The notes under the pieces: model-generated | Databases searched by the model: none | Told to the model about the DNA's origin: nothing | Seen by the model: the letters and a program-made list of their open reading frames with translations, nothing else | Shown here: positions 1 to 45,588 of the stretch, piece after piece | Layout of the letters: the number at the start of each line of letters is the position of its first letter | Numbering within the stretch: the first letter of the stretch is position 1 | IMG/VR virus record: IMGVR_UViG_2531839665_000023 | Length of the DNA: 45,588 nucleotides | Direction: 5' to 3' (one strand) | From: a virus | Lineage: Duplodnaviria > Heunggongvirae > Uroviricota > Caudoviricetes | Made by a program: the position numbers and the translations under genes

Positions 1-90
1 TTGCCTCCCCCCCGTTGATGGGTAAAATAGCCGCAATTTTTCGTTTTCAACAAGCGCGGCGCGATGCCGCTTACTCAAGAAGAAAGAATT

Positions 91-165
91 ATGACGTTGT
101 CTCCTTATTTGCAAGAGGTGGCGAAGCGCCGCACTTTTGCCATTATTTCTCACCCCAATAATTAA
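91..165 (+). pseudogene. prfC: prfC 5' remnant: native start and first 21 codons of peptide chain release factor 3, then two foreign codons and TAA
   Basis: ATG at 91 translates [24 protein letters not shown]-stop; this is the RF3 N-terminus as recalled, cut just before the GTP-binding P-loop; divergence near 153-160 marks the junction with inserted DNA. Confidence 0.75.
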
Positions 166-318
166 GCCTAAGTTAAAGCTCTTTTACTTTTTCAAAGTCC
201 TTTCAGTTAATTGAGGTTTGGCTGTATAACTCATTTAAATACATTTAGTTATGTGGATTCTTTAATTGAAAATTCTTTCATGTAACTTTAAATCGATCAG
301 GTTGCTTTCATCAAAAAT

Positions 319-381
319 CTGTACATATGCTTGTACATAATGTACAAAGCGGCAGAGGTGTTTTGCGATTTGTACAAGGTG
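319..381 (+). promoter_or_regulatory. Four TGTACA-containing repeats directly upstream of int (candidate Int arm-type sites or int promoter operator)
   Basis: TGTACA at 320-325, 333-338, 341-346, 371-376; near-palindrome TTGTACATAATGTACAA at 332-348; int ATG at 386. Confidence 0.3.
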
Positions 382-385
382 AGTA

Positions 386-1609
386 ATGGCGCTGTCTGAT
401 GCGTGGTTGCGTTCAGTCGTTGGAAAGGAACGTGATAAGGTTTTGGTTAAATCCGATCGTGATGGTCTGTCTGTCAGAGTATCACCGAAAGGTCGCGTAG
501 TGTTCCAATATCGTTATCAATGGGCAGGGAAAGGTGAGCGTCTTGATATCGGAACTTACCCGGCAACTGGATTAAAAGAGGCCAGAGAAGAAGTTATCCG
601 TCTCCGTGGTGAACTCGAGTCAAACCGTAATCCACGATTGGTCAAGCAGGCTGAAAAACGAAAAGCTACTGAAGCCATGACGGTAGAGTCTGTGATCCGT
701 GCCTGGTATGAAGCATATTGTGTAAAAAATAAAAAGGGGTCTGAACAGATACTCCGCTCGTTTGAGCTGCACCTGTTCTCTAAAATCGGGAATATCCCTC
801 ACGATACAGCTACATTGCATGATTGGTTAGAAGTCCTGGAGCCTCTTAGCACTAAGACTCCAGCAATAGCAGACCGATTGCTAATTAACGCAAAGCAGGC
901 CCATGTCTGGGCGTATAAGAGAAAGCTCATTGAAACTCGCCCGCTGTCGGATATCACGGGTAAAGATATGGATATCCGTAAAGGTCAGAAGAAACGGTTT
1001 CTGACACATGATGAAATTAAAATCCTTTATGCTGCGATCGATGGTTCTCGAATGGTTCCTAAATACCGGGCCTTCATTAAACTATTGCTGCATTTTGGCT
1101 GCCGTAGTTCAGAGCTAATTACCGCCAGGGTGGACGATTTTGATTTCATTAATAAAGTATGGACTGTACCACCAGAACGACATAAGACTGGGGCGATAAC
1201 AGGCGAACCGCTAAAGCGGCCCATTATTGAACCGGTTGAAGAGCTTATAAAGTACGCTATCTCTATGAACAATGGTTCCGATATGCTTTTTACTAAGGAA
1301 GGAAGCAGGGAACCCGTTGGTCGGACATCATTGCAGTCGCTGCCTTACAATTTAATGCAGTACGCATGGCGGCGTTTGGGGTATCAATTCCCTCATTGGT
1401 CTCTTCATGATTTGAGGCGAACAGCACGAACAAACTTTTCTGATCTTACTGCGCCTCATATTGCAGAAATAATGCTCGGTCATAAACTGCCAGGGGTATG
1501 GCAGGTTTATGACAAGAGCGATTATTTAGAAGAACAGCGTAAAGCTTACCAGGCATGGTGGGAGAGAGTTGAATCGATCGTTACTCGTACCAGCTCAGAC
1601 TCCAACTGA
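386..1609 (+). CDS. int: Tyrosine site-specific integrase, P4-like family
   Basis: 407 aa; N-terminal arm-binding-type region (LSVRVSPKGRVVFQYRY), C-terminal catalytic motifs including HDLRRTARTN; sits next to the host/phage junction. Confidence 0.93.
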   Translation: MALSDAWLRSVVGKERDKVLVKSDRDGLSVRVSPKGRVVFQYRYQWAGKGERLDIGTYPATGLKEAREEVIRLRGELESNRNPRLVKQAEKRKATEAMTVESVIRAWYEAYCVKNKKGSEQILRSFELHLFSKIGNIPHDTATLHDWLEVLEPLSTKTPAIADRLLINAKQAHVWAYKRKLIETRPLSDITGKDMDIRKGQKKRFLTHDEIKILYAAIDGSRMVPKYRAFIKLLLHFGCRSSELITARVDDFDFINKVWTVPPERHKTGAITGEPLKRPIIEPVEELIKYAISMNNGSDMLFTKEGSREPVGRTSLQSLPYNLMQYAWRRLGYQFPHWSLHDLRRTARTNFSDLTAPHIAEIMLGHKLPGVWQVYDKSDYLEEQRKAYQAWWERVESIVTRTSSDSN

Positions 1610-1709
1610 CAGTTTGTGTTGAGCGAAGAGTGGAAGTTTGTAATGATTGATACAACTGATAAAGGTAATATTTAAATCGAGGTATGTTAATCAATGAGGA
1701 GCAGGTTAT

Positions 1710-2162
1710 ATGAGTCTTTCACGATTTTTATTGAAGATAATTCCATCCTCCTTCCTGAAGGAGGATGATGCTACTCAAAAAAAAAGTAATGAATTTATTG
1801 CTGAAGCCACATTCGGTTCTAACTTAGTCGATGGAGAGCCGACTTGGAAATGGGCTGAAGAACATAAAGATGACCTTGAGGTAATGAAACGATGCTGTGA
1901 TGCTGAACTAATAACAATGAAAAAATGTGGTTTAGTTCCTGCTCCTTATTATTTTGAGCGTGTTGCTATTCTTTCAAGAAAGAATAGTGATTATAGACAG
2001 GAAATATTTTATTGCGAGCAATACATTAAAATGGTTGAGGATTTTTATATTCAAAATGGAACACTAGGAATCGCTGATGTGAGAGAAAGTCCAAGGTTTA
2101 AGAGAATAGTAAAAAGATTGCAGCAAGCCAAAAAACTTTATGCAAAACAAATTTCTTTATAG
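1710..2162 (+). CDS. Hypothetical protein, first gene of AT-rich cargo cassette
   Basis: 150-aa ORF with GAGGAG Shine-Dalgarno about 10 nt upstream; visibly AT-rich versus flanking int; no recognised domain. Confidence 0.6.
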   Translation: MSLSRFLLKIIPSSFLKEDDATQKKSNEFIAEATFGSNLVDGEPTWKWAEEHKDDLEVMKRCCDAELITMKKCGLVPAPYYFERVAILSRKNSDYRQEIFYCEQYIKMVEDFYIQNGTLGIADVRESPRFKRIVKRLQQAKKLYAKQISL

Positions 2163-2203
2163 AAAAGCTCTTTGTCTTGAGAGCGTAAATTATAAGGGGT
2201 GAA

Positions 2204-2686
2204 ATGGGGTATTCATTTGAAATTACGTCTTCAATAGACCTTTTAAACGAACTATCTTGCAGAGTGGATGATTATAATAATAACAATTTATCATCTGGAA
2301 AAGCGGTAGTTTGCTCTATTTTTTGTTGGCACCTCGTTGAGTGGATTTATCATGAATATGATGATCAACTCTCAGAGTTCAAAAGATTAAGAGACTTTCA
2401 AGAATATGTAAAAAAAGCATGTGTTTCGCTATCTTTTATTCAAGCGGTGGCTAATGGGAGTAAGCATAGAGGAATCAATCGATATAAGCCAGCGGTGAGG
2501 TCAACTGAGCGAAAAAATGGAGCATTTTCATCAGGTTTTTCGAACGATTTTGATATCTCCCATTTAGTAATGGAAATAGAGGATGGAAAGTTTGTATACT
2601 TTCAAGAAGAAATAAATAAAGCATTATCCTTTTTGAAAAGTTATTTAAATGGATTAACAAATAATCCATTGATTAATAAAGAGTAA
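2204..2686 (+). CDS. Hypothetical protein, second gene of AT-rich cargo cassette
   Basis: 160-aa ORF with AGGGG Shine-Dalgarno; AT-rich; tandem with 1710-2162; no recognised domain. Confidence 0.6.
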   Translation: MGYSFEITSSIDLLNELSCRVDDYNNNNLSSGKAVVCSIFCWHLVEWIYHEYDDQLSEFKRLRDFQEYVKKACVSLSFIQAVANGSKHRGINRYKPAVRSTERKNGAFSSGFSNDFDISHLVMEIEDGKFVYFQEEINKALSFLKSYLNGLTNNPLINKE

Positions 2687-2707
2687 TTCTATCATCGTCA
2701 GATTTTG

Positions 2708-2746
2708 GGCACAGAGCAGACAGTTAGACTGGTTTGGCTCTGTGCC
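2708..2746. repeat. Perfect 10-bp inverted repeat (GGCACAGAGC / GCTCTGTGCC) with 19-nt loop between convergent transcription units
   Basis: Read directly; lies between cargo gene stop (2686) and the stop of the minus-strand AlpA-like gene (2782); no U-tract on either strand. Confidence 0.5.
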
Positions 2747-2781
2747 ATCTATGTGTCAGCTCATATCGGAGCTGGTTTATG

Positions 2782-2976
2782 TTACTCAATAACTCCCGCA
2801 AACCTGTAAATCTTGCGTGATGCCCATTTATTTGGGCAGGATTTAATATCAGGATCTGGAAAGTCTGGCCTGTATTTCTGGCCAGTTCTCCTGTTTACGC
2901 TGTTCCAGCGAAGAACTGTCGATACTGAAACTCCACAGAAGTTGGCGACTTGTTTAGTTGTCATTAAGTTGTTCAT
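2782..2976 (-). CDS. AlpA-family small HTH DNA-binding protein (putative excisionase/regulator)
   Basis: 64 aa; TTKQVANFCGVSVSTVLRW HTH followed by FPDP...W motif typical of AlpA/Xis-like proteins; last gene of leftward early operon. Confidence 0.65.
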   Translation of the reverse strand: MNNLMTTKQVANFCGVSVSTVLRWNSVNRRTGQKYRPDFPDPDIKSCPNKWASRKIYRFAGVIE

Positions 2977-3596
2977 TACTTTACCTCCTGCGGCGGCTCC
3001 GGTAGCGGCATCCAGTGGGTTACTTTCGATGCCGGTTCTTCCACATCGTCAGTAACTGCCCACCATTTGTTTCTCGACCAATCGTAATACCCTTCGAAGG
3101 TATCGCACTCAGTCCAGCCGTAAGACTTCCCCCAACACCAAACATACTGTTTATCGTCCGGCATTCGCTCACTACAGCTTATCCAACCATCCGGAGTTAC
3201 CGGAGAGTTGCCCGACAGCTCGTTCAACTTGTAAGTCTGGCTTACAGGTTCGGTACCATGAAGCATGGCGGCGCGGCAGGCGTTCCAGCCTTCATCAAAG
3301 CCGACTATGCCATTATTTAAAGACGGACGAACATCTGGCACCATCGGCACTGGCTTGGCTATATATAGCGGCTGAACATACCAGCCCTTTGATAACCAAC
3401 GGTCAGCAATGTTTTTACTCCGTGTTATTGCCGGAATACCTAAGCCATTGTCTGAATGCAGCCATGCCACCGGTTCTGCTTCCAGCGATACCAAAGCAAT
3501 TTCATAAGCACGGCGCTCAATATTGTCTCGCACATCCAGACTGCCTATGCGCTCTTTGATTTCTTTAATCAGTTCTTTGTCGGTAAATGTGGTCAT
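2976..3596 (-). CDS. Phage early protein with C-terminal DUF551-like domain
   Basis: 206 aa; Trp-rich C-terminus ending HWMPLPEPP; translationally coupled to neighbours. Confidence 0.7.
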   Translation of the reverse strand: MTTFTDKELIKEIKERIGSLDVRDNIERRAYEIALVSLEAEPVAWLHSDNGLGIPAITRSKNIADRWLSKGWYVQPLYIAKPVPMVPDVRPSLNNGIVGFDEGWNACRAAMLHGTEPVSQTYKLNELSGNSPVTPDGWISCSERMPDDKQYVWCWGKSYGWTECDTFEGYYDWSRNKWWAVTDDVEEPASKVTHWMPLPEPPQEVK

Positions 3597-3958
3597 TATG
3601 CCCCTGCCTCCGGTGCCTTTGGTATTACTGCCCAGTGAGTGATATTGACGTTTTCAAGATCCCCGACCTGAAATGTCCACTGCCATTCTCCGGTTTCTTT
3701 TTGTCCCCAGGTGTACCAGAGAGAACGCCAGCCAATTAGCCAGCCTTCTCCGTTAGCATCGAATAACAAAACACTTTCATTTGCTGGTGGCAGTTCAGTT
3801 GACACTGATATTACTTTGTTTTCCTGTGCTGCACATTTAGCTTCAAGCGCATCGAATTTACGCACCAGGTATTCAGCATCTGTTTCATTTACTTTCAGAT
3901 CTCGCGGTACACATCTCCCACGAAGAAACCCTTCCATTTCGAAAACATTCATGCGCAT
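3596..3958 (-). CDS. Phage early protein, DUF551-like (YfdS-like)
   Basis: 120 aa; Trp-rich C-terminus ending HWAVIPKAP; same operon. Confidence 0.65.
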   Translation of the reverse strand: MRMNVFEMEGFLRGRCVPRDLKVNETDAEYLVRKFDALEAKCAAQENKVISVSTELPPANESVLLFDANGEGWLIGWRSLWYTWGQKETGEWQWTFQVGDLENVNITHWAVIPKAPEAGA

Positions 3959-4485
3959 TTGCGTAACTCCGATAACTCGTTAAAGCGTTCCATAAACATC
4001 CCGTAGGCATGGCCCGGTGCCAGTGGAATCACGTTGAACATCTCTGTTGCCGGGATACCTTCCAGTACAGGCCAGAAAGAGCCATCATCAAGCCCGAGAT
4101 CGCGGCGTTCGGTTGCCAGCATGATGAGATCGGCATATTTCACGGGCGTACTCATAACTGGGGGTAATCCGTATTTCTCACGGATTACGGAGTCTATTTT
4201 TTCTTCCATTTGTTTATAGTCAGGAAGAAGGCGTTTCAGTGGTGCGGGAATGTCCTGGCAATACGCTTCTGTTGCATCATGCATTAACGCTTCAAAAGCA
4301 AATTCCTGCGGCACCAGCTGGCTGCAAAGAACCGCATGTTGGGCGACGCTGTAGAAGTGCGAAAGATGACCGGCAAAGCGACAGATATTTGAAAGGGAAA
4401 CCGCGATATCGTTAATATCGATGTCGTCTTTATTTATCCTGTCATAATAAAAATGCTTCCCGGAAAAAGTTTTAATAAATGACAT
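3949..4485 (-). CDS. HD-domain phosphohydrolase (YfdR-like)
   Basis: H...HD metal-binding motifs (SVAQHAVLCSQL, MHDATEAY); start trimmed to the ATG preceded by GGAGAA, giving 178 aa. Confidence 0.8.
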   Translation of the reverse strand: MSFIKTFSGKHFYYDRINKDDIDINDIAVSLSNICRFAGHLSHFYSVAQHAVLCSQLVPQEFAFEALMHDATEAYCQDIPAPLKRLLPDYKQMEEKIDSVIREKYGLPPVMSTPVKYADLIMLATERRDLGLDDGSFWPVLEGIPATEMFNVIPLAPGHAYGMFMERFNELSELRKCA

Positions 4486-4612
4486 TTTGTTCTCCACGTA
4501 TATGCGCTGCACCGCGCTGAGTTTGGGTAAAAGGAAGCCCTCACCATCCGGTGATTATTGAGTTAATTACGTTTCCATAAATGCCCCCGCAGGGGCATTT
4601 GCAGTAATGAAA

Positions 4613-5437
4613 TCAGGCGGTGAAAGTACCAATAAAGGTTTCTACTTTGCTGTCTTTGAATTTCTCAACAAGCAGATCACGAAATTCGTTAGCCATATCT
4701 TCCTGCACTGCTTCCAGCTGAATAATGCGCAGAACCAGTACAGGACGATCGCCAGTGATAATGCTGAGGCGTAATTTAAACGGACGTTCTTTCAGACCTT
4801 CAAACGGAACGCATTTAAATTCAAATGCCACTGGCATAATGTCTTTGGTCTTCGCTTCGACAGATTCCATCAGGGAGCGTTTGCCGCTGAAGTCATTATC
4901 TTCAAAATCAGCGGTCTGGTTTGCTTCAATCGTGATTTTACGGATTGCCGCAGCCGCTTTTGTTGCCTGAATGGCGTCACCATTAGCATCAAAGCCCACA
5001 AGGTAGTCGGCCCAGTCTTCAATCCATTCTGCCAGTGATTTCTGGGAGTTACGCTCGCCGTTAACAGACAACAGGGCAGAGAACGGTGCTGTCTTTTTCA
5101 GTTTGAGAGTGGCGGTGTTATCTGCGTGACCTGGTTCATCAATAGTACCCAGGTTAAGCACACTGACGGCACGCATATTATCAGCATCGATAAAGCAGCG
5201 GGTGCCTTCATCTGCAAGATCTTTAGAATAACGGGTAAAGTCATCGATGCTGGCAGTGGAAAGCGCGCCACGGAAACGGAAGCGATTTAAATTAAATTTT
5301 TCCAGATCATGAATGCGGAAATTCTCAGGCAATGCCACAGCATCGGCACCAATCTTACTGATAATTTCATTAACACCCTGAGCAGAAATAAGGGCATGGA
5401 TTTGATTAATTGCGGTTGCGTCTAAGTTCTGAGACAT
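4613..5437 (-). CDS. DUF2303-family phage early protein (YfdQ-like)
   Basis: 274 aa; size and sequence character match the CPS-53 YfdQ-type protein as recalled. Confidence 0.7.
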
Positions 5438-5502
5438 AATAAGTCCTCACTATATAAAGATATTCAGTGATGAGATAAATAATCAGTTAATTAAGAACGA
5501 TA

Positions 5503-5865
5503 TTAATGACCTGCTGCGCGTAGTTTTCCGTCAGGTTCACCGGCAAGAGTCAGTAATTGTCCCTGGTCTTCCTGCAGAATAGTCAGGCGACCACCGCGAT
5601 TGACATACATCGGCGTTTCGGTGGTGTCTTCTTCGGAAATTTTCCCGCGGTTAGTCGGGCGAACATATGAGAGTTTGTGTTTGATTTTCACACGGTTCTC
5701 ATCAAATGGTTCGATTTCCAGGTTGAGTGAGACCTTACCTTTGGTTTTCGTGTTCATCACACCGGAAGCGACTTCACTGAGAACTGCGCCGATTTTGGTT
5801 TCAAATACGCCGCCGTCCAGCTCCCCGATAAATGCCTGCACATCAGTACTGCGTTCGCTAGCCAT
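5503..5865 (-). CDS. Hypothetical early-left protein (first gene after PL leader)
   Basis: Track ORF trimmed to the ATG at 5865 preceded by GAGGAG; 120 aa. Confidence 0.65.
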   Translation of the reverse strand: MASERSTDVQAFIGELDGGVFETKIGAVLSEVASGVMNTKTKGKVSLNLEIEPFDENRVKIKHKLSYVRPTNRGKISEEDTTETPMYVNRGGRLTILQEDQGQLLTLAGEPDGKLRAAGH

Positions 5866-6000
5866 TTTGCTGCTCCTCATCATATCGACCCTGCAAGGTC
5901 GGTTGGTTTCTCCACAAAACAGAGAAGAACACCTGCGGTGGCAGCCGCCCGGATGGATTGGGTTATGAACCCGTCGTCCGGTGATGCTCTTCTCTGTTTT

Positions 6001-6048
6001 GTAAAAAGAGCGGTACCAGCCGGAAGCAAGTGTACAAACTGGTACCGC
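6001..6048 (-). terminator. Candidate intrinsic terminator in PL leader (tL-like)
   Basis: Minus strand: GCGGTACCAG - 19-nt loop - CTGGTACCGC followed by TCTTTTT. Confidence 0.5.
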
Positions 6049-6370
6049 CAAAGCAGTGGCTGTTGTGGTGGGGTTGTCACTCAGGCGTATGGTCAACCTG
6101 ACAATCCGGTGTCCTCAACGGGGAAAGAGTAACCCCGCCATACTTACCGCCGCGCCATTTCGCGGATTACCACAACGCTGAGAGCACTTAGCCAGTTACG
6201 GCACCACACTTTGTCGCGGCTCCATAAATGCCCTCATCGTTGCACCCTGGTCTCTTCCCAGGCGTCAAACCGGATCGCCACGCTGGTTAGGCGTCTTATC
6301 AGCATCATCATTGACTTGCACATTCCGGCTACCTGGTTTGTTTGCCCGAGCAAGAAGTGGATTGTCCCCT

Positions 6371-6451
6371 TTAACGTCCCCAGACCGCTAACGACGCATG
6401 TGCCATACGCCGTGTTACAACCAAATTTTGTTTGAATCTTGCCTGCCTCAT
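6371..6451 (-). CDS. Candidate 26-codon Arg-rich mini-ORF at the start of the PL transcript
   Basis: Minus-strand ATG at 6449-6451 about 10 nt downstream of the predicted PL start; encodes MRQARFKQNLVVTRRMAHASLAVWGR; weak ribosome-binding context. Confidence 0.2.
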   Translation of the reverse strand: MRQARFKQNLVVTRRMAHASLAVWGR

Positions 6452-6466
6452 GTTTCTTTTGGATAC

Positions 6467-6494
6467 ATTATGTACCTCATAGGTACATTGTCAA
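6467..6494 (-). promoter_or_regulatory. PL-like early-left promoter
   Basis: Minus strand TTGACA (6489-6494), 16-nt spacer, CATAAT (6467-6472); operator palindrome occupies the spacer. Confidence 0.55.
6471..6487. promoter_or_regulatory. OL operator, 17-bp palindrome TGTACCTCATAGGTACA
   Basis: Same half-sites as the two OR palindromes at 7226 and 7276. Confidence 0.55.
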
Positions 6495-6496
6495 GT

Positions 6497-6520
6497 ATAA
6501 AAAAACCTGCCGAAGCAGGT
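6497..6520 (-). terminator. Intrinsic terminator downstream of cI
   Basis: Minus strand hairpin CCTGC-TTCG-GCAGG followed by a U-run (A-run on plus strand) directly after the cI stop. Confidence 0.7.
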
Positions 6521-6533
6521 TCATAAATATTGA

Positions 6534-7208
6534 TTAGGCCTTTATTGTGTATCTTCTTGGTTTTCCCGAGAAAATCACTGTACCAATTATAGAGCAATTA
6601 CCGTTAATCTTAATGTAAGGCTCAGGCCAGTTTGGGTTTAATGCTTTGAGATAACGCTGTGTTCCATCTTCTATCAATCGCTTGAAGGTGGTTTCGCCTG
6701 TATCGTGCATCAATGCAATAACGTCGTCACCGTGGCAGGCAGGGACTTCGGGATCAACAAAAATCATGTCTCCAGGGCGGTACTCATCAATCATTGAATC
6801 ACCAATCACCCGCAAGATATAAGTCATTTCGCCACAGGGTACAGGGCAGGGATACGTTTCTGCTGTGCTCAAATCAACCTCAGAATAGCCAACTTCTTTC
6901 CATGCTCCGGCCTGTACCCATGATATGACAGGGACTAACGTTATTTGTTTGTTAGTGATTGAAACATCAGGTTTTTTTGTGATGTTCGTTGTCTGGTGTT
7001 CTTGATCAAGCCATCCGACAGGCAGGTCGAAACATTTTTCGATGTGCCGTGCCATGCTGTCACCGATATTTTTAGTAGCGCCATCCCCCATAAACCTGCT
7101 GGTTTGGGTTGGCTCGCGATCAATCATGGTGGCAAAGGATGAATTTCCGCCAACACCATCTCTCAGTTTTCTGGCGTTAGACCGCCGGATGTCATGGATT
7201 GTTTTCAT
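6534..7208 (-). CDS. cI: CI-type prophage repressor, HTH plus S24 LexA-like autopeptidase
   Basis: 224 aa; N-terminal HTH; QAGAW (Ala-Gly cleavage site), GDSM serine and downstream lysine (TFKRL). Confidence 0.9.
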   Translation of the reverse strand: MKTIHDIRRSNARKLRDGVGGNSSFATMIDREPTQTSRFMGDGATKNIGDSMARHIEKCFDLPVGWLDQEHQTTNITKKPDVSITNKQITLVPVISWVQAGAWKEVGYSEVDLSTAETYPCPVPCGEMTYILRVIGDSMIDEYRPGDMIFVDPEVPACHGDDVIALMHDTGETTFKRLIEDGTQRYLKALNPNWPEPYIKINGNCSIIGTVIFSGKPRRYTIKA

Positions 7209-7225
7209 AACGAAATTAAAACCTT

Positions 7226-7242
7226 TGTACCGATAAGGTACA
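7226..7242. promoter_or_regulatory. OR operator, 17-bp palindrome TGTACCGATAAGGTACA
   Basis: Between divergent cI and cro starts; overlaps predicted PRM -35. Confidence 0.55.
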
Positions 7243-7248
7243 AGTATC

Positions 7249-7276
7249 TTGAAGGTTCATTTCAATCATGTAATAT
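7249..7276 (+). promoter_or_regulatory. PR-like early-right promoter
   Basis: TTGAAG (7249-7254), 16-nt spacer, TAATAT (7271-7276), operator immediately downstream. Confidence 0.5.
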
Positions 7277-7292
7277 GTATACCGGAGGTACA
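7276..7292. promoter_or_regulatory. OR operator variant TGTATACCGGAGGTACA
   Basis: Shares GGTACA half-site; covers the predicted PR start site and the cro ribosome-binding site. Confidence 0.5.
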
Positions 7293-7298
7293 TATTGT

Positions 7299-7499
7299 AT
7301 GAAAGCGTATTGGGACTCTTTAACCAAAGAACAGCAGGGCGAGTTGGCCGGAAAAGTTGGCTCAACACCTGGCTACTTACGGCTGGTTTTCAATGGTTAT
7401 AAAAAAGCCAGTTTTGTGCTGGCGAAAAAACTTGAGCAATGCACGTCAGGTGCAATTACGAAATCTGACTTAAGACCGGATATCTATCCGAAAGATTAA
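7299..7499 (+). CDS. cro: Cro-like small HTH regulator
   Basis: 66 aa from the ATG preceded by GGAGGT; divergent from cI across the operator region. Confidence 0.75.
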   Translation: MKAYWDSLTKEQQGELAGKVGSTPGYLRLVFNGYKKASFVLAKKLEQCTSGAITKSDLRPDIYPKD

Positions 7500-7530
7500 C
7501 AGAACACCTTCAATTTTTAACCACAGAACG

Positions 7531-8094
7531 ATGAGGCTAACCGTGGGTAAGTATCACTGGAAAGTAGAAAAACAGCCTGAGTGGTACGTGAAAGCTGTCA
7601 GAAAAACTATCGCAGCGTTGCCGGGTGGTTACGCTGAAGCAGCTGACTGGCTGGATGTAACAGAGAACGCATTATTTAACCGCCTTCGTGCCGATGGCGA
7701 TCAGATTTTCCCGCTGGGATGGGCAATGGTTTTACAGCGTGCGGCTGGCACTCACTACATTGCGGATGCTGTCGCACAGTCTGCTGGTGGGGTGTTCGTA
7801 TCGCTTCCTGAAATTGAGGAAGTAGAGAACGCCGATATAAACCAGCGCCTGCTGGAAGTCATCGAACAGATCGGGAATTACTCAAAGCAGATTCGTTCGG
7901 CAATCGAAGATGGGGTCGTGGAGCCACACGAGCAGACAGCAATTAATGATGAGTTGTATCTGTCAATTTCGAAGCTCCAGGAGCATGCAGCACTGGTCTA
8001 CAAAATCTTTTGCGCTCCAGAAAAGAGTGACGCCCGCGAGTGTGCAGCTCCGGGCGTCGTGGCGTTTTGTGTCTGTGGAGAAACTAACGCATGA
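7531..8094 (+). CDS. Putative CII-like early regulatory protein
   Basis: 187 aa; position directly after cro; family assignment from memory only. Confidence 0.45.
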   Translation: MRLTVGKYHWKVEKQPEWYVKAVRKTIAALPGGYAEAADWLDVTENALFNRLRADGDQIFPLGWAMVLQRAAGTHYIADAVAQSAGGVFVSLPEIEEVENADINQRLLEVIEQIGNYSKQIRSAIEDGVVEPHEQTAINDELYLSISKLQEHAALVYKIFCAPEKSDARECAAPGVVAFCVCGETNA

Positions 8095-8927
8095 ACAGTT
8101 TAACGGCAAATAACCGTTTGTCGCAACAGCTGGTGGTCAGTGTCGCTGAACACCTGTTGTTACGGCATGAATGCAGATTACCAAATCACCTGGCTGTAAG
8201 TAACCACAGAGAACTTTACCTGACTGTGGGGGGCGAGTTGTGCGGGAACTTAACCGCTGGTTTCGTGACGGAAGAGGGCTTTATGTCCATGTTATTCGTT
8301 GGGAACCAGAAACACAGCGCGTTATCTATCTTCGCAAAGACTACCCGCATGAGTGCTTTAGTCCTTTGTGGAAATTCAGGCGTGATTTTGTTGAGTGTGA
8401 AGGACCACCAGCACATTGATTCTGCCATTCCGGGACGTTACACTGTTCAGGCACCTTATAAAGCGGGTGCCGGGATTGGCGTCCTGGAATTGATCAAGGC
8501 GATATATGACGCGCCAGCGTCTTTTTTATCGTCCGCATTTGCTCACATCAAAGTTATGGTGGGCTGGGCGGGGGCATCGAAAGATGCGCCGGTTTCCTTG
8601 ATCACCGGTTACGCCAACCCCGTTCAGTTCACCACCAGCGAAATTGGCGTTTCCGGTGGTGGAAGTATTTCACCGATCAAGGAGGCTGCCATCATGGCTA
8701 CTGTCCCAGCCCTCACTCGTCTGAATGATGAAGACTTACATAAACTCAGTTATGTAACAACTGCACTACGTGCTCTGCGCAAGGTAACTCTTTCGGATCC
8801 GCAGGCGCATCAGGTTCTGGTAGAAACCCTTCTTAACTTGCAGGCTGAACGTATCCGTTTGGTGGATAAGGCTAATTTTCATATTCACCGTCTCCTGAAT
8901 ATCAGCGGAGGGCATCGTCATGCTTAA
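8091..8927 (+). CDS. Hypothetical protein; ORF of doubtful extent
   Basis: Track ORF; N-terminal third is low-complexity and an alternative frame (8240-8419) reads more protein-like; C-terminal part more convincing. Confidence 0.35.
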   Translation: MNSLTANNRLSQQLVVSVAEHLLLRHECRLPNHLAVSNHRELYLTVGGELCGNLTAGFVTEEGFMSMLFVGNQKHSALSIFAKTTRMSALVLCGNSGVILLSVKDHQHIDSAIPGRYTVQAPYKAGAGIGVLELIKAIYDAPASFLSSAFAHIKVMVGWAGASKDAPVSLITGYANPVQFTTSEIGVSGGGSISPIKEAAIMATVPALTRLNDEDLHKLSYVTTALRALRKVTLSDPQAHQVLVETLLNLQAERIRLVDKANFHIHRLLNISGGHRHA

Positions 8928-9156
8928 TCCGTTGAGCCTCAATATTCGCCGTTTACTTCAGCGTAAAAAAACATCAATTCCTACAGTTGGGCAGTGGTAC
9001 ACCACGCCTGCAGGGCATGTTCTACGTGTTAGCCTGGTTGACCGTGAATGTCAGAAAGTGATTTGTGAACCGCTGGGCCGTAATTACCGCGTCAGTATGC
9101 CGCTTATAGCCTTTCGCTCCGGAAAAAACACGAAGCATCTCGGAGGTGCTGCATGA
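8920..9156 (+). CDS. Hypothetical small phage protein
   Basis: 78-aa ORF coupled to the downstream replication gene. Confidence 0.45.
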   Translation: MLNPLSLNIRRLLQRKKTSIPTVGQWYTTPAGHVLRVSLVDRECQKVICEPLGRNYRVSMPLIAFRSGKNTKHLGGAA

Positions 9157-9959
9157 GTATGGAGCTGATGGTTAAAGCGATGAAAATTCGAGTGGGAAAT
9201 CCATTGCGAAAACTGGTTCTGATTAAGCTGGCTGATAATGCCAGCGATCAGGGCGAGTGCTGGCCCAGCTATCAGCATATCGCTGATCAGTGCGAGATTA
9301 GCAAACGTTCTGTGATGAATCATATTGCGGCCCTCTGTGAGTCCGGGCTGGTAAAAAAAGTCACCAGGAAAGGTGAAAAAGGTAACTCAAGTAATATCTA
9401 TCTTCTTCATCTTGATGGTGCAGGAGATTCACTAGGGGGTAGTGCAAATAATTCACTATCTGGTGCAGCAAATTCACCAGGTAGTGCAGGAGTTGCACCA
9501 GGGGGTAGTGCAGGAGATTCACCCAGAACCAGTCACTCTTTTGAACCAGTCAATGAACCAATAGCTGTTGGTGCATCTGCTGATGAGTCTGTGCGAGTTC
9601 GTTCAAACCGACCGGAATACTCTCCGGAGTTTGAGCAGGCATGGCTGGCATATCCCAAACGTGCTGGTGGCAATTCAAAATCTGCAGCCTTCAAAGCCTG
9701 GAAAGCCCGTTTGAATGAGGGGGTAAAACCCGAAACCATGCTGGAAGGTGTGAAACGCTACGCGGGCTGGGTATCTGCGATGGGTAACAGCGGCACACAA
9801 TTTGTGAAACAGGCTGTCACGTTCTTTGGTCCGGATCGTCATTTCGAAGAATCCTGGGAAGTTCCTGCGGTATCTGCAGCCAGACGCGAGGACCCGTACT
9901 TCAAAGCCAGTTACGACAACGTGGACTACAGCCAGATCCCGGCAGGATTCAGGGGGTAA
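9153..9959 (+). CDS. Replication initiation protein, O-like, N-terminal winged HTH
   Basis: HTH segment (SYQHIADQCEISKRSVMNHIAAL), Gly/Ser-rich linker encoded by iteron-like repeats, C-terminal replication-protein-like region. Confidence 0.75.
   Translation: MSMELMVKAMKIRVGNPLRKLVLIKLADNASDQGECWPSYQHIADQCEISKRSVMNHIAALCESGLVKKVTRKGEKGNSSNIYLLHLDGAGDSLGGSANNSLSGAANSPGSAGVAPGGSAGDSPRTSHSFEPVNEPIAVGASADESVRVRSNRPEYSPEFEQAWLAYPKRAGGNSKSAAFKAWKARLNEGVKPETMLEGVKRYAGWVSAMGNSGTQFVKQAVTFFGPDRHFEESWEVPAVSAARREDPYFKASYDNVDYSQIPAGFRG
9418..9525 (+). repeat. Five imperfect ~21-bp direct repeats (iteron-like) inside the initiator gene; candidate origin
   Basis: GGTGCAGGAGATTCACTAGGG / GGTAGTGCAAATAATTCACT / GGTGCAGCAAATTCACCAGGT / AGTGCAGGAGTTGCACCAGGG / GGTAGTGCAGGAGATTCACCC, followed by GAACCAGTCA repeats. 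Confidence 0.6.
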
Positions 9960-9961
9960 TC

Positions 9962-10450
9962 ATGAGTCTTTTGAATGAAGTTCAGAAATTCATTGAAGCC
10001 CATCCGGGGTGTACTTCCGGAGACATTGCGGATGCTTTTGCTGGTTACTCACGGCAGCGCGTTCTGCAGTCAGCAAGCAAGTTACGTCAGAGTGGGCGTG
10101 TGGCTCACCGTTGTGAAGGGGATACACGCAGACATTTCCCGCGCCTGACTGAGAGAGCACAGGAGCCGGAACCACAACCAGTTCGTGAAACCAGACCTGT
10201 GCGCAATTTCTATGTCGGCACTAACGATCCCCGTGTGATTTTGTGCCTGACCCGCCAGGCTGAAGAACTAGAGTCCAGGGGCTTATACCGTCGTGCTGCA
10301 ACGGTGTGGATGGCGGCATTCCGTGAAAGCCACTCCCAGCCAGAACGAAACAATTTTCTGGCGCGTCGTGAGCAGTGTTTACGGAAAAGCAGCAAGCGCG
10401 CTGTATCGGGTGATGAGTGGTATCTGTCAGGGAATTACGTGGGGGGTTAA
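9962..10450 (+). CDS. Putative regulator with PerC-like C-terminal region
   Basis: 162 aa; C-terminal segment LESRGLYRRAATVWMAAFRE resembles the PerC/Pch family as recalled. Confidence 0.45.
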   Translation: MSLLNEVQKFIEAHPGCTSGDIADAFAGYSRQRVLQSASKLRQSGRVAHRCEGDTRRHFPRLTERAQEPEPQPVRETRPVRNFYVGTNDPRVILCLTRQAEELESRGLYRRAATVWMAAFRESHSQPERNNFLARREQCLRKSSKRAVSGDEWYLSGNYVGG

Positions 10451-10776
10451 TGACGACGTTAACTCAATGCCAGCAGCAGGTGCTGGATATGCTGATTTCT
10501 TATCAGAAAGAACGTGGTTTCCCGCCAACCAATCAGGAGGTGGCAGCCATGCTGGGATACCGTTCGGTGAATGCAGCGGTGGAGCATCTTCGCGCACTGG
10601 AGAAAAAAGGCGTCATCACGATAAAGCGTGGCGTGGCCCGGGGTATCACGCTTCATACCACAGTGAAGGACGACGACAGCGAGGCAGCCGGGATTATCCG
10701 CGCACTGCTTGCCGGTGAGGAAAACGCCAGGCTGCGTGCAACTCACTGGTTACATGAGAGGGGCCTGAAAGTATGA
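10450..10776 (+). CDS. LexA N-terminal DNA-binding-domain homologue lacking the S24 peptidase domain
   Basis: 108 aa from the ATG at 10450; LTQCQQQVLDMLISYQKERGFPPTNQEVAAMLGYRSVNAAVEHLRALEKKGVI aligns with the LexA winged-helix domain; no Ala-Gly/Ser/Lys cleavage module. Confidence 0.75.
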   Translation: MTTLTQCQQQVLDMLISYQKERGFPPTNQEVAAMLGYRSVNAAVEHLRALEKKGVITIKRGVARGITLHTTVKDDDSEAAGIIRALLAGEENARLRATHWLHERGLKV

Positions 10777-11162
10777 AGCTTATCCTGCCTTTCCCGCCCA
10801 GCGTGAACACTTACTGGCGACACCCTAACAAAGGGGCGTTTGCAGGTAAGAGCCTGATAAGCGCGGCGGGGCGAAAATTCCAGAGCGCGGCGTGCGCAGC
10901 AATAGTTGAGCAGTTACGTCGTCTGCCGAAACCAACGTCGGCACCTGCTTCAGTGGAGATCGTGTTGTTTCCTCCGGATAACAGGATCCGCGATCTGGAT
11001 AACTATAACAAGGCGCTGTTTGACGCCCTGACCCACGCAGGTGTGTGGGAAGACGACAGCCAGGTGAAAAGAATGCTGGTGGAGTGGGGACCGGTTATCC
11101 CGGAAGGGAAGGTCGAGATCACTATCAGTAAGTACGAGAAAACGGCGGGTGCAGCCGCCTGA
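10773..11162 (+). CDS. rusA: RusA Holliday-junction resolvase
   Basis: 129 aa; RDLDNYNKALFDALTHAGVWEDDSQV catalytic-region signature. Confidence 0.9.
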   Translation: MKLILPFPPSVNTYWRHPNKGAFAGKSLISAAGRKFQSAACAAIVEQLRRLPKPTSAPASVEIVLFPPDNRIRDLDNYNKALFDALTHAGVWEDDSQVKRMLVEWGPVIPEGKVEITISKYEKTAGAAA

Positions 11163-11181
11163 TTAAGAGGAGAAACGAAGT

Positions 11182-11868
11182 ATGAATAATCTGATGGTCA
11201 TTGATGGTATTGAAGTTCGTCGTGATGCTTATGGACGTTACAGCCTGAACGATCTGCATCGTGCCGCAGTAGCATCTGGTGCAAATGCCAGAACGAAGGA
11301 GCCGGGAAAGTTTCTTTCCAGCCAACAGACTGTTGAACTTGTTCGGGAATTGACCGATACCCAAAATTTGGGTGTCGGTCCGGTTAATACAGTTCGTGGT
11401 GGTCCTAAGCAGGGGAGTTATGTCTGCAAGGAACTGGTGTATGCCTATGCAATGTGGATCAGTCCGTCATTCCATCTGAAGGTGATCCGTACTTTCGATA
11501 TGGTAGTCAGTGCACCGGAAAAATTATCCGGGCAGGCTGCTGACAAGATGCAGGCAGGTGTGATTCTGCTGGACTTTATGCGTCGGGAGTTAAACCTGTC
11601 TAACTCATCTGTGCTTGGGGCCTGTCAGAAACTCCAGGAGGCTGTTGGCTTACCGAATCTGGCACCGCGCTATGCCATTGATGCTCCTGCTGATGCACAC
11701 GATGGCTCAAGTCGCCCCACGCTGTCGCTGAGTGCACTGCTGAGGCAGTATGGTATCCGCCTGACGGCTAATCAGGCATATCACCAGATGGTGAAGCTGG
11801 GGATCGTTGAACAACGCGAACGATACAGCCGTACCGCGATTAACAACATCAAAAATTCTGGTCGCTGA
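11182..11868 (+). CDS. KilA-N domain protein (antirepressor-like)
   Basis: N-terminal KilA-N-type sequence (YSLNDLHRA...VYAYAMWISPSFHLKVI). Confidence 0.75.
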   Translation: MNNLMVIDGIEVRRDAYGRYSLNDLHRAAVASGANARTKEPGKFLSSQQTVELVRELTDTQNLGVGPVNTVRGGPKQGSYVCKELVYAYAMWISPSFHLKVIRTFDMVVSAPEKLSGQAADKMQAGVILLDFMRRELNLSNSSVLGACQKLQEAVGLPNLAPRYAIDAPADAHDGSSRPTLSLSALLRQYGIRLTANQAYHQMVKLGIVEQRERYSRTAINNIKNSGR

Positions 11869-11991
11869 CGGCGAAAGGCTGCATGTTCGGCAAGAACATC
11901 ACCAGTCCTGCAAATCCGCGCGAGACGCAGCCGCATTTCTTCGAATCCCGATTCCCTGAGCTGTTAAAGCTGCTCGATACCGTTCATTGAG

Positions 11992-12987
11992 GTGACCGTG
12001 AGAGCACTACTGACCCCTGAAATTGCCCCGCGTATGGGGATCGTATTGTTCAGGCCAGGTTCAGAGCTGATGCCCCTGTTTATGCAGGGGCGTGTCCTGC
12101 TGGAGCCTGAGCCGGAACGTTATTCATCTTTCGCCAGTGGTGCCGTTCCGGCGGCATCACAACCGCTGGCGGATGATCCTGCCGTTCGGGCCGTGTTCCG
12201 CAATGAGGCAGTGATCCGTCGTGCTGGTGGCGTGGAATGCCTTGAAAGCTGGTTACTTCGTGAAAAGGGCTGTCAGTGGCCTCATTCCGACTGGCACAGC
12301 GAGAACATGACCACAATGCGACACGCGCCGGGCGCAATCCGTCTGTGCTGGCACTGCGATAACCAGCTGCGTGATCAGTTCACGGAACGGCTGGAGTCAA
12401 TGGCAACGGATAACTGTGCCCGCTGGGTGTTGTCTGTCGTGCGTCGGGATCTCGGTTTTGATGACAGTCACGTTGTGACAATGCCGGAACTGTGCTGGTG
12501 GCTGGTTCGTAATGATTTGGCGGATGCCTTACCGGAAAGTGCAGCCCGTAAGGCACTGAGATTACCGAAGCCTGTTGTGCCATCTGTCACCCGGGAAAGT
12601 GACCTTGTGCCTTCGGTTCCTGCCACCAGCATCATCCAGGATAAAGCGAAAAAGGTGCTGGTGCTGAAAGTGGATCCGGAGTCGCCGGAGTCTTTTATGT
12701 TACGCCCCAAACGTCGCCGCTGGGTTAATGAAAAGTACACGCGCTGGGTTAAGACGCAGCCGTGCGCATGTTGTGGAAAGCCAGCTGATGATCCCCACCA
12801 CCTGATAGGCCACGGTCAGGGTGGAATGGGTACAAAAGCGCATGATCTCTTTGTGTTGCCTTTGTGCAGAAAGCATCACGACGAGCTGCATGCGGATACC
12901 GTGACATTTGAAGAGAAGTATGGCTCCCAACTGGAGCTGATATTTCGTTTTATCGATCGTGCGCTGGCAATTGGCGTACTGGCGTAA
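11992..12987 (+). CDS. DUF968-family nin-region protein
   Basis: C-terminal Cys/His cluster (CACCGKPADDPHHL...CRKHHDELH); GTG start per track. Confidence 0.7.
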   Translation: MTVRALLTPEIAPRMGIVLFRPGSELMPLFMQGRVLLEPEPERYSSFASGAVPAASQPLADDPAVRAVFRNEAVIRRAGGVECLESWLLREKGCQWPHSDWHSENMTTMRHAPGAIRLCWHCDNQLRDQFTERLESMATDNCARWVLSVVRRDLGFDDSHVVTMPELCWWLVRNDLADALPESAARKALRLPKPVVPSVTRESDLVPSVPATSIIQDKAKKVLVLKVDPESPESFMLRPKRRRWVNEKYTRWVKTQPCACCGKPADDPHHLIGHGQGGMGTKAHDLFVLPLCRKHHDELHADTVTFEEKYGSQLELIFRFIDRALAIGVLA

Positions 12988-13000
12988 GTGGAGAACGAGC

Positions 13001-13753
13001 ATGAACCTTGAAGCCTTACCAAAATATTACTCCCCAAAATCTCCAAAATTGAGTGATGCCGCACCGGCGACAGGCTCAGGTGGTTTAACGATTACGGATG
13101 TGATGGCTGCGCAGGGGATGGTGCAGTCGAAAGCACCGCTTGGGTTTGCCTTATTCCTGGCAAAAGCTGGCGTTCAGGATCCTCAGTTTGCGATTGAAGG
13201 TCTGCTCAATTACGCGATGGCACTGGATAACCCGACATTGAACAAATTGAGTGAAGAAATCCGGTTACAGATCATCCCTTACCTTGTGAGTTTTGCCTTT
13301 GCTGATTATTCCAGGTCTGCGGCAAGTAAGGCTCGCTGTGAGCCTTGTGCTGGTACTGGATTTCATAATGTATTGCGCGAAGTGGTGAAATACTCCAGAA
13401 GCGGGGAGTCTGTTATCAAGGAAGAGTGGGTGAAGGAACTATGTCAGCATTGTCATGGTAAGGGAGAAGTCAGCACAGCGTGCAGAGGGTGTAAGGGTAA
13501 AGGTATTGTCCTGGATGAAAAAAGGACCCGGCTTCATGGCGCGCCTGTTTATAAGATTTGTGGGCGTTGCAATGGAAACCGGTTTAGTCGTTTACCAACG
13601 ACACTGGCGCGGTGTCATGTCCAGAAGCTGGTACCAGACCTGACTGATTATCAGTGGTACAAAGGATATGCAGATGTCATTGATAAACTGGTTACAAAGT
13701 GCTGGCAGGAAGAAGCATATGCTGAGGTGCAATTAAGAAAAGTGACGAGATAA
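13001..13753 (+). CDS. Q-like late-gene antiterminator
   Basis: Multiple CxxC pairs (CEPCAGTG, CQHCHGKG, CRGCKGKG, CGRCNGNR); last nin-region gene before the lysis region; start at ATG with GGAG upstream. Confidence 0.6.
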   Translation: MNLEALPKYYSPKSPKLSDAAPATGSGGLTITDVMAAQGMVQSKAPLGFALFLAKAGVQDPQFAIEGLLNYAMALDNPTLNKLSEEIRLQIIPYLVSFAFADYSRSAASKARCEPCAGTGFHNVLREVVKYSRSGESVIKEEWVKELCQHCHGKGEVSTACRGCKGKGIVLDEKRTRLHGAPVYKICGRCNGNRFSRLPTTLARCHVQKLVPDLTDYQWYKGYADVIDKLVTKCWQEEAYAEVQLRKVTR

Positions 13754-13784
13754 ATGATTTTCGCCGAAGATGGCGACGTAATGC

Positions 13785-13813
13785 TTGCATTTTTCAAAAA
13801 ATATGGATAAAAT
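13785..13813 (+). promoter_or_regulatory. Candidate late promoter PR' (-35 TTGCAT, 17-nt spacer, -10 TAAAAT)
   Basis: Read directly downstream of the Q stop; the -10 overlaps the IS903 target duplication. Confidence 0.4.
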
Positions 13814-13817
13814 TCTT
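13809..13817. repeat. IS903 target-site duplication, left copy (AAAATTCTT)
   Basis: Identical 9-mer at 14875-14883. Confidence 0.85.
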
Positions 13818-14874
13818 GGCTTTGTTGAATAAATCGAACTTTTGCTGAGTTGAAGGATCAGATCACGCATCTTCCCGACAACGCAGACCGTTCCGTGGCA
13901 AAGCAAAAGTTCAAAATCACCAACTGGCCCACCTACAATAAAGCCCTCATCAACCGTGGCTCCATAACTTTCTGGCTGGATGATGAAGCTATTCAGGCCT
14001 GGTATGAGTCAGCAACACCTTCTTCACGAGGCAGACCTCAGCGCTATTCTGACCTTGCCATCACGACTGTGCTGGTCATTAAACGCGTATTCAGGCTGAC
14101 CCTGCGCGCTGCGCAGGGCTTTATTGATTCCATTTTTTCTCTGATGAACGTTCCGCTACGCTGCCCGGATTACAGCTGTGTCAGCAGGCGGGCAAAGTCG
14201 GTTAATGTCAGTTTCAAAACGTCCACCCGGGGTGAAATCGCACACCTGGTAATTGATTCCACCGGGCTGAAGGTCTTCGGTGAAGGCGAGTGGAAAGTCA
14301 AAAAGCATGGCCAGGAACGCCGCCGTATCTGGCGTAAGCTGCATCTCGCCGTTGACAGTAAAACACATGAAATCATCTGCGCTGACCTGTCGCTGAACAA
14401 TGTTACGGACTCAGAGGCCTTCCCCGGGTTAATCCGGCAAACCCACCGGAAAATCAGGTCAGCCGCCGCCGATGGCGCTTACGATACCCGGCTATGTCAC
14501 GATGAACTGCGGCGTAAGAAAATCAGCGCGCTTATCCCTCCCCGAAAAGGTGCGGGTTACTGGCCCGGTGAATATGCAGACCGTAACCGTGCAGTGGCTA
14601 ATCAGCGAATGACCGGGAGTAATGCGCGGTGGAAATGGACAACAGATTACAACCGTCGCTCGATAGCGGAAACGGCGATGTACCGGGTAAAACAGCTGTT
14701 CGGGGGTTCACTGACGCTGCGTGACTACGATGGTCAGGTTGCGGAGGCTATGGCCCTGGTACGAGCGCTGAACAAAATGACGAAAGCAGGTATGCCTGAA
14801 AGCGTGCGTATTGCCTGAAAACACAACCCGCTACGGGGGAGACTTACCCGAAATCTGATTTATTCAACAAAGCC
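13818..14874 (+). mobile_element. IS903 (IS5 family) insertion sequence, intact
   Basis: 1057 bp; 18-bp terminal inverted repeats GGCTTTGTTGAATAAATC at both ends; single transposase ORF; flanked by 9-bp direct repeats. Confidence 0.93.
13850..14818 (+). CDS. IS903 transposase (DDE, IS5 family)
   Basis: 322-aa track ORF entirely within the IS; sequence character matches IS903 transposase as recalled. Confidence 0.9.
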   Translation: MKDQITHLPDNADRSVAKQKFKITNWPTYNKALINRGSITFWLDDEAIQAWYESATPSSRGRPQRYSDLAITTVLVIKRVFRLTLRAAQGFIDSIFSLMNVPLRCPDYSCVSRRAKSVNVSFKTSTRGEIAHLVIDSTGLKVFGEGEWKVKKHGQERRRIWRKLHLAVDSKTHEIICADLSLNNVTDSEAFPGLIRQTHRKIRSAAADGAYDTRLCHDELRRKKISALIPPRKGAGYWPGEYADRNRAVANQRMTGSNARWKWTTDYNRRSIAETAMYRVKQLFGGSLTLRDYDGQVAEAMALVRALNKMTKAGMPESVRIA

Positions 14875-14883
14875 AAAATTCTT
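14875..14883. repeat. IS903 target-site duplication, right copy (AAAATTCTT)
   Basis: Identical to 13809-13817. Confidence 0.85.
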
Positions 14884-14925
14884 TCAACGATGGGCTTTAT
14901 ATACCCGACGTTAAGAAAAAGTAGA

Positions 14926-14950
14926 AAACCCGCTGATGAGCGGGTTTTTG
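14926..14950 (+). terminator. Intrinsic terminator (tR'-like)
   Basis: CCCGC-TGATGA-GCGGG followed by TTTTT. Confidence 0.7.
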
Positions 14951-15234
14951 TGCTTTAAATAGGGTAATAGAGATGTTGAATCTCATTCCGGGATTCATGT
15001 TTGTTTACTTATTATTTATCGGGTGACTTTGCCTGATGTTTAAAATGTTTTCTTCCAGTACTATGTCCCTAGATACAATGAGTCTGCATATTACATTATT
15101 AGCAGAGCTATTACGGTCAAAGTACAGCATAAGCTTTTAAAGCCAATCAACCAGTCATCAAGACAGACGGGGTTATTCATGAAAACTCTCCATGTTTGAT
15201 TCGATGGGGCCTGAAATTAAAGCTTTAATATAGC

Positions 15235-15447
15235 TCATGAAAGGTAAACATTGGCAGCTGAAGGGCCACGCAGACCATTTATCCGGCAAAATTCCACGCG
15301 TAATCCGGTGGTAATTTCTTCTGCATCGCGGAGATTGAGCGCTGAAACATGAAGCTGGACATCGATACGACCATCGGATGGGGTGATAAGACCCTTGCCG
15401 CTTTTGCCGTCAAAGGTTTTGACAATTCCTGTCATTTTACGGGACAA
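15235..15447 (-). CDS. cspF: Cold-shock-domain protein, CspF/CspH-like
   Basis: 70 aa; CSD fold sequence [21 protein letters not shown]...[13 protein letters not shown]. Confidence 0.85.
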
Positions 15448-15747
15448 AAAAATTCCTTAATACTGATAACTGGGCGCACTATACACACGTTCCTGAAGAA
15501 AGCTATAGTTTTTTGATGGGGTTGAAGATGGCTGGATGTCTAAAATAAACATTGCTTCATATGTTCAACTATGCGTTAATGATTGCGTCGGTTTGAAGAA
15601 CAGACGATATACGAAGTAGTTTACTAAAGCAGTTCTCATTTCAGGTGTTATTCACTTATTCCTTCTTTGAGTCTCTCCAATTAAGTACGAAGTCGTTTCT
15701 GTTATACAAGCCATTTATGCCGAAAGGCTCAAGTTAAGGAATGTAGA

Positions 15748-15963
15748 ATGTCAAATAAAATGACTGGTTTAGTAAAATGGTTTAACGCTGATAAAGGTTT
15801 TGGCTTTATTTCTCCTGTTGATGGTAGTAAAGATGTGTTTGTGCATTTTTCTGCGATTCAGAATGATAATTTTCGAACCTTATTTGAAGGTCAAAAGGTT
15901 ACCTTCTCTGTAGAGAGTGGTGCTAAAGGTCCTGCAGCAGCAAATGTCATAATTACTGATTAA
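15748..15963 (+). CDS. cspB: Cold-shock protein, CspB-like
   Basis: 71 aa; [21 protein letters not shown] with RNP motifs; csp-type leader with GCCGAAAGGC box before the Shine-Dalgarno. Confidence 0.9.
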
Positions 15964-16245
15964 AATTCATAGTTTGTCTGTATACGATAACGAAGAAGGC
16001 TGATGCCTGAGTGGAGATACAGACTGAGTGGTGAATATTGGATCTCTTTAATAAATAGTAAGGAGGTCCAATACATGAAACAATGGCCAGCATATTTGGC
16101 AATAACTTAATCAGGAAAAGTATGCTAACCATTGTGGTGAAGTGCAGGTTTGCTGCATGAATAGTTTTACAGCAGAAGCTAACTGCTGGCATAGCAAAAC
16201 AAAGTGCGTAAGTGGATGACTCCCACAAAAAGTACCACAATATTA

Positions 16246-16268
16246 AACCCGCTCAGGCGGGTTTTTTA
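16246..16268 (+). terminator. Intrinsic terminator
   Basis: CCCGC-TCAG-GCGGG followed by TTTTTT. Confidence 0.7.
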
Positions 16269-16326
16269 TTATCTGCTTTAAATATGTTATTAAAATATAA
16301 AAAATACTTGTTACGAATAAAATCAA

Positions 16327-16497
16327 TCAAGCTACAGCTTTAAGATTTGTCTGGAATACTTTGTTGCAATGAGGGCAGATCAAAAGGGCACCTTTTTGTA
16401 CTCTTGAAAAACTGTGTTCTGACTCTTGGGTGCAGTTTGGGCAGGAACATTTAACGAGATAATTACGGCGTGATTTTGAGTCTTTACGTTCTGACAT
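16327..16497 (-). CDS. Small zinc-ribbon-like protein
   Basis: 56 aa from internal ATG (MSERKDSKSRRNYLVKCSCPNC...CPHCNK); AGGA upstream; palindrome CTGTATA-N8-TATACAG just 5' of it. Confidence 0.45.
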   Translation of the reverse strand: MSERKDSKSRRNYLVKCSCPNCTQESEHSFSRVQKGALLICPHCNKVFQTNLKAVA

Positions 16498-16715
16498 AGG
16501 CTTTTCCTGTATAAATGGCCGTATACAGTACACTAAATATGAAAACATATCTCGTATTATTATTTAATATATGATTTTCTTTTAAAATAATTACCCACAT
16601 TTTTAATGTGTCTGTTTTTTAGCGCCGTTGAGAACAACGTTTGCTATAAAAACTAACCCATAGACTCCGATCTTTTCAAACATATTGCACCATCTGTGTA
16701 CATCGGGGTGAGGAT

Positions 16716-16931
16716 ATGAAATCAATGGATAAGTTAACAACAGGTATCGCCTATGGCACATCGGCTGGTAATGCTGGTTTCTGGGCATTGCAGTTACTCG
16801 ATAAAGTAACTCCGTCACAGTGGGCTGCAATCGGTGTGCTGGGTAGTCTGGTTTTTGGCCTGCTGACGTATCTGACAAACCTTTATTTCAAGATTAAAGA
16901 AGACAAGCGTAAGGTTGCGAGAAGAGAGTAA
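16716..16931 (+). CDS. Class II pinholin, S21-like, with dual-start motif
   Basis: 71 aa; MKSMDKL dual start; two TM segments; strong resemblance to phage 21 S as recalled. Confidence 0.85.
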
Positions 16932-16935
16932 TCCA

Positions 16936-17487
16936 ATGACACAAGACTATGAACTGGTTGTGAAAGGAGTCCGCAATTTTGAGAATAAAGTGGCGGTAAC
17001 TGTAGCCTTACGGGACAAAAAACGCTTTGACGGTGAAATTTTTGACCTGGACATCTCGCTGGACCGTGTTGAAGGTGCCGCGCTGGAGTTTTATGAGGCA
17101 GCAGCCAGAATGAGAATCAGACAGGTATTCCTGGATGTTGCTGCCGGGTTATGTGTAGGGGATGAGCAGTCGCCGGAAAAGCGCCCCATAATTTTAGAGG
17201 CGCAGAATGTGTGGATAACCTACAAAGGAAAGCTACCGGGAAGAATTACTGGTTCTCTGAAGACGCCACCGACGGCATTGCGGTCAGAAAAAGATGATAT
17301 TGAATCGCCCATTGAAAAACTGGAGGGCAGCGTCGCTGATCTGAATAAAAAATTGTCGGTGCTGATCCCTTCTGAAGATGAAAAAAAACGCCGCGATGAG
17401 CAGTTTGCGGCGTTTTACGATTATTGCATTGAAGTTACTCGCAGGAATTTTGTGAAGATTTTTGAGGAGGGTAAATCTCTTCAGTAA
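16936..17487 (+). CDS. Hypothetical lysis-cassette protein (DUF1327/YdfR-like by position)
   Basis: ATG at 16936 directly after the holin stop; 183 aa; family assignment tentative. Confidence 0.55.
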   Translation: MTQDYELVVKGVRNFENKVAVTVALRDKKRFDGEIFDLDISLDRVEGAALEFYEAAARMRIRQVFLDVAAGLCVGDEQSPEKRPIILEAQNVWITYKGKLPGRITGSLKTPPTALRSEKDDIESPIEKLEGSVADLNKKLSVLIPSEDEKKRRDEQFAAFYDYCIEVTRRNFVKIFEEGKSLQ

Positions 17488-17695
17488 GCTTAATGGCGGA
17501 CGCTGCAATTAATTCAGGAAGGTCCGCAAGGTCATCTGTCAGTGGATATGATGAAAAATCGGCGGCAGTTCTGTTAAGAAGCGCTTTAACTAATTCCTTT
17601 TCCTTCTCCGGCAACAAGTTGATTAGAGCTACGACTGCTTGCCTGAGTGCGATTAAATCAGCAAAAGTTTGTTTTGGTAGATTTGTGTAATCCAT
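17435..17695 (-). CDS. Hypothetical acidic small protein, counter-oriented within lysis cassette
   Basis: 86 aa from the ATG at 17695 preceded by GAGGTG Shine-Dalgarno on the minus strand. Confidence 0.5.
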   Translation of the reverse strand: MDYTNLPKQTFADLIALRQAVVALINLLPEKEKELVKALLNRTAADFSSYPLTDDLADLPELIAASAIKLTEEIYPPQKSSQNSCE

Positions 17696-17808
17696 AGTCA
17701 CCTCTGTGTTTATCAGATTGACATCCTCCTCCCGCCAGTGCCCATCACTGGTGAGGTAAGATTTAACATATCCGGGGATTTGAAGCCGATAAATCCTGAT
17801 AAATATCC

Positions 17809-18836
<1,028 letters not shown>

Positions 18837-19199
18837 ATTAATATTAAATCGGATTATTTTTAGCGCTGAATGTGAAATTTAAATAAAAAGGACTCTTCCA
18901 TGAGTCAAAATCCTTGAAATCTTAAGGGTAAGATAAAAGGTCATTAGACAGAATGACACGTTTTATTAATAAATAAAGCTATTGTTTCATTCGTGTGTTT
19001 TTCTTTACAAAAGTAATCCTTGCTATGGTTGGTTAATCATGCGTTAATGGTGTTCTGGTTTGTTACAAAATTATCTGAAGCAGTCATTGTTATAATTTTA
19101 TTATTTGTACCTCTTGAGATCTCCTTGTTGGTTTTTCTCTCTGATATTTTTTTTCGGACCATTCTGCCCAAGGGCTAACTTCTTCAAAAGGTAATAATG

Positions 19200-19412
19200 A
19201 TGTCTAACAAAATGACTGGTTTAGTGAAATGGTTTAACCCTGAAAAAGGTTTTGGTTTCATCACGCCGAAAGATGGTAGCAAAGATGTGTTTGTCCATTT
19301 CTCAGTTATTCAGAGCAACGATTTCAAAACGTTAACTGAGAATCAGGAAGTCGAATTTGGTATTGAGAACGGACCTAAAGGCCCCGCGGCTGTTCATGTA
19401 GTGGCACTTTGA
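19200..19412 (+). CDS. cspI: Cold-shock protein, CspI-like
   Basis: 70 aa; [34 protein letters not shown]. Confidence 0.9.
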
Positions 19413-19616
19413 GGTAGAAAATATTACAAACCATATTCACTTTAGATGCCCGTGTTGCCATGGTTCTCAGTATAGAACATCATCTTTTGATGTTTCTGAC
19501 AGGAATCCTTTCGGGGCAAAATGTATCTTTTGTAAATCAATGATGATTACATTTGATAATATTTCACAATACTTAAATGTTAGCCGTCTGTCGTTAGATT
19601 TAAGAAAGTGAAAATG

Positions 19617-19641
19617 AAGGCTCCTTCGGGAGCTTTTTTGC
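19617..19641 (+). terminator. Intrinsic terminator
   Basis: GGCTCC-TTCG-GGAGC followed by TTTTTT. Confidence 0.75.
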
Positions 19642-19683
19642 TTAGTGTCTAGTCGATGGATACTCACATATTACGGTAACATT

Positions 19684-19914
19684 ATGAAAAAAATAATAGT
19701 TTTTTTTAACTCTGAACCAGCAATGGTAGTGCCAGTGATGACCGGAGTTAACACCATCATGCGTGAATATCCAAATGGCGAAACAACACACCTCACTGTA
19801 ATGGCTGCAGGGTTTCCATCTCTGACCGGAGATCATAAAGTCATTTATGTAGCAGCGGATCGACATGTAACTTCAGAAGAAATTCTGGAAGCAGCAATGA
19901 GACTCTTGAATTGA
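19684..19914 (+). CDS. Hypothetical small protein
   Basis: 76 aa from the ATG at 19684; AT-rich moron region. Confidence 0.45.
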   Translation: MKKIIVFFNSEPAMVVPVMTGVNTIMREYPNGETTHLTVMAAGFPSLTGDHKVIYVAADRHVTSEEILEAAMRLLN

Positions 19915-20086
19915 TTTGATTCTAATGCATTGATAATAAATGATAATCATCTTTATCTGTTTGTGTGAAATTTAGACCGTCGTATGTTGATTATTGCGAT
20001 GTTTCATCTTATCTTTTATACGTTTGCTCCATATAATTGACACTACTGTGTACTAGGAAAGTCATAACAGACTAAAAGAGGAAATG

Positions 20087-20260
20087 ATGAACATTGAAGA
20101 GTTAAAAACAAAAACAGAAGCAGATATTTCTGAATATATAACAAAAAAAATCATTGAGCTTAAGAAAAAGACCGGGAAAGAAGTTACCAGTATCCAGTTT
20201 ACTGCACGGGAAAAAATGACTGGTCTTGAAAGCTATGATATCAAGATTGATTTAATCTAG
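20087..20260 (+). CDS. gnsB: GnsA/GnsB-family protein
   Basis: 57 aa (below track cutoff); MNIEELKTKTEADISEYITKKIIELKKKTGKEVTSIQFTAREKMTGLESYDIKIDLI; AAGAGGAAA Shine-Dalgarno. Confidence 0.8.
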   Translation: MNIEELKTKTEADISEYITKKIIELKKKTGKEVTSIQFTAREKMTGLESYDIKIDLI

Positions 20261-20323
20261 TATGTTTATAGTATTAGCATCAATTTCTCATCAGATGCTA
20301 TTCAACAATACAAATTACCCATA

Positions 20324-20347
20324 AACCTCGTTTTTACGGGGTTTTGT
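20324..20347 (+). terminator. Possible intrinsic terminator
   Basis: CCUCG-UUUUUA-CGGGG followed by UUUUGUU. Confidence 0.4.
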
Positions 20348-20555
20348 TATATTTAAACATTACCGAATAGATATAAATCTCGATTGTCGATGGTATTGGT
20401 TGTGTGACAATACCTAGTCTTTCCGGTATGCCTGAAGAGAATACAAACGACAGATTATGTAAGGGAAACGCGCTGAAACTTTCACTCTTTCATGCTGAGT
20501 GATTTGACGTTATATTTTTAGCCGCAAGTGAAGAGCAAACGCATGGAGCGACAAA

Positions 20556-20762
20556 ATGCATAAAGATCAATACACTGATGCCCCCTCCCAGGAGCAGGTT
20601 CGTGTAAAAACTATGCTTAATAGCACCATTTCGATGGGTTACCCGGATGTTGTAATTGCATGTATAGAACATCAAGTATCTCTGGAAGCATTCAGGGCAA
20701 TTGAGGCCGCGTTAGTAAAGCACGATAAGAATACGAAGGATTATTCCCTGGTGGTTGACTGA
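20556..20762 (+). CDS. Hypothetical small protein
   Basis: 68-aa track ORF in moron region upstream of terminase. Confidence 0.4.
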
Positions 20763-21124
20763 TCACCATAACTGCTAACCATTCTGACCATTTCACAAGT
20801 GACAGAGTCAATATCGTATTCTGTCACTGTCAGGCTAATACAGTACTGCAATTCAACTACAGCAATGCCTCGTATTTAGGTGAATTTACAATATCGTCCA
20901 GTTCGGATGCCGGCTGCATTTCTGAAGATAAGGCATTTCGGTTCGCGTATTTTCCCCTCATGCTCGTCAGTCCTGCGCGTAGTAAGAAACAGGACACTCA
21001 CACTAATTTGTGTGGGCATGCTGTGATGTCCTTCTGAATTATCCCCACGCCATTATGTAAAGCTCTGTTTCAGATGCTCGTCACGGTTGTCAGGCTGTCG
21101 GGTCCTCCCTGTGGGGGGCCCTGC

Positions 21125-21150
21125 CACGGGGCGGGAGCGTCGCGGAAAAA
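21125..21150. other. Candidate cos site (cosN-like GC-rich element followed by T-rich tract)
   Basis: GGGGCGGGAGCGTCGCGG resembles the lambda cohesive-end region GGGCGGCGACCTCGCGG as recalled; lies about 170 bp upstream of the small terminase gene. Confidence 0.35.
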
Positions 21151-21314
21151 GGCTAGTTTTTGCATTTTTATCGGCCACCATCATCTTTGCATCTTATTGA
21201 TTATTAATGGTTGTTTGTTTTTTGTATGTCGAATTGAGTGTTTTTTGTTCGACATCGAACGCGTTTTCTTAAAGTTGTTCGCACGATGCATGTTTAAAGC
21301 TCTCCGGAGGAAAT

Positions 21315-21806
21315 ATGGATCATGAGTTGAAAAACCTGGTGCTGAATATTAATCAACTGGCGGCTTTATCTGGTCTGCACCGCCAGACTGTCGTGGCAAG
21401 ACTGAAAAACATTCGTCCCGCTGGTGGACATGACAAACTCAAGCTATACCGGTTGACCGATATTCTGACTGAATTTATGGGGTTACCACCGCCGGTTGCT
21501 GAGGGCGAAATGGATCCACATGAACGCAAAGCCTGGTATCAGTCTGAACGTGAGCGTCTTAAGTTCGAACAGGAAACGGCACAACTCATTCCGGCCAGTG
21601 ATGTCAGACGGGAGTTTGCCATCTGGGCAAAAGCGGTCGTGCAGGTGCTGGAGACATTACCGGATATTCTGGAACGTGACTGCGGCCTGCAGCCTGCCGC
21701 TGTGAGCCGTGTTCAGTCCATTATTGATGATCTGCGCGATCAGATAGCCCTGCGGGTGACCGAAGCAGGTGCGGATGATGAGGAGGAATTACAGCAGGAG
21801 GAGTAA
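21315..21806 (+). CDS. Terminase small subunit
   Basis: 163 aa; N-terminal HTH; acidic C-terminus; immediately upstream of and overlapping terL. Confidence 0.65.
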   Translation: MDHELKNLVLNINQLAALSGLHRQTVVARLKNIRPAGGHDKLKLYRLTDILTEFMGLPPPVAEGEMDPHERKAWYQSERERLKFEQETAQLIPASDVRREFAIWAKAVVQVLETLPDILERDCGLQPAAVSRVQSIIDDLRDQIALRVTEAGADDEEELQQEE

Positions 21807-23908
21807 TGCTGAATCAGGAAACCGCAAAGGCAGCACGAACCGATTCAGGTTATATCCTTCGCGCACCGAGACGAATGCGGGTTGCTGATGCCGTTGCTCA
21901 GTATATGCGGGTGCCCATGGGGGCCGGGAACTCAGTCCCGTGGGATCCGCTGGTGGCACCGTATGTTATTGAGCCGATGAACTGCCTGGCCTCGCGTGAA
22001 TACGATGCAGTGATATTTGTTGGCCCGGCACGAACTGGCAAGACTATCGGCCTGATTGACGGCTGGGTGATTTACAACGTGATTTGCGATCCTGCTGATA
22101 TGCTGATCATTCAGATGACGGAGGAAAAAGCCCGCGAACACTCCAAAAAACGACTTGCCAGAACGTTTCGCGTCAGCCCGGAAGTGGTCAGTCGCCTGAG
22201 TCCGAACAAAAATGACAACAACGTTTATGACAGAACATTCCTTGCTGGCAACTACCTGAAAATCGGCTGGCCGTCAGTCAATATCATGTCCTCATCAGAT
22301 TATAAATGCGTGGCGCTGACGGATTATGACCGTTTTCCGGAAGATATTGATGGCGAGGGGGATGCCTTCTCTCTTGCCTCAAAACGTACCACCACATTTA
22401 TGTCCAGTGGTATGACGCTGGTGGAGAGTTCCCCCGGCAGGGATGTGAAGGATGTGAAATGGCGACGGACTTCACCGCATGAGGCTCCACCAACCACGGG
22501 GATACTGTCGCTCTATAACCGTGGCGATCGCCGTCGCTGGTACTGGCCCTGTCCACACTGTGGTGAGTATTTTCAGCCCTGCGGCGATGCGGTTGCTGGT
22601 TTCCGTGATATTGCCGATCCCGTGCTGGCAAGTGAGGCGGCTTATATTCAGTGTCCTTCCTGTTCAGGACGGATTATGCCTGAACAAAAACGTGAGCTGA
22701 ACGGACGTGGGGTCTGGTTGCGGGATGGTGAATCCATCAATGCGGATGGCAGTCGTTATGGTGATCCCCGACGCTCACGTATTGCGTCATTCTGGATGGA
22801 GGGTCCGGCAGCTGCTTACCAGACACTCTCGCAACTCGTTTACAAACTGCTTGCTGCAGAACAGGAATACGAGACAACCGGAAGTGAAGAAACACTCAAG
22901 ACGGTTATCAATACCGACTGGGGATTACCTTATCTTCCCCGTGCCAGCATGGAGCAACGAAAAAGTGAACTGCTTGAGCAGCGGGCAGAGCCAGTTCCTT
23001 CCCGCAGTGTGCCGGATGGCGTTAATTTCCTGGTGGCGACAGTTGATGTGCAGGCGGGACGTCATCGCCGTTTTGTGGTTCAGGTAACGGGCTATGGCAG
23101 CCGTGGCGAACGCTGGATTATTGATCGTTACAACATCACGCAGTCATTGCGCGGTGACAGCGACGGGGAGAGCCAGCGAATTGATCCGGCCAGCTATCCG
23201 GAAGACTGGGATGTCCTGCTGACGGATGTTTTTCATAAAAGCTGGCCGCTGGCCTCCGATCCTTCTCAACAAATGCGACTGATGGCAATGGCGGTGGACT
23301 CCGGCGGTGAAGACGGAGTCACTGATAATGCCTATAAATTCTGGCGTCGTTGCCGTCGTGATGGCCTTGGTAAACGTATTTACCTGTTTAAGGGCGACAG
23401 CATCCGGCGCGCAAAACTGATCACCCGTACATTCCCTGATAACACCGGACGAACGGGCCGACGGGCGCAGGCCGCAGGTGATGTACCGCTCTGGCTTCTT
23501 CAGACGGATGCCCTGAAAGACCGGGTGAATAACGCGTTATGGCGTGACTCGCCAGGTCCCGGCTATGTGCATTTCCCTGACTGGCTGGGGAGCTGGTTTT
23601 ACGACGAACTGACGTATGAAGAGCGGAGCAGTGACGGGAAATGGAGTAAGCCGGGTCGCGGTGCCAACGAAGCTTTTGACCTGATGGTGTATGCCGAGGC
23701 TCTGGTCATTCTGCATGGATACGAAAAGATCCGCTGGCCGGATGCACCGGAGTGGGCGAGCCGGGAAACCTGGCTGGAGTGTGTCCCGGACAGTACCGAA
23801 CCGTCACCCACACCGGAACCGGTATCCACGCCTGTTAAAAAACAAAAACGGAAGAAAACAGTAACTGACGATGTTAACCCCTGGCTGACTTCCGGAGGAT
23901 GGTTATGA
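21806..23908 (+). CDS. Terminase large subunit, lambda GpA-like
   Basis: 700 aa; Walker A-like GPARTGKT; zinc-ribbon CPHCG...CPSC; GpA-type architecture. Confidence 0.9.
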   Translation: MLNQETAKAARTDSGYILRAPRRMRVADAVAQYMRVPMGAGNSVPWDPLVAPYVIEPMNCLASREYDAVIFVGPARTGKTIGLIDGWVIYNVICDPADMLIIQMTEEKAREHSKKRLARTFRVSPEVVSRLSPNKNDNNVYDRTFLAGNYLKIGWPSVNIMSSSDYKCVALTDYDRFPEDIDGEGDAFSLASKRTTTFMSSGMTLVESSPGRDVKDVKWRRTSPHEAPPTTGILSLYNRGDRRRWYWPCPHCGEYFQPCGDAVAGFRDIADPVLASEAAYIQCPSCSGRIMPEQKRELNGRGVWLRDGESINADGSRYGDPRRSRIASFWMEGPAAAYQTLSQLVYKLLAAEQEYETTGSEETLKTVINTDWGLPYLPRASMEQRKSELLEQRAEPVPSRSVPDGVNFLVATVDVQAGRHRRFVVQVTGYGSRGERWIIDRYNITQSLRGDSDGESQRIDPASYPEDWDVLLTDVFHKSWPLASDPSQQMRLMAMAVDSGGEDGVTDNAYKFWRRCRRDGLGKRIYLFKGDSIRRAKLITRTFPDNTGRTGRRAQAAGDVPLWLLQTDALKDRVNNALWRDSPGPGYVHFPDWLGSWFYDELTYEERSSDGKWSKPGRGANEAFDLMVYAEALVILHGYEKIRWPDAPEWASRETWLECVPDSTEPSPTPEPVSTPVKKQKRKKTVTDDVNPWLTSGGWL

Positions 23909-24117
23909 ACCAGAATGATATCGAAGCCATGATTCAGCGTTATACGGAAGCTGAAATGGCGGTGCTGGACGGAAAATCCGTCACCTTTAATGGTCAGCAG
24001 ATGACCATGGAAAACTTATCTGAGATCCGGCAGGGACGGCAGGAGTGGGAGCGCCGCCTTGCGGCTCTGATTACACGACGACGGGGGCATCCCGGGTACC
24101 GGCTTGCGAGGTTCTGA
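23905..24117 (+). CDS. Head-tail joining protein, gpW-like
   Basis: 70 aa; ATG overlaps terL stop; GGAGGA Shine-Dalgarno; position and size as lambda W. Confidence 0.6.
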   Translation: MNQNDIEAMIQRYTEAEMAVLDGKSVTFNGQQMTMENLSEIRQGRQEWERRLAALITRRRGHPGYRLARF

Positions 24118-25625
24118 TGGCAATTCTTGATGATGTGATTGGCGTTTTTTCACCAGGATGGAAAGCGGCAAGGCTGCGTTCCCGTGCGGTGATCCAGGCT
24201 TATGAGGCCGTAAAAACGACGCGGACACACAAAGCCCGGCGGGAAAACCGAACTGCCGACCAGTTAAGCCAGTACGGGGCCGTGTCGTTACGTGAGCAGG
24301 CCCGTTACCTTGATAACAACCACGATCTGGTCATTGGTGTATTTGACAAGCTGGAAGAACGGGTGGTGGGGAAAAACGGGATTATTGTCGAGCCACATCC
24401 GGTATTACGCAATGGGGCCATTGCCCGTGATCTGGCAGCGGAGATACGCACCCGATGGAGTGAATGGTCTGTCAGTCCGGAAGTCACCGGGCAGTTTACC
24501 CGTCCGATGCTGGAACGTCTGATGTTGCGTACCTGGCTGCGCGATGGTGAGGTGTTTGCCCAGATGGTTTCCGGGCGCATAAACAGCCTGACGCCTTCTG
24601 CCGGTGTTCATTTCTGGCTGGAGGCGCTCGAGCCGGACTTTATTCCCATGACCAGTGATGAGAGCAACAGGCTGAATCAGGGCGTGTTTGTTGATGACTG
24701 GGGGCGTCCCGAAAAATATCTGGTGTATAAAAGCCGTCCCGTATCCGGACGGCAGATGGAAACCAAAGAAGTGGATGCAGAGCGAATGCTGCATCTTAAA
24801 TTTGTTCGCCGTCTGCACCAGATGCGCGGGACGTCTTTGTTGTCCGGTGTGCTGATCCGCCTCAGTGCCCTGAAAGAGTATGAAGATTCTGAGCTGACTG
24901 CAGCAAGGATCGCCGCTGCTCTGGGGATGTACATCCGGAAAGGCGACGGGCAGAGCTATGAACCGGATGGTAATGGCAGCAAGGATAAGGAACGCGAGCT
25001 TACCATTCAGCCAGGCATTATTTACGACGATCTGAAACCCGGCGAAGAAATCGGAATGGTGAAGTCGGATCGCCCCAATCCTAATCTTGAAACTTTTCGT
25101 AATGGTCAGTTGCGTGCCGTGGCGGCGGGCAGTCGTCTGAGTTTTTCCAGTACAGCGCGCAACTATAACGGCACTTACAGCGCCCAGCGTCAGGAGCTGG
25201 TTGAATCCACTGATGGCTACCTGATCCTGCAGGACTGGTTTATTGGTGCCGTCACCCGCCCGATGTATCGTGCCTGGCTGAAACAGGCTGTGGCATCCGG
25301 TGTTATCAGGCTACCCCGCGATCTTGATCGTTCTTCACTGTATACCGCGGTGTATTCCGGACCGGTGATGCCGTGGATTGACCCTGTTAAGGAGGCTGAG
25401 GCCTGGAAAATTCAGATTCGTGGTGGAGCGGCGACAGAATCAGACTGGGTACGTGCAGGTGGTCGTAATCCGGATGATGTCAAACGTCGGCGCAAGGCCG
25501 AAATTGATGAAAACCGCAAGCTGGATCTGGTATTTGATACCGATCCGGCCAGTGATAAAGGAGGCAGCAGTGCCGCAACGAAACGACAGGAGCCGCAGCA
25601 CACCGACGACCAGTCCGAAGAATAA
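24117..25625 (+). CDS. Portal protein
   Basis: 502 aa from the ATG overlapping W stop; position between W and protease/capsid gene. Confidence 0.8.
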   Translation: MAILDDVIGVFSPGWKAARLRSRAVIQAYEAVKTTRTHKARRENRTADQLSQYGAVSLREQARYLDNNHDLVIGVFDKLEERVVGKNGIIVEPHPVLRNGAIARDLAAEIRTRWSEWSVSPEVTGQFTRPMLERLMLRTWLRDGEVFAQMVSGRINSLTPSAGVHFWLEALEPDFIPMTSDESNRLNQGVFVDDWGRPEKYLVYKSRPVSGRQMETKEVDAERMLHLKFVRRLHQMRGTSLLSGVLIRLSALKEYEDSELTAARIAAALGMYIRKGDGQSYEPDGNGSKDKERELTIQPGIIYDDLKPGEEIGMVKSDRPNPNLETFRNGQLRAVAAGSRLSFSSTARNYNGTYSAQRQELVESTDGYLILQDWFIGAVTRPMYRAWLKQAVASGVIRLPRDLDRSSLYTAVYSGPVMPWIDPVKEAEAWKIQIRGGAATESDWVRAGGRNPDDVKRRRKAEIDENRKLDLVFDTDPASDKGGSSAATKRQEPQHTDDQSEE

Positions 25626-25638
25626 TTCCTGGTTCAGG

Positions 25639-27597
25639 ATGCAGGCAGGTCACCAGAGTGACGCGGATATTTATATTTATGACGAGATTGGTTTCTGGGG
25701 TGTTACGGCGAAGCAGTTTATCAGTGATCTGAATGCACTGGGCGATATCACCCACATTAATCTCCATATTAATTCACCGGGTGGCGATGTCTTTGAAGGC
25801 ATCGCCATTTTTAATGCACTGAAAACACATGGTGCGTCCATTACCGTTTATGTCGACGGTGTGGCGGCGTCAATGGCGTCGGTCATTGCGATGGTGGGAA
25901 ACCCGGTCATTATGCCGGAAAACTCCTTCATGATGATTCATAAACCATTTGGCTTTACGGGCGGTGATGCGGAGGACATGCGCACCTATGCCGACCTGCT
26001 CGATAAAGTTGAGGCGGTTCTGTTACCCGCTTATGCACAGAAAACCGGGAAAACCACCGATGAAATTGCTGCCATGCTGGCGGATGAGACCTGGATGTCC
26101 GGTGCCGAATGTCTGGCACAGGGATTTGCTGATCAGGTGACACCAGCCGTTAAGGCAATGGCATGTATTCAGTCAAAACGTACAGAGGAATTTAAAAAGA
26201 TGCCGGAATCCATTCGAAATATGATTACTCCGCCACGCAACAGTGCTCCACGCGTACAGGATGATGGACCTGCAGCCTCCCGGACGCCAGTGCAGGCAGC
26301 AGCACCCGTGGTGGATGAAAACAGCATCCGTGCGCAGGTCCTGGCAGAGCAAAAAGCGCGTGTAAACGGTATTAATGATCTGTTTGCCATGTTTGGTGGG
26401 CGTTATCAGTCGCTGCAGGCTCAGTGTCTTGCCGATCCTGAATGTTCGCTGGAGCAGGCCCGCGAAAAGCTGTTGAACGAGATGGGGCGCGAGTCCACGC
26501 CATCCAATAAAAATACCCCGGCTCATATTTATGCCGGTAACGGTAATTTTGTGGGGGACGGGATCCGCCAGGCGCTGATGGCGCGCGCCGGGTTTGAAAA
26601 AACCGAACGTGATAATGTCTACAACGGGATGACCCTGCGTGAATATGCCCGTATGTCACTGACTGAACGTGGTATTGGTGTTTCCAGTTATAACCCGATG
26701 CAGATGGTCGGTGCGGCGTTCACACACAGTACGTCTGACTTCGGTAATATTCTGCTGGATGTTGCGAACAAAGCCATTCTGCAGGGCTGGGAAGATGCCC
26801 CTGAAACCTATGAACAGTGGACGCGGAAAGGTCAGTTGTCTGATTTTAAAATTGCCCATCGTGTGGGTATGGGGGGCTTCAGTGCTCTGCGTCAGGTGCG
26901 TGAAGGGGCAGAATATAAATACGTCACCACCGGAGATAAACAGGCCACTATTGCACTGGCGACCTATGGCGAGCTGTTCAGTATCACCCGTCAGGCCATT
27001 ATCAATGATGATCTGAATATGCTGACCGATGTCCCGATGAAGCTGGGCCGTGCGGCGAAATCCACTATTGCCGATCTGGTTTATGCCATTCTGACGTCTA
27101 ACCCGAAAATCTCCACAGATAATGTAAGTCTGTTCGATAAAGCGAAACATGCAAACGTACTGGAGAGCGCGGCAATGGACGTGGCATCGCTGGATAAAGC
27201 CCGCCAGTTGATGCGCGTTCAGAAAGAGGGTGAGCGTCATCTGAATATTCGTCCTGCGTTCGTACTGGTACCGACGGCGATGGAGTCTGTTGCTAACCAG
27301 GTCATTCGCTCCTCAAGTGTCAAGGGGGCTGACATTAACGCCGGTATTATTAACCCGGTGAAAGATTTTGCGACCGTTATTGCAGAGCCTCGTCTTGATG
27401 ATAACAGCCAGACCACCTTCTACCTGGCTGCGTCCAAAGGCTCCGATACGATTGAAGTGGCTTATCTCAACGGTGTGGATACGCCATATATTGATCAGAT
27501 GGAGGGCTTCAGTGTGGATGGCGTGACAACGAAAGTACGTATTGACGCTGGTGTTGCGCCAGTTGATCACCGCGGCCTGGTGAAATGTACGGCGTAA
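25639..27597 (+). CDS. ClpP/S49-like head maturation protease fused to major capsid protein
   Basis: 652 aa; N-terminal protease region (HINSPGGDVFEG...SMAS), coiled middle, C-terminal capsid-like region. Confidence 0.8.
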   Translation: MQAGHQSDADIYIYDEIGFWGVTAKQFISDLNALGDITHINLHINSPGGDVFEGIAIFNALKTHGASITVYVDGVAASMASVIAMVGNPVIMPENSFMMIHKPFGFTGGDAEDMRTYADLLDKVEAVLLPAYAQKTGKTTDEIAAMLADETWMSGAECLAQGFADQVTPAVKAMACIQSKRTEEFKKMPESIRNMITPPRNSAPRVQDDGPAASRTPVQAAAPVVDENSIRAQVLAEQKARVNGINDLFAMFGGRYQSLQAQCLADPECSLEQAREKLLNEMGRESTPSNKNTPAHIYAGNGNFVGDGIRQALMARAGFEKTERDNVYNGMTLREYARMSLTERGIGVSSYNPMQMVGAAFTHSTSDFGNILLDVANKAILQGWEDAPETYEQWTRKGQLSDFKIAHRVGMGGFSALRQVREGAEYKYVTTGDKQATIALATYGELFSITRQAIINDDLNMLTDVPMKLGRAAKSTIADLVYAILTSNPKISTDNVSLFDKAKHANVLESAAMDVASLDKARQLMRVQKEGERHLNIRPAFVLVPTAMESVANQVIRSSSVKGADINAGIINPVKDFATVIAEPRLDDNSQTTFYLAASKGSDTIEVAYLNGVDTPYIDQMEGFSVDGVTTKVRIDAGVAPVDHRGLVKCTA

Positions 27598-27620
27598 ACG
27601 TCGCAGACAACAACTCTGAT

Positions 27621-27641
27621 GGCCCGTAAGGGCTTTTTTTG
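27621..27641 (+). terminator. Possible weak terminator after capsid gene
   Basis: GCCC-GTAA-GGGC followed by TTTTTTT. Confidence 0.45.
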
Positions 27642-27683
27642 TACCTGAAATCAGCCCCTGAACGGGGCTGTGCGGAGACAGTT

Positions 27684-28007
27684 ATGGCAAAGAATTTTGT
27701 AGAAGAAGGAAAAACGGTGGCGATTGTTGCCAGTGCAGCCATCAGCAGCGGAGATCTGGTGCAGGTGGGTGATGTTTTTGCGGTGGCGCTGACCGATATT
27801 CCACAGGGAGAAACAGGCGACGGCATAACCGAAGGTGTGTTTATGCTGCCTAAGCTGAAAACGGATGACATGAAAACGGGTAAGAAGGTTTATATGAAGT
27901 CAGGAAAAGTTCAGCTGACTAACAGCGGCTCTGATCCGCTGGTCGGGGTTGTCTGGGCAGATGCCGGAACCAGTGCAGAAGAAGTGCCGGTAAAACTCAA
28001 TGTCTGA
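27684..28007 (+). CDS. DUF2190-like head protein (decoration/structural)
   Basis: 107 aa from ATG with GGAGAC Shine-Dalgarno; position after capsid gene. Confidence 0.55.
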   Translation: MAKNFVEEGKTVAIVASAAISSGDLVQVGDVFAVALTDIPQGETGDGITEGVFMLPKLKTDDMKTGKKVYMKSGKVQLTNSGSDPLVGVVWADAGTSAEEVPVKLNV

Positions 28008-28275
28008 TCCCTTTTCCCGGCTGGCAGCGCGTATGGATGCGATCACGGTCAGAAAGATGGGAAAGACAGCCTCGATTAATGATGTCGATATGACTGTGAT
28101 CCCGGGAGAAACACTGGCAGAGCTGAATGCTCTGTCCGGACCTGCGGTCTCTCTGGTGGTGTTTTCTTCGGGATACCGCCCACGGCGCGGGGATCGCGTT
28201 GTTTATGACGGACAACAATGGACGGTCACACGGCATGAACGCTTTAACGGTAAGCCAATGATCTTTATTGAGTAA
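28000..28275 (+). CDS. Head-tail adaptor-like protein
   Basis: 91 aa; position between head genes and Z. Confidence 0.5.
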   Translation: MSDPFSRLAARMDAITVRKMGKTASINDVDMTVIPGETLAELNALSGPAVSLVVFSSGYRPRRGDRVVYDGQQWTVTRHERFNGKPMIFIE

Positions 28276-28286
28276 AGAGGTGTGGG

Positions 28287-28865
28287 ATGAAGGGGCTTGA
28301 GAATGCCATCCGCAATCTGAACAGCCTTGATACCCGTATGGTGCCACAGGCCAGCGCATGGGCGATAAACCGTGTGGCACAGAAAGCGGTCTCGGTTGCC
28401 ACCCGGCAGGTTGCCGGGAATACCGTTGCGGGAGATAACCAGGTGAAAGGGATCCCCCTGAAACTGGTACGTCAGCGTGTCCGGGTGTTTAAAGCCAGTC
28501 CGTCAGGAAAAATGACGGCCAGGATCCGCGTTAACCGGGGCAATCTGCCCGCCATTAAGCTGGGGACAGCCCGGGTCAGACTGGCCCGGCGTGGTGGAAA
28601 ACTGCAGTACCGTGGCAGTGTGCTGAAGGTGGGTAAATATCTTTTCCGGGATGCGTTTATTCAGCAACTGGCGAATGGTCGCTGGCATGTGATGCGACGT
28701 ATTGATGGCAAAAATCGTTACCCCATTGATGTGGTGAAAATCCCGCTGTCCGGACCGCTGACACAGGCATTTGAAGATGCCCGCGACCACATCATTGCTG
28801 CGGAAATGCCGAAACAGCTGGGGTATGCACTGAAACAACAACTGAGGTTATGGCTGACCCGATGA
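28287..28865 (+). CDS. Z: Minor tail protein Z-like
   Basis: 192 aa, same length as lambda Z; position before U. Confidence 0.7.
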   Translation: MKGLENAIRNLNSLDTRMVPQASAWAINRVAQKAVSVATRQVAGNTVAGDNQVKGIPLKLVRQRVRVFKASPSGKMTARIRVNRGNLPAIKLGTARVRLARRGGKLQYRGSVLKVGKYLFRDAFIQQLANGRWHVMRRIDGKNRYPIDVVKIPLSGPLTQAFEDARDHIIAAEMPKQLGYALKQQLRLWLTR

Positions 28866-29263
28866 ACCGACATACACAAATCCGCCAGGCCGTACTGGCA
28901 CGCCTTCGGGAACAGTGTGGAGACAGCGCCACGTTTTTTGACGGGCTTCCGGCATTTATTGATGCGCAGGAACTGCCTGCCGTGGCGGTGTGGCTGAGTG
29001 ATGCTCAGTACACCGGAAAAATGACGGATGAAGATGACTGGCAGGCTGTTCTGCATATTGCCGTCTTCATCCGGGCACAGGCACCGGATTCAGAGCTGGA
29101 TATGTGGATGGAGAGCACCATTTTCCCTGCCCTGAATGATGTACCGGCACTTTCCGGACTCATCGACACCCTGATCCCACTCGGTTTTAACTATCAACGT
29201 GATAATGAGATGGCCACCTGGGCGATGGCGGAAATCACGTACCAGATCACGTACACGAATTAA
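28862..29263 (+). CDS. U: Tail terminator protein U
   Basis: 133 aa from ATG overlapping Z stop; aligns with lambda U as recalled (ATFFDG...PAVAV...DSELD.WMES). Confidence 0.8.
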   Translation: MNRHTQIRQAVLARLREQCGDSATFFDGLPAFIDAQELPAVAVWLSDAQYTGKMTDEDDWQAVLHIAVFIRAQAPDSELDMWMESTIFPALNDVPALSGLIDTLIPLGFNYQRDNEMATWAMAEITYQITYTN

Positions 29264-29273
29264 GGAGGTGGTA

Positions 29274-30017
29274 ATGACCACACCAAATCCACTGGCAAAG
29301 ACGAAAGGTGCGGGGACGACGTTCTGGATGTATACCGGCAACGGCGATGCGTTTGCGAACCCTTTGTCGGACACTGACTGGCTGCGTCTTGCGATGGTGA
29401 AGGATCTGCAACCTGGCGAAATGACCGCTGATGCAGAAGATGACACTTATCTCGATGATGAAGATGCAGACTGGAAAACGACAACCCAGGGGCAGAAATC
29501 CGTCGGTGATACTTCGGCGACGCTGGCCTGGCGTCCGGGTGACAGCGGGCAGAAAAAACTGGTTCAGTTGTTCGACTCCGGTGAAGTCTGCGCGTTTCGT
29601 ATCAAATATCCCAACGGTACTGTTGATGTTTTCCGTGGCTGGCTGAGTTCACTGGGTAAAACCATTGCCTCAAAAGACGTGATGACCCGCACAGTGAAAA
29701 TCAGCGGTGTGGGGCGTCCGTATCTGGCAGAAGAAGGCACTGAAACCGTGGGCGTTACCGGGCTGACGGTGGCACCGGCATCTGCCAGTGTAAAAGTGGG
29801 AGCAACCACCACGCTGACCTTTACAGTAAAACCTGACGGAGCCAGTGACAAAGCGATCAGTGTGCATTCGACAGATCCACAGACTGCCACGGTGACCCTG
29901 AACGGGCTTGTGGCCACGGTGAAAGGCGTGAAGCAGGGCAGTGTCAGCATTGTGGGCATGACTTCTGACGGCGATTTTGTGGCAGTGGCTACGGTGGCTG
30001 TCAGCGCCGCAGGTTAA
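29274..30017 (+). CDS. V: Major tail protein V with C-terminal Ig-like domain
   Basis: 247 aa; AAGGAGG Shine-Dalgarno; C-terminal Big_2-like segment (VTGLTVAPASASVKVGATTTLTFTV). Confidence 0.85.
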   Translation: MTTPNPLAKTKGAGTTFWMYTGNGDAFANPLSDTDWLRLAMVKDLQPGEMTADAEDDTYLDDEDADWKTTTQGQKSVGDTSATLAWRPGDSGQKKLVQLFDSGEVCAFRIKYPNGTVDVFRGWLSSLGKTIASKDVMTRTVKISGVGRPYLAEEGTETVGVTGLTVAPASASVKVGATTTLTFTVKPDGASDKAISVHSTDPQTATVTLNGLVATVKGVKQGSVSIVGMTSDGDFVAVATVAVSAAG

Positions 30018-30077
30018 CAGGACGATACTCATCATTTGCCCCGATTATCCGGGGCTTTTTTGCAGGTGGAGAACATG

Positions 30078-30464
30078 ATGTTTCTGAAACAGGGCACGTT
30101 TAATTATGAAAAGCAGTCCGTGGTGCTCAGTGAGCTGTCCGGGCTGCAGAGAATTGAATATCTGGCGTTTGTTCAGCAGCGAACGGCAAAGTTTGATGCC
30201 GAAGAGGGAGAACTGCCGGAGGCTGAACGACAGATTGCTTTTCTGCGGATGGGGATGGATATCAATGCCTGGCTGGTTTCCCGCTCACTGTGGAATGCGG
30301 ATCAGTCTAAGGATGTAGAGACGCTTTGCGCATCCGTTATTACAACATGGTCGTATGATGCCCTGGGTGCGGGGGCGGAGATGGTTCTGTCGCTGAGCGG
30401 TATGGGGACCATTGATAATGCCGGGGATGATGAGCATGAGGCGCTGACGCCGGAAAAGTCCTGA
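30078..30464 (+). CDS. G: Tail assembly chaperone G
   Basis: MFLKQ...VVLSELSGLQRIEYLAF matches lambda G as recalled. Confidence 0.85.
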   Translation: MFLKQGTFNYEKQSVVLSELSGLQRIEYLAFVQQRTAKFDAEEGELPEAERQIAFLRMGMDINAWLVSRSLWNADQSKDVETLCASVITTWSYDALGAGAEMVLSLSGMGTIDNAGDDEHEALTPEKS

Positions 30465-30802
30465 CGCGGGAAATGCAGTTTGTCATGCGGCTTGCCCGGG
30501 AGTTCCGACGGGCAGACTGGCGGCGGATGCTGTCGGAAATGTCGGCCACTGAGCTTGGTGAGTGGGGCGATTATTTCCGGATGCAGAGCTTCAGTGATGT
30601 GTGGATGGATGCGCAGTTTGCCTCGCTGAAGGCATTGATCGTGAGAATGGTGTCCGGTAGCAGTGATGCTGCGGTGGCTGATTTCAGCCTTTTACCGGAA
30701 GAGAACGGGATACCGGAGCGAACGGACGAAGAACTGATGCATCTTGGGGAAGGTATTTCCGGAGGTGTGCGTTATGGACCAGATAGCCAACCTGGTCATT
30801 GA
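30078..30802 (+). CDS. T: Tail assembly chaperone GT, predicted -1 frameshift fusion
   Basis: T frame is open from 30440 and is -1 relative to G; candidate slip site GGAAAAG at 30452-30458. Confidence 0.55.
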
Positions 30803-33800
30803 TTTGGGGATTGATGCGGCAGAGTTTAAAAATGAAATTCCCCGTATCAAAAACCTTCTGAATGGTGCAGCCAGCGATGCAGAACGGTCTTCTGCCCGTA
30901 TGCAGCGTTTTATGGAGCGTCAGACTCAGGCCGCCCGGCAGACAATGCAGGCGGCTTCTTCGGCTGCAACAGCCGCATCCGTCCATGCGCAGACGGTGGA
31001 GAAGAGCGCACAGGCTCATGAACGCATGGCCCGCGAGGTGGAGCAAACCCGCCAGCGTATGGAGGCACTGAGCCAGAAAATGCGCGAGGAACAGGCGCAG
31101 GCCATGGCTCTGGCGGAGGCTCAGGATAAAGCGGCTGCCGCGTTTTATCGTCAGATTGACAGTGTGAAACAGGCCAGTGCGGGGCTGCAGGAATTACAGC
31201 GTATTCAGCAGCAGATCCGACAGGCCAGAAACAGTGGCGGGATTGGTCAGCAGGATTATCTGGCGCTGATTTCTGAGGTTACGGCGAAAACCCGTGTTCT
31301 TACGCAGGCTGAGGCAGAGGCTACCCGACAGAAAGTGGCGTTTATCCGTCAGCTTAAAGAGCAGGCAACCCGCCAGAATCTTTCTTCTTCTGAGTTGCTT
31401 CGTGCTAAGGCTGCCCAGCTGGGGGTAAGCAGTGCTGCAGAAGTGTATATCCGCAAAATGGAGCAGGCAGGAAAAGCCACGCATTCGCTGGGTCTGAAAA
31501 GTGCAGCGGCCCGCCAGGAGATAGGCGTTCTGATAGGTGAACTGGTTCGCGGCAATTTAGGTGCGCTGAGGGGATCCGGGATAACGCTGGCTAACCGTGC
31601 CGGATGGATAGACACACTGATGTCACCGAAAGGCATGATGCTGGGCGGGGTTATTGGCGGTATTGCCGCGGCCGTCTATGGTCTGGGTAAAGCCTGGTAT
31701 GATGGTCAGAAGGAGGGGGAAGAATTTAACCGCCAGTTGTCGCTGACGGGGCATTATGCCGGAGTCACTGCCGGGCAGCTGTGGACGCTCAGTCGTGCTA
31801 TTTCCGGGAATGGTATCACGCAACATGCTGCAGCCGGTGCGCTGGCTCAGGTGGTGGGGAGTGGCGCATTTCGTGGAAACGATATCGGTATGGTGGCGAG
31901 AGCTGCCGCACAGATGGAGCGATCGGTTGGCCAGTCGGTCAGCGATACCATAAGTCAGTTTAAGCGGCTGAAGGATGATCCTGTAAATGCCGCGAAGGCT
32001 CTGGACAATGAGCTGCATTTTCTTACTGCCACTCAGCTTGAGCAGATACGTGTCCTTGGGGATCAGGGACGGTCCAGTGATGCTGCACGGATAGCCATGT
32101 CTGCACTGGCAGAGGAAACCGGTCGGCGTACTGCGGATATTGATAATAACCTCAATGCGCTTGGCAGTACGCTGAAGTATCTGTCTGATTTGTGGAGTCG
32201 TTTCTGGGATGCGGCCATGAATATTGGTCGTGAAGACTCGCTGGATGAACAGATTGCCGCTTTACAGGAGAAAGTGTCGCGGGCGAAAAGACTCCCCTGG
32301 ACGGCATCATCTTCTCAGGTTGAATACGATCAGCAGCGTCTTAACGATCTTCAGGAGAAAAAACGCCAGAAGGATTTGCAGGATGCAAAAGAGCAGGCAG
32401 AGCGGAATTATCAGGAGCAACAGAAACGACGTAATGCTGAAAATGCTGCACTGAACCGGATGAATGAATCGGAAGCAGCACGACATCAGCGTGAAATTGC
32501 GCGTATTAATTCCATGCAGTACGCCGATCAGGCTGTCAGGGATGCAGCGATACAACGTGAAAATGAACGTTACGAGAAAGCCCTGGCATCCGGTAAGAAA
32601 AAAACACGCGAAACCCGTAATGATGAGGCCACCCGGTTATTGCTGCAGTACAGTCAGCAACAGGCACAGGTGGAAGGACAGATTGCTGCTGCAAGACAGT
32701 CAGCAGGCATTGCCACTGAAAAGATGACAGAAGCGCATAAACAGCTTCTGGCTCTGCAGCAGCGCATCAGCGATCTGGACGGGAAAAAACTGACGACAGA
32801 TGAAAAGAGTGTGCTGGCCCGTAAAGATGAACTGATTCAGGCACTGATGCTGCTGGATGTAAAACAGCAGGAGCTTCAGAAACAGACGGCACTCAACGAT
32901 CTGAAGAAAAAAACAATTCAGCTGACCAGTCAACTGGCTGAAGAAGAGCGCGCTCAGCGTCAGCAACATGACCTGGATATCGCCACGGTGGGTATGGGTG
33001 ATCAGCAGCGGCAGCGATATCAGGTACAACTGAGTCTTCGCCAGAAAAACCAGCAACAGCTGGAGCAGTTGAGGCGGGATAGTGAGCAGAAAGGGACATA
33101 TAACACGGATGACTACAGAAAGGCCGAGCAGGCGCTGACGGAGAGCCTGAACCGACAACTGAATGAGAATCGCCGTTACTGGCAACAGCTTGAAGTTGTG
33201 CAGGGTAACTGGAAAAACGGAGTCCTGCGTGCATTTCAGGATTTTACCGTGGATGCAGACAATACGGCAGGAACAGCAGAACAGGTGTTCTCGTCAGCCT
33301 TCAGCAACATGGGAAATGGCCTGGCAACTTTTGTCACTACCGGCAAACTCAACTTCAAATCCTTCACCTCTTCGGTGCTGTCAGATATGGCGAAAATCCT
33401 GGCGCAGGCAACCATGATGAAATCGATAAAAGGGATTGGCAGTGTACTGGGATTTGATCTCAGCAGCCTTTCCCTGAATGCCAATGGGGGGATTTATCAG
33501 TCTGCTGATTTGAGTCGTTACAGTGGCACGGTGGTTAACCGTCCGACGTTTTTTGCTTTTGCAAAAGGCGCGGGTGTGATGGGGGAAGCTGGACCTGAAG
33601 CCATTCTGCCACTGCGTCGTGGTGCTGACGGTAAGCTGGGGGTTGTGGCGGATATTGGTGGTTCAGGTATGGCGATGTTTGCCCCGCAGTACAACATCGA
33701 GATCAATAACGATGGCACGAACGGGCAGATAGGTCCGGCTGCCCTGAAGGTGGTTTATGACCTTGGGAAAAAAGCGGCAGCGGATTTTATGCAACAGCAG

Positions 33801-33839
33801 GCCCGTGATGGTGGTCGGTTAAGTGGAGCATATCGGTAA
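30774..33839 (+). CDS. H: Tail tape measure protein H
   Basis: 1021 aa from ATG with GGAGGT Shine-Dalgarno; long coiled-coil-rich protein with Gly-rich C-terminal region. Confidence 0.9.
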   Translation: MDQIANLVIDLGIDAAEFKNEIPRIKNLLNGAASDAERSSARMQRFMERQTQAARQTMQAASSAATAASVHAQTVEKSAQAHERMAREVEQTRQRMEALSQKMREEQAQAMALAEAQDKAAAAFYRQIDSVKQASAGLQELQRIQQQIRQARNSGGIGQQDYLALISEVTAKTRVLTQAEAEATRQKVAFIRQLKEQATRQNLSSSELLRAKAAQLGVSSAAEVYIRKMEQAGKATHSLGLKSAAARQEIGVLIGELVRGNLGALRGSGITLANRAGWIDTLMSPKGMMLGGVIGGIAAAVYGLGKAWYDGQKEGEEFNRQLSLTGHYAGVTAGQLWTLSRAISGNGITQHAAAGALAQVVGSGAFRGNDIGMVARAAAQMERSVGQSVSDTISQFKRLKDDPVNAAKALDNELHFLTATQLEQIRVLGDQGRSSDAARIAMSALAEETGRRTADIDNNLNALGSTLKYLSDLWSRFWDAAMNIGREDSLDEQIAALQEKVSRAKRLPWTASSSQVEYDQQRLNDLQEKKRQKDLQDAKEQAERNYQEQQKRRNAENAALNRMNESEAARHQREIARINSMQYADQAVRDAAIQRENERYEKALASGKKKTRETRNDEATRLLLQYSQQQAQVEGQIAAARQSAGIATEKMTEAHKQLLALQQRISDLDGKKLTTDEKSVLARKDELIQALMLLDVKQQELQKQTALNDLKKKTIQLTSQLAEEERAQRQQHDLDIATVGMGDQQRQRYQVQLSLRQKNQQQLEQLRRDSEQKGTYNTDDYRKAEQALTESLNRQLNENRRYWQQLEVVQGNWKNGVLRAFQDFTVDADNTAGTAEQVFSSAFSNMGNGLATFVTTGKLNFKSFTSSVLSDMAKILAQATMMKSIKGIGSVLGFDLSSLSLNANGGIYQSADLSRYSGTVVNRPTFFAFAKGAGVMGEAGPEAILPLRRGADGKLGVVADIGGSGMAMFAPQYNIEINNDGTNGQIGPAALKVVYDLGKKAAADFMQQQARDGGRLSGAYR

Positions 33840-34168
33840 TGGAGACGTTTCACTGGAAAGTGCGCCCGGATATGAATGTGGTATCAGAGCCGAAAGTGGT
33901 GACAGTGAAGCTGGGCGATGGTTATGAACAGCGTCGTGCGGCGGGACTGAATAACCAGTTGTCGATTTACAGCGTGACGATACGTGTTCGTAAATGTGAA
34001 CACCCATCTTTAAAAGCCTTTCTGGAACGGCACGGTGGCGTCCGCGCATTTCAGTGGACGCCACCTTATGACTGGAAGCCGATCAGGGTGGTTTGTCGTA
34101 AATGGTCGGCAAGCGTGGGGGCGTTGTGGGTAACCATAACGGCAGATTTTGAACAGGTCGTGGCATAG
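33839..34168 (+). CDS. M: Minor tail protein M
   Basis: 109 aa, same size and position as lambda M. Confidence 0.9.
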   Translation: METFHWKVRPDMNVVSEPKVVTVKLGDGYEQRRAAGLNNQLSIYSVTIRVRKCEHPSLKAFLERHGGVRAFQWTPPYDWKPIRVVCRKWSASVGALWVTITADFEQVVA

Positions 34169-34177
34169 GAGTCTCTG

Positions 34178-34876
34178 ATGCAGGATATTCCACAGGAAAC
34201 ACATCATGAGACGACACGCCTCACTCAGTCAGCCCAGATGGTGCTCTGGGAAATCGATCTGACAGAGGTCGGTGGAGAACGTTATTTTTTCTGTAATGAG
34301 CAGAACGAAAAAAGTGAGCCGGTCACCTGGCAGGGGCGACAGTATCAGGCGTATCCCATTCAGGGGACGGGATTTGAACTGAACGGCAAGGGCAGTGCTG
34401 CCCGTCCGACACTGACGGTTTCTAACCTGCACGGCATGGTCACCGGGATGGCGGAAGATCTGCAGAGTCTGGTCGGCGGAACGGTGGTCCGGCGTAAGGT
34501 TTACGCCCGTTTTCTGGATGCGGTGAACTTCGTCAACGGAAACAGTGACGCCGACCCGGAGCAGGAGGTGATCAGCCGCTGGCGCATCGAGCAGTGCAGC
34601 GAACTGAGCGCGGTCAGTGCCTCTTTTGTACTGGCCACGCCGACGGAAACGGACGGCGCTGTTTTTCCGGGACGTATCATGCTGGCCAACACCTGCACCT
34701 GGACCTATCGCGGCGATGAGTGCGGTTATCACGGTCCGGCGGTCGCGGATGAATATGACCAGCCAACGTCCGATATCACGAAGGATAAATGCAGCAAATG
34801 CCTGAGCGGTTGTAAGTTCCGCAATAACGTCGGCAACTTTGGCGGCTTCCTTTCCATTAACAAACTTTCGCAGTAA
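34178..34876 (+). CDS. L: Minor tail protein L
   Basis: 232 aa; Cys cluster CSKCLSGCKF near C-terminus as in lambda L. Confidence 0.9.
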   Translation: MQDIPQETHHETTRLTQSAQMVLWEIDLTEVGGERYFFCNEQNEKSEPVTWQGRQYQAYPIQGTGFELNGKGSAARPTLTVSNLHGMVTGMAEDLQSLVGGTVVRRKVYARFLDAVNFVNGNSDADPEQEVISRWRIEQCSELSAVSASFVLATPTETDGAVFPGRIMLANTCTWTYRGDECGYHGPAVADEYDQPTSDITKDKCSKCLSGCKFRNNVGNFGGFLSINKLSQ

Positions 34877-34880
34877 ACCC

Positions 34881-35624
34881 ATGACACAGACAGAATCAGC
34901 GATTCTGGCGCACGCCCGGCGATGTGCGCCAGCGGAGTCGTGCGGCTTCGTGGTAAGCACGCCGGAGGGGGAAAGATATTTCCCCTGCGTGAATATCTCC
35001 GGTGAGCCGGAGGCGTATTTCCGTATGTCGCCGGAAGACTGGCTGCAGGCAGAAATGCAGGGTGAGGTGGTGGCGCTGGTCCACAGCCACCCCGGTGGTC
35101 TGCCCTGGCTGAGTGAGGCCGACCGGCGGCTGCAGGTGCAGAGTGATTTGCCGTGGTGGCTGGTCTGCCGGGGGACAATTCATAAGTTCCGCTGTGTGCC
35201 GCATCTCACCGGGCGGCGCTTTGAGCACGGGGTGACGGACTGTTACACGCTGTTCCGGGATGCTTATCATCTGGCGGGGATTGAGATGCCGGATTTTCAT
35301 CGCGAGGATGACTGGTGGCGTAACGGTCAGAATCTCTATCTGGATAATATGGAGGCCACAGGGCTGTATCAGGTGCCGTTGTCAGCGGCCCAGCCGGGCG
35401 ATGTGCTGCTGTGCTGTTTTGGTTCATCGGTGCCGAATCATGCCGCCATTTACTGCGGCGACGGCGAGCTGTTGCACCATATTCCTGAACAACTGAGCAA
35501 ACGAGAGAGGTATACCGACAAATGGCAGCGACGCACACACTCCCTCTGGCGTCACCGGGCATGGCACGCATCTGCCTTTACGGGGATTTACAACGATTTG
35601 GCCGCCGCATCGACCTTCGAGTGA
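34881..35624 (+). CDS. K: Tail assembly protein K (MPN/JAB plus NlpC/P60-like)
   Basis: 247 aa from the ATG at 34881; HSHPGG metalloprotease motif; conserved Cys/His. Confidence 0.9.
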   Translation: MTQTESAILAHARRCAPAESCGFVVSTPEGERYFPCVNISGEPEAYFRMSPEDWLQAEMQGEVVALVHSHPGGLPWLSEADRRLQVQSDLPWWLVCRGTIHKFRCVPHLTGRRFEHGVTDCYTLFRDAYHLAGIEMPDFHREDDWWRNGQNLYLDNMEATGLYQVPLSAAQPGDVLLCCFGSSVPNHAAIYCGDGELLHHIPEQLSKRERYTDKWQRRTHSLWRHRAWHASAFTGIYNDLAAASTFE

Positions 35625-36169
35625 AAACGGGGTCCGAAGCCATCCGGGCGCTGGCCATGCAGATCCCGGCGTTTCGTCAGAAACTGAGCGACGGCTGGTA
35701 TCAGGTACGCATTGCCGGGCGTGATGCTGGTGAAACCGAATTGTCTGCCCGTCTTAATGAGCCGCTGGCAAATGGTGCCGTGATCCACATCGTGCCGCGT
35801 CTGGTGGGAGCTAAAAGTGGTGGTGTGTTTCAGGTGGTGCTTGGGGCGGCGCTGATTGCGGTGGCATGGTGGAACCCTGTGGGCTGGCTGGGTGCCGCGG
35901 CTGTATCGGGCATGTATGCGGCAGGGGCCAGTATGGTCCTGGGCGGAGTGGCGCAGATGCTGGCACCGAAAGCCAGAACTCCCACAGCGACCAGCACGGA
36001 TAACGGCAAACAGAACACCTATTTTTCTTCGCTAGATAATATGGTTGCACAGGGTAATTCGCTGCCGGTGCTGTATGGCGAAATGCGCGTGGGGTCCCGG
36101 GTGGTATCTCAGGAGATCAGCACGGCAGATGAAGGTGATGGTGGTCAGGTTGTGGTGATTGGTCGCTGA
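35522..36169 (+). CDS. I: Tail assembly protein I
   Basis: 215 aa; near-identical stretches to lambda I as recalled (MAATHTLPLASPGMARICLYGDL...GDGGQVVVIGR). Confidence 0.9.
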   Translation: MAATHTLPLASPGMARICLYGDLQRFGRRIDLRVKTGSEAIRALAMQIPAFRQKLSDGWYQVRIAGRDAGETELSARLNEPLANGAVIHIVPRLVGAKSGGVFQVVLGAALIAVAWWNPVGWLGAAAVSGMYAAGASMVLGGVAQMLAPKARTPTATSTDNGKQNTYFSSLDNMVAQGNSLPVLYGEMRVGSRVVSQEISTADEGDGGQVVVIGR

Positions 36170-36226
36170 TGAAAAACGTTTTATGTGAAACCGCCTCCGG
36201 GCGGTTTTGTCGTTTATGGAGCGTGA

Positions 36227-39628
<3,402 letters not shown>

Positions 39629-39645
39629 ATTTTATAACCCATAAC

Positions 39646-39671
39646 GGGCGTCAGAAATGACGCCTTTTTTA
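39646..39671 (+). terminator. Intrinsic terminator after J
   Basis: GGCGTCA-GAAA-TGACGCC followed by TTTTTT. Confidence 0.75.
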
Positions 39672-39694
39672 TTGCAGAAAAGCGAGAGGTAATT

Positions 39695-40294
39695 ATGCGT
39701 AAACTTTATGCCGCCATTTTGTCCGCAGCCATTTGTCTGGCCGTATCCGGTGCGCCTGCATGGGCGTCTGAACATCAGTCCACGCTGAGCGCGGGGTATC
39801 TTCATGCCTCGACGAACGTTCCCGGCAGCGATGATCTGAACGGGATTAACGTGAAATACCGTTATGAGTTTACGGACACACTGGGGATGGTGACGTCATT
39901 CAGCTATGCAGGAGACAAGAATCGCCAGCTGACCCATTACAGCGATACCCGCTGGCATGAAGATTCCGTTCGTAACCGCTGGTTCAGCGTAATGGCGGGG
40001 CCGTCTGTGCGCGTGAATGAATGGTTCAGCGCGTATGCGATGGCGGGTGTGGCTTACAGCCGTGTGTCGACTTTCTCCGGGGATTATCTCCGCGTAATTG
40101 ACAACAAGGGGAAAACGCACGACGTGCTGACCGGAAGTGATGACGGTCGCCACAGCAACACGTCTCTGGCGTGGGGAGCTGGCGTGCAGTTTAACCCGAC
40201 CGAATCCGTGGCCATTGATATTGCTTATGAAGGCTCCGGCAGTGGTGACTGGCGCACTGACGGTTTCATCGTGGGTGTCGGTTATAAATTCTGA
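39695..40294 (+). CDS. lom: Lom/Ail-family outer membrane beta-barrel protein
   Basis: 199 aa; signal peptide ending AWA; beta-barrel C-terminal GYKF. Confidence 0.9.
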   Translation: MRKLYAAILSAAICLAVSGAPAWASEHQSTLSAGYLHASTNVPGSDDLNGINVKYRYEFTDTLGMVTSFSYAGDKNRQLTHYSDTRWHEDSVRNRWFSVMAGPSVRVNEWFSAYAMAGVAYSRVSTFSGDYLRVIDNKGKTHDVLTGSDDGRHSNTSLAWGAGVQFNPTESVAIDIAYEGSGSGDWRTDGFIVGVGYKF

Positions 40295-40320
40295 TTAGCC
40301 AGGTAACACAGTGTTATGAC

Positions 40321-40348
40321 AGCCCGCCGGTTCAGGCGGGCTTTTTTG
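40321..40348 (+). terminator. Intrinsic terminator after lom
   Basis: GCCCGCC-GGTTCAG-GCGGGC followed by TTTTTT. Confidence 0.75.
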
Positions 40349-40358
40349 TGGGGTGAAT

Positions 40359-43300
40359 ATGGCAGTAAAGATTTCAGGTGTACTGAAAGACGGCACAGGA
40401 AAACCGGTACAGAACTGCACAATCCAGCTGAAAGCAAAACGTAACAGTACCACTGTGGTGGTGAACACGCTGGCCTCAGAAAATCCGGATGAAGCCGGGC
40501 GTTACAGCATGGACGTTGAGTACGGTCAGTACAGCGTTATTCTGTTGGTGGAGGGATTCCCGCCGTCACATGCCGGGACCATCACCGTGTATGAAGATTC
40601 TCAACCCGGTACGCTGAATGATTTTCTCGGTGCCATGACGGAGGATGATGCCCGTCCGGAGGCACTGCGTCGTTTTGAACTGATGGTGGAAGAGGTGGCG
40701 CGTAACGCGTCCGTGGTGGCACAGAACACGGCAGCCGCAAAGAAGTCAGCCAGTGATGCCAGCACATCTGCCAGTGAGGCGGCAACCCGTGCGACTGATG
40801 CTGCAGATTCAGCACGTGCAGCCAGCACGTCAGCCGGACAGGCCGCGTCGTCGGCTCAGTCAGCGTCTTCCAGCGCAGGAACGGCATCAACAAAGGCCAC
40901 TGAAGCCTCAAAAAGTGCTGCCGCTGCAGAGTCCTCAAAAAGCGCGGCGGCTACCAGTGCCGGTGCGGCGAAAACGTCAGAAACGAATGCGGCAGCGTCA
41001 GAACAATCAGCCGCCACTTCTGCATCCACCGCGACCACGAAAGCGTCAGAAGCTGCCACCTCAGCCAGGGATGCGTCGGCTTCAAAAGAGGCGGCAAAAT
41101 CATCAGAAACGAACGCATCATCAAGCGCCAGTAGTGCAGCTTCCTCGGCAACGGCGGCAGGAAATTCCGCGAAGGCGGCAAAGACGTCTGAGACAAACGC
41201 CAAGTCCTCTGAAACGGCAGTAGCACAGAGTGCCTCAGCTGCGGCAGGCTCAAAAACAGCGGCTGCATCATCTGCCAGTGCCGCGTCAACAAGTGCCGGG
41301 CAGGCCTCAGCCAGTGCCACCGCCGCCGAAAAATCGGCAGAAAGCGCCGCATCATCCGCTTCAACAGCCACAACGAAGGCTGGCGAAGCCACTGAGCAGG
41401 CCACGGCAGCAGCGAGGTCAGCTTCCGCAGCGAAGACATCCGAAACGAACGCGAAAGCGTCGGAAACCCGTGCAGAATCCTCAAAAACGGCAGCGGCATC
41501 GTCCGCCAGTTCGGCGGCGTCATCGGCATCATCGGCGTCTGCTTCAAAAGATGAGGCGACCAGACAGGCGTCAGCAGCGAAGGGCAGCGCCACGACGGCA
41601 TCCACGAAGGCGACAGAGGCAGCTGGTAGTGCGACGGCAGCAGCTCAGAGCAAAAGTACGGCGGAATCTGCAGCAACACGCGCTGAGACAGCGGCAAAAC
41701 GGGCAGAGGATATTGCATCCGCCGTGGCGCTTGAGGATGCGAGCACGACGAAAAAGGGGATAGTACAGCTCAGCAGTGCGACCAACAGTACGTCTGAAAC
41801 GCTGGCGGCAACGCCAAAGGCAGTAAAATCAGCCTATGACAATGCAGAGAAACGTCTGCAGAAAGACCAGAACGGCGCTGATATACCCGATAAGGGACGC
41901 TTCCTGAACAACATTAACGCGGTCAGTAAAACAGACTTTGCTGATAAGCGTGGTATGCGTTATGTGCGGGTTAACGCTCCTGCAGGTGCAACATCTGGAA
42001 AATATTACCCTGTTGTTGTTATGCGTTCTGCTGGCTCAGTAAGCGAACTGGCATCAAGGGTCATTATCACCACGGCAACGCGAACCGCAGGCGATCCGAT
42101 GAATAACTGCGAGTTTAACGGATTTGTTATGCCTGGTGGCTGGACTGACAGGGGGCGTTATGCTTATGGAATGTTCTGGCAATATCAAAACAATGAACGA
42201 GCCATCCACTCAATAATGATGAGTAATAAGGGCGATGATTTGCGCTCTGTGTTCTATGTTGATGGCGCTGCTTTCCCTGTTTTTGCGTTTATCGAAGATG
42301 GCCTGTCAATATCCGCACCTGGTGCTGATCTCGTTGTTAATGATACGACCTATAAGTTTGGGGCAACAAATCCAGCGACTGAATGTATCGCGGCGGACGT
42401 TATCCTTGATTTTAAGAGTGGGCGTGGTTTTTATGAGTCTCATTCGTTAATCGTTAACGATAACTTGTCGTGCAAAAAACTTTTTGCCACAGACGAAATT
42501 GTAGCGCGTGGTGGTAATCAGATTCGAATGATAGGTGGGGAGTATGGTGCATTATGGCGTAATGATGGCGCTAAAACTTACCTGCTGCTTACCAATCAAG
42601 GTGATGTTTATGGTGGCTGGAATACATTAAGACCGTTTGCTATTGATAACGCAACCGGCGAGCTGGTTATTGGAACCAAACTGTCCGCAAGTCTGAACGG
42701 TAATGCATTAACAGCAACAAAGCTGCAAACGCCAAGACGGGTTTCTGGTGTTGAGTTTGATGGTTCCAAAGATATTACTTTAACCGCCGCGCATGTGGCT
42801 GCTTTTGCCAGAAGAGCAACGGATACGTATGCCGATGCGGATGGGGGCGTTCCATGGAATGCCGAATCAGGCGCTTACAATGTCACCCGCTCTGGCGACA
42901 GCTATATTCTGGTTAACTTCTATACCGGAGTCGGAAGTTGCCGGACCCTGCAGATGAAGGCGCATTACAGAAATGGAGGTCTGTTCTACCGTTCCTCAAG
43001 AGATGGCTATGGTTTTGAGGAAGACTGGGCAGAAGTTTATACCTCGAAAAATCTTCCACCAGAAAGCTACCCAGTCGGCGCACCAATCCCGTGGCCATCA
43101 GATACCGTTCCGTCTGGTTATGCCCTGATGCAGGGGCAGACTTTTGACAAATCTGCATACCCGAAACTTGCAGCCGCTTATCCGTCAGGCGTGATCCCTG
43201 ATATGCGTAGCTGGACGATTAAGGGCAAACCTGCCAGTGGTCGGGCCGTATTGTCTCAGGAACAGGACGGCATTAAATCGCACACCCACAGCGCCAGCGC

Positions 43301-43712
43301 ATCCAGTACGGATTTGGGGACGAAAACCACATCGTCGTTTGATTACGGCACTAAATCCACGAATAACACCGGGGCGCATACGCACAGTGTGAGCGGTACA
43401 GCCGCAAGTGCCGGAAACCATACTCATAGTGTCACAGGCGCATCAGCAGTCAGCCAGTGGTCACAAAATGGGTCAGTACATAAGGTAGTGTCTGCGGCCA
43501 GTGTGAATACAAGTGCTGCAGGAGCGCACACTCATAGTGTTAGCGGCACAGCCGCATCTGCAGGTGCTCACGCACATACTGTCGGTATTGGTGCTCATAC
43601 GCACTCTGTTGCGATTGGCTCACATGGACACACTATCACCGTTAACGCTGCTGGTAACGCGGAAAACACCGTCAAAAACATCGCATTTAACTACATTGTG
43701 AGGCTTGCATAA
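40359..43712 (+). CDS. stf: Side tail fibre protein Stf
   Basis: N-terminus [24 protein letters not shown] as lambda Stf; long Ala/Ser-rich repeat region; C-terminal His-rich HTHS repeats. Confidence 0.9.
40700..41720 (+). repeat. Degenerate tandem repeats inside stf encoding Ala/Ser-rich motifs (AAKTSETNA and similar)
   Basis: Repeated GCC/GCG/TCA-rich units; spawn many spurious ORFs in other frames on both strands. Confidence 0.6.
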
Positions 43713-44287
43713 TGGCATTCAGAATGAGTGAACAACCACGGACCATAAAAATTTATAATCTGCTGGCCGGAACTAATGAATTTATTGGTGAAGGTGACGC
43801 ATATATTCCGCCTCATACAGGTCTGCCAGCAAACAGTACCGATATTGCACCGCCAGATATTCCGGCAGGCTTCGTGGCTGTTTTCAACAGTGATGAGGCA
43901 TCGTGGCATCTCGTTGAAGACCATCGGGGTAAAACGGTTTATGACGTAGCGTCAGGGGACGCGTTATTTATTTCTGAACTCGGTCCGTTACCGGAAAATG
44001 TTACCTGGTTATCGCCGGAAGGGGAGTTTCAGAAGTGGAACGGCACAGCCTGGGTGAAAGATGCAGAAGCAGAAAAACTGTTCCGGATCCGGGAGGCGGA
44101 AGAAACAAAAAACAGCCTGATGCAGGTAGCCAGTGAGCATATTGCGCCGCTTCAGGATGCTGCAGATCTGGAAATTGCAACGGAGGAAGAAATCTCGTTG
44201 CTGGAAGCATGGAAAAAGTATCGGGTATTGCTGAACCGTGTTGATACGTCAACTGCACAGGATATTGAATGGCCAGCACTGCCGTAG
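43712..44287 (+). CDS. tfa: Tail fibre assembly protein Tfa
   Basis: 191 aa; near-identical to lambda Tfa as recalled ([24 protein letters not shown]); TAATG overlap with stf stop. Confidence 0.9.
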
Positions 44288-44384
44288 GGTAAAACATATA
44301 AATTCTATAATTAGATGTATCTTTCCATTTACGGCAAGGAAGGGGGCTTGGAAGACGTAAAGCATCTCACACCAAGATTATTTT

Positions 44385-44975
44385 TTATATGTCAGGTGTC
44401 TGAAGTTTTGCTTTGGCTCTTAAAATGGTTTGCCGCGAGGTTTTGAATTCCCGGGCAATGGCACTTATACTTACACCTGACTTAATCCGTTCGAATACCA
44501 CCTGTTTCTGTTCTTCATTTAACACAGGTGGTCGACCAAAACGTTTCCCTGCGCCCCGGGCTCTTACTATCCCGGAATGAGTGCGTTCAAGTAAAAGGTC
44601 TCGTTCAAATTCAGCGACTGCTGAAATTACTTGCATCATCATTTTTCCTGTTGGACTGGTCAGGTCAATGCCCCCCAATGCTAAGCAATGCACTCTGATA
44701 CCTGTTTCGGTCAGTTGTTCCACTGTTTTCCTGATATCCATTGCATTACAACCAAGGCGATCCAGTTTTGTCACAATCAATTGATCACCACATTTCAGGC
44801 GAGCAAGCAACCGGTTAAAACCAGGACGCTCACTGGTTGCTGCTGAGCCGCTAATGTGTTCTTCGATTATTTGCTGAGGTTTGATTTTAAAACCTGCACT
44901 TTCGATTTCCCGGCGTTGATTTTCGGTGGTCTGATCCAGCGTTGATATCCGACAGTAAGCAAAAATTCGAGACAT
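44385..44975 (-). CDS. pin: Serine recombinase, DNA invertase Pin/Hin/Gin family
   Basis: 196 aa; N-terminal catalytic Ser region ([12 protein letters not shown]) and C-terminal HTH. Confidence 0.93.
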
Positions 44976-45354
44976 AGTGAGACTCTATACGAAATTGGTG
45001 TACATATCATAATGCATATCCAAAAATTATTTCGCTTATTATTGTACATATTTGTATGTATACGTTCGAAAATAAACGAATTCGGATGCAGTCCCGTAAT
45101 TTTGGTGTAACCAAAAATCGATTTTTTGAAAAATGGCTTTAACTCGGTTTGTTTTTCGAACTCCGGGCGGACTCGAGGAAGACGAATAATAGTGTTGTAT
45201 GTTATTTCAACCAGATTTTAAGTTGTTTGGTCGTGGAAAAGTGGAGCAAAATGTTGTTAAAGTGGAAAAATGGTAAAAAAAGTAGGTTGTTGCGGAATAA
45301 CGTAGTTGTTGATATTTTTTTAATGCATTGAAAAATTATTTTTCAGGGGGGGTA

Positions 45355-45588
45355 TTACACTTTACCATTTAAATTTTGGTTGTCTTTAAGAACTGATATC
45401 GCTGTTTGTAATAATTCTTTGTTATCCAGCCATGACTTTTTCTTTATGTTTCCTTCAATGTAATCAAGCAATGTTCTGGTATTGATAGGTCTTCCCTGTT
45501 TTGCTACTTCCACGACAGCATCTCCCAGGATAATTCTGACTTCAGGAAGCTGCGCAGGGAACCACTTTAGGGTGTCTTTTGATTTCAT
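45355..45588 (-). CDS. YdfK/YnaE-like small prophage protein
   Basis: 77 aa, complete (start codon at window edge); MKSKDTLKWFPAQLPEV matches Rac/Qin YnaE/YdfK as recalled. Confidence 0.6.
   Translation of the reverse strand: MKSKDTLKWFPAQLPEVRIILGDAVVEVAKQGRPINTRTLLDYIEGNIKKKSWLDNKELLQTAISVLKDNQNLNGKV

Follow-up and report, generated by a model that had tools for sequence, protein, structure and literature searches.

The locus studied here lies at the left end of a 45,588-nt stretch of phage DNA (the window, by which we mean the whole stretch analysed), and the question it raises is what becomes of the host gene prfC, which encodes RF3, when a phage integrates into its 5' coding end. A sequence-only reading had held that the lysogen lacks RF3, with the proviso that the other junction might supply a new promoter and an N-terminal coding segment fused to the remainder of prfC. 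Our preferred reading, to which we give a probability of about 0.88, is that the left end of the window is the attL of a lambda-like prophage in prfC, and that a replacement start carried in the phage arm rebuilds an in-frame RF3 gene at attR. All four forms of the attachment site were read for this purpose: attB in K-12, attL in the window, attR in strains RM13514, 538 and JB2, and attP in phages Ayreon and cdtI.

The left junction and the displaced 5' end of prfC

Window position 1 is the base immediately following the yjjG stop codon. Alignment with the empty locus of K-12 MG1655 showed identity over the yjjG–prfC spacer and the 5' end of prfC (window 1–155), and this identity stops directly after the 14-bp segment ATTATTTCTCACCC, which encodes the I-I-S-H-P of the GTPase G1 motif (prfC codons 18–22). 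When translated, window 91–165 (ATG ACG TTG ... CAC CCC AAT AAT TAA) retains 22 native prfC codons at attL, i.e. the start and 21 more. Phage DNA begins at the third base of Pro22 (position 156), where it makes a synonymous CCG>CCC change; two Asn codons and then TAA follow, giving a stub ORF of 24 codons that relatives in RefSeq annotate as an incomplete CDS. The int ORF begins exactly 220 nt past the stop of this stub, on the same strand.

These observations bear out much of what had been proposed from the letters alone: a prophage in the 5' coding end of prfC, the native start and first 21 codons followed by two foreign codons and a stop, and a P4-like integrase 220 bp downstream. The attachment identity segment, previously placed within about 91–155, was narrowed to 14 bp by the comparison with the unoccupied K-12 locus. 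The 23-mer around this core occurs only once in the window, so the right junction must lie outside it; neither a second copy of the core nor any further prfC sequence was found in the window, and its last 234 bases belong to the prophage gene ydfK. Coordinates are collected in Table 1.

Table 1. Features of the window at and beyond the left prophage junction
Feature	Position	Strand	Basis or remarks
Native yjjG–prfC intergenic region	1..90	+	Identical to K-12; native RBS region, candidate promoter
Displaced native prfC 5' end at attL, 24-codon stub	91..165	+	Alignment with K-12
Host stretch (codons 9–17) with imperfect homology to the phage replacement segment	115..141	+	8 differences, all synonymous
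14-bp core ATTATTTCTCACCC, attL copy of the crossover/identity segment	142..155		Common to attB, attL, attR and attP
P' arm of the attachment site	156..385	+	Four TTGTACA sites at 331–377; candidate int promoter at 218–245
Lambda-like prophage body, continuing to attR ~1.1 kb past the window	156..45588		Annotation of near-identical relatives
Tyrosine integrase, 407 aa, SXT cluster of the IntSXT/P4-like group	386..1609	+	Pfam, alignment
Candidate excisionase, 64 aa	2782..2976	-	phrog_1553, E = 1.6e-35

The right junction in relatives of the prophage

As the window ends ~1.1 kb short of the right junction, attR was read in strain JB2, in O145:H28 strain RM13514 and in isolate 538. JB2 is 100% identical to window 25001–45588 and 99.9% identical over the left 25 kb, where it has extra IS elements; no record matched the full 45.6-kb window along its whole length. 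Past the point at which the window ends, JB2 carries ynaM/ynfT and a dinI-like gene, which a spacer of 220 bp separates from a full-length prfC, with the core ~1127 bp beyond the window's last base, and the layout is the same in RM13514 and isolate 538. In all three, a phage-borne ATG and 21 codons are in frame with prfC from codon 23 onwards; the DNA upstream of the core is that of the phage, and from the core onwards it is identical to prfC of K-12.

The hybrid RF3 is predicted to be a protein of 528 aa that differs from native RF3 only in residues 2–8, which precede the P-loop strand, and is one residue shorter. It scored 1089.6 bits against the RF3 equivalog model TIGR00503 (cut-off 467) and aligned with the solved E. 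coli RF3 (2h5e) from the Glu-Val-Ala segment to the C-terminus. The hybrid ORF was intact in every occupied genome examined, and this includes RM13514, whose prophage has lost its early/regulatory region by an IS3-associated deletion.

Inspection of the right junction for the rest of prfC and a phage-borne start, the check that the sequence-only reading had asked for, thus found both in three relatives. The coding segment of its proviso is what we see in JB2, RM13514 and isolate 538, and since attR carries an in-frame, full-length gene for an RF3 of 528 aa in these strains, the claim that the lysogen lacks RF3 is unsupported at the gene level. For the prophage of the window itself, we infer by reading across from identical and near-identical genomes that its right junction rebuilds prfC in the same way.

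The arrangement is common. Among 5,426 complete E. coli genomes, 700 matched the attR query, made up of the phage arm and prfC, over at least 80% of its length, and 701 matched the attL query (the window's first 400 bases, at least 80% of the length matched); about 13% of complete E. coli genomes (700/5,426) therefore carry prfC with such a phage, and the median was one prfC copy per genome.

The replacement segment in free phages

In phage Ayreon, which was grown on K-12, and in phage cdtI, attP is contiguous and holds the replacement segment. In both it reads TTGTACATAATCAAAGAGACARCAATT-ATG ACA AGC CTT TTG GCC GCA GAG GTA GCG AAA AGA AGA ACC TTT GCM ATT ATT TCT CAC CCC AAT AAT TAA, with int starting about 220 bp past this mini-ORF of 23 codons, which mimics the 5' end of prfC. 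The part that serves as replacement comprises an RBS-like region, the ATG and 21 codons. The P arm of ~230 bp is essentially invariant across the four phage and prophage copies compared, with the ATG and the reading frame conserved in each.

Over codons 9–17 (EVAKRRTFA) the phage segment and the native gene differ at eight nucleotides in six codons, and all of these differences are synonymous. When sets of eight substitutions were drawn at random, none of 200,000 kept the peptide, which indicates that the phage segment has evolved as RF3 coding sequence. Residues 2–8, the part that does differ, also vary among the native RF3 proteins of different genera. The Arg-Arg pair is written as tandem AGA AGA in the replacement (L001 32033–32038 / L004 2493–2498) and as CGC CGC in the native gene. 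AGA codons are rare in E. coli, and with a tandem pair so near the start the hybrid RF3 might be translated less well. We also came across NZ_CP019281.1 (hits H110 and H124), a small circular record of 33.7 kb labelled as a plasmid, in which the P arm (19907–20131) lies ~230 bp before the integrase gene (20362–21582), as it does in attP; the record probably represents a prfC phage in an excised or plasmid-like state.

On the preferred reading, a tyrosine integrase of the SXT/cdtI cluster inserted the phage at the 14-bp core in the GTPase P-loop codons (18–22) of prfC. The sequences show that integration splits the gene. The native promoter, RBS and 22 codons stay at attL, where a stop supplied by the phage closes the remnant into the 24-codon stub 220 bp upstream of int. 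Recombination at the core gives prfC the first 21 codons of the mini-ORF and leaves the last three (NN*) with the native stub. Hybrid RF3 would then be made, in working form, from a promoter presumed to lie somewhere in the phage arm.

The integrase and its binding sites

The integrase matches PF13356, PF22022 and PF00589 (Arm-DNA-bind_3, Phage_int_M and Phage_integrase), the architecture of the P4-like/IntSXT group, and an alignment of 17 sequences showed its catalytic residues R240, K267, H341, R344, H366 and Y375 all to be conserved. It is 98.0% identical in amino acid sequence to the integrase of cdtI and 98.3% to that of Ayreon; identity to the R997 integrase is 39% over the full length (E = 2e-89). 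The cdtI-phage integrase has been grouped with SXT and related elements in a single prfC-targeting cluster by Smyshlyaev et al. (PMC8138268), and the window's enzyme agrees with the cdtI type in its domains and catalytic set, in its homology and, as read in relatives, in the core at both junctions and the replacement start.

A 6.5-kb stretch of Ayreon contains nine TTGTACA sites, against 0.94 expected by chance, and every one of them falls in attP (five on the P arm, four on the P' arm); a count of nine was not attained in any of 200 shuffles. The window has six such sites, four of which cluster at 331–377. To judge from lambda-type integrases with an arm-binding domain, the repeats on both arms are probably arm-type binding sites of the integrase. 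A 22-bp element, TGTACATATGMTTGTACATAAT, is present both upstream of int and upstream of the replacement prfC start. It was considered as a shared promoter and rejected, the spacing of its hexamers being only 10–11 nt; paired arm-binding sites are the better reading of this repeat.

Between int and the candidate excisionase gene there are two ORFs on the plus strand, 1710–2162 (150 aa) and 2204–2686 (160 aa). Neither had a Pfam or PHROG match; both encode hypothetical proteins that are conserved in RM13514 and isolate 538, and they are possible cargo genes.

Promoters and expression of the rebuilt gene

In the native spacer, the best candidate for the prfC promoter is a sigma-70 match, TTGCCT-16-TAAAAT (window 1–28), with a score of 11.3 that lies above the 95th percentile of the background; after integration it faces the stub and int. 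A scan of the window for terminator-like sites found none between stub and int, so the host prfC promoter may read into int, and in lysogens it probably does read through the stub in this way. The best candidate for a promoter of int itself within the P' arm is TTGGCT-16-TACATT.

Neither a consensus scan nor a weight matrix gave a convincing sigma-70 promoter on the phage arm (230 bp) in the direction of prfC: the best match, TTTTCT-17-CATAAT, 17 nt before the ATG, scored 6.3, where the background had a median of 5.7 and a 90th percentile of 8.7. The test is a weak one, as the corresponding arm of R997 scored only 9.9 and that of Gifsy-1 only 8.6, and because these arms also score modestly we do not take the null result to mean that a promoter is absent.

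As prfC is not essential, an intact ORF alone is no proof of use, and the first alternative to be weighed is that the ORF is rebuilt and the gene is effectively silent, the native promoter and RBS being lost and no adequate phage promoter replacing them, so that lysogens would be RF3-poor, a milder version of the claim that they lack RF3. This would fit the phage arm's lack of an above-background sigma-70 match on the prfC strand, and the phage genes that flank attR (dinI-like and ydfK) are on the strand opposite to prfC, so no read-through from them is to be had. Ogura et al. 2007, who described how a Stx1 phage in O103 prfC changes a short N-terminal part of RF3, left the expression of the hybrid gene undecided (PMC2323221); Bobay 2013 names prfC among disrupted genes (PMC3603311); and our literature search found no paper demonstrating expression of a phage-derived hybrid RF3. 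Against this, the replacement segment has diverged by synonymous changes only and does not vary across phages; all occupied genomes examined have an intact ORF, even RM13514, where an IS3 insertion and deletion have degraded the prophage; a promoter for prfC is reported to come with the homologous SXT module (PMC8409611); and the scan that found none here is of low power. A silent gene is on balance improbable in our view.

A more specific proposal is that integration swaps promoters, with the host prfC promoter passing to int and RF3 depending on a weak, unconventional promoter in the phage arm that overlaps the TTGTACA sites and is near two LexA boxes. Two LexA-box-like sites (CTGT-N8-ACAG) do occur in the promoter of the dinI-like gene (L001 31796–31855, the same in L087), on the opposite strand, ~150–200 bp upstream of the rebuilt prfC start and beyond the right end of the window. 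We consider such a swap rather unlikely. If true, it would mean that the RF3 level, termination fidelity and quality control are prophage-set in ~13% of E. coli genomes, and that the RF3 level could shift with integrase occupancy or SOS induction.

Integrase relatives in other genera and at paralogous GTPase genes

One genome per species was scanned, which gave 80 loci with relatives of the integrase. A prfC stub with the common end was found 217–255 bp upstream of int at 33 of the 80, and a looser look added a 34th (L056, ending IISRP); these loci take in nearly all integrase relatives of at least ~51% identity. Their hosts include Trabulsiella, Pantoea, Xenorhabdus, Serratia, Pseudomonas, Shewanella, Marinomonas and Burkholderiaceae, among others, and the breakpoint in prfC is common to the 34 loci from these many genera. 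An in-frame stop no more than nine codons past the crossover was present in 32 of the 33 motif-matched prfC stubs (L006–L083), many of which are related loci; in the window the stop follows as NN*. Such an early stop may be selected, keeping the displaced stub short. In Xenorhabdus hominickii, a single genome holds three identical copies of a related integrase locus (L040, L041 and L042; 48% identity), each with an upstream ...LISHP* remnant that has no prfC N-terminus; they may represent a multi-copy element or secondary sites.

More distant integrase relatives (44–50% identity) lie ~195–225 bp downstream of truncated stubs of two other translational GTPase genes, and the cut in these stubs falls on codons homologous to those of the prfC core (ATY ATY KCN CAY, the I-I-A/S-H of the G1 motif). 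From the E. coli N-termini, we take the stubs at ten loci (L034, L043, L048, L049, L055, L059, L060, L074, L075 and L082) to be lepA-like and those at two more (L072 and L076) to be typA/bipA-like; the hosts are mostly Halomonas, Acinetobacter and Moraxellaceae. The reconstructed attP of Gifsy-1 (L091/L092) likewise has a mini-ORF, here one mimicking lepA, MKNIRNFSIIAHIDN*. It seems that this clade of integrases has moved between paralogous P-loop sites, each time with a matching 5' mimic; a literature search found no paper linking the prfC and lepA/typA sites in this way.

These comparisons bear on a second alternative, in which the prfC-like segment would be a passive souvenir of imprecise excision from another bacterium and not a maintained adaptation. 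The segment does resemble a natural RF3 N-terminus, having variable residues 2–8 and then a conserved stretch, as the native stubs of other genera do; a capture origin, however, is compatible with a present-day function. All four of the phage and prophage copies that were compared keep the ATG and frame, and the design is met again, in other sequences, in R997/SXT and, at lepA, in Gifsy-1 (MKNIRNFSIIAHID), a recurrence that argues for maintenance. We give this alternative little chance of being right. That the stub is a leftover of local duplication or rearrangement, unrelated to site-specific integration, is hardly credible and already refuted, for beyond the bare presence of a truncated gene copy nothing speaks for it, while attL, attR, attB and attP share one 14-bp core and recombine as expected, 34 loci from many genera share the breakpoint and the adjoining integrase is intact with all its catalytic residues.

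The prophage body

Gene calls for the prophage were those of the RefSeq annotation of relatives 99–100% identical to the window, except that Int and Xis were called by Pfam and PHROGs. The gene set comprises early genes, an antiterminator, lysis genes, terminase, portal, capsid, tail and tail fibres, a DNA invertase and ydfK. The element has the make-up of a lambda-like temperate siphovirus: int/xis, a repressor region, antiterminator, lysis genes, a terminase–portal–capsid–tail series and homologues of lambda J, H, L, U and G-T. Free phages with the same att–int module exist. Neither the annotation of near-identical relatives nor the list of window ORFs contained stx or cdt genes, and a tRNA-targeting island was dismissed as an identity for the element, there being no tRNA genes in the window.

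Several further features were recorded in the body. The early region has plus-strand Rfam matches to isrK (8451–8527, 64 bits) and to C4 antisense RNA (8552–8639, 82 bits); such a pairing is typical of P1/P7-style antirepressor control in some lambdoid prophages. Leaders of the cspA thermoregulator type (15587–16026 and 19053–19458, plus strand, 157 and 117 bits) precede prophage cold-shock genes, loci at which relatives annotate cspB/cspF/cspI-like genes. A Pin/Gin-type DNA invertase (44385–44975, minus strand; phrog_125, E = 6.6e-69) comes directly after the tail-fibre and assembly genes, and an Rfam IS009 match (44055–44253, plus strand, 221 bits) lies inside the tail-fibre-assembly gene; this suggests an invertible tail-fibre (host-range) segment. 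An ORF of 564 aa (37160–38854, minus strand), antisense within the tail-tip gene gpJ (36230–39628, plus strand), is most likely spurious.

Implications for annotation

The main import of these findings concerns annotation. RefSeq shows a truncated 'hypothetical protein' at attL, while prfC is rebuilt at attR with a phage N-terminus, and surveys can list prfC as disrupted by prophages, as one has (PMC3603311). Roughly one complete E. coli genome in eight has such a rebuilt prfC. Expression of hybrid prfC at the native level is reported for SXT, but not for phages according to Ogura et al. 2007.

Comparison with known systems

Phage cdtI is said, from work by Asakura in 2007, to reside at E. coli prfC, and SXT/R391 elements, by the account of Hochhut & Waldor in 1999, reportedly occupy the 5' end of the gene. 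The site is an established one for cdtI, Stx1a and Stx2c phages (PMC2323221, PMC10132054, PMC8138268), and the SXT precedent, in which the element gives prfC a new promoter as well as a new N-terminus, is well known (PMC8409611, PMC5812530).

The closest likeness is with the lambdoid prfC phages (cdtI, the Stx1a/Stx2c phages of O103 and CC119, Ayreon, 2H10 and PhiR63_1), whose integrases are 97–98% identical in amino acid sequence to that of the window. In Ayreon and cdtI, the two in which attP was read, the replacement prfC 5' segment and P arm are identical. These phages have the same lambda-like structural genes and differ in cargo or mosaic regions only; between the relatives of the window, it is the tail-fibre and early regions that vary. 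GenBank records of 27 Stx1a/Stx2c phages have the same integrase, and in the one whose annotation was read these 14 bp are given as the insertion duplication.

R997, deposited as a Proteus mirabilis plasmid, appears to be an SXT/R391-type element, because it has the xis–int pair, the core at the start of its record and a matching junction in P. mirabilis H63. It shares the target gene and the core with the phage: its record opens with ATTATTTCCCACCCTGA, which overlaps the 14-bp phage core, and its other end brings its own replacement start and N-terminus for prfC, in a sequence unlike that of the phage. That start is preceded by two GTGTACAAA repeats, which are of the TGTACA type. (The AIIIISHP read across the circular junction of R997 was rejected as real sequence; it is an artefact of record closure, part of the core being written twice.) In P. 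mirabilis H63 a native prfC stub is followed by element sequence, and the SXT stub ends ...SHPDA, the SXT crossover lying a few bases further downstream than that of the phage. The int and prfC genes are convergent in SXT/R391, with xis placed between int and the core; int of the window phage reads away from the core. The SXT/R391 family's integrases are ~99% identical (PMC2791158), and that of the window, at 39% identity to R997 Int, falls outside the family. The window element is a phage and not a conjugative element like SXT/R391: no conjugative transfer genes were present in near-identical annotated relatives, which have terminase, portal, capsid, tail and lysis genes.

Gifsy-1 of Salmonella, which sits at the 5' end of lepA, is the nearest parallel at another gene. 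Its integrase is 46.9% identical to that of the window and has the same orientation, ~225 bp from the core, and the core occupies the homologous codons (I-I-A/S-H) in the gene for a paralogous translational GTPase; it differs in its target, lepA and not prfC, and in its arm repeats, which are of the TGGACAC type. The dusA-targeting elements are further removed, IMEVchUSA3 having a different target gene and being an integrative island mobilised by IncC plasmids where the present element is a phage; for these elements, expression has been shown experimentally, at a reduced level (PMC8409611). Integration into prfC with replacement of the RF3 N-terminus has already been published for Stx, Cdt and SXT elements and is ordinary, and the window contains another member of the prfC phage group, apparently an intact one.

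Follow-up and report, generated by a model that had tools for sequence, protein, structure and literature searches.

What do the four TGTACA hexamers crowded into the DNA just before the integrase gene (int) of this Caudoviricetes prophage do, and which protein reads them? A preliminary description of the window (the whole stretch of DNA analysed here, 45,588 nucleotides long) had proposed that they are either arm-type sites for the integrase Int or the binding site of a regulator, and had suggested from their likeness to the repressor operators that cI might also control int. Comparative evidence strongly supports the first of these proposals. We consider it likely that the repeats are arm-type (accessory) sites of the prophage's own Int, lying in the P' arm of the attachment site, because the motif occurs on both arms, Int carries an arm-binding domain, the layout is conserved among relatives and the motif changes with Int, as in Gifsy-1.

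The window represents a lambdoid prophage that has integrated into the 5' end of the host gene prfC. Similarity to phages cdtI and Ayreon runs from position 114 onward, and Stx1a and Stx2c prophages inserted in prfC match positions 1-1616. The host prfC start corresponds to 91-157, and the split behind codon 22 leaves a 24-codon stub downstream of the host promoter, the truncated prfC' (91-165, plus strand), made of 22 host codons, two phage codons and a stop. The attL core, or crossover identity segment, is the 14-bp ATTATTTCTCACCC at 142-155, to which we assign no strand and which is free of GTAC; phage and host sequences diverge on both sides of it. Record LC727889 annotates these 14 bp as 'duplication due to insertion', and attR of the source genome (E. 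coli JB2), approximately 1.1 kb past the window end, holds the same 14-mer. At attR (locus L253, about 11030-11100, minus strand) a phage-supplied start is fused to the remaining prfC, the product of which carries the annotation of full-length RF3. The far end of the P arm, next to attR and outside the window (L001, 1268-1320; L253, about 11250-11305), holds a DinI-like gene with two LexA-box-like sequences (TACTGTGTTTGTATACAGTA and AACTGTATGAATAAACAGTG) in front of it, so that an apparently SOS-regulated gene abuts the attachment site.

Between the core and the int ATG at 386, which are on the same strand with no gene between them, lies the int-proximal P' arm of attL and attP (156-385, plus strand), which is also the 5' flanking or leader region of int and is collinear with the attP of cdtI and Ayreon. 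Since the prophage sits in the 5' end of prfC with its core at 142-155, the TGTACA cluster falls within this arm, and since int is transcribed away from the core, its 5' control region is wholly contained in the arm. The gene itself (386-1609, plus strand) encodes a tyrosine integrase; its ATG is the first possible start past the upstream stop, and the N-terminus MALSD.WL is kept in homologues. Pfam assigns residues 3-90 to the arm-DNA-binding family Arm-DNA-bind_3 (60 bits versus a cut-off of 27), followed by Phage_int_M and Phage_integrase domains, and the first ~90 residues match the solved N-domains of CP4-like integrases (PDB 3jtz and 3ju0). Beyond int stand two plus-strand open reading frames without a Pfam match (1710-2162 and 2204-2686) and then a 64-aa gene on the minus strand (2782-2976), a candidate excisionase or recombination directionality factor (RDF) with a weak HTH_17/MerR-type match below the Pfam cut-off. 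The candidate excisionase gene is convergent with int and is therefore not co-transcribed with it; a Serratia relative has a similar small HTH_17 gene opposite int. In cdtI a single 710-aa open reading frame fills the slot between int and the 64-aa gene, which marks this as a variable cargo position.

A motif scan of the window places TGTACA at 320-325, 332-337, 341-346 and 371-376, confirming the four copies described earlier, the first of them 66 bp before the ATG. Extended to eight bases, these are the predicted arm-type sites P'1 (CTGTACAT, 319-326, plus strand), P'2 (TTGTACAT, 331-338, plus strand, 12 bp from P'1), P'3 (ATGTACAA, the inverted TTGTACAT, 340-347, minus strand) and P'4 (TTGTACAA, a self-complementary 8-mer without strand, 370-377). 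P'1 is the first member of a conserved yGTACr-N6-yGTACr tandem, and P'4 lies 9 bp upstream of the int ATG, where it abuts the ribosome-binding site AAGGTG. What had been called a near-palindrome is real and in fact perfect: P'2 and P'3 together form a 17-bp inverted repeat of 8+1+8 at 331-347 (TTGTACAT-A-ATGTACAA). The whole-window total of TGTACA is unremarkable (9 observed versus 8.9 expected), and it is their placement that stands out, with four of the nine copies in 45.6 kb held in a 57-bp span. None of 200,000 random placements of nine sites gave four or more within 57 bp, and the first-order Markov model of the AT-rich segment 158-385 itself predicts 0.08 copies there.

Near the other end of the window, two further copies of TGTACATAT (44998-45005 and 45042-45049) stand 44 bp apart, directly upstream of a gene for a Pin-like DNA invertase (44385-44975, minus strand) and ahead of ydfK. 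By a back-of-envelope estimate such a pair would arise by chance roughly 2% of the time, and we saw no evident link to Int. Of 5,426 E. coli genomes, 5,100 match a query made of 41000-45588, with at least 80% of the query covered in 740; the int module is found in only 701 E. coli genomes.

In the intact attP of cdtI, 8 of the 13 TGTACA copies of the 47-kb genome are found, four on each side of the core. Measured from the core centre, the P-arm copies are at -187, -118, -90 and -78 and the P'-arm copies at +174, +186, +195 and +225. The P arms of cdtI and Ayreon carry, in order, ATGTACAA, ATGTACAA, TTGTACAT and TTGTACAT, and four P-arm copies are likewise present in Ayreon and in the attR of both Stx2c_EH0430 and the source genome; this P-arm comparison covers the E. 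coli-type phages and Gifsy-1. The likeness of the arms extends beyond the hexamer, given that the 22-bp P'1-P'2 unit TGTACATATGcTTGTACATAAT is repeated on the P arm with one mismatch, a unit common to both arms in direct orientation as TGTACATATG(A/C)TTGTACATAAT. When the k-mers of attP are counted without bias, TGTACA ranks first among the hexamers and is the sole motif common to both arms, and the 8-mer TTGTACAT/ATGTACAA occurs six times, in both orientations. A motif on both arms and in both orientations is the arrangement expected of arm-type sites. At attR the two core-nearest P-arm copies come to lie 25-45 bp upstream of the phage-supplied prfC ATG.

On this layout we would picture a heterobivalent Int. 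Its C-terminal domains would act on the core ATTATTTCTCACCC in prfC, and its N-terminal Arm-DNA-bind_3 domain would dock on (T)TGTACA(T) at the four P' copies (319-377) and the four P copies, the latter sitting in the lysogen at attR, ~1.1 kb beyond the window end. By bridging core and arm, Int would assemble the intasome for integration or, together with an excisionase, for excision. Binding of the TGTACA sites by Int is thus a prediction from sequence.

Conservation of the motif in related attachment arms, which had been named as a test of the idea, is found both among close and among distant relatives. Sites 1-3 show no variation, and site 4 hardly any, in 60 distinct P' arms drawn from 114 loci. 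In Trabulsiella, Pantoea and two metagenome contigs (L151 and L152), whose Int is 84-85% identical, most of the arm is unalignable and the blocks that survive comprise the core, a set of three CyTTTCA boxes and all four TGTACA sites, the latter at offsets of -65, -53, -44 and -15 from the int ATG versus -66, -54, -45 and -15 in the window. Relatives with 50-65% identical Int, from Xenorhabdus, Serratia, Pseudomonas, Acidovorax and marine or high-GC metagenomes, use the same prfC insertion point, and all of them have yGTACr-N6-yGTACA-TAA followed ~30 nt on by an inverted copy near the ATG. Taking the 100 nt before int from each of 16 prfC-inserted gamma- and beta-proteobacterial lineages (Int 50-100% identical), we counted 52 yGTACr in these 1,600 nt versus 17 in the other 53,837 nt, a 103-fold enrichment. 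Each locus has one and only one 12-bp tandem yGTACr-N6-yGTACr, in every case at -65 to -82, and an inverted copy equivalent to P'4 stands at -15 to -30 from the ATG in 16 of 16 lineages; the enterobacterial lineages (Int at least 84% identical) have P'3, which the relatives at 50-65% lack. The conservation of the motif extends as far as that of the Int N-domain. Moraxella phage Mcat19, with a 41% identical Int, has TGTACAtaattgTGTACAtaa directly before int. Scans of viral contigs for divergent relatives returned only Int matches of 97-99% identity, which are uninformative on divergence.

Gifsy-1, which we take to be inserted in lepA, has an Int 47% identical to that of the window and a core sequence different from that of the prfC prophage. 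Its reconstructed attP (from loci L258 and L260) carries TGTCCAccgctgTGTCCA on one arm and TGTCCAccagtgCGTCCAtat on the other, with two inverted TGGACAc copies beside the int ATG on the arm with TGTCCAccagtgCGTCCAtat. Thus yGTCCA takes the place of yGTACA, and there is a 12-bp-spaced TGTCCA tandem on each arm. Klebsiella phage 5 (Int ~47%) has the same motif and layout on its P' arm, the only arm available because the record stops inside an apparent tail gene. A one-base change of motif within the same architecture is as expected if the Int N-domain reads the sites, and we predict from the sequence pattern that the Gifsy-1 TGTCCA repeats are Int arm-type sites, one base off the TGTACA family. 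The portion of the literature available to us describes only the Xis sites of Gifsy-1 as characterised as of 2008 (Flanigan & Gardner, cited in PMC2603039). The two elements are alike in having a 12-bp tandem per arm and inverted copies at the int ATG; they differ in motif and target, and in Gifsy-1, too, the Int sites are predictions.

Several other readings of the cluster can be weighed against this evidence. The preliminary description had recognised TGTACC/GGTACA correctly as repressor operator half-sites. The cI gene (6534-7208, minus strand), whose product has a Peptidase_S24 domain, is flanked by operators, namely the 19-bp dyads TTGTACCGATAAGGTACAA at 7225-7243 and ATGTACCTCATAGGTACAT at 6470-6488, with TGTACC-N5-GGTACA exact from 7226 and 6471, respectively, and a weaker copy at 7274-7292 with two mismatches (match at 7276). 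The cI operators follow the consensus wTGTACC-N5-GGTACAw, and the immunity region also encodes a 65-aa Cro-like protein (7302-7499) with a sub-threshold YdaS_toxin (HTH) match. That the cluster consists of weak cI operators, through which the repressor would also shut off int in the lysogen, could draw on the GTAC core that the dyads (TTGTACC-N5-GGTACAA) have in common with it and on cdtI, in which this int module occurs together with the same cI (99%). The spacing is wrong, however: GTAC centres are 12 and 9 bp apart in the cluster versus 11 bp in the operators, the best match to TGTACC-N5-GGTACA in 300-385 has mismatches at 5 of 12 positions (565 positions in the window are equal or better), and TTGTAC-N7-GTACAA has no match within two mismatches in 300-385. 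Moreover, Stx2c_EH0430 has a cI related in its C-terminal part only (35% identity over residues 76-211) and operators of the form ATGTAGG/CCTACAT, yet its attL cluster is identical and its four P-arm copies are retained. Beta- and gamma-proteobacterial elements keep the layout, as does Gifsy-1 with a single base altered, and repressor control gives no reason for four copies on the other attP arm. We therefore find it scarcely credible that cI acts here. The suggested control of int by cI is not supported, with no operator match at the right spacing and a cluster that stays identical next to other operators; we do not regard the repeats as a further target for the phage repressor, and the similarity is confined to the GTAC core. 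A purely transcriptional role, as promoter hexamers or as sites of a dedicated regulator with no part in recombination, would fit the position of the repeats, no more than 66 bp from the int ATG in each relative, as well as the -10-like CATAAT inside TGTACATAAT. It does not account for the four further copies on the far attP arm, more than 260 bp upstream of int and across the core, nor for the far-arm copies of Gifsy-1; the repeats build no consensus promoter, and the candidate hexamers vary between lineages. We judge such a role very unlikely.

The low G+C content of the cluster region (31%) and the 17-bp palindrome, which could form a short hairpin, might suggest a cluster that arose by chance in AT-rich sequence, or else a hairpin, of RNA or DNA, such as an attenuator. 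Both the random placements and the Markov model put the clustering well outside what chance would give, the RNA fold of 300-400 does not improve on shuffled sequences (z = -1.0), the one Rfam match is a sub-threshold chance match inside int, away from the cluster, and the palindrome, with site 3, is lost in distant relatives that retain the other sites. Clustering, conservation across 16 lineages and the fold test effectively refute this reading, to which we attach almost no probability. A different protein is the remaining alternative: an RDF or host factor could bind TGTACA, with the true arm sites of Int elsewhere, for example at CTTTCA. Three direct repeats of this second motif (200-205, 275-280 and 305-310, plus strand) stand in ~165 nt where 0.12 copies are expected, and they are candidate sites for an excisionase or accessory protein. 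Palindromic hexamers would suit a dimeric HTH protein, and the HTH_17-like gene near int, found in the Serratia relative too, might encode a co-inherited RDF, the sites of which would show the same conservation. An RDF typically binds short direct repeats confined to one arm, whereas TGTACA is on both arms and in both orientations. The CTTTCA boxes are kept as blocks in the relatives with 84% identical Int while their flanks diverge, but in distant relatives (~50% Int) GACAAyCTGAGmC repeats stand in their place, and in Gifsy-1 there are AACCTACGACA repeats. TGTACA is thus conserved together with the Int N-domain, whereas the CTTTCA family changes completely, the pattern of a fast-evolving RDF. 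The Gifsy-1 Xis site, described in the part of the source available to us as tripartite and built of imperfect direct repeats (PMC2603039), also speaks against assigning TGTACA to an RDF. We regard an RDF or host factor as an unlikely reader of TGTACA, and by analogy with the TorI sites in KplE1 attL the CTTTCA repeats may be excisionase sites.

If the TGTACA repeats are arm-type sites of Int, their position in the int leader bears on expression of the gene. A scan of 1-700 for sigma-70 consensus promoters gave only a prfC promoter-like site at 1-28 and none in 158-385, and no terminator was found between that site and int. Hexamers picked by eye (CATAAT at 336-341, and TTGCTT-18-TATGCT) are weak and not conserved between lineages, so no promoter was assigned. 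Expression of int may depend on a weak or activated promoter, or on read-through from the prfC promoter-like site. Arm-bound Int would lower int transcription, a negative autoregulation like that of KplE1 IntS; by this analogy, Int probably represses its own gene through the TGTACA sites. A wider role is conceivable, in which the arm sites act as a transcriptional gate, with bound Int blocking read-through from the prfC promoter and also modulating release factor 3 in the lysogen. The idea arises because int lies downstream of the intact prfC promoter without a terminator and because the P-arm copies precede the rebuilt prfC start by 25-45 bp; a scan of cdtI attP found no plus-strand promoter for the rebuilt gene. 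The layout relevant to a gate is kept from E. coli phages to Pseudomonas and Acidovorax elements. We hold the gate to be improbable; if true, it would couple the recombinase level to a host translation factor.

Several features count against the arm-type reading. TGTACA is self-complementary, which is unusual for arm-type sites, and asymmetry can come only from the flanks (TGTACAT/A-rich). The P' sites are also 174-225 bp from the core, and in lambda they are nearer. No match to the IHF consensus WATCAANNNNTTR within one mismatch was found in 101-385 (core and P' arm) to explain the necessary bending. Our search of the literature turned up no account of an arm-type motif TGTACA. Arm sites beside int are normal for such phages, and the present result is an incremental addition rather than a new mechanism. 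What it offers, for the widespread integrases that target prfC, is a probable arm-site motif and a probable attP architecture. Their family includes those of cdtI and the Stx-converting phages of pathogenic E. coli and of gamma- and beta-proteobacterial relatives, and the result should be useful for annotating the attP of cdtI and Stx phages. TGTACA here and TGTCCA in Gifsy-1 would make a natural specificity pair for how Arm-DNA-bind_3 domains read DNA. The further prediction that int is self-limited in toxin-converting prophages would bear on how easily they excise.

Among known systems, KplE1 (CPS-53) of E. coli K-12 has an intS promoter located in attL and overlapped by IntS arm-type sites (Panis et al. 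2010, PMC2951348); repression of intS is ~5-fold by IntS and likewise ~5-fold by the RDF TorI (PMC2951348). As in the prfC prophage, int lies beside attL and is transcribed away from the core, the P' arm-type sites occupy the last ~70 bp before the ATG (predicted ones in our case), other direct repeats stand just upstream (TorI sites there, CTTTCA here) and the RDF gene, here a candidate, is outside the int operon. The two differ in target, which is a tRNA gene for KplE1 and the 5' end of a protein gene here; in arm motif, since the KplE1 sites share TAAA and are unrelated to TGTACA; and in the promoter, which overlaps the arm sites in KplE1 and has no visible consensus here.

Lambda resembles the prfC prophage in its heterobivalent Int, a property predicted for ours, in a non-core motif on both arms and in both orientations, and in tandems spaced by about one helical turn. 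Its N-domain belongs to a family other than Arm-DNA-bind_3. Lambda has five arm-type sites (P1, P2 and P'1-P'3), whereas we predict eight for the prfC prophage in an attP of ~430 bp; the 3' end of lambda int faces att, whereas int of the prfC prophage points away, with the sites overlapping its 5' region.

SXT presumably supplies a replacement prfC 5' end, as the prfC prophage does. The SXT/R391 ICEs target the 5' end of prfC (PMC4344509), which makes the target the same, and in SXT, too, xis and int are not in one operon. A difference is that SXT int is expressed from the SetCD-dependent Ps003 promoter (PMC4344509).

Follow-up and report, generated by a model that had tools for sequence, protein, structure and literature searches.

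Small HEPN-type proteins and their operon partners are the closest described counterparts of the locus considered here. HepS, encoded by the lambdoid prophage Gifsy-1, is a solo HEPN protein with an abortive-infection function (PMC13043305). HEPN genes are also organised in operons with Sel1/TPR partners, as in AbiU2 and LA2681, and families such as Parep1/8 and c2405 are known to lack the arginine of the active site (PMC3710099). The MNT-HEPN toxins (SO_3166; PDB 5yep, 7ae2, 8xdj) bear the motif R-N-x-x-x-H. Among partner proteins, Panacea (PanA, DUF4065) represents a hyperpromiscuous antitoxin domain (PMC10440598). Moreover, the gpA-gpQ locus of P2 is a documented defence hotspot (PMC9122126). 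The orfA-orfB cassette described below is read as a self-contained mobile two-gene operon of ~1.1 kb that is most likely an anti-phage module, of the abortive-infection or toxin-antitoxin-like kind, and a rough probability of 0.45 is attached to this reading.

The DNA analysed, referred to as the window, is a stretch of 45,588 nucleotides from a lambdoid E. coli prophage integrated in prfC, the 5' end of which lies at 91-161. The initial annotation had described an AT-rich interval between int and an AlpA-like gene, holding two co-oriented ORFs with Shine-Dalgarno sites, and each of these points was borne out (Table 1). GAGGAG is located 8 nt 5' of the orfA ATG and AAGGGG 5 nt 5' of the orfB ATG. 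The GC content is 0.32-0.38 over 1500-2850 as against 0.44-0.53 in int and the early-left genes, the stretch with the two ORFs lying at 32-36%, and Pfam matches were obtained on both flanks. The match of the AlpA-like ORF to HTH_17 has an E-value of 2.6e-4, under the curated cutoff; a near-identical counterpart of this ORF occurs in an Stx2c phage, and the RefSeq record carries no annotation for it. Both orfA and orfB are real genes, and each falls in a protein family with invariant residues.

Table 1. Features of the cassette and of the slot that holds it (positions in the window).
Feature	Position	Strand	Remarks
Tyrosine integrase (int)	386-1609	+	Pfam Phage_integrase, Arm-DNA-bind_3, Phage_int_M; left edge of cargo slot, outside the cassette
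Non-coding leader, presumed promoter and 5' UTR, with orfA Shine-Dalgarno GAGGAG	1619-1709	+	DNA homology
orfA, 150 aa, WP_000059336.1	1710-2162	+	TPR-like all-helical model; undescribed, extremely conserved and widely transferred family
41-nt intergenic spacer with orfB Shine-Dalgarno AAGGGG	2163-2203	+	
orfB, 160 aa, WP_000542348.1	2204-2686	+	HEPN-like four-helix model, variant motif
10-bp perfect-stem hairpin	2708-2746		Backbone element, right edge of cargo slot
Second hairpin, 8 bp, followed by weak T-rich tail	2755-2776	+	Terminator-like call; backbone
64-aa AlpA/excisionase-like HTH gene	2782-2976	-	Pfam HTH_17; right boundary of slot, context

Homology breaks place the limits of the cassette at ~1617/1619 and ~2700/2715. 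DNA homology of the leader starts at 1619 in comparison with a P2-like copy (L138) and at 1606, beside the int stop, in comparison with a Dar-element copy (L037), and the stretch AAGGTAATATTTAAATCGAGGTATGTTAATCAA is near-invariant in an alignment of three mobile-element contexts. A conserved leader of 90 nt thus accompanies the two genes. The promoter in the leader is presumptive, because a consensus scan of 1619-1709 called no sigma-70 site. In the orfA-orfB spacer, the scan called neither a promoter nor a terminator on the plus strand. An 11-bp palindrome inside orfA (1743-1768) was considered as a regulatory hairpin and set aside, as the homologues of the cassette do not conserve it and folding of the region gives a z-score of only -1.8.

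Among 5,426 complete E. coli genomes, the integrase is found in 700 at 90% identity or above, and only 28 of these ~700 hold the cassette in the slot. Elsewhere the same int/xis flanks enclose AIPR, a dGTPase-family gene, DUF6602, an 868-aa HNH endonuclease or other hypothetical genes, and in the Stx1a/Stx2c phages a 517-aa membrane protein occupies the same int-xis slot. The early view of the position as a cargo hotspot is thus upheld by comparison across related prophages, among which the cargo varies and the two genes are not universally present. The marks of hotspot cargo found here are a fixed slot with variable occupancy, a deviant composition, and the occurrence of the same cassette in unrelated elements. 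In being variable, AT-rich, presumably promoter-carrying and confined to a fixed slot, the cassette resembles the cargo of P2 old/tin and P4 psu-int, although prfC lambdoid prophages hold it at a locus, the int-xis slot, distinct from the P2/P4 hotspots reported there (PMC9122126). The location beside int, the site of xis and regulatory elements in lambda, might suggest ordinary conserved housekeeping or regulatory genes of the prophage family. Such a role is scarcely credible given the rare occupancy and the unrelated genes in the remaining genomes, the deviant GC content, the lack of a significant PHROG match (best E 0.024), and the recurrence of the same block in P2-like phages and a non-phage element; the distribution data rule it out. 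Furthermore, no homology to phage housekeeping proteins was found.

The right edge of the slot is formed by backbone DNA. The two arms of the 10-bp stem, GGCACAGAGC (2708-2717) and GCTCTGTGCC (2737-2746), are perfectly complementary; folding of the RNA gives a z-score of -4.3, none of 200 shuffled sequences folds equally well, and neither strand has a U tract. The cassette had been described as closed off by this hairpin. The hairpin itself is real, but it is not a part of the cassette: both hairpins are conserved in sibling prfC prophages with wholly different cargo, which assigns the 10-bp hairpin to the phage backbone, and it is present in 354 E. coli genomes. A function as cassette terminator is ruled out on the same grounds. 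Most simply, the leftward transcript that crosses the AlpA-like gene ends at the hairpin. Additionally, 22 nt comprising its left arm and loop occur 3' of orfB in P2-like phages, and the hairpin is the apparent recombination junction of the cassette.

The mobile block of 1.1 kb consists of the leader, orfA, a spacer of 41-44 nt, and orfB. In P2-like phages, it is located in the gpA-gpQ hotspot with 83% DNA identity across window 1619-2715, where it adjoins SieB or another cargo pair, and the pair occupies the same hotspot in Enterobacter-type phages. Another copy stands at the end of a DarA/ddrB-ParB element, with 75% DNA identity across window 1606-2721. Judged by DNA homology, the unit of transfer is exactly the orfA-orfB pair and its leader. 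Five lineages keep the pair linked, with protein identity falling as low as 63-67%; the spacer measures 41-44 nt in four of them and 16 nt in one (L137). Both the spacer length and a TAAGG(G/A) motif are conserved across three further divergent lineages of the pair. Each gene also occurs without the other: none of 25 species-representative orfA loci holds an orfB relative, and orfA is missing beside the orfB relatives of 50% identity or lower. Hence the claim that the two genes form a module rests on their linkage.

The pair had been called undescribed and devoid of any recognisable domain. At the sequence level this is accurate, as searches with orfA and orfB against Pfam, NCBIfam, PHROGs and PADLOC gave nothing above noise, PADLOC-DB v2 returned no family at E ≤1 for either protein, and the family profiles gave no meaningful match among PDB sequences. 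Neither WP_000059336 nor WP_000542348 was found in the literature searched, the DefensePredictor supplements searched contained neither accessions nor sequence fragments of the pair, and the supplementary tables of Rousset 2022 that were searched contained no such fragments (PMC9122126). The statement about domains is confined to the sequence level, for the predicted structures suggest a HEPN-like fold for orfB and a TPR-like one for orfA.

The orfB family is defined by the variant motif D-[IL]-x-N-[GA]-x-K-H (N84, K87, H88). K87 and H88 are invariant and lie at the end of helix 3, N84 is located four residues ahead of H88 at the canonical 'R+1' position, and position 46, in the predicted helix 2 (residues 31-51), is acidic throughout the 60 family members (D or E; E46 in orfB itself). 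Position 83, the place of the canonical arginine, is occupied by A, C, T, S, I or V in all 60, and the Arg of Rx4-6H, to which a polar residue (N, D or H) is adjoined in the HEPN motif, is thus missing. The residue positions agree with the placement rules for HEPN active sites (PMC3710099). Residues 88-113 of the model are disordered, and a 45-residue insert with a beta-hairpin follows the motif. None of the HEPN models in Pfam, NCBIfam and PADLOC matches orfB or any of 60 relatives. For the HEPN assignment of orfB, the best Foldseek E-value was 1.1 and the TM-score ~0.4-0.47. The HEPN fold is an up-down bundle of four helices in which an insert separates helices 2 and 3, and the four-helix bundle is a common fold. 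A HEPN ancestry of orfB, as predicted from the model, has moderate support that is statistically weak.

Several described systems may be set beside orfB. Its x-N-x-x-K-H differs from the motif of the MNT-HEPN toxins; moreover, orfB has no sequence-profile match, and its beta-hairpin insert is extra. The partner differs as well, for orfA has a TPR-like model, gives no NTP_transf match and is not a minimal nucleotidyltransferase, so neutralisation of orfB by AMPylation would not be expected. Like HepS, orfB is a small, putatively HEPN-type protein carried as accessory cargo by a lambdoid prophage, and its distant relatives appear solo; it is not a HepS homologue at a detectable level, because the orfB profile finds no PDB sequence. 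As in Parep1/8 and c2405, the histidine is kept and the arginine lost, and another conserved basic residue is proposed as the substitute (PMC3710099). The operonic arrangement of a HEPN-like gene with a gene for a predicted helical-repeat protein recalls AbiU2 and LA2681, but orfB has no Pfam match to HEPN_AbiU2 or HEPN_LA2681, and orfA matches none of the Sel1 or TPR Pfam models. To our knowledge, a K-H dyad has not been described for the Parep1/8, c2405, AbiU2 or LA2681 families.

The predicted model of orfA is all-helical with a TPR/MIT-like repeat. A weak EcoEI_R_C match was dismissed, being common to 0 of 75 relatives. Homologues of orfA are 55-74% identical across phyla, from E. coli to Spirochaetales, Nitrospira and Firmicutes. 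They are recurrently followed by HEPN-type genes of other families, with the motifs RNKFIH/RNDQVH, RNSWEH, RNEFAH and RNALFH; two of these partners have weak Pfam or PADLOC HEPN matches, and an RN...H motif occurs in 9 of 52 orfA partners as compared with 23 of 570 background ORFs. Alignment by hhalign of the orfB family with 12 partners encoded downstream of orfA homologues gave probabilities of ~1% or less throughout, and these partners are therefore not detectable relatives of orfB. A likeness at the level of the motif only was seen in an Idiomarina partner (N-x-x-K-H; L045) and in L077 (RNASKH).

The neighbourhoods of orfA in many phyla are rich in defence genes, including TIR, Shedu SduA, type II CBASS, and XhoI restriction-modification with an AAA_13 ATPase, and the PADLOC matches among 148 neighbours comprise HerA, MADS, AriA and PDC-S06/S11/S66. 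At least 33 different families are found downstream, HEPN-like, TIR and nuclease genes among them. Like PanA, orfA is a small conserved domain beside many unrelated effector families, and the likeness extends to partner promiscuity only: orfA lacks DUF4065, has a predicted TPR-like fold, is far more conserved, and shows weak neighbour polarity. On a joint reading, which is rather improbable, orfA would be an ultra-conserved hyper-promiscuous adaptor and orfB a new Lys-His variant of HEPN. The adaptor would then act as a universal switch for unrelated effectors such as HEPN variants, TIR, PD-(D/E)xK and other nucleases, and it would read a host component or small molecule, not a phage protein, because of the high identity across phyla. 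Conservation as extreme as that of orfA is atypical of antitoxins or phage sensors.

Owing to its genomic context, the cassette may have a defence, exclusion or toxin-antitoxin activity, as had been proposed from the outset. In the favoured reading as an anti-phage module, orfB would be the effector and a divergent four-helix protein of the HEPN type. The active site predicted for it comprises the Lys-His pair, the Asn at 'R+1' and the acidic residue of helix 2, and the adjacent lysine may stand in for the lost catalytic arginine. Once activated, orfB would cleave RNA (tRNA, rRNA or mRNA), by analogy with HEPN toxins, metal-independent RNases with a dimeric active site, and thereby halt phage growth. 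The partner, orfA, would bind orfB and either silence it or link it to a cue of infection, akin to those antitoxin or sensor domains whose promiscuity lets them combine with a wide range of unrelated toxins.

The same genes could instead be two independent single-gene cargo functions that share a promoter and do not interact, with orfB as a solo HEPN-like Abi protein, silent by default in the manner of HepS, and orfA as an autonomous protein with an activity of its own in defence islands. The example of HepS shows a partner to be dispensable for a small HEPN protein (PMC13043305), each of the two families is widely found without the other, and orfA-like genes stand alone by tail-fibre genes in viral contigs (L048-L050). 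When the polarity of the neighbours was compared, 39 of 70 orfA genes had a close co-oriented ORF downstream, as against 32 of 65 with one upstream; orfA shows no clear preference of polarity for its neighbour, and the candidate role of a dedicated upstream partner was not retained. Against independence, the two genes are invariably transferred together, with a single leader and a short spacer devoid of any called promoter. The block is known from five lineages and from no fewer than three unrelated mobile elements, and HEPN-type genes of other families recur 3' of orfA. Independence is unlikely, albeit a serious contender.

A classical type II addiction module, with orfA as antitoxin, orfB as toxin and no role in phage defence, has only a small chance of being correct. 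Two small, presumably co-transcribed genes with a short gap, the second HEPN-like as in MNT-HEPN pairs, would fit it; some orfB relatives lie in toxin-antitoxin-rich surroundings (HicAB, Phd); and in a decayed O145:H28 prophage, which has lost its early region to an IS3 element and a deletion, int and the cassette are retained. However, neither a DNA-binding nor a nucleotidyltransferase domain is found in orfA, the conservation of which far exceeds that of typical antitoxins, and two defence hotspots together with the defence-rich neighbourhoods fit defence better, the two functions not being mutually exclusive.

The surroundings of orfA also bear on a role in counter-defence or establishment, by which orfA, with or without orfB, would assist mobile elements against host immunity and orfB would be a catalytically dead HEPN-like domain for binding RNA or protein. 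The pair adjoins homologues of the DarA/ddrB-ParB anti-restriction genes, and orfA is found downstream of SSB and small ORFs resembling a conjugative leading region; orfA beside Dar and SSB-type genes would fit such a role. Broad-range anti-defence genes are typically highly conserved across hosts, the canonical arginine of orfB is lost, and HEPN domains without catalytic residues may act as binding domains (PMC3710099). Nevertheless, K87, H88, D/E46 and N84 are conserved, as a working active site would predict, many orfA loci are chromosomal islands beside effectors, off phages and plasmids, and the int-xis and P2 gpA-gpQ slots are mainly known for defence cargo. Counter-defence is, like simple addiction, an improbable account.

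If phage resistance proves true, the cassette would be a defence module built from two families new to Pfam, NCBIfam, PHROGs and PADLOC v2, one with at least 517 clusters at 50% identity and the other spread across many phyla. It would also mean that a HEPN-type active site can work without its signature arginine, and that defence cargo may be mined at one more locus, the int-xis slot in lambdoid prophages of prfC. This prophage family is present in ~13% of complete E. coli genomes and includes the Stx1a and Stx2c converting phages. Even if no phenotype is seen, the locus clearly documents that lambdoid and P2-like hotspots have exchanged a cassette, the junction lying inside a backbone hairpin. 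Furthermore, with its unusual conservation and its diverse effector neighbours, orfA lends itself to testing how many effectors can be served by a single small protein.

The window is a lambdoid (Qin/CPS-53-like) E. coli prophage integrated at prfC, and an identical copy, flanked by yjjG and phage genes, is found in strain L1PEag1. Between its integrase and AlpA-like genes lie orfA and orfB, which together with their leader are termed the cassette. The initial annotation had described two ORFs with Shine-Dalgarno sites, AT-rich relative to their neighbours and without a recognisable domain, and all of this holds. GC content is 0.32–0.38 over the cassette versus 0.44–0.53 on either side, both RefSeq products are named 'hypothetical protein', and no model in Pfam, PADLOC v2, PHROGs or NCBIfam matches either protein. 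Likewise, neither family is described in these resources or in the literature examined.

Table. Features of the cassette and its flanks in the window
Feature	Position	Strand	Details
prfC 5' end	91-161		
Integrase gene (int)	386-1609		Pfam Phage_integrase, Arm-DNA-bind_3
Leader 3' half	in 1619-1709		AAGGTAATATTTAAATCGAGGTATGTTAATCAA
orfA	1710-2162	+	150 aa; RBS GAGGAG; WP_000059336.1
Palindrome in orfA 5' end	1743-1768		perfect, 10-11 bp; CATCCTCCTTCCTGAAGGAGGATG
orfB	2204-2686	+	160 aa; RBS AAGGGG; WP_000542348.1
Hairpin	2708-2746		perfect 10-bp stem
Hairpin core (left arm + loop)	2709-2730		22 nt; GCACAGASNNGMCNGTYWGAYT
Second hairpin	2755-2776		8 bp
HTH_17/AlpA-like ORF	2782-2976	minus	64 aa; end of early-left operon
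DUF551 gene	2976-3596	opposite to cassette	early-left operon

The slot between integrase and excisionase gene is a true cargo hotspot. The cargo variability looked for across related prophages is seen as different genes between the same flanks: an integrase of at least 90% identity occurs in 700 of 5,426 complete E. coli genomes, as against 28 for the cassette (mostly O145:H28, single copy in all). Elsewhere the slot holds an AIPR abortive-infection gene, a dGTPase-family gene, a DUF6602 gene, an 868-aa HNH endonuclease, hypotheticals of 239, 271 and 428 aa or, in Stx1a and Stx2c converting phages, a 517-aa membrane protein. Owing to this distribution, the possibility that orfA and orfB are housekeeping genes is ruled out. 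Integrases at least 99% identical to that of the window are also found in 28 genomes; the equal counts, compared by number alone, suggest one lineage.

The 517-aa protein, unannotated and with an N-terminus of multi-pass hydrophobic appearance, represents a further cargo candidate. It is encoded on the opposite strand in Stx2c phage PV98-693 (L002, 2046-3599) and occupies the same slot, beside a near-identical integrase, in 24 Stx1a/Stx2c phage records. The 64-aa AlpA-like ORF is kept in Stx2c and Stx1a phages and is unannotated in the RefSeq records of L1PEag1 and RM13514, so annotation of this prophage family lacks its likely excisionase. In the O145:H28 outbreak lineage (RM13514; L001, 4777-9492), the prophage has decayed, with an IS3 element after the DUF551 gene and the entire early and lysis region lost, so that a truncated DUF1441 gene and the terminase come immediately afterwards. 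Its integrase and orfA-orfB are intact, being 100% identical in ~20 genomes.

The hairpin beyond orfB had been taken to close off the cassette. Its perfect stem is real and folds far better than shuffled sequence (z -4.3), but it is not a closing element, as both hairpins are kept whatever the cargo in an alignment of this region among siblings carrying AIPR, dGTPase or the 428/517-aa membrane protein, and BEN2908. A single copy of the 86-nt hairpin region is present in each of 354 E. coli genomes, and both inspected sites (n=2) are prfC prophages with different cargo in each. By this conservation, the hairpin is assigned to the phage backbone and not to the cassette. A U tract is absent from both strands; most simply, the hairpin may mark the end of a leftward transcript or a processing site. 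Its 22-nt core recurs at L138 6504-6525, L002 3752-3773 and L003 4034-4055, being found in prfC lambdoid prophages with other cargo and in P2-like phages, which have it ~20 nt past orfB with a different right arm. Cassette exchange seems to have had its breakpoint within the hairpin, which may be the recombination junction of the slot.

Homologues of the two genes are adjacent in three further contexts. In Enterobacter-type P2-like phages (L138-L141) they are flanked by gpA/DinI and the portal gene, in L037-L039 they stand at the end of a DarA/ddrB-ParB element, and the third context is metagenomic (L135). The first location is the gpA-gpQ hotspot, shown earlier to harbour defence systems (Rousset et al., PMC9122126), and the copies there adjoin SieB or a HATPase-DUF4325 pair. 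A 324/360-aa protein and a DUF4325 protein, another two-gene cargo of this hotspot, follow the pair (L138 6891-8203; L047 5274-6694). At DNA level, homology with the window spans 1619-2715 (83%) in the P2-like copy and 1606-2721 (75%) in the Dar-element copy. Judged by these limits, the transferred block begins just past the int stop and finishes at the hairpin. In all five lineages in which orfB shares 63% identity or more with that of the window, orfA (66-100% identical) lies directly upstream, in most with a conserved TAAGG motif and a spacer of 41-44 nt (41 nt in the window; 16 nt in L137). This linkage and the shared block limits are good evidence for a single operon, apparently selected and transferred as a pair. 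Relatives of orfB at 50% identity or less adjoin unrelated genes (a kinase, a PIN gene after type I R-M, HicAB); that the two are independent genes sharing one promoter is rather unlikely beside the linkage in five lineages.

The transferred block includes the 90-nt leader, and the almost invariant 3' half of this leader suggests a promoter, operator or RNA element. Across the three mobile elements, its DNA is better conserved than the downstream coding sequence. The palindrome inside orfA, which pairs an SD-like AGGAGG with CCUCCU, is not kept in the P2-like or Dar-element copies and is on that account probably incidental.

The orfA family is strikingly conserved, comprising 251 full-length matches of 55-74% identity, hosted by Gammaproteobacteria, Desulfuromonadaceae, Latescibacterota, Spirochaetales, Virgibacillus, Nitrospira, Fulvivirga and others; even at DNA level, identity to a Pseudoalteromonas copy is 71%. 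Among 76 aligned members, none matches a Pfam family, mean column identity is 78%, and N38, C62, C63, E66, L67, F82, E83, V85, A86, R90, E98, Y105, Y113, R125, R136 and A140 are invariant. Past a disordered N-terminus, the predicted structure (pLDDT 82) consists entirely of helices and matches generic TPR/MIT-like repeats only. Across 116 loci (94 unique orfA genes), an orfB-family gene lies downstream in the Enterobacterales clade only, and close co-oriented downstream genes outside it belong to 33 families. Several of these families bear the canonical HEPN signature: RNKFIH/RNDQVH (L008/L103; weak HEPN_Cthe2314 and RTasHEPN matches), RNEFAH (L022; weak DUF4145 and Csm6 matches), RNSWEH (L011) and RNALFH (L023 group). 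RN...H is present in 9/52 orfA partners versus 23/570 other ORFs. Two unrelated partners lying downstream of orfA homologues, with N-S-I-K-H in Idiomarina (L045 5528-6499) and R-N-A-S-K-H in L077 (2690-3184), recall the orfB N-x-x-K-H, and profile comparison detects no homology of either to orfB.

Additionally, the immediate neighbours of orfA include CAP12-type TIR and TIR_2 proteins, a probable PD-(D/E)xK protein (L044; D...ExK motif by eye), an XhoI endonuclease with an AAA_13 ATPase, DUF2971, a nucleotidyltransferase, Shedu SduA and a type II CBASS operon, and a PADLOC scan of 148 neighbouring ORFs also matched HerA, MADS, AriA and several PADLOC candidate systems. By the company it keeps, orfA is a defence-island gene. 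In Shewanella (L040-L043, 5001-10438), an orfA homologue (68% identical) stands 350 nt upstream of the complete CBASS operon (CD-NTase, E1/E2, JAB, SAVED effector); SSB and a number of small ORFs recalling a conjugative leading region precede the homologue. Close co-oriented ORFs lie upstream in 32/65 and downstream in 39/70 cases, and orfA-like genes are solitary in some viral contigs; thus, a fixed order of orfA then effector is not established beyond the clade studied.

For orfB, 15 relatives were returned by a word-indexed search and 517 cluster representatives at 50% identity (E<=0.001), nearly all of 145-165 aa, by an exhaustive profile search. Across 60 aligned members sharing 25-43% identity with orfB, K87 and H88 alone never vary; D or E fills position 46 in 60/60, N84 is kept in 49/60, and the consensus motif reads D-[IL]-x-N-[GA]-x-K-H. 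Four long helices make up the AF2 model (pLDDT 73, with an unreliable loop at 88-113); K-H lies where the third one ends, and an insert bearing a small beta-hairpin comes next. HEPN proteins carry their Rx4-6H motif where helix 3 ends, with N, D or H usually following the R, and a conserved acidic residue on helix 2; inserts are common, and Parep1/8 and c2405 have the H without the R (Anantharaman et al., PMC3710099). orfB agrees on all these points save the arginine: residue 83 is never basic, and an invariant lysine instead adjoins the histidine. Neither orfB nor its relatives match a HEPN profile or a PDB sequence. orfB is therefore called HEPN-like, probably HEPN-derived (probability about 0.6), rather than an established member. 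That the pair serves counter-defence, orfB being catalytically dead, is improbable, the missing arginine speaking for it and the invariant K-H against.

In the mechanism that we infer at every functional step, the cassette would be an operon under its own leader, in which orfB would be the effector, a putative HEPN-type RNase using H88 with K87, N84 and E46, and orfA a helical-repeat partner that would restrain or trigger it. Precedents are AbiU2 and LA2681, where HEPN genes stand in operons with Sel1/TPR proteins (PMC3710099), HepS, a solo prophage HEPN defence (PMC13043305), and Panacea, a conserved domain paired with many unrelated toxins (PMC10440598). There is only a slim chance that the pair, for which a toxin-antitoxin role had also been suggested, is purely an addiction module. 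HEPN-like effectors are already familiar as prophage hotspot cargo; what is new here is the variant motif, together with the two undescribed families and the way orfA behaves. With a putative function and only moderate support for the HEPN assignment, the cassette represents a well-defined and cheaply testable candidate.

Follow-up and report, generated by a model that had tools for sequence, protein, structure and literature searches.

DicF is cut from the polycistronic dicBF RNA, with RNase III giving a species of 190 nt and RNase E a 53-nt form (10.1101/2023.04.14.536235). Its 3' end arises by intrinsic termination or, in read-through RNA, by RNase III cleavage giving a 72-nt form, and dicB lies downstream (PMC5069750). 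The leader analyzed in this study resembles dicBF of the Qin prophage in that both lie behind a repressor-controlled early-left promoter of a lambdoid element. We found that this leader is a mosaic of conserved RNA modules, the first two of which are here called module A and module B.

Two other types of phage RNA are close enough to be compared. Put RNAs act in cis on RNA polymerase via its beta-prime zinc-binding domain and suppress termination. Like the put elements of phage HK022, module A is a promoter-proximal structured RNA on the PL transcript of a lambdoid phage without N, with terminators downstream. Put elements are about 70 nt long, have two stems and occur in both early operons, whereas module A measures 170-250 nt, contains at least seven helices and a pseudoknot, and is single; unlike put, it is also found outside leaders. 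The C4 RNA of P1 and P7 and the CI RNA of P4 are phage RNAs excised from operon transcripts by host tRNA-processing enzymes. Module A likewise has a link to tRNA, as it always adjoins a tRNA or tRNA-like element. However, C4 and CI themselves resemble tRNA and are antisense RNAs of about 77-80 nt, produced in lysogens in the service of immunity, whereas module A is larger, not tRNA-like and lies behind a repressed promoter.

Organization of the Early-Left Region

The window, i.e., the whole stretch of viral DNA analyzed (45,588 nt), is an SfV/cdtI/mEp460-like lambdoid prophage. Its PR operon contains true C4 and isrK matches (Rfam). The genes and signals around the leader are as follows.

7531-8094: CII-like gene, 3' of the cro-like gene
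About 7301-7499, plus strand: cro-like gene
6534-7208, minus strand: LexA-type repressor gene
6503-6522, minus strand: terminator of the repressor gene, 8-bp stem and T run
6467-6494, minus strand: PL, TTGACA-16-CATAAT, with an operator palindrome in the spacer (11/12 matches)
5863-5913, minus strand: conserved GUGGAGAAACCAAC, hairpin CGACCUUGCAGGGUCG (5901-5886), Shine-Dalgarno sequence GAGGAG (5878-5873) and ATG of the yfdP-like gene (5865-5863)
5865-5503, leftward: yfdP-like gene, first of the early-left operon (PHROGs)
5437-4613, leftward: yfdQ-like gene (PHROGs)
Between the yfdQ-like gene and the excisionase gene, leftward: phosphatase and two proteins without known function (PHROGs)
2976-2782, leftward: excisionase, early-left operon (PHROGs)

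The palindrome GTACCTATGAGGTAC lies within the PL spacer, and related palindromes are found at PR. PL is the sole strong promoter-like site on the minus strand from cI to the first gene, no second one being found on that strand inside the leader. Its position places the transcript start near 6460; with the ATG of the first gene at 5865-5863, the leader is therefore about 590 nt long. On the transcribed strand it contains ORFs of 26, 39, and 66 aa, which are short or start with GTG or TTG and are not conserved; the frame of the first gene also extends upstream into the leader. The 3' 331 nt fold with z = -5.4 relative to shuffled sequences, and the UGUGGAGAAnCUAAC motif with its GC hairpin is seen again ahead of different first genes. 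PHROGs assigned no N-type antiterminator family to the six early-left proteins or to orf33 of SfV, and the latter is not Arg-rich.

These results bear out much of a sequence-only reading that had preceded the analysis and had described a good PL with an operator in its spacer, a leader without a convincing ORF and an early-left operon without a lambda N-like protein. The distance it had given from PL to the first gene (about 600 nt) also stands, whereas the first gene begins at 5865 and not at 5866. It had missed that the first 250 nt of the leader are a discrete and widespread RNA family.

Module A Is a Structured RNA Family

The 5' half of the leader folds into a genuine structured RNA with the following elements.

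6415-6170, minus strand: module A, pseudoknotted RNA of about 250 nt
6240-6415, minus strand: core of module A (model R1, 138 bits, E = 4e-44, full model)
6412-6392, minus strand: P1 hairpin, CGGCGUAUG-GCA-CAUGCGUCG
6387-6380 with 6336-6326, minus strand: P2, around a variable insert (alignment A1)
6333-6315, minus strand: invariant 19-mer GGUAGCCGGAAUGUGCAAG (alignment A1)
Within module A: closing helix around a variable hairpin (alignment A1)
6294-6280, minus strand: P5 hairpin, whose loop AACC pairs with GGUU at 6271-6268 as a pseudoknot (ACC/GGU in alignment A1)
6262-6246, minus strand: P6 hairpin, 5 bp with the 7-nt loop GAAGAGA
6172-6243, minus strand: P7, long hairpin with which module A ends, GCAACGAUGAGGGCA...UGCUCUCAGCGUUGU

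Compensatory changes were already present in a first four-way alignment of module A. In alignment A1, which comprises 39 representative sequences, 97.7% of the cells of the 32 proposed pairs are paired, as against 30-44% in controls with the partners shifted by one to three columns. Both sides change in 12 pairs, and none of 500 shuffles reached the observed values. P7 has about 15 bp and ends with CAGCGUUGUGG; among 18 variants, eight to nine of its ten upper pairs are kept, with exchanges between AU, GC, and CG. It is the same type of hairpin as the one upstream of module B in Qin. Covariance analysis, which the sequence-only reading had suggested as a check across homologous prophages, reveals an RNA family in the 5' half of the leader. 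The invariance of the 19-mer is partly built in, because the sequence set was seeded with its exact form. A second pseudoknot is possible between the P1 loop GCACAU and AUGUGC, and it lies beyond the covariation test because both strands are invariant.

Rfam searches of the whole window and of the leader yielded no meaningful hit within the leader. Rfam 15 gave no match to module A at gathering scores, and at E <= 10 only a 14.6-bit match on the opposite strand to a Caulobacter sRNA fell over it. The literature searched on the sequence itself, on antiterminator RNAs and on tRNA-linked phage RNAs contained nothing relevant; a preprint on the Pas sRNA concerns the late region and was set aside as a precedent. 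Module A is apparently undescribed, being absent from Rfam 15 and from the literature searched. We also considered a fragment or mimic of RNase P RNA and discarded it, since the best local match to RNase P RNA of E. coli scores 20 bits and shuffled sequences average 18.

Distribution and Genomic Context of Module A

Retrieval with the exact 19-mer yielded module A in at least 120 viral contigs, representing 106 distinct sequences; a second, independent pattern gave 25 genomic members with strong model scores. The module is present in 1593 of 5426 complete E. coli genomes (29%), where none of the copies among the matches listed has an annotation of its own. Carriers include P1, phiV10/epsilon15-like phages, many lambdoid phages and Stx2c-converting phages. 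Across representative genomes the module is confined to Enterobacteriaceae, with the exception of a single 1.7-kb contig labelled Bacillota. Model R1 found one copy in the 45.6-kb window and none in its PR operon, and no module A in SfV, HK022, Qin, or Tritos.

Module A is a mobile unit that occurs in three unrelated contexts, namely lambdoid leaders, the ban operon of P1 and the cassettes of phiV10/epsilon15-like phages. Loci of the lambdoid type follow the order repressor gene, terminator, promoter with operator palindromes, and module A, with repressors of several sizes. In many phages of different immunity types, the module begins 10-70 nt after the repressor-controlled promoter. A promoter site with at least 9/12 matches lies within 220 nt upstream on the sense strand in 36 of 93 contexts, against six to seven in two controls, which amounts to a five- to six-fold enrichment of promoter-like sites. 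In P1, module A starts directly 3' of tRNA-Ile(CAU), upstream of ban and beside other RNA genes. In phiV10/epsilon15-like phages it forms a separate cassette between the structural genes for portal and terminase, in opposite orientation. In phiV10-like phages it ends at tRNA-Arg(UCU), and in their cassettes a second terminator is followed directly by the ribosome-binding site of the downstream gene.

A tRNA is flush against module A at about 45% of the loci, either tRNA-Arg(UCU) right after P7 or tRNA-Ile(CAU) right before P1, and locus comparison shows that a tRNA or tRNA-like neighbor accompanies the module constantly. At least one terminator-like site follows on the sense strand in 78 of the 93 distinct contexts. 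The density of such sites, 1.5 per 900 nt, is not a clean signal because the antisense control is also high (about 1.0). Spurious antisense ORFs that fall within the structured part confound an analysis of the orientation of the nearest ORF.

The cassette also occurs without a downstream gene, another point missed by the sequence-only reading. At locus L064, a promoter, module A, a tRNA-like element, and two terminators are followed by a 9-codon ORF and a bidirectional terminator that faces a convergent gene of 491 aa. Since no gene lies downstream, the RNA itself appears to be the product of this cassette, although the cassette could be a decayed remnant.

The Leader as a Mosaic

According to BLAST against phage genomes, 2H10, cdtI, Ayreon, and Stx2c phages carry the complete leader with 98% identity and mEp460 carries it with 89%; its parts also occur separately. 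The segment 6426-6170 alone is found in P1, P7, D6, phiV10, TL-2011b, and typing phage 10, the segment 6176-6054 in Evi, Tritos, and the PPompW prophages, and the segment 6050-5860 in SfII, ST64B, and phiNP.

The order of the parts recurs across loci. Module A is followed by tRNA-Arg or by a tRNA-like element closed by GUUGUGG/CCACAAC, which in related leaders often has T-arm-like hairpins and an NCCA tail. Next come a small hairpin AUCACG...CGUGAU and the sequence GCUGUGUGUAGUCUUGGCGG with a further hairpin and its U tract, and the series closes with a long hairpin whose end reads UUGUGGAGAAnCUAAC, a GC hairpin and the ribosome-binding site. Long hairpins of the P7 type are present in two or three copies per related leader. 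SfV shares the immunity region, the terminator hairpin and the early-left genes with the window but has lost module A to an insertion comprising orf33 and an apparent reverse ORF; it retains the 3' end of P7, a variant of module B, the hairpin and the long hairpin.

The 3' Half of the Leader Resembles the dicF Locus

The 3' half of the leader is constructed like the dicF locus, which the sequence-only reading had also missed. Three elements make up this part.

6054-6176, minus strand: module B, cloverleaf-like, closed by GUUGUGGU (6176-6169) with ACCACAAC (6069-6062)
6003-6060, minus strand: hairpin at the DicF position, stem 6048-6039/6019-6010, tail UCUUUUU (6009-6003)
5914-6002, minus strand: long hairpin that begins where the U tract ends, with arms at 6002-5978 and 5938-5914

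Module B is identical at 110 of 123 positions (89%) to the segment just upstream of DicF in Qin of E. coli K-12. In the closing stem, one pair differs by an exchange of U-A for C-G. Alignment of the window leader with Qin and Tritos (alignment A4) shows module B to be homologous to the body of the DicF precursor of 190 nt; it folds with three arms. In other cassettes, this position is taken by a genuine tRNA-Arg(UCU) or by variants in which D- and T-like arms and a closing stem resembling an acceptor stem can be made out by eye. ARAGORN reported no tRNA or tmRNA in the window, and we rejected a tRNA, an intron-containing tRNA and tmRNA as identities of module B, as ARAGORN found none in it or its variants at default settings and gave inconsistent results for the variants at 80% thresholds.

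The hairpin that follows has a perfect 10-bp stem and a 19-nt loop, with a U tract behind it. A simple scan for terminators, whose loop limit was 8 nt, overlooked the hairpin for that reason alone. GC-rich and directly followed by the U tract on the transcribed strand, it is a predicted intrinsic terminator. A hairpin with a U tract is kept at the DicF position in relatives, with different stem sequences, and transcripts from PL have to pass it, as the sequence-only reading had stated for a terminator-like hairpin at 6001-6048. That reading had noted that the tail CGCUCUUUUU resembles boxA. The resemblance is not conserved; CGCUCUUUUU is part of the terminator stem and the U tract, and relatives read CCGUCCUUUUU, CGCCCCUUUU, or GGGCAUUUUUUU instead. 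The RfaH ops element GGCGGTAGCGTG is similar to two sequences of the leader, GGCGGUACCAGU at the terminator and GGUAGCC within module A. The motif varies among relatives, and the G at position 8, which closes the ops hairpin, is a C in the window motif; by inspection alone, ops was therefore also dismissed.

The position of the hairpin is that of DicF, i.e., after a hairpin and module B, with an intrinsic terminator at its end and genes expressed by read-through beyond. It can be aligned with DicF via UUUGGCGGUAYCAGUUU ... CCGCYCUUUUU, with 42 of 66 columns identical. The two have the 5' arm in common and differ in the 3' half, and the window hairpin lacks most of the DicF 5' end, which is the part that pairs with xylR. 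The Rfam DicF model (RF00039), which scores 72.5 bits on DicF of Tritos, gave no match at E <= 10 in searches of 901 and 241 nt. A DicF-like regulatory role is unproven, because this model fails and most of the 5' end is missing.

Directly after the U tract, the perfect 15-bp inverted repeat reported earlier (5914-5928/5988-6002) proved to extend to arms of 25 nt with 84% complementarity. The arms of this long hairpin change in a compensatory manner in four related sequences (L021, L094, L135, and L166), e.g., ACACAACACACAAG with CUUUUGUGUUGUGU. By position, it corresponds to the stem that RNase III cuts in the read-through dicBF RNA to give the 72-nt DicF (PMC5069750).

Qin, Tritos, and the window thus have in common a hairpin ending with GUUGUGG, module B and a hairpin with a U tract, continued by a long stem from the U tract and by protein genes that need read-through. 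In Tritos, the module B homologue lies directly upstream of the annotated DicF. The full order in Qin is ydfC, a long hairpin (ACGCGAAAGCGCA...GUCGUUAAAU...GUGCGCUUCCGGUUGUGG), module B, DicF, an STnc100-like element and dicB. In the window it is the core of module A, P7, module B, the hairpin with its U tract, the long hairpin and the yfdP-like gene. Qin has ydfA, ydfB, and ydfC in place of module A, and the downstream genes differ as well (yfdP- and yfdQ-like genes in the window, dicB in Qin). Counting 190 nt back from the 3' end of K-12 DicF leads into the 3' arm of the upstream hairpin, making P7 a likely RNase III site by position.

A Proposed Multi-RNA Precursor

We consider it about an even chance (roughly 0.5) that the PL leader is a multi-RNA precursor resembling the 5' part of dicBF with an RNA gene added in front, rather than an antitermination device, and that the early-left genes are expressed by read-through. 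Upon derepression, PL would transcribe first the pseudoknotted module A (about 250 nt, with P7 as its last helix) and second module B, a presumably tRNA-derived cloverleaf. The third product would be the hairpin at the DicF position, which would double as an intrinsic terminator where many transcripts end, and the fourth the long hairpin followed by the yfdP-like mRNA. Cleavage by RNase III in P7 would free module A and leave a species of about 170-190 nt with module B and the hairpin, from which RNase E could trim a small RNA of about 55-60 nt. Polymerases reading through would produce the early-left mRNA, as for dicB downstream of DicF, and the long hairpin is a likely RNase III site that would fix the 5' end of this mRNA. 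These putative cleavage sites are carried over from Qin by their position, and we infer partial termination as well as any activity of module A.

Module A itself would be a self-contained early RNA product, whose folded core may act on a conserved component of the host. The invariant nucleotides at its junctions, its restriction to Enterobacteriaceae and its tRNA neighbor together suggest such a role, and the constancy of the tRNA or tRNA-like neighbor points to tRNA or translation. Tentatively, although we hold this to be well short of probable, module A may represent a new class of large phage RNA whose direct target, early in the lytic cycle, is a core host machine. It might make RNA polymerase resistant to terminators through a fold without relation to put, or engage tRNA-Arg(UCU) or the translation apparatus through its P6 loop, which resembles that of an anticodon arm. 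Against the precursor reading stands the fact that module A occupies the 5' end of early transcripts and is always followed by one or two terminators; this location, together with the second terminator in phiV10-like cassettes, also looks like that of a cis-acting antiterminator.

Possible Antitermination by the Leader RNA

The foremost alternative, which we regard as rather unlikely, is that nascent module A binds its own polymerase in the manner of put and makes it resistant to the terminators in and beyond the leader, so that only transcripts started at PL reach the early-left genes. The short distance between module A and repressor-controlled promoters in many phages agrees with this, as putL holds an equivalent position (PMC9378689). 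So do the terminator-like sites in 78 of 93 contexts, with two terminators ahead of the ribosome-binding site in phiV10-like cassettes, and the absence of an N-like gene. The invariant unpaired nucleotides suggest a conserved host target, and their very high conservation agrees equally well with RNA polymerase and with any other host target as the binding partner.

A direct relation to put is not supported by the models. The put model (R2), built from seven putL and ten putR sequences, recognizes those of HK022 with 88 and 74 bits but returned no match in the leader (5866-6494) at E <= 10, even with filters switched off. Conversely, HK022 contains no match to the model of module A. The 5' ends of putL and module A both carry ACGGCG...CAUGCGUCG..AGCG, which would speak for a put-like role. 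By our estimate, a chance match of the 9-mer CAUGCGUCG is expected about 0.15 times. We take it as chance, because neither model finds the other family. HK022 has both putL and putR, whereas the window contains a single module A and none in its PR operon.

The genomic context is also difficult to reconcile with antitermination. SfV retains the terminator and the early-left genes without module A. The cassette of L064 has no downstream gene, and its three terminators guard a convergent gene where an antiterminator would be harmful. No terminator was noted between module A and ban in P1, the sense count of terminators is not clean against its antisense control, and the dicBF architecture works without any such factor (10.1101/2023.04.14.536235). 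The RNA-based antitermination proposed by the sequence-only reading therefore survives in part: the leader is indeed structured and non-coding, but it does not match put of HK022, and a role of module A in antitermination, while possible, is the weaker reading and no longer needed for explaining the anatomy of the leader.

It is improbable that module A works as a riboswitch or T-box that sets read-through of the terminator in response to a ligand, possibly tRNA-Arg(UCU). Its complexity, pseudoknots, and invariant junctions are riboswitch-like. There is complementarity between the AGA in the center of the P6 loop and the UCU anticodon of the tRNA-Arg located after module A in phiV10-like cassettes; in addition, UGGC, which many of the terminators have at their 5' base, could pair with a 3' end reading GCCA. 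Complementarities of 3 and 4 nt are, however, well within chance and beyond the covariation test; copies of the P1 type keep AGA although they lie beside tRNA-Ile, and UGGC is absent from L034 and L073. Furthermore, the terminator lies 150-300 nt away behind interchangeable inserts (a tRNA, module B, an ORF in L066, a reverse gene in L042), an alternative antiterminator pairing was not found, and no Rfam riboswitch family matches.

The small-peptide antitermination also proposed earlier, in which the Arg-rich ORF of 26 codons (6371-6451) or another leader ORF would encode a miniature N-like antiterminator, has next to no likelihood: the mini-ORF exists, starts about 9 nt from the presumed transcript start and encodes five Arg among its 26 residues, but it lacks a Shine-Dalgarno sequence, an in-frame TAA stands in place of its 5' part in leaders of the mEp460 type (overall identity 89%), its body lies in P1 and P2 with their paired compensatory RNA changes, the sequences upstream are wholly different among members of the module A family, and an unsystematic look noticed no boxB-like nut site.

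Implications for Phage Leaders and Their Annotation

Module A is a covarying RNA of riboswitch-like complexity that has remained without annotation in well-studied genomes, including P1, Stx2c-converting phages, and 29% of the complete E. coli genomes, and it lends itself directly to structural and functional studies. If it promotes read-through, it would provide a second, unrelated route to protein-free processive antitermination. On the reading of the leader as a multi-RNA precursor, the early-left genes of SfV-, cdtI-, and mEp460-like phages, including xis, lie behind a cluster of non-coding RNAs and a terminator. As the logic of the leader is the same as that of dicBF, the DicF paradigm would extend to a family of modular leaders composed of long hairpins, tRNA-derived elements, and sRNAs that end with a terminator.

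Spurious ORFs are often annotated in such leaders, and several genome records place hypothetical ORFs on either strand. STnc100 (RF02076), a prophage sRNA, has no match in the window's own leader. SfV has an alternative form of module B, which Qin and Tritos carry downstream of DicF; together with its terminator, this form reaches 33-40 bits against the STnc100 family, below the gathering threshold of 47, indicating that parts of such leaders have already been catalogued as sRNA genes.

Related leaders in other phages

Phage SfV (L002, 2640-3200) and the window have PL, cI, the terminator-like hairpin and the early-left genes in common. SfV has no module A, the pseudoknotted RNA of the window's leader. 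This position instead holds orf33, whose 98-aa product is not rich in Arg, together with what looks like a reverse ORF. The final bases of P7 (UUAGCGUUGUGG), the long hairpin that terminates module A, are kept in SfV and adjoin a variant of module B, the cloverleaf-like element, that resembles the prophage sRNA family STnc100.

In phage P1 (L005, 782-883 and 3012-3194), a dicF-like region is annotated close to the promoter of the ban operon, which also contains three tRNA genes. Module A, here lacking P7, is located between tRNA-Ile and ban. The P1 ban operon is therefore an early operon rich in RNA genes. The module A query matched the P1 records at two places.

The module A cassette of an epsilon15-like viral contig (L064, 4730-5400) contains no cargo gene. 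It runs from a promoter with a TTACCnnnnnGGTAA palindrome through module A, a tRNA-like element and two terminators to a 9-codon ORF, and is followed by a bidirectional terminator that faces a convergent 491-aa gene. Another compared locus (L006) encodes a 124-aa gene at the corresponding place, with its ribosome-binding site directly 3' of the second terminator.

A recurrent long hairpin and alternative pairings

Many leaders share one type of long hairpin, which has ACAAC...GUUGUGG at its base, is purine-rich in its 5' arm and often contains GUCGUUAAAU in its loop (Escherichia coli K-12 Qin, L242, 1378-1458; loci L022, L043 and others). It is found 5' of module A, as P7, and 3' of the terminator. 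The position of the Qin copy matches the start of the 190-nt DicF species, which depends on RNase III. The GUUGUGG sequence is invariant and has two possible pairing partners, the hairpin's own 5' arm and the CCACAAC that ends the tRNA-like element, an arrangement suggestive of mutually exclusive folds.

At 5866-6060 of the window (minus strand), the minimum-free-energy fold joins two segments just 5' of the terminator-like hairpin, CUGCUUU and AGCCA, to the translation start of the yfdP-like first gene: their respective partners are GGAGCAG, in the Shine-Dalgarno region, and UGGCU, at the start codon. Such long-range pairing could mask translation of this gene.

Other RNA matches and ORFs in the window

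Two Rfam matches above threshold are contained in a single ORF of the PR operon:

8091-8927, ORF containing both matches
8451-8527, plus strand, isrK, 64 bits
8552-8639, plus strand, C4 antisense RNA, 82 bits

The SfV counterpart of this ORF is annotated as 'immunity region.' The isrK and C4 pair is also present in SfV and mEp460, with weak c4-a1b1 target-site matches, and looks like a P1 immI-like RNA control module within a lambdoid phage.

Further features were found elsewhere:

15587-16026, plus strand, cspA thermoregulator family, full-length, 157 bits
19053-19458, plus strand, cspA thermoregulator family, full-length, 117 bits
44055-44253, plus strand, IS009 RNA, full-length, close to the right end, 221 bits
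386-1609, plus strand, 407-aa ORF at the left end

Given the two full-length thermoregulator matches, the prophage has two cold-shock-protein-like genes bearing cspA-type 5' leaders. IS009 is listed among the RNAs flanking the prophage sRNA PasB (2026 preprint). The 407-aa ORF and the excisionase gene, at 2782-2976 on the minus strand, have opposite orientations.

Follow-up and report, generated by a model that had tools for sequence, protein, structure and literature searches.

Five predicted operators of the CI/Cro switch in a prophage immunity region of the e14/SfV group

The palindromes that flank the cI/cro pair of this prophage are very probably repressor-binding operators of a known prophage switch, as far as can be judged from the sequence. 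They form part of a set of five predicted sites, which we read as the operators of a lambda-type bistable switch in the immunity region of the e14/SfV group (YmfK/CohE, YmfT/CroE). We put the probability of this reading at roughly 0.85. The immunity region is already known and is already annotated as a putative operator region, and the preliminary description of its sites in the window (the whole stretch of 45,588 nucleotides that was analysed) is incomplete. It had proposed three palindromes as the operator set of the S24-type repressor, and with this as the basis of its immunity specificity. The comparison strongly supports the core of that proposal through the fixed positions, the half-sites, their covariation and their uniqueness, but two sites, here called ORb and OL2, had been missed. 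The features of the region are, from left to right:

6451..6467, OL2, degenerate operator (TGTTTCTTTTGGATACA), in the PL orientation TGTATC-CAAAA-GAAACA, at about -7 to +10 of PL
6467..6494, minus strand, promoter PL, with -35 TTGACA (6494 to 6489), a 16-nt spacer and -10 CATAAT (6472 to 6467)
6471..6487, OL1, perfect operator TGTACC-TCATA-GGTACA, in the PL spacer and the first two bases of the -10
6503..6522, minus strand, intrinsic terminator after the repressor gene, from the terminator scan and annotated in the SfV and Ayreon records
6534..7208, minus strand, repressor gene, 224 amino acids, N-terminal HTH and C-terminal S24 autocleavage domain
7215..7243, minus strand, promoter PRM, with -35 TTGTAC (7243 to 7238), a 17-nt spacer and -10 TTTAAT (7220 to 7215)
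7226..7242, ORa, perfect operator TGTACC-GATAA-GGTACA, at -34 to -18 of PRM and -57 to -41 of PR
7243..7259, ORb, degenerate operator AGTATC-TTGAA-GGTTCA, adjoining ORa, with its centre at -43 of PRM
7249..7276, plus strand, promoter PR, with -35 TTGAAG (7249-7254), a 16-nt spacer and -10 TAATAT (7271-7276)
7276..7292, ORc, imperfect operator TGTATA-CCGGA-GGTACA, at about -7 to +10 of PR
7299..7499, plus strand, cro, 66 amino acids, YdaS-like HTH, ortholog of e14 YmfT/CroE

The sequence TGTACC-N5-GGTACA was found exactly at 6471-6487 (TGTACCTCATAGGTACA) and 7226-7242 (TGTACCGATAAGGTACA). The third palindrome, 7276-7292 (TGTATACCGGAGGTACA), was thought to carry the same half-sites, but it has two mismatches, both in the left half (TGTATA). 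When up to two mismatches were allowed, we counted six matches against 1.02 expected, and none of 100 shuffles reached six, which excludes a chance origin of the palindromes. The window contains 28 perfect inverted repeats of the 6-N5-6 type, and only those at 6471-6487 and 7226-7242 have a half-site in common.

We then scored 45,568 positions of the window with a position weight matrix, for which the ORa and OL1 sites from other genera were the only training set. The five sites took the first five ranks (OL1 28.8, ORa 25.6, OL2 15.1, ORc 14.4 and ORb 12.7). In a 17-mer matrix, the weak sites OL2, ORc and ORb had per-position P values of 2e-6 to 7e-6, with a score of 12.4 and P of 2.4e-6 for OL2 and P of 7.4e-6 for ORb. 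Beyond the five sites, none in the whole window scored above chance, and the next score, 8.0, equalled the mean shuffle maximum. A motif search of the rest of the prophage, which had been suggested as a check, thus gave no credible site outside the immunity region. We rejected 17001-17017 (8.0) and 16686-16702 (5.6) as extra operators because both lie inside the shuffle range. Single half-sites within the repressor gene (6579, 6838 and 6913) were also rejected, as they have no partner half-site.

The centres of OL2 and OL1 are 20 bp apart, those of ORa and ORb 17 bp, of ORb and ORc 33 bp, and of OL1 and ORa 755 bp. The 50 bp previously given for the distance between the two OR sites is right for ORa and ORc (centres 7234 to 7284), but ORb lies between them. 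The presence of ORb and OL2 makes OR a triplet, with spacings of 17 and 33 bp, and OL a doublet. The view that there are only two OR sites, and that OR is for this reason unlike the lambda triplet, is therefore wrong.

All three of the palindromes described before overlap a promoter element, as had been stated: 6471-6487 lies in PL, 7226-7242 in PRM and 7276-7292 at the end of the PR -10. PL matched at 11 of 12 positions in the promoter scan, and its TTGACA and CATAAT are kept in relatives. OL1 fills the PL spacer, and OL2 begins at the last base of the PL -10. The predicted start of PL is near 6460. Neither PR nor PRM was called by the scan (at most 8 of 12 matches), so both calls rest on conservation and on a published leaderless mRNA. 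The ymfK mRNA of K-12 was mapped as leaderless (PMC4681348), and the K-12 e14 sequence is the same as the window across 7206-7223, the stretch with the PRM -10 and the ATG. This fixes PRM, with its start at or near the A of the repressor ATG (7208), and places ORa on PRM. From the geometry of PRM, ORa extends from -34 to -18 and covers the -35 and the spacer, with ORb centred at -43. Relatives carry a T.TAAT hexamer exactly 6 nt 5' of the repressor ATG.

On the other strand, PR would start near 7281-7284, and relatives keep its geometry as TTGnnG-16-TAATAT or CATAAT. The ORb spacer plus one base makes up the PR -35. The last base of ORb is an invariant "mismatch" which creates the TTG of the PRM -35. 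The first base of ORc is the last of the PR -10, and the cro Shine-Dalgarno sequence GGAGG (7284-7288) lies within ORc. Several dyad sites with one consensus are thus found only in the immunity region, where they overlap PL, PR and PRM, as in a lambdoid operator set.

Inverted repeats close to promoters could also be RNA hairpins, that is terminators or attenuators, and not protein-binding sites, and the terminator scan did flag 7243 to 7225 on the minus strand as terminator-like. However, what looks like a T-run after ORa is the PRM -10, and relatives have no T-run in that place. Both OL1 and ORa are upstream of where transcription starts. It is the half-site sequence that is kept and not mere complementarity, we saw no compensatory changes, and the degenerate sites hold their half-site identity without pairing. 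The compensated stem with a U-tract inside a transcript, as expected of an intrinsic terminator, was not found at these sites. We consider the hairpin explanation extremely improbable, and operators remain the preferred reading.

Next, we compared the region across relatives. A scan of one genome per species gave 73 loci with repressor homologs, and the 30 loci with a full-length homolog and the same recognition helix were taken as the comparison set. Their repressors range from 100% to 42% identity, and the set spans Enterobacterales, Halomonadaceae and Salinivibrio. Counted from the repressor start, the 30 loci have sites at -34, -51 and -84; counted from the repressor stop, they have sites at about +52 and +72. 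The site at -34 (ORa) is perfect in 18 of them. The site at -51 (ORb) reads TGAACC-N5-GGTACT in relatives, and the site at -84 (ORc) is present in all relatives, always 50 bp from ORa. OL1 keeps a constant offset from the PL -35 in all 30 loci. At the OL2 position, most Enterobacterales loci have TGTACC-N5-G(A/C)AACA. OL2 is missing from seven loci (L008, L011, L014, L015 and L026-L028), and its absence in several relatives counts against the switch reading.

Among the 24 distinct Enterobacterales rows, the information per column is 1.96 and 1.84 bits in the two ORa half-sites and 0.31 bits in the ORa spacer, and the half-sites of ORb and ORc hold 1.5-1.9 bits per column. Since the conserved bases of ORb and ORc overlap the PR -35, the PRM -35 and the cro Shine-Dalgarno sequence, their conservation has partly another cause. 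Across relatives the N5 spacers vary freely and the half-sites are kept.

In five loci from Salinicola, Halomonas, Salinivibrio and Phytohalomonas (L030-L032, L034 and L036), we observed an OL-like promoter and operator 0.9-1.6 kb past the repressor stop, compared with about 50 bp elsewhere. These loci also have an extra degenerate site 5' of the -35, and their ORb and ORa overlap by one base (16 bp between centres), with ORa and ORc still 50 bp apart.

Where the predicted recognition helix changes, the half-site changes too. Four Halomonadaceae relatives (Halomonas and Chromohalobacter) with the helix PSYISRCL keep the three-site layout and have the half-sites ATTACC/GGTAAT with N4. One relative with the helix STISQITS has TTAGCG/CGCTAA, and short Thiomicrospira and Hydrogenovibrio relatives have TG(A/C)ACC-AATT-GGTCAT. 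The half-site thus covaries with phage HTH proteins, which ties the sites to phage proteins and not to a host factor. A host protein, LexA or a CRP-like TGT-N-ACA binder, was nevertheless worth weighing, as the outer TGT...ACA resembles several host-factor motifs. Neither a CTG-N10-CAG LexA core nor the CTGT-N8-ACAG core of an SOS box is present in any of the five sites, the motif is confined to the immunity region, and in the Halomonas relatives a different half-site goes with different phage-encoded HTH proteins. Binding by a host factor is therefore very unlikely.

The covariation does not tell CI from Cro. Cro homologs are present at every locus, and the Cro recognition helix is altered in parallel wherever the half-site is altered, so either protein, or both, could be the reader. 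Cro (YmfT) might accordingly be the sole reader of the palindromes, or CI and Cro might both read them and differ widely in the sites they prefer, and the S24 operators would then be a subset of these sites or overlap with them in another way. The position of the strongest OR site over PRM would suit this, since this is where lambda Cro binds best. On the other side, characterised lambdoid switches share their operators between both proteins, OL1 and OL2 at PL with three OR sites make the classic repressor layout, and the predicted recognition helix of the repressor is nearly invariant in all loci that keep GTACC. We regard this alternative as improbable, and sites that serve the repressor remain our preferred reading. 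The GTACC-N5-GGTAC specificity appears to be fixed from Enterobacterales to Halomonadaceae and Salinivibrio, among repressors that have diverged to about 42-52% identity. Such constancy would be out of the ordinary for phage immunity, where diversification is normally fast.

The repressor is an ortholog of e14 YmfK/CohE and SfV CI and is identical to K-12 YmfK at 223 of 224 residues. Its residues 93-212 match Pfam Peptidase_S24 (PF00717, 1.5e-26), and the C-terminal domain matches that of lambda CI (1.8e-9). Ser138 (GDS138M) and Lys176 (TFK176RL) are nearly invariant among 33 homologs, and K176 aligns with the lysine of the lambda TFKK. The linker VQA100-G101AW contains the Ala-Gly cleavage site that goes with this dyad. 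In the AlphaFold model (pLDDT 77), the N-terminal domain has four helices (4-19, 22-28, 33-40 and 50-59), and the best PDB match of the model is full-length lambda repressor (3BDN, E 1e-9). Residues 33-40, PTQTSRFM, are the predicted recognition helix. The N-terminal domain gave no Pfam HTH match at E<=0.01, but residues 1-75 are weakly similar to Rep of Salmonella phage SPC32H (E 4.7e-4), which Foldseek also matched. Cro is identical to K-12 YmfT at 65 of 66 residues, and its matches to Pfam YdaS_toxin (1.5e-5) and HTH_3 are both under the curated cut-off. Related loci have a homologous divergent cro gene. Downstream of cro lie a CII(CP76)-like gene and then an Ash-family gene.

From these features, the switch could work as follows. 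The HTH-S24 repressor as a dimer, and probably Cro too, would recognise the 17-bp dyad TGTACC-N5-GGTACA. In the lysogen, repressor at OL1 and OL2 would block PL, and repressor at ORb and ORc would block PR, with ORc covering the PR start and the cro ribosome-binding site. ORb, at -43 of PRM, is placed like OR2 of lambda, where bound CI activates PRM, and it may stimulate PRM here. Occupancy of ORa would shut off repressor synthesis by autorepression of PRM. Induction would come from RecA-stimulated self-cleavage of the repressor, which on SOS would be cut at Ala100-Gly101 through Ser138/Lys176 and release the operators. The excision of e14 is SOS-induced. In this scheme, we infer the protein that binds, the filling order, activation from ORb, autorepression at ORa, and any cooperativity or OL-OR looping.

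The best site lies over PRM, the reverse of the lambda affinity order, so a lambda-like filling order may not hold. The ORa-ORb spacing of 17 bp corresponds to 1.6 turns, which is odd for lambda-style cooperativity and counts against it. This leaves room for the idea that the e14/SfV switch is wired unlike lambda, so that tight negative autoregulation, and not OR1/OR2 cooperativity, sets the lysogenic state. It would build on three points: ORa, the best and most conserved operator, sits on a leaderless PRM; two weaker sites, 33 bp from each other, hold PR; and ORa directly adjoins ORb, with 17 bp between centres, on a different face of the helix. We offer the idea tentatively, and consider it possible rather than likely.

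The DNA to the left of OL2 showed further features. A mosaic junction lies at 6432-6450, directly beside OL2, and to its left the window is a 99% match to phages of other immunity types. In the same place, K-12 e14 and SfV carry another sequence (CAGGCAGGACGCCCACGAAGTAGCCGCC), which is kept in the PL leaders of many relatives. The position of this junction with the neighbouring module, directly beside OL2, was counted in favour of the switch reading.

The PL leader, 5869-6460 on the minus strand, is about 590 nt long and poor in ORFs, and it folds far better than its shuffles (z = -4.9). Its core, 6222-6419 on the minus strand, is a conserved structured element of about 190 nt. Homologs of the element were found between trnI and ban in P1, beside tRNA-Arg in the epsilon15-like phages phiV10, SPC32H and Tyrion, in D6, and in mEp390 downstream of a different LexA-family repressor. 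Others are in the PL leaders of two loci of our set (L008 and L011) and in those of phages and prophages with other repressors. All copies are on the strand equivalent to the window minus strand, the one that PL transcribes. The reading frame is not preserved, so the element is apparently non-coding. Over 7 sequences, compensatory changes occur in 9 of the 34 predicted pairs, and paired cells make up 95.8%, compared with 29-43% in slid controls. It had no match in Rfam 15 at E<=1, and nhmmer gave no copy in HK022 at 20-32 kb, the stretch expected to hold the immunity region and the put sites. The element is a candidate for an undescribed phage RNA motif, and a role in antitermination or in RNA processing would be a guess.

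Three other observations concern the window outside the operators. ORF 8091-8927 is the Ash-family 'immunity region' ORF (orf37 of SfV). Inside it, Rfam matches to isrK (64 bits, 8451-8527) and to C4 antisense RNA (82 bits, 8552-8639) lie side by side, which suggests an antisense-RNA control element of the P1/P7 c4 type beside the CI/Cro switch. TGTACA occurs four times in 320-377 (at 320, 332, 341 and 371), and the perfect palindrome TTGTACATAATGTACAA (331-347) includes one of the copies. This cluster stands just upstream of an ATG at 387 that may be the start of an integrase gene. Its spacing is unrelated to that of the operators, and it may be a separate regulatory or recombination site. 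Lastly, two cspA-thermoregulator matches (leaders like those of cold-shock proteins) and one IS009 RNA match were located at 15587-16026, 19053-19458 and 44055-44253.

This immunity type is common. Of 5426 complete E. coli genomes, 1324 carry the 871-bp region at >=90% identity, K-12 (e14) among them. Its carriers include the serotype-converting Shigella phages SfV and SfIV, the cytolethal-distending-toxin phage cdtI and Stx2c-converting phages. Among these carriers, the five-site map predicts which phages are homo-immune, and it shows where repression would act on PR and, through PR, on the toxin or conversion genes downstream. It offers defined targets for mutagenesis and reporter assays, and adds no new principle.

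The immunity region is common to e14, SfV/SfIV, cdtI, 2H10, Ayreon and Stx2c-converting phages. Its DNA is 96-99% identical to that of 2H10, Ayreon, cdtI, the Stx2c-converting phages, SfV and SfIV and 95% identical to that of K-12 e14, and the window has the near-identical repressor, Cro and intergenic control DNA of the e14/SfV group. In the defective K-12 prophage e14 (ymfK/cohE - ymfT/croE) and in SfV/SfIV (cI-cro), the five sites are at the same places. The GenBank record of SfV annotates 26377-26445 as 'putative operator region', which is exactly ORa to ORc with 1 nt on each side. K-12 e14 and SfV show only point differences from the window, and the ORa spacer and the left half of ORc are among what differs. 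With the same repressor, strength at OL is seemingly traded between sites: OL1 is perfect and OL2 weak (GGATACA) in the window, while in K-12 e14 and SfV OL1 is weaker (TGTATC) and OL2 stronger (GGGTACA). In the literature that was searched on the motif, the ymfK operator and cohE/croE, no binding experiment was found, and the gSELEX paper names YmfK and CroE but gives no sites for them.

SPC32H Rep and the Gifsy-type repressors (PDB 5D50) have a weakly similar N-terminal DNA-binding domain. They differ in having no S24 domain and in being inactivated by antirepressors; the Gifsy antirepressor paper gives no operator sequences.

The Shiga-toxin phage 933W has a lambdoid switch with the same numbers of sites. 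Tyler, Mills and Friedman are said to have demonstrated in 2004, by binding experiments, that it has three OR sites and only two OL sites. Its operator sequence and repressor specificity are unrelated to those described here, and its binding is experimental, whereas ours is predicted.

The switch also resembles that of lambda. Like lambda, it has 17-bp dyad operators and a repressor of the HTH plus S24 kind, whose C-terminal domain and overall fold are lambda-like. In both, PRM and PR diverge from an OR of three sites, the middle one of which covers the PR -35 and sits near -42/-43 of PRM, and the repressor is translated from a leaderless mRNA. Past the repressor gene come a terminator and then PL. 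The differences are that the half-sites here have another sequence and that there are two OL sites, compared with three in lambda. The centre spacings in OR are 17 and 33 bp in the window and about 24 and 23 bp in lambda, and OL and OR are 755 bp apart here, compared with about 2.3 kb in lambda. Cro is of the YdaS type, and the N-terminal domain of the repressor is closest to SPC32H Rep. The best match to the consensus lies over PRM here, whereas in lambda it lies over PR.

Follow-up and report, generated by a model that had tools for sequence, protein, structure and literature searches.

A 278-codon frame in an SfV/e14-like prophage of E. coli probably spans a DUF4222 gene and an RNA immunity module of the P1, P4 and Gifsy-1 kind

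Described RNA immunity systems and the locus in the window

The CI RNA of phage P4 works through premature transcription termination. The C4, icd and ant elements of phage P1 are described in PMC8201110 and its references. In Gifsy-1, the isrK-orf45-anrP arrangement comprises a terminator-bearing isrK leader, a C4-like RNA released by processing, an upstream ORF (orf45) that begins at a conserved ATGGTGGG, and translational coupling to the next gene; the nucleotides of orf45 are conserved and its amino acids are not, and fusion of an orf45-type ORF to the downstream ORF was noted in S. dysenteriae (PMC4825925).

We analyzed a stretch of 45,588 nucleotides (the window), which is an SfV/e14-like lambdoid prophage of E. 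coli, and in it an ORF running from the ATG at 8091 to the stop at 8927 (278 aa). This ORF is orf37 of phage SfV, named "immunity region" because of its likeness to the P4 immunity region (Phage_ASH, C4/isrK). The orf36-orf39 segment of SfV (U82619.2) was about 98-99% identical to the window, with the same gene order, and its GenBank record annotates the 278-aa ORF but neither DUF4222 nor the RNAs. The locus shares with P1/P7 immI a C4 RNA of the same Rfam family, two loops that pair with two box pairs, one upstream and the other over the ribosome-binding site of the next ORF, and, among the kin of the window, covarying specificity alleles such as those of P1 versus P7 heteroimmunity. Unlike in immI, the downstream ORF of 77 aa showed no detected family similarity, the module is part of the early operon, with a CII-like gene on one side and the replication genes on the other, and a long open frame lies over it. 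The Gifsy-1 features named above are shared, C4 processing and translational coupling presumably so, but the window's orf45 equivalent is in frame with, and fused to, the downstream ORF, and the frame is open far further upstream. The P4 immunity region also contains C4 and isrK matches, and the ORF lying over C4, the obsolete "cI protein", is a member of Pfam Phage_ASH, although the genomic context differs from that of the window. The pieces of this locus are thus mostly of already-known kinds.

With a probability of about 0.85, we consider the 278-codon ORF to be an uninterrupted frame over separate early-operon elements and not one protein gene; these would be a ymfM-like N-terminal part, a real 59-codon DUF4222 gene, an RNA immunity module of the P1/P7 immI, P4 CI and Gifsy-1 IsrK type, and a 77-codon gene controlled by C4. 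The features are as follows:

7531-8094, plus strand: ymfL, CII-like regulator gene (NCBIfam phage_reg_YmfL, 1.9e-50; Pfam Phage_CP76; RefSeq annotation, with the start at 7543)
8091-8396, plus strand: ymfM-like part of the long frame (tblastn of YmfM homologues, alignments)
8228-8233, plus strand: run of six G, Shine-Dalgarno-like site of DUF4222, 6 nt ahead of the GTG at 8240 (sequence)
8240-8419, plus strand: DUF4222 gene, 59 aa, GTG start (Pfam, PHROG, RefSeq, dN/dS, structure model)
8416-8444, plus strand: putative sigma-70 promoter, -35 TTGATT at 8416-8421, 17-nt spacer, -10 TACACT at 8439-8444 (read from the sequence)
8451-8527, plus strand: isrK-like leader RNA (Rfam RF01394, 64.2 bits against a threshold of 50, E 1e-12)
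8552-8639, plus strand: C4-type antisense RNA of the P1/P7 C4 and P4 CI family (Rfam RF01695, 82.3 bits against a threshold of 45, E 7e-16, model positions 1-87 of 87)
8556-8558, plus strand: ATG equivalent to the start of Gifsy-1 orf45, the upstream ORF over the C4-like RNA (M156 invariant in the alignment; phrog_4908)
8644-8685, plus strand: C4 target boxes b2 (8644-8650) and a2 (8675-8683), complementarity found by script
8694-8927, plus strand: 77-codon ORF (MATVPALTRL...), conserved Shine-Dalgarno site and ATG
8920-9156, plus strand: 78-codon ORF, SfV orf38 (phrog_1153, E 5e-40; RefSeq hypothetical protein)

The ATG at 8091 is preceded by a GGAG site at 8077-8080 and overlaps the stop of ymfL (ATGA). 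Neither the long ORF, the small ORF nor the YmfM variants matched any NCBIfam model, and a search of 8094-8240 for an oop-like antisense RNA returned no Rfam match and no terminator.

The DUF4222 gene and the ymfM-like frame

A preliminary description, made from the letters alone, had doubted the 278-aa ORF and pointed to a more protein-like ORF of 59 codons in another frame, opened by a GTG at 8240 behind a G-rich site. Both ORFs were found as described, including the quoted 59-aa sequence, and so was the G6 run; the two frames are offset by 2 nt. The 59-codon ORF, which has a start and a ribosome-binding site to itself, is a genuine protein gene. Its identity was directly observed, with similarity far above chance level: the product matched Pfam DUF4222 (PF13973) with an E-value of 1.1e-13 (50.9 bits against a cut-off of 27, profile positions 5-51 of 53) and phrog_1343 with an E-value of 2.5e-36 (positions 1-59 of 59). 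Fifty-one database homologues were retrieved, every one of 44-102 aa, and RefSeq annotates WP_071593530.1 at exactly 8240-8419. When compared with the DUF4222 proteins of Pfam, the window copy gave a full-length match of the same size, with the conserved residues present, and no difference was found. Across Enterobacterales, the DUF4222 frame had a dN/dS of 0.11 with a dS of 1.4, against 1.6-2.0 in the other two frames, and the nucleotide diversity at its third codon positions was 0.46-0.49. The AlphaFold2 model (pLDDT 84.8) predicted a small SH3/KOW-like beta-barrel; Foldseek gave only weak matches at the level of fold class (KOW, Tudor, SH3; E 0.056 or worse), from which no function is claimed, and a PDB sequence search with the DUF4222 profile gave nothing meaningful (best E-value 0.82). 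No functional study of DUF4222, and no account of its overlap with ymfM, was found in the literature.

The same preliminary description had offered overlapping small genes or a frameshifted gene as the explanation for this region. The former was borne out by DUF4222 lying within the long frame, while the latter did not hold, as DUF4222 was full length in all homologues, with its own start, Shine-Dalgarno site and stop; GGAGG-type sites were found in the homologues at the place of the window's G6 run. A programmed frameshift between ymfM and DUF4222 was also considered and rejected: there is no slippery heptamer ahead of the DUF4222 start, a stop closes the DUF4222 frame 3-114 nt upstream, and DUF4222 has a start and a Shine-Dalgarno site of its own everywhere. 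In one viral contig (L071), a G7 variant joins the ymfM N-terminal part to the DUF4222 frame.

The beginning of the long frame was then compared with YmfM homologues. In tblastn searches these aligned in frame over aa 1 to about 95 of the long ORF, and the phrog_1170 (YmfM) profile covered only aa 47-98; a Pfam search of the YmfM variants gave no match. By sequence likeness, 8091-8396 is a diverged homologue of e14 ymfM (SfiC division inhibitor), and its last approximately 50 codons are the alternative frame of DUF4222. The e14 gene lies in the same place after ymfL, with the same ATGA overlap; its N-terminal part is homologous, and its C-terminal part is likewise the alternative frame of DUF4222. 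The ymfM family has a conserved stop at DUF4222 codon 53-56, just ahead of the next gene, in 39 of 41 other sequences; at this position the window reads TGT/GTG (the GTG being 8397-8399), and the stop is lost. Compared with e14 ymfM, the window copy also lacks the PxPG motif and 18 nt, and no purifying selection was detected; near-identical contigs showed 12 non-synonymous and 3 synonymous polymorphisms in the ymfM-like part, a pattern that looks neutral but comes from too few sites to settle it. The N-terminal third had been called low-complexity and Cys/Leu-rich: its first 97 residues are indeed rich in Leu (16/97), but not in Cys (3/97), and their low complexity is not strong. Conservation of the long frame, and not of the alternative one, had been named as what would overturn the preliminary doubt. 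Among the homologues, the alternative frame was kept as a protein (dN/dS 0.11), and the long frame was kept only as an open frame, with zero stops and no amino-acid constraint over the overlap. The ymfM homology of the N-terminal third had been missed there, as had the promoter and the isrK-like and C4 RNA genes.

The RNA module under the 'Ash' stretch and the downstream ORFs

The stop codon of DUF4222 (TGA) sits within the -35 hexamer of the putative promoter, and the isrK model begins 7 nt past the -10. Both hexamers were invariant, and show up in the protein alignment as the columns 'IDS' and 'Y'; a consensus promoter scan did not call this site, which has 8 of 12 consensus matches. The isrK-like leader contains the target boxes b1 (8476-8482) and a1 (8491-8499) and an intrinsic terminator-like site detected by a terminator scan (stem 8508-8521 plus a T run). 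The C4 RNA has the loops a' (8595-8604) and b' (8611-8617), which are complementary to b1/a1 and to b2/a2 in matches of 7-9 nt, and box a2 overlaps the Shine-Dalgarno site AAGGAGG at 8679-8685. Base pairing with covariation was directly observed over 12 loci: for a1/b1 and the C4 loops, 98.4% of the cells were paired and 14 of 16 pairs were compensatory, and for a2/b2, 92% of the cells were paired, compared with 67% in shuffles, with 12 of 16 compensatory pairs. In slid controls, 31-54% of the cells were paired. The identity of both RNAs was likewise directly observed: the isrK and C4 matches exceeded the gathering threshold both in the window and at each of the 'Ash' loci examined; e14 contains neither.

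The selection test of the 'Ash' frame was carried out with the RNA and coding parts split. In 8421-8693, segregating sites were distributed flatly over the three codon positions (35/39/34), with 15 synonymous and 89 non-synonymous changes, and pN/pS in the three frames was 0.78, 0.87 and 0.93; a coding signal was therefore absent from this stretch. Pfam Phage_ASH (PF10554) matched aa 117-210 of the long ORF, i.e., nt 8439-8720, with 67.8 bits against a cut-off of 26. The matched stretch does not evolve as protein-coding, and it is the same DNA in which isrK, C4 and the target boxes lie. Of the family's defining residues, IDS is the -35, Y the -10, MVGW the 5' end of C4, and EAAIMAT the Shine-Dalgarno site with its ATG; the alleles seen as 'Ash' protein variants are coordinated changes in a1, a' and a2. 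In Hafnia phage yong2, indels that are not multiples of three lie inside the module and the nucleotides are conserved. In Gifsy-1, VT2-Sakai and PA2, the module is intergenic, and the frame closes 24-30 nt ahead of the conserved ATG, the annotated gene start. What Phage_ASH models appears to be this RNA region read as protein.

The analogy with P1, P4 and Gifsy-1 leads us to propose promoter activity, C4 processing and translational repression for the window. The promoter would fire at about 8451, and the isrK-like leader, with b1 and a1 as decoy or partner boxes, would end at the intrinsic terminator. C4 would be produced from read-through transcripts, and its two loops would pair with b2 and a2, so that a2, which covers the Shine-Dalgarno site of the ATG at 8694, would be sequestered and the 77-codon ORF shut off.

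The ATG at 8556 is in frame with the 77-codon ORF and yields an ORF of 123 codons; phrog_4908 (123 aa) aligned to aa 156-278 of the long ORF. The ATG equivalent to 8694 is the annotated start in Gifsy-1, VT2-Sakai and PA2. The 77-codon ORF showed a weak coding signal (11 synonymous and 16 non-synonymous changes, with position 2 the least variable) and matched no Pfam family; homologues were found only in SfV-like phages, and relatives with the same RNA module have Rha/Ant-like genes downstream. It is likely a real coding gene past C4, where P1 has icd/ant and Gifsy-1 has anrP. Its stop codon overlaps the ATG with which the 78-codon ORF starts, and cross-matches between phrog_1153 and phrog_1343 and a BLASTP E-value of 0.018 suggest that this 78-codon ORF is a distant DUF4222-like paralogue. 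The 78-codon ORF in turn overlaps, and would hence be coupled to, the replication gene at 9153-9959, and both would be chained to the 77-codon ORF through overlapping stop and start codons. Such overlaps link ymfL through to the replication gene.

Alternative readings and implications

The annotations of SfV and phage Ayreon present the 278-aa ORF as one functional protein, an Orf37 or YmfM-Ash fusion in which the amino acids themselves would matter. Of 80 related viral contigs, 78 have the frame intact, the ATG at 8091 has the GGAG site and the overlap with ymfL, Phage_ASH is matched with 67.8 bits, and Pfam and RefSeq handle 'Ash' as a protein family that is also included in three PHROG families. 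We nonetheless regard this reading as improbable, because 8421-8693 lacks codon periodicity and a dN/dS signal, RNA families with covariation cover the same DNA, yong2 is frame-shifted there and yet conserved in nucleotides, the frame is closed in Gifsy-1, VT2-Sakai and PA2, the apparent protein variants are the coordinated a1, a' and a2 changes, and the long frame is unconstrained over DUF4222. The RefSeq model, DUF4222 plus a separate 'Ash family protein' of 181-192 aa starting at GTG 8382, ATG 8349 or GTG 8397 (phrog_3960), is slightly less probable still. It has the RefSeq annotation in its favor, and the first codon of the phiP27 L16 ORF aligns with GTG 8397; however, it meets the same absence of coding signal, none of the three starts has a recognizable Shine-Dalgarno site, RefSeq starts differ between near-identical genomes, and the residues that would define the protein are the promoter hexamers, the 5' end of C4 and the Shine-Dalgarno site with its ATG. 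That the region is a frameshifted or decaying gene with the small ORF as a chance product is the most improbable of these readings: the ymfM-like part does look relaxed (12:3 polymorphisms, the lost PxPG motif and the 18-nt deletion), but DUF4222 is full length under strong purifying selection in about 50 loci, and every homologue could be aligned without a frameshift. An uninterrupted frame over separate elements is the reading we retain. Since this frame crosses the DUF4222 gene, the promoter and two known phage regulatory RNA genes, the early suspicion that it is not one ordinary protein gene was justified.

Compatible with this explanation, and additional to it, is the tentative proposal that the long frame is translated as a bridge irrespective of its sequence. 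Ribosomes loaded at ymfL/ymfM on early-promoter transcripts would pass DUF4222 in the other frame, the isrK terminator, C4 and the masked ribosome-binding site, and reach the stop at 8927 beside the next start; expression of the replication genes would remain tied to the early promoter and get round both polarity and the C4 block. Among 43 distinct e14-type sequences, no stop was found in this frame over the first 52 codons of DUF4222, compared with 85.5 expected from synonymous resampling, and a control frame in the same sequences had 144 stops against 147 expected. The risky Leu, Val and Ile codons were NTT or NTC only, and the non-risky Leu codons mostly CTG. Over DUF4222 the long frame had a dN/dS of 1.8, the same as the third frame, indicating no amino-acid constraint. 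It was open for 450-657 nt in all eight loci with DUF4222 upstream of the module, in which the other two frames had 0-5 stops each, mostly 1-5; in other contexts, the same frame was closed in four of five loci, with 2-3 stops. The chance of its staying open was 0.06-0.11 in each of the six testable module-bearing loci. The loci share descent, so that all these counts are not independent, and retrieval by protein is biased toward open frames. The chain of overlapping codons fits a bridge, and there is a precedent in Gifsy-1, where orf45 is translated and the next gene needs this translation but not the orf45 sequence (PMC4825925). On the other hand, coupling in e14 could be provided by DUF4222's own ribosomes, and the frame is broken upstream in 2 of 80 near-identical contigs. 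As the frame is stop-free in all eight DUF4222-upstream loci, some translation is plausible. It is a little more doubtful that the frame one base off DUF4222 (the ymfM tail in e14, all 278 codons here) owes its openness to selection for being translated and not for its product. Ribosomes would then go from the CII-like gene across the overprinted small gene and, in SfV-type phages, also across the terminator and the antisense-masked ribosome-binding site. If true, the replication genes would remain linked to the early promoter and evade the block by RNA immunity.

What the widespread product name 'ash family protein' and the family PF10554 describe seems to be a promoter and two regulatory RNAs in translation, and in hundreds of prophage records an RNA immunity switch would therefore be wrongly labeled a transcription factor. 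In E. coli, the Ash alleles seen as 'protein variants' would be RNA immunity specificities. The locus adds to the RNA switches of P1, P4 and Gifsy-1 an early-operon version, directly upstream of replication genes. The genes ymfM and DUF4222 form a clean overprinted pair, in which one frame is conserved as protein and the other only as an open frame with a fixed stop. In K-12, the curated annotation has ymfM only and the automatic annotation DUF4222 only; published ymfM constructs contain both, and the published deletion removes both. This disagreement between annotations matters for which product is SfiC, the division inhibitor: the SOS-inducible inhibitor of E. coli K-12 credited to ymfM could instead be the nested, strongly conserved, unannotated DUF4222 protein.

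Open reading frames and the ymfM/DUF4222 overlap

The immunity and early region in the window belongs to a lambdoid E. coli prophage of SfV/e14 type. Nucleotides 7500-9200 were 100% identical to E. coli JB2, at least 80% of this stretch was present in 534 complete E. coli genomes, and the product of 8382-8927 shared 98% identity with its translated counterpart in Shigella phage SfV. In JB2 (L001 5329-7130), IS100 (istA/istB) splits the replication gene downstream of the region; the window ORF, 9153-9959, is intact, unlike that copy. Both ORFs named in the preliminary description, of 278 codons (8091-8927, the long frame) and 59 codons (8240-8419), were present exactly as claimed, and its doubt over the longer one was justified. 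This ORF is SfV orf37, labelled 'immunity region' in GenBank, an annotation copied in phage Ayreon. On identical DNA, the RefSeq automatic annotation places a 'DUF4222 domain-containing protein' exactly at 8240-8419, and adds a shortened 'ash family protein' from GTG 8382 in one genome and from ATG 8349 in another.

The ORF of 59 codons is a real gene, matching Pfam DUF4222 (E 1.1e-13) and, over its full length, phrog_1343; 51 database homologues were found, mostly of 59-72 aa, and the family spans Escherichia, Salmonella, Klebsiella, Citrobacter, Kluyvera, and Kosakonia. Among 48 loci from different species, dN/dS was 0.11 in the DUF4222 frame, with a dS of about 1.4 (synonymous change saturated), and 1.6-2.0 in the other two frames. 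The start, ATG, GTG, or TTG, was preceded by a GGAGG-like site in nearly all copies. AlphaFold2 with the family alignment confidently predicted a small beta-barrel with a helix after it (pLDDT 84.8). Foldseek related this model only loosely to barrels of the KOW, Tudor, and SH3 kinds (best E 0.056), a likeness that we read as one of fold class, not of function.

In its N-terminal third, the long ORF is homologous to ymfM, the gene after ymfL in K-12 e14 (112 aa, currently named 'cell division inhibitor YmfM'). Both share the ATGA overlap with ymfL and the first residues, and YmfM proteins of other genera aligned in one in-frame segment with long-frame residues 1 to ~95. The ~56 ymfM codons upstream of DUF4222 encode a domain conserved across the 48 loci, with dN/dS of 0.28 in its own frame versus 1.2-1.35 in the others. 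The last ~53 codons are an alternative frame of DUF4222, where dN/dS was 1.8, equal to that of the third frame, and no amino-acid constraint was detected. No stop codon occurred in this tail among 43 distinct sequences versus 85.5 expected from synonymous resampling of DUF4222; in the control frame, 144 were observed and 147 expected. At four positions, Leu/Val/Ile codons before A or G were exclusively NTT or NTC, and the Leu codon before C was mostly CTG. At the Ile position of 'REIE', 39 of 41 sequences used a rare codon (ATA, GTA, or TTA), creating the ymfM stop. In the window, TGT/GTG stands at the position of this stop, so the frame continues. The window copy is without the PxPG motif, has an 18-nt in-frame deletion, and showed 12 non-synonymous versus 3 synonymous polymorphisms among close relatives; its first 49 residues gave no match to the YmfM PHROG. 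The suggestion of overlapping small genes was right, and that of a frameshifted gene was wrong.

In Hafnia phage yong2 (L133 302-499), the YmfM N-terminal domain is a stand-alone 59-65-aa ORF with its own stop, and a 275-aa gene lies between it and the DUF4222/RNA module; this domain is thus a module separable from the open frame over DUF4222. Two long-frame ATG codons are found just 5' of the yong2 DUF4222 stop. In contig L071 (IMGVR_UViG_2681813225_000024), G7 replaces G6 before the DUF4222 start (window-equivalent 8228-8245), so that the ymfM N-part continues in frame into DUF4222 as a 109-aa ORF, and L060 (IMGVR_UViG_2579778647_000005) has a 1-nt deletion within the GTG start. Each of these changes may reflect an error of sequencing or slippage at a homopolymer.

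The curated K-12 record (NC_000913.3 1203822-1204180; L003 2323-2681) annotates ymfM and omits the nested 59-aa DUF4222 ORF, whose TTG start is preceded by AAGGAG at a distance of 8 nt. For other assemblies of MG1655 and some 2000 genomes that carry e14, RefSeq automatic annotation does the reverse. Filamentation was assigned to ymfM in a study that expressed the DNA of this ORF, DUF4222 codons 1-53 included; frame-specific mutants are not among its reported data.

An RNA immunity module under the Phage_ASH match

The main content of the region, missed by the preliminary description, is an RNA immunity module. The part of the long frame matching Pfam Phage_ASH (PF10554), here the 'Ash' part, is a putative promoter plus two RNA genes.

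Features of the module within the long ORF
8439-8720 (residues 117-210): Phage_ASH match, covering exactly the isrK/C4 stretch
8451-8527, + strand: isrK-like RNA (Rfam, 64.2 bits, threshold 50)
8476-8482 and 8491-8499: leader boxes b1 and a1
8508-8527: terminator-like hairpin and T run
8552-8639, + strand: C4 antisense RNA (Rfam, 82.3 bits, threshold 45)
8595-8604 and 8611-8617: C4 loops a' and b', complementary to b1 and a1 and also to b2 and a2
8644-8650 and 8675-8683: boxes b2 and a2

Both RNAs scored above threshold in every other 'Ash' locus fetched (C. braakii, SfV, yong2, an Stx2 phage, and phiP27), and the Rfam scan of K-12 e14 detected neither. Across 12 loci, the pairings of loops and boxes were maintained through many coordinated changes. 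With a1/b1, 98.4% of cells were paired versus 67% in shuffles, with compensatory changes in 14 of 16 pairs; with a2/b2, the figures were 92% versus 67% and 12 of 16. When the partners were slid by 1-3 columns as a control, 31-54% of cells paired. The identities of the parts and, by this evolutionary proof, their pairings are established here. The E. coli 'protein alleles' LELIK/SLIT/SPIKE and LEMLS/SDNA/SLLSE are three RNA boxes changing together. Among invariant residues of the protein alignment, IDS corresponds to the -35 hexamer TTGATT (8416-8421), Y to the -10 hexamer TACACT (8439-8444), ending 7 nt before the isrK model start, MVGW to the C4 5' end, and EAAIMAT to a Shine-Dalgarno site plus start codon. 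The DUF4222 stop, TGA (8417-8419), sits inside the -35 hexamer of this putative promoter.

Coding signal was absent from 8421-8693 among 53 distinct close relatives, with 35, 39, and 34 segregating sites by codon position and 15 synonymous versus 89 non-synonymous variant codons. Over five divergent loci, pN/pS of the 'Ash' stretch was 0.78, 0.87, and 0.93 in the three frames, compared with 0.48, 0.97, and 1.28 for the downstream Rha-type gene. In yong2, indels of 1 and 2 nt within the module shift the frame locally and the nucleotides are still conserved. The module is unannotated intergenic DNA in Gifsy-1, VT2-Sakai, PA2, and a Klebsiella phage, where annotation begins the gene at the conserved ATG, with the frame closing 24-138 nt before it. 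The immunity factor of P4 is an RNA, and the old P4 ORF 'cI gene product (AA 1-137)' matched Phage_ASH with 59.7 bits, overlapping the C4 match. The missing coding signal, the intergenic position in relatives, and the P4 overlap indicate that Phage_ASH is, at least largely, the translation of this RNA region.

Downstream genes and a proposed working scheme

The 77-codon ORF from ATG 8694 to 8927 is likely a real gene downstream of C4. Its ATG lies 8 nt after AAGGAGG (8679-8685), a Shine-Dalgarno site overlapped by box a2; at its end, the stop shares bases with the ATG of a 78-codon ORF (8920-9156), the stop of which in turn overlaps the replication-gene ATG (9153). The coding signal of the 77-codon ORF was weak but discernible (11 synonymous versus 16 non-synonymous variant codons, position 2 least variable), its product matched no Pfam family, and homologues were found in SfV-like phages only. 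In relatives, this position is instead occupied by a Rha/Ant-like antirepressor. ATG 8556, in frame with the 77-codon ORF, gives a 123-aa phrog_4908 product and is the counterpart of the Gifsy-1 orf45 start. The 78-codon ORF (SfV orf38) aligned with DUF4222 over 45 residues (BLASTP E 0.018), and members of phrog_1153 and phrog_1343 cross-match; it looks like a distant DUF4222 paralogue, in which case two DUF4222-like genes would flank the RNA module.

The module most likely works as suggested by analogy with P1/P7 (PMC8201110 and papers cited there), P4, and Gifsy-1 (PMC4825925), from which we infer promoter activity, RNA processing, and repression. Its own promoter would produce a short leader ending at the terminator, and read-through would yield C4. 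Pairing of C4 with b2 and a2 would then mask the ribosome-binding site of the 77-codon ORF, leaving this and the coupled genes, including the replication gene, silent on these transcripts, and leader boxes a1/b1 may compete with or cooperate in this pairing.

The open frame over the module, and significance

In all eight loci where DUF4222 immediately precedes the module, the ATG 8694 frame was free of stops for 450-657 nt upstream, crossing C4, the leader, the promoter, and all of DUF4222 and reaching back to a ymfM-like or other upstream start. The other two frames in the module had 0-5 stops each, mostly 1-5, and the same frame had 2-3 stops in four of the five loci with a different context. 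For the six module-bearing loci where the test was valid, the chance of an open frame over DUF4222, given its protein sequence, was 0.06-0.11 per locus. This openness and the stop avoidance in e14-type loci suggest that translation of the long frame is selected and its product is not, the frame serving as a sequence-independent link between early and replication genes. Gifsy-1 orf45 is exactly such an ORF, being translated, conserved in nucleotides but not in amino acids, and required for coupling, and the same paper noted a fused form in S. dysenteriae (PMC4825925). We consider such selection rather unlikely; the loci are related by descent, and protein similarity served to retrieve some of them.

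The RNA immunity module with its small genes is an ordinary finding, because every component is of a known kind and DUF4222 is already in RefSeq. Worth keeping as by-products are the Phage_ASH artefact, the overprinting of ymfM and DUF4222 with its avoidance of stops, and the conflict between curated and automatic K-12 annotation. As for the boxes, a1/a'/a2 specificities (window 8480-8690; L052-L131) fell into at least two types in E. coli prophages and at least seven in phages overall, e.g., GATCAAGG, GTTATCGG, GCATACGG, CAACATAG, CACCAAAG, GCACATG, and CGCAAGAG, and the b boxes into three. These specificity types would amount to many heteroimmune RNA switches.

Follow-up and report, generated by a model that had tools for sequence, protein, structure and literature searches.

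A predicted two-part replication origin of iterons and a constant GAACC core inside the initiator gene of an SfV-like lambdoid prophage

The replication origin of phage lambda and of the Stx phages 933W and P27, which carry O and P proteins, lies in the central part of the initiator gene, where it encodes the linker between the DNA-binding and the partner-binding domains. In lambda and the Stx phages it contains four to six iterons, and a second element, needed for opening, adjoins them on one side (PMC7466680). According to the accessible part of the report on phages P22 and L, which pair the initiator with the DnaB-type helicase gp12, gene 18 of each has its own iterons inside the coding region, with a specificity that differs between the phages, and no constant block is described there (PMC8022706). 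Iteron plasmids (pSC101, F, R6K, RK2 and P1) have a winged-helix initiator that acts on direct repeats, and lacking a loader of their own they use the host DnaA and DnaB-DnaC. Short direct repeats beside iterons are known as opening elements, namely the 13-mers of RK2 and oriC. The window analyzed here is a stretch of 45,588 nucleotides from a virus of the Caudoviricetes (IMG/VR record IMGVR_UViG_2531839665_000023). We consider it likely that positions 9418-9565 form a two-part origin of an SfV-like lambdoid prophage, placed in its own initiator gene and composed of iterons and a constant core, to which the host DnaB-DnaC would be recruited. Literature searches with the block sequence, the SfV origin, the iterons of Stx2c phages and loader-less lambdoid modules returned nothing on the SfV orf39-type initiator family, and since they brought up no experimental work on a member of it either, we infer origin activity throughout.

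The initiator gene (9153-9959, + strand, 268 aa) was assigned to the SfV orf39 type by its ORF, its Pfam and PHROG matches and its identity to SfV. Its ATG overlaps the stop codon of an upstream 78-aa ORF (ATGA). The whole gene has 96.7% nucleotide identity to SfV orf39, annotated as 'replication protein', and is 98.3% identical to the Stx2c phage copy. The same gene, with the same neighbours and iterons, is present in cdtI, mEp460, 2H10 and Stx2c/Stx2a phages at 96-98% nucleotide identity, and a full-length copy was found in 897 of 5,426 complete E. coli genomes, labelled only 'helix-turn-helix domain-containing protein'. Some records name the gene 'primosomal protein I'. The protein matches 'replication initiation protein' (phrog_270, PHROG 270) with E = 1.6e-88 over residues 3-267, and its N-terminal domain matches Pfam HTH_36 (PF13730; residues 17-67, 44.1 bits against a cut-off of 25). 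On sequence grounds, the product is a phage replication initiator. The likeness to lambda O seen by the first-pass annotation holds for function and layout, while the N-terminal domain is HTH_36 instead of Phage_rep_O, for which no Pfam match was obtained at E <= 0.01, and no AT-rich tract adjoins the last iteron. The identity of iteron-plasmid initiators (RepA, RepE, pi) was also rejected, as there is no Rep_3 Pfam match. A DnaD-like primosomal protein, which would combine DnaD_N with a C-terminal DnaB_2/DDBH2 domain, was discarded because the DnaD_N match, at 24.4 bits, falls short of the cut-off of 27, and the C-terminal 127 aa have no Pfam or fold match. The label 'DnaD-like helicase loader' of phrog_1701 was set aside, as it probably stems from the half of the profile not matched here.

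The winged-helix DNA-binding domain comprises residues 1-88 (9153-9416, + strand), as delimited by the Pfam match and the alignment. In the family alignment residues 1-40 are nearly constant and residues ~48-60 are variable; from the HTH_36 match, the latter are presumed to be the recognition helix. The C-terminal helical domain (9615-9860, + strand; residues ~155-236) was delimited in an AlphaFold2 model with three main helices and a short one (pLDDT ~80 in the core, mean 69), and is presumed to be the adaptor to the helicase-loading machinery. A Pfam search with the C-terminal 127 aa gave no match even at E <= 10, a comparison of this domain with PDB sequences gave only low-complexity matches to proteinase K-like chains, and Foldseek with the model found nothing better than E = 5 in the PDB. 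The C-terminal tail ending in EVPAVSAARREDPYFKASYDNVDYSQIPAGFRG (9861-9956, + strand) is a portable module, shared with otherwise unrelated initiators: the last 76 nt of the gene recur at 94-99% identity in 569R4-type phages, which have initiators of another family, and tail type correlates with the partner gene. Directly 3' of the initiator gene there is a YfdN/PerC-like gene (9962-10450, + strand; Pfam PerC; phrog_1324 'transcriptional activator'), which is not a helicase loader.

The five repeats described by the first-pass annotation are present, and its spacing of ~21 bp was roughly right: five 15-bp dyad sites, GTGCA-N5-TKCAC, start 24, 21, 21 and 24 bp apart. Pattern matching places iteron 1 at 9418-9432 (GTGCAGGAGATTCAC), iteron 2 at 9442-9456 (GTGCAAATAATTCAC) and iteron 3 at 9463-9477 (GTGCAGCAAATTCAC), followed by iteron 4 at 9484-9498 (GTGCAGGAGTTGCAC) and iteron 5 at 9508-9522 (GTGCAGGAGATTCAC). 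The GTGCA/TGCAC dyad is perfect in site 4 and has one mismatch in each of the other four. The conserved unit is the 15-bp dyad core, and its flanks are variable. Five matches to GTGCANNNNNTKCAC were found on the + strand, all in 9418-9522 and none elsewhere in the 45.6-kb window; a sixth is iteron 4, a perfect palindrome, read on the - strand. Shuffled sequences gave an expectation of 0.34 matches, and none of 100 shuffles reached six. Tandem Repeats Finder and a general repeat search recovered the same array, and no other iteron-like array was detected anywhere in the window by repeat and pattern search. Positions 9418-9565 encode residues 89-136 of the initiator, a Gly/Ser/Ala linker GAGDSLGGSANNSLSGAANSPGSAGVAPGGSAGDSP followed by RTSHSFEPVNEP, which agrees with the earlier statement that the repeats encode its Gly/Ser linker. 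The iterons are located between residues 88 and 125 of the 268-aa protein, that is, between the DNA-binding and the C-terminal domains. Near-identical genes differ in how many iterons they have (4, 5 or 7), which is also seen at other iteron origins.

About 175 relatives of the initiator were compared. In each relative inspected a 15-bp dyad, mostly of the 5-N5-5 form, directly precedes the GAACC block; the dyads include TGCCA-N5-TGGCA, GGGCA-N5-TGCCC, GTGAC-N5-GTCAC and GTGTA-N5-TACAC. The dyad class follows initiator residues 48-60. A Mantel-type test between dyad and protein, uncorrected for shared ancestry, gave a Spearman rho of 0.57 for residues 45-62, compared with 0.24 for residues 1-40; none of 500 permutations reached the observed value. 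Single-linkage clustering of the iterons lumped separate classes together, and the association obtained was weak; it was replaced by a table of helix against dyad core and the distance correlation. Because iteron sequence co-varies with the presumed recognition helix, the iterons are predicted to be the binding sites of the initiator, whose N-terminal domain probably binds them. The first-pass proposal of an origin here thereby gained support at the sequence level, from the HTH_36 and phrog_270 matches and from a dyad array that is present in every relative examined and co-varies with the recognition helix.

Through a fixed CC, iteron 5 is followed by a constant block, CC-AGAACCAGTCACTCTTTTGAACCAGTCAATGAACC(AATAG) (9523-9565), the proposed origin core, in which GAACC-type repeats start at 9526, 9543 and 9556. 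The shorter GAACCAGTCA repeats reported earlier are therefore also present: exact copies are found in the whole window only at 9526-9535 and 9543-9552, and a third, partial copy, GAACCAATAG, is at 9556-9565. The window allele, with two GAACCAGTCA copies, differs in frame by 12 bp from the majority of alleles, which have three. No other part of the locus is conserved as strongly as these repeats, which the first-pass annotation mentioned only in passing. The possibility that homologous initiators lack the repeats was not borne out, as a recognisable start of the GAACC block is present in 174 of 175 distinct homologous genes and in every upstream stretch inspected the repeat array directly precedes it. 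The register 'dyad + CC + AGAACC' is identical in the relatives inspected. An exact-match scan found the constant block in >120 viral contigs, which is a lower bound. Among 80 loci selected by the N-terminal protein alone, 70 have the block with <=5 mismatches in 28; one has 8 mismatches and nine have spacing or sequence variants. Phased repeats of the same type also adjoin the last iteron directly in more distant relatives, namely mEp554 (TAATCAGTCA/TAACCAGTAA), Psychrobacter phage Y8A (GAACCTATCAAT) and Pseudomonas phage MD8 (GAACC-N7 x4).

Codon usage was analyzed in 63 non-redundant genes, picked with the N-terminal protein as the sole criterion, that represent at least 20 gammaproteobacterial genera. 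In counts uncorrected for shared ancestry, third-position diversity is 0.05 over the first nine codons of the block, compared with 0.56-0.59 over codons 1-88, and no other nine-codon stretch falls below 0.36. Codon choice, likewise uncorrected for shared ancestry, is uniform: all 69 Arg codons in the block are AGA, a codon that accounts for 8% of Arg in the rest of these genes, and all 62 Glu codons are GAA (46% elsewhere). The changes that do occur in the block are non-synonymous (T/I, H/N, F/L/S/P and P/S). Since third positions are near-invariant while amino-acid changes are tolerated, the block seems to be under selection as DNA and not for its peptide; such synonymous constancy with amino-acid drift in a coding stretch is clear evidence of a cis-acting element, as read from the codons. 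The block is constant across iteron class, C-terminal domain, partner gene and host genus, and is equally conserved whichever partner gene comes after the initiator. This comparison points to the GAACC block as a shared, hitherto undescribed origin core of related phages from many genera.

The block goes with the N-terminal family and not with the C-terminal domain. A second HTH_36 family of E. coli phages, represented by phiP27 L17 and the 'O' protein of 569R4, has a different N-terminal family and different iterons (TCAGAWTCTGA), with the same layout of winged helix, dyad iterons, constant repeat pair and C-terminal domain. Phage phiP27 L17 has the C-terminal domain class of the window, and 569R4 has its tail and downstream genes. 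However, the constant repeats of this second family are AAACATGATCCGCAAG or GATCCGTCAG, both with GATC, and because they differ from GAACC the block appears to be specific to the N-terminal family of the window. No P22 or L record was among the matches listed (best 60 of 289 records) when the N-terminal domain was searched by tblastn against the phage collection.

In lambda and the Stx phages the element beside the iterons is an AT-rich tract, whereas in the window it is a sequence-conserved phased GAACC repeat with G+C ~40% and a stability ~1.1 SD below the local mean, which is not AT-rich. The locus also differs from iteron plasmids in lacking Rep_3 and a nearby DnaA box, in its position inside a coding sequence and in adjoining repeats that are not AT-rich; the winged-helix initiator on direct repeats would be common to both, binding in the window being predicted. 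No DnaA box was found within 500 bp, the nearest TTATCCACA-like site, with one mismatch, being at 8861, ~550 bp away. Inspection by eye gave no convincing match to IHF or Fis sites in the block. GC skew was no origin marker, as cumulative skew just follows the direction of transcription. The least stable, AT-rich stretch of the gene is at 9373-9415, immediately left of the iterons: in a nearest-neighbour calculation over 9000-10100, the 15 least stable 30-mers start at 9373-9389. This stretch is an alternative candidate for duplex opening, and since it lies on the other side of the iterons from the block, opening may start there. Its synonymous sites vary freely, so it seems to be under no sequence-specific constraint.

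The first-pass annotation had seen no P-like or DnaC-like loader downstream, and profile scans agree: Pfam, PHROG and NCBIfam searches of the neighbouring ORFs found neither. A tblastn search of the window with partner proteins of the relatives (lambda-P family, DnaC/IstB-like, DnaB and primase-helicase) gave only matches with E > 0.06. The partner genes beside the initiators of the relatives are of the lambda-P family in 49 cases (a true PF06992 match, E = 3e-58), DnaC/IstB-like in 37, DnaB in 9 and primase-helicase in 2. Many relatives thus resemble lambda and the Stx phages in having a lambda-P family gene next to the initiator, and some resemble P22 and L in having a DnaB-type helicase there, but the window has none of these. 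A DnaC-like gene adjoins the initiator in 7 loci with the C-terminal class of the window, and in phiP27. Because relatives with the same C-terminal domain class adjoin a DnaC-like gene, recruitment of the host DnaC/DnaB is the likely route for this loader-less phage, the link to DnaC being one of gene neighbourhood; the iteron plasmids, which do without a loader of their own, may serve as a working analogy. The complete SfV genome has the same loader-less layout through the whole early and late-regulatory half. An E. coli circular element of 44.6 kb has the same layout over its entire length, with neither helicase nor loader among its annotations. Its record as a replicon of its own is an indirect hint, and the only one, that such a module may replicate autonomously. 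SfV forms plaques. Compared with SfV orf39-type phages, the window lacks the dam gene that relatives carry further downstream of the initiator and yfdN genes.

Several other explanations of the locus were weighed. The absence of a loader could be decay, in a prophage that lost it and with it the ability to replicate. A DnaC-like gene does come right after the initiator in some close relatives that share the iterons, and the window has also lost its dam gene; however, the loader-less order of initiator and yfdN-like gene is found in 35 distinct relatives, in the complete SfV genome, in the isolated-phage records mEp460, cdtI, 2H10 and Ayreon and in the circular element, and with full-length gene copies so frequent in complete E. 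coli genomes, we regard decay as very unlikely. Likewise, the repeats could have arisen merely as a side effect when a low-complexity Gly/Ser/Ala linker expanded by slippage, with no role as DNA and an origin that is elsewhere or not sequence-defined. The region does encode a flexible linker, and the shifts in copy number keep the frame, each step being a whole iteron or a 12-bp GAACC repeat unit, which is what slippage would yield. Yet the linker peptide is unconserved while the DNA dyad is conserved and its class changes with the recognition helix, the block keeps a fixed codon choice even though its amino acids vary, and the window has no second iteron-like array, which makes slippage highly improbable. 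We give the least credence to an action of the block on mRNA or translation, either by a -1 shift into the TGA of CTCTTTTGAA, to yield a product of DNA-binding domain and linker, or as an RNA element. The -1 frame does reach a TGA inside the block, but there is no slippery heptamer and the TGA is lost in TTA variants (6 of 63 genes), and for these reasons programmed frameshifting was dropped. No Rfam family scored above chance, the only match being a sub-threshold miRNA-like one caused by the dyad iterons, and the single strand folds no better than shuffles (z = 0.65).

The iterons might instead be operator or copy-control sites, for self-repression or DNA pairing, with initiation at another site of the phage. 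Plasmid iterons act in both control and initiation (PMC2647930), and the lack of a DnaA box and of an AT-rich tract on the side where lambda has it would fit such a role. In the lambdoid phages studied, however, iterons in the initiator gene are the origin (lambda and Stx, PMC7466680; P22 and L, PMC8022706), and no promoter-like site was found in 9000-10100. A control function hardly explains an element conserved at the DNA level in fixed register with the last iteron, ~270-370 bp inside a coding sequence, and we hold it to be improbable. Somewhat less improbable, though still unlikely, is that the constant block is a recombination joint, a tract of common homology for the exchange of N-terminal (origin-specific) and C-terminal (partner-specific) modules, kept uniform by frequent exchange and not by function. 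BLAST matches to other phages end precisely where the block does on its right side (query 1-407 for the N-terminal half with iterons, 413-708 for the C-terminal half), and the same block is joined to at least 12 C-terminal classes. Since its right edge is a mosaic joint, recombination could account for part of the uniformity. On the other hand, the block is itself a phased repeat whose copies, 2 to 4 in number, tolerate the same C/T change, and relatives at ~50% protein identity keep the repeat type and not the full sequence. Within a Shewanella locus, and likewise within Psychrobacter phage Y8A, every copy has one and the same variant, GAATCTATCA or GAACCTATCA. Shared variants, phasing and a repeat type kept without the full sequence argue for a recognised motif rather than passive homology. 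A functional core and a recombination joint are compatible, and the core would then double as the joint.

Under the two-part origin that we favour, dimers of the initiator winged helix would bind the five iterons, two helical turns apart, and form an O-some-like complex. The GAACC core would be the site of duplex opening by the complex of initiator and iterons, the entry point of DnaB, or both, as the functional counterpart of the lambda AT-rich tract. The constant part of the initiator may recognise this core in double- or single-stranded form, while the C-terminal helical domain and the tail would recruit the host DnaB-DnaC complex directly. A broader idea, which we put forward as tentative and rather doubtful, is that the GAACC block is a sequence-specific loading element common to a family of temperate-phage origins found across Gammaproteobacteria. 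Its reader might be a conserved replication protein of the host or the invariant face of the initiator, in the latter case perhaps once melting has made the DNA single-stranded. A common core of this kind would let iterons, adaptor and type of loader (P, DnaC, DnaB or none) be swapped, with loader-less phages using the host DnaB-DnaC directly.

Phages that convert to Stx2c or Stx2a, as well as SfV and cdtI, have the SfV orf39-type initiator as their replication gene, and in Stx phages replication drives toxin gene dosage (PMC7466680). The dyad iterons together with the GAACC block are a usable signature for pinpointing prophage origins in at least 20 genera, and the table of recognition helices against dyad cores is a ready set of natural initiator-site pairs, that is, a specificity code. 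If the block is indeed the site of opening or of helicase entry, it would be a sequence-defined alternative to the textbook AT-rich unwinding elements, and could help explain how some lambdoid phages replicate although they encode no loader.

The window, an SfV-like prophage of the lambdoid group, carries in its initiator region, all on the + strand, one CII-like gene (7531-8094), one gene of the Ash family (8091-8927), a 78-aa ORF (8920-9156), the initiator gene (9153-9959, 268 aa), a YfdN/PerC-like gene (9962-10450) and a gene with a LexA DNA-binding domain (10417-10776). Genes for rusA, KilA-N and DUF968 lie near the initiator region on the same strand, as does a candidate antiterminator Q gene (12959-13753), whose product was judged by eye. 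The initiator carries an HTH_36 domain at residues 17-67 (44 bits against a Pfam cut-off of 25) and matches phrog_270 'replication initiation protein' (E = 1.6e-88). With SfV orf39 the gene shares 96.7% identity, and with its counterparts in cdtI, mEp460, 2H10 and many Stx2c and Stx2a phages it shares 96-98%. It belongs to the SfV orf39/PHROG 270 family, for which a literature search found no experimental work. Full-length copies were found in 897 of 5,426 complete E. coli genomes, where RefSeq names them simply 'helix-turn-helix domain-containing protein', a label that does not record a role in replication. In SfV, 569R4 and plasmid pZ1323HEC0010-3 a dam (N6-adenine methyltransferase) gene separates the yfdN-like and LexA-like genes; the window has no dam at that place, and the two genes overlap (10417-10450). 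The stretch 15000-21000 has a G+C of 0.38-0.44 versus 0.50-0.58 in flanking phage genes, and may be a cargo or moron region.

Five matches to GTGCANNNNNTKCAC were found, at 9418, 9442, 9463, 9484 and 9508, all inside the initiator gene and with no others in the 45.6 kb. Shuffles gave 0.34 expected matches, so the repeat array recognized in the first-pass annotation is far above chance. The iteron unit is a 15-bp dyad, perfect in the fourth site (GTGCA/TGCAC), and the spacings are 24, 21, 21 and 24 bp. The GAACC block (9523-9565) follows directly; the exact GAACCAGTCA is present in the window only at 9526 and 9543, and a third GAACC starts at 9556. Iterons and GAACC repeats encode residues 89-136, a Gly/Ser/Ala linker and then RTSHSFEPVNEP, which agrees with the Gly/Ser linker described by that annotation. 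Its proposal of a likely origin resembling ori-lambda is also supported: as in lambda, the origin would lie inside the initiator gene, with its iterons in the linker and another element next to these. We consider it probable that this locus is the replication origin and that the dyads are initiator sites. About 45 bp upstream of the first iteron, a palindrome, TCACCAGGAAAGGTGA (9361-9376), looks like two iteron half-sites in inverted order; it was also flagged by a terminator scan on the - strand.

Relatives were collected in two samples: over 120 viral contigs (a lower bound) picked by exact match to the GAACC block, and 80 genomic loci for which the N-terminal protein was the sole criterion. 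All genes inspected share one plan: winged-helix domain, dyad array, constant block and C-terminal domain. The start of the winged-helix domain is conserved (MSMxLMxKAM..KVGN..RKLVLIKLADNA.D.GECWPSY), and an array consists of roughly two to seven dyads of 15 bp, most often three to six. The dyads fall into several classes: GTGCA-N5-TGCAC, GTGAA-N5-TTCAC, TGCCA-N5-TGGCA, GGGCA-N5-TGCCC, GTGAC-N5-GTCAC, GTGTA-N5-TACAC and a GTAGGCCCA-type. At residues 48-60, which presumably form the recognition helix, the protein sequence is particular to each class, with SKRSVMNH accompanying GTGCA, SKSAVRNH TGCCA, GRSTVKLH GGGCA, DRRTAMRH GTGAT..GTCAC and SRKTAIGH GTGTA. Distance between dyad cores correlates with distance over residues 45-62 (Spearman 0.57, a value reached by 0 of 500 permutations) and much more weakly with residues 1-40 (0.24); the test ignores shared ancestry and is therefore supportive, not conclusive. 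Near-identical alleles have 4, 5 or 7 iterons; one of them (L019) has seven, versus five in the window.

Vibrio, Klebsiella and Stenotrophomonas phages match the window in distant BLASTN comparisons only over some 44 bp (9519-9562), with identity near 95%. To avoid circularity, conservation was counted only in loci chosen by the N-terminal protein, a sample that includes Pseudomonas, Aeromonas, Shewanella, Marinomonas, Xenorhabdus, Proteus, Providencia, Erwinia, Rahnella, Microbulbifer, Avibacterium, a Cardiobacteriaceae genome and others. The sequence AGAACCAGTCACTCTTTTGAACCAGTCA was present with at most 5 mismatches in 28 in 70 of the 80 loci and with 8 mismatches in one more; the remaining nine have the same repeats with other spacings or a concerted variant. 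For codons 1-66 of 63 non-redundant genes, nucleotide diversity was 0.22 at the first codon position, 0.16 at the second and 0.56 at the third, the normal signature of selection on protein. Third-position diversity in the first nine block codons averaged 0.05 (from per-position values in the same 63 genes), and no other 9-codon stretch in the first 88 codons fell below 0.36. In the block, AGA is used for 69 of 69 Arg codons, versus 8% elsewhere in the same genes, and GAA for 62 of 62 Glu codons, versus 46% elsewhere; GAG does not occur there, and GAT (Asp) does. The substitutions that are tolerated alter the peptide (ACC/ATC, CAC/AAC, TTT/CTT/TCT/CCT, CCA/TCA) and sit at equivalent positions of both repeats (GAAYCAGTMA). 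The block is equally conserved before a P-like, DnaC-like, DnaB or other next gene, and in the relatives inspected it is always separated from the last dyad by an identical pair of bases. At about 50% protein identity, relatives still carry phased repeats of the same type: TAATCAGTCA..TAACCAGTAA in mEp554, 2.5 copies of GAACCTATCAAT in a Psychrobacter phage and four copies of GAACC-N7 in Pseudomonas phage MD8. Repeat copy number among alleles is 2, 3 or 4, the window having the minority form with 2. Full copies of GAACCAGTCA number two in the window (9536-9555 region compared), three in most near-identical alleles and four in one; compared with L004 and L052, for instance, the window differs by an in-frame unit of 12 bp. 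The GAACC block is thus very probably a cis-acting DNA element.

Readings of the block at the level of RNA, promoter or frameshift were looked for and found no support. At its right edge N-terminal and C-terminal modules meet in a mosaic joint, so recombination may contribute to its uniformity; its organisation as repeats, the variation in copy number (2, 3 or 4) and the concerted variants nevertheless argue for a recognised motif. In lambda, the minimal unwinding unit consists of the AT-rich tract plus the two iterons closest to it, and O protein binds single strands of the tract (PMC7466680). The GAACC block is the positional counterpart of that tract. It has about 40% G+C and is only mildly unstable, with a stability 1.1 SD under the local mean; the DNA of lowest stability is found left of the iterons (9373-9415), has no synonymous-site constraint and has the palindrome at its left edge. 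Our preferred reading is that the block would be a sequence-specific origin core, with either the invariant portion of the initiator or a host factor conserved throughout Gammaproteobacteria recognising it, and with opening or helicase entry starting within it or beside it. That the duplex opens, or the helicase enters, at the block itself is a tentative proposal, at even odds or slightly below.

The gene directly after the initiator differs among distinct relatives. It encodes a lambda-P family protein (PF06992) in 49, a DnaC/IstB-like AAA+ protein (PF01695) in 37, a YfdN/PerC-like protein in 35, as in the window, where it is not a replication gene, a 268-aa protein of Pseudomonas in 21, a DnaB-type helicase in nine and a primase-helicase in two. 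The Pseudomonas protein, conserved and without Pfam match (L131, L138 and 19 other loci), occupies the usual place of a P-like or DnaC-like loader and is a candidate new loader or adaptor family. No homologue of any of these partner proteins was found anywhere in the window, which bears out the earlier remark that no loader is evident downstream. A loader-less layout could reflect decay, in a prophage that lost its loader and no longer replicates. However, the 37-kb genome of SfV shows this layout throughout its early and late-regulatory half, a 44.6-kb circular element of E. coli has the same gene order over its full length, and the 897 E. coli genomes have the gene at full length; decay is therefore highly improbable.

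The window's class of C-terminal domain stands directly upstream of a DnaC-like gene in seven loci, three of which have the window's iterons and 69-74% C-terminal identity; in phiP27 it is followed by a DnaC-like and a DnaB-like gene. This small helical domain gave no relative in searches by sequence or fold. The tail ...IPAGFRG is found in 35 distinct genes without loader and two with a DnaC-like partner, and tails ending in W or F in 21 with a DnaC-like partner. The window's own tail (...REDPYFKASYDNVDYSQIPAGFRG, last 76 nt, 9884-9959) has 94-99% nucleotide identity with otherwise unrelated initiators in the same loader-less context (569R4, PhiR49_1, 720R4). Since these initiators otherwise belong to another family than the window's, there must be a mosaic joint within the C-terminal part, and the tail goes together with a downstream context that lacks a loader. 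We infer that a DnaC-type loader is brought in by the C-terminal domain and tail; in the window this would be the host's DnaC with DnaB, and recruitment of these through the C-terminal domain is about as likely as not. The initiators of phiP27 (L17; L204, 1975-2901) and 569R4 ('O' protein; L205, 1635-2576) form a second HTH_36 family with other iterons and its own constant repeat pair, and the GAACC block therefore belongs to the window's N-terminal family, not to the C-terminal domain. These two show the window's two-part layout with different sequences, namely dyad iterons TCAGAWTCTGA and direct repeats containing GATC (AAACATGATCCGCAAG twice, or GATCCGTCAG twice); the GATC could link that origin to Dam/SeqA.

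Unlike lambda O/P, the window's locus has no Phage_rep_O domain, AT-rich tract or P gene, and so it falls outside that family. An iteron array on its own would be an already known kind of element. What is new here is a family-wide GAACC core, conserved at the DNA level and freely combined with different iterons, adaptors and loaders.
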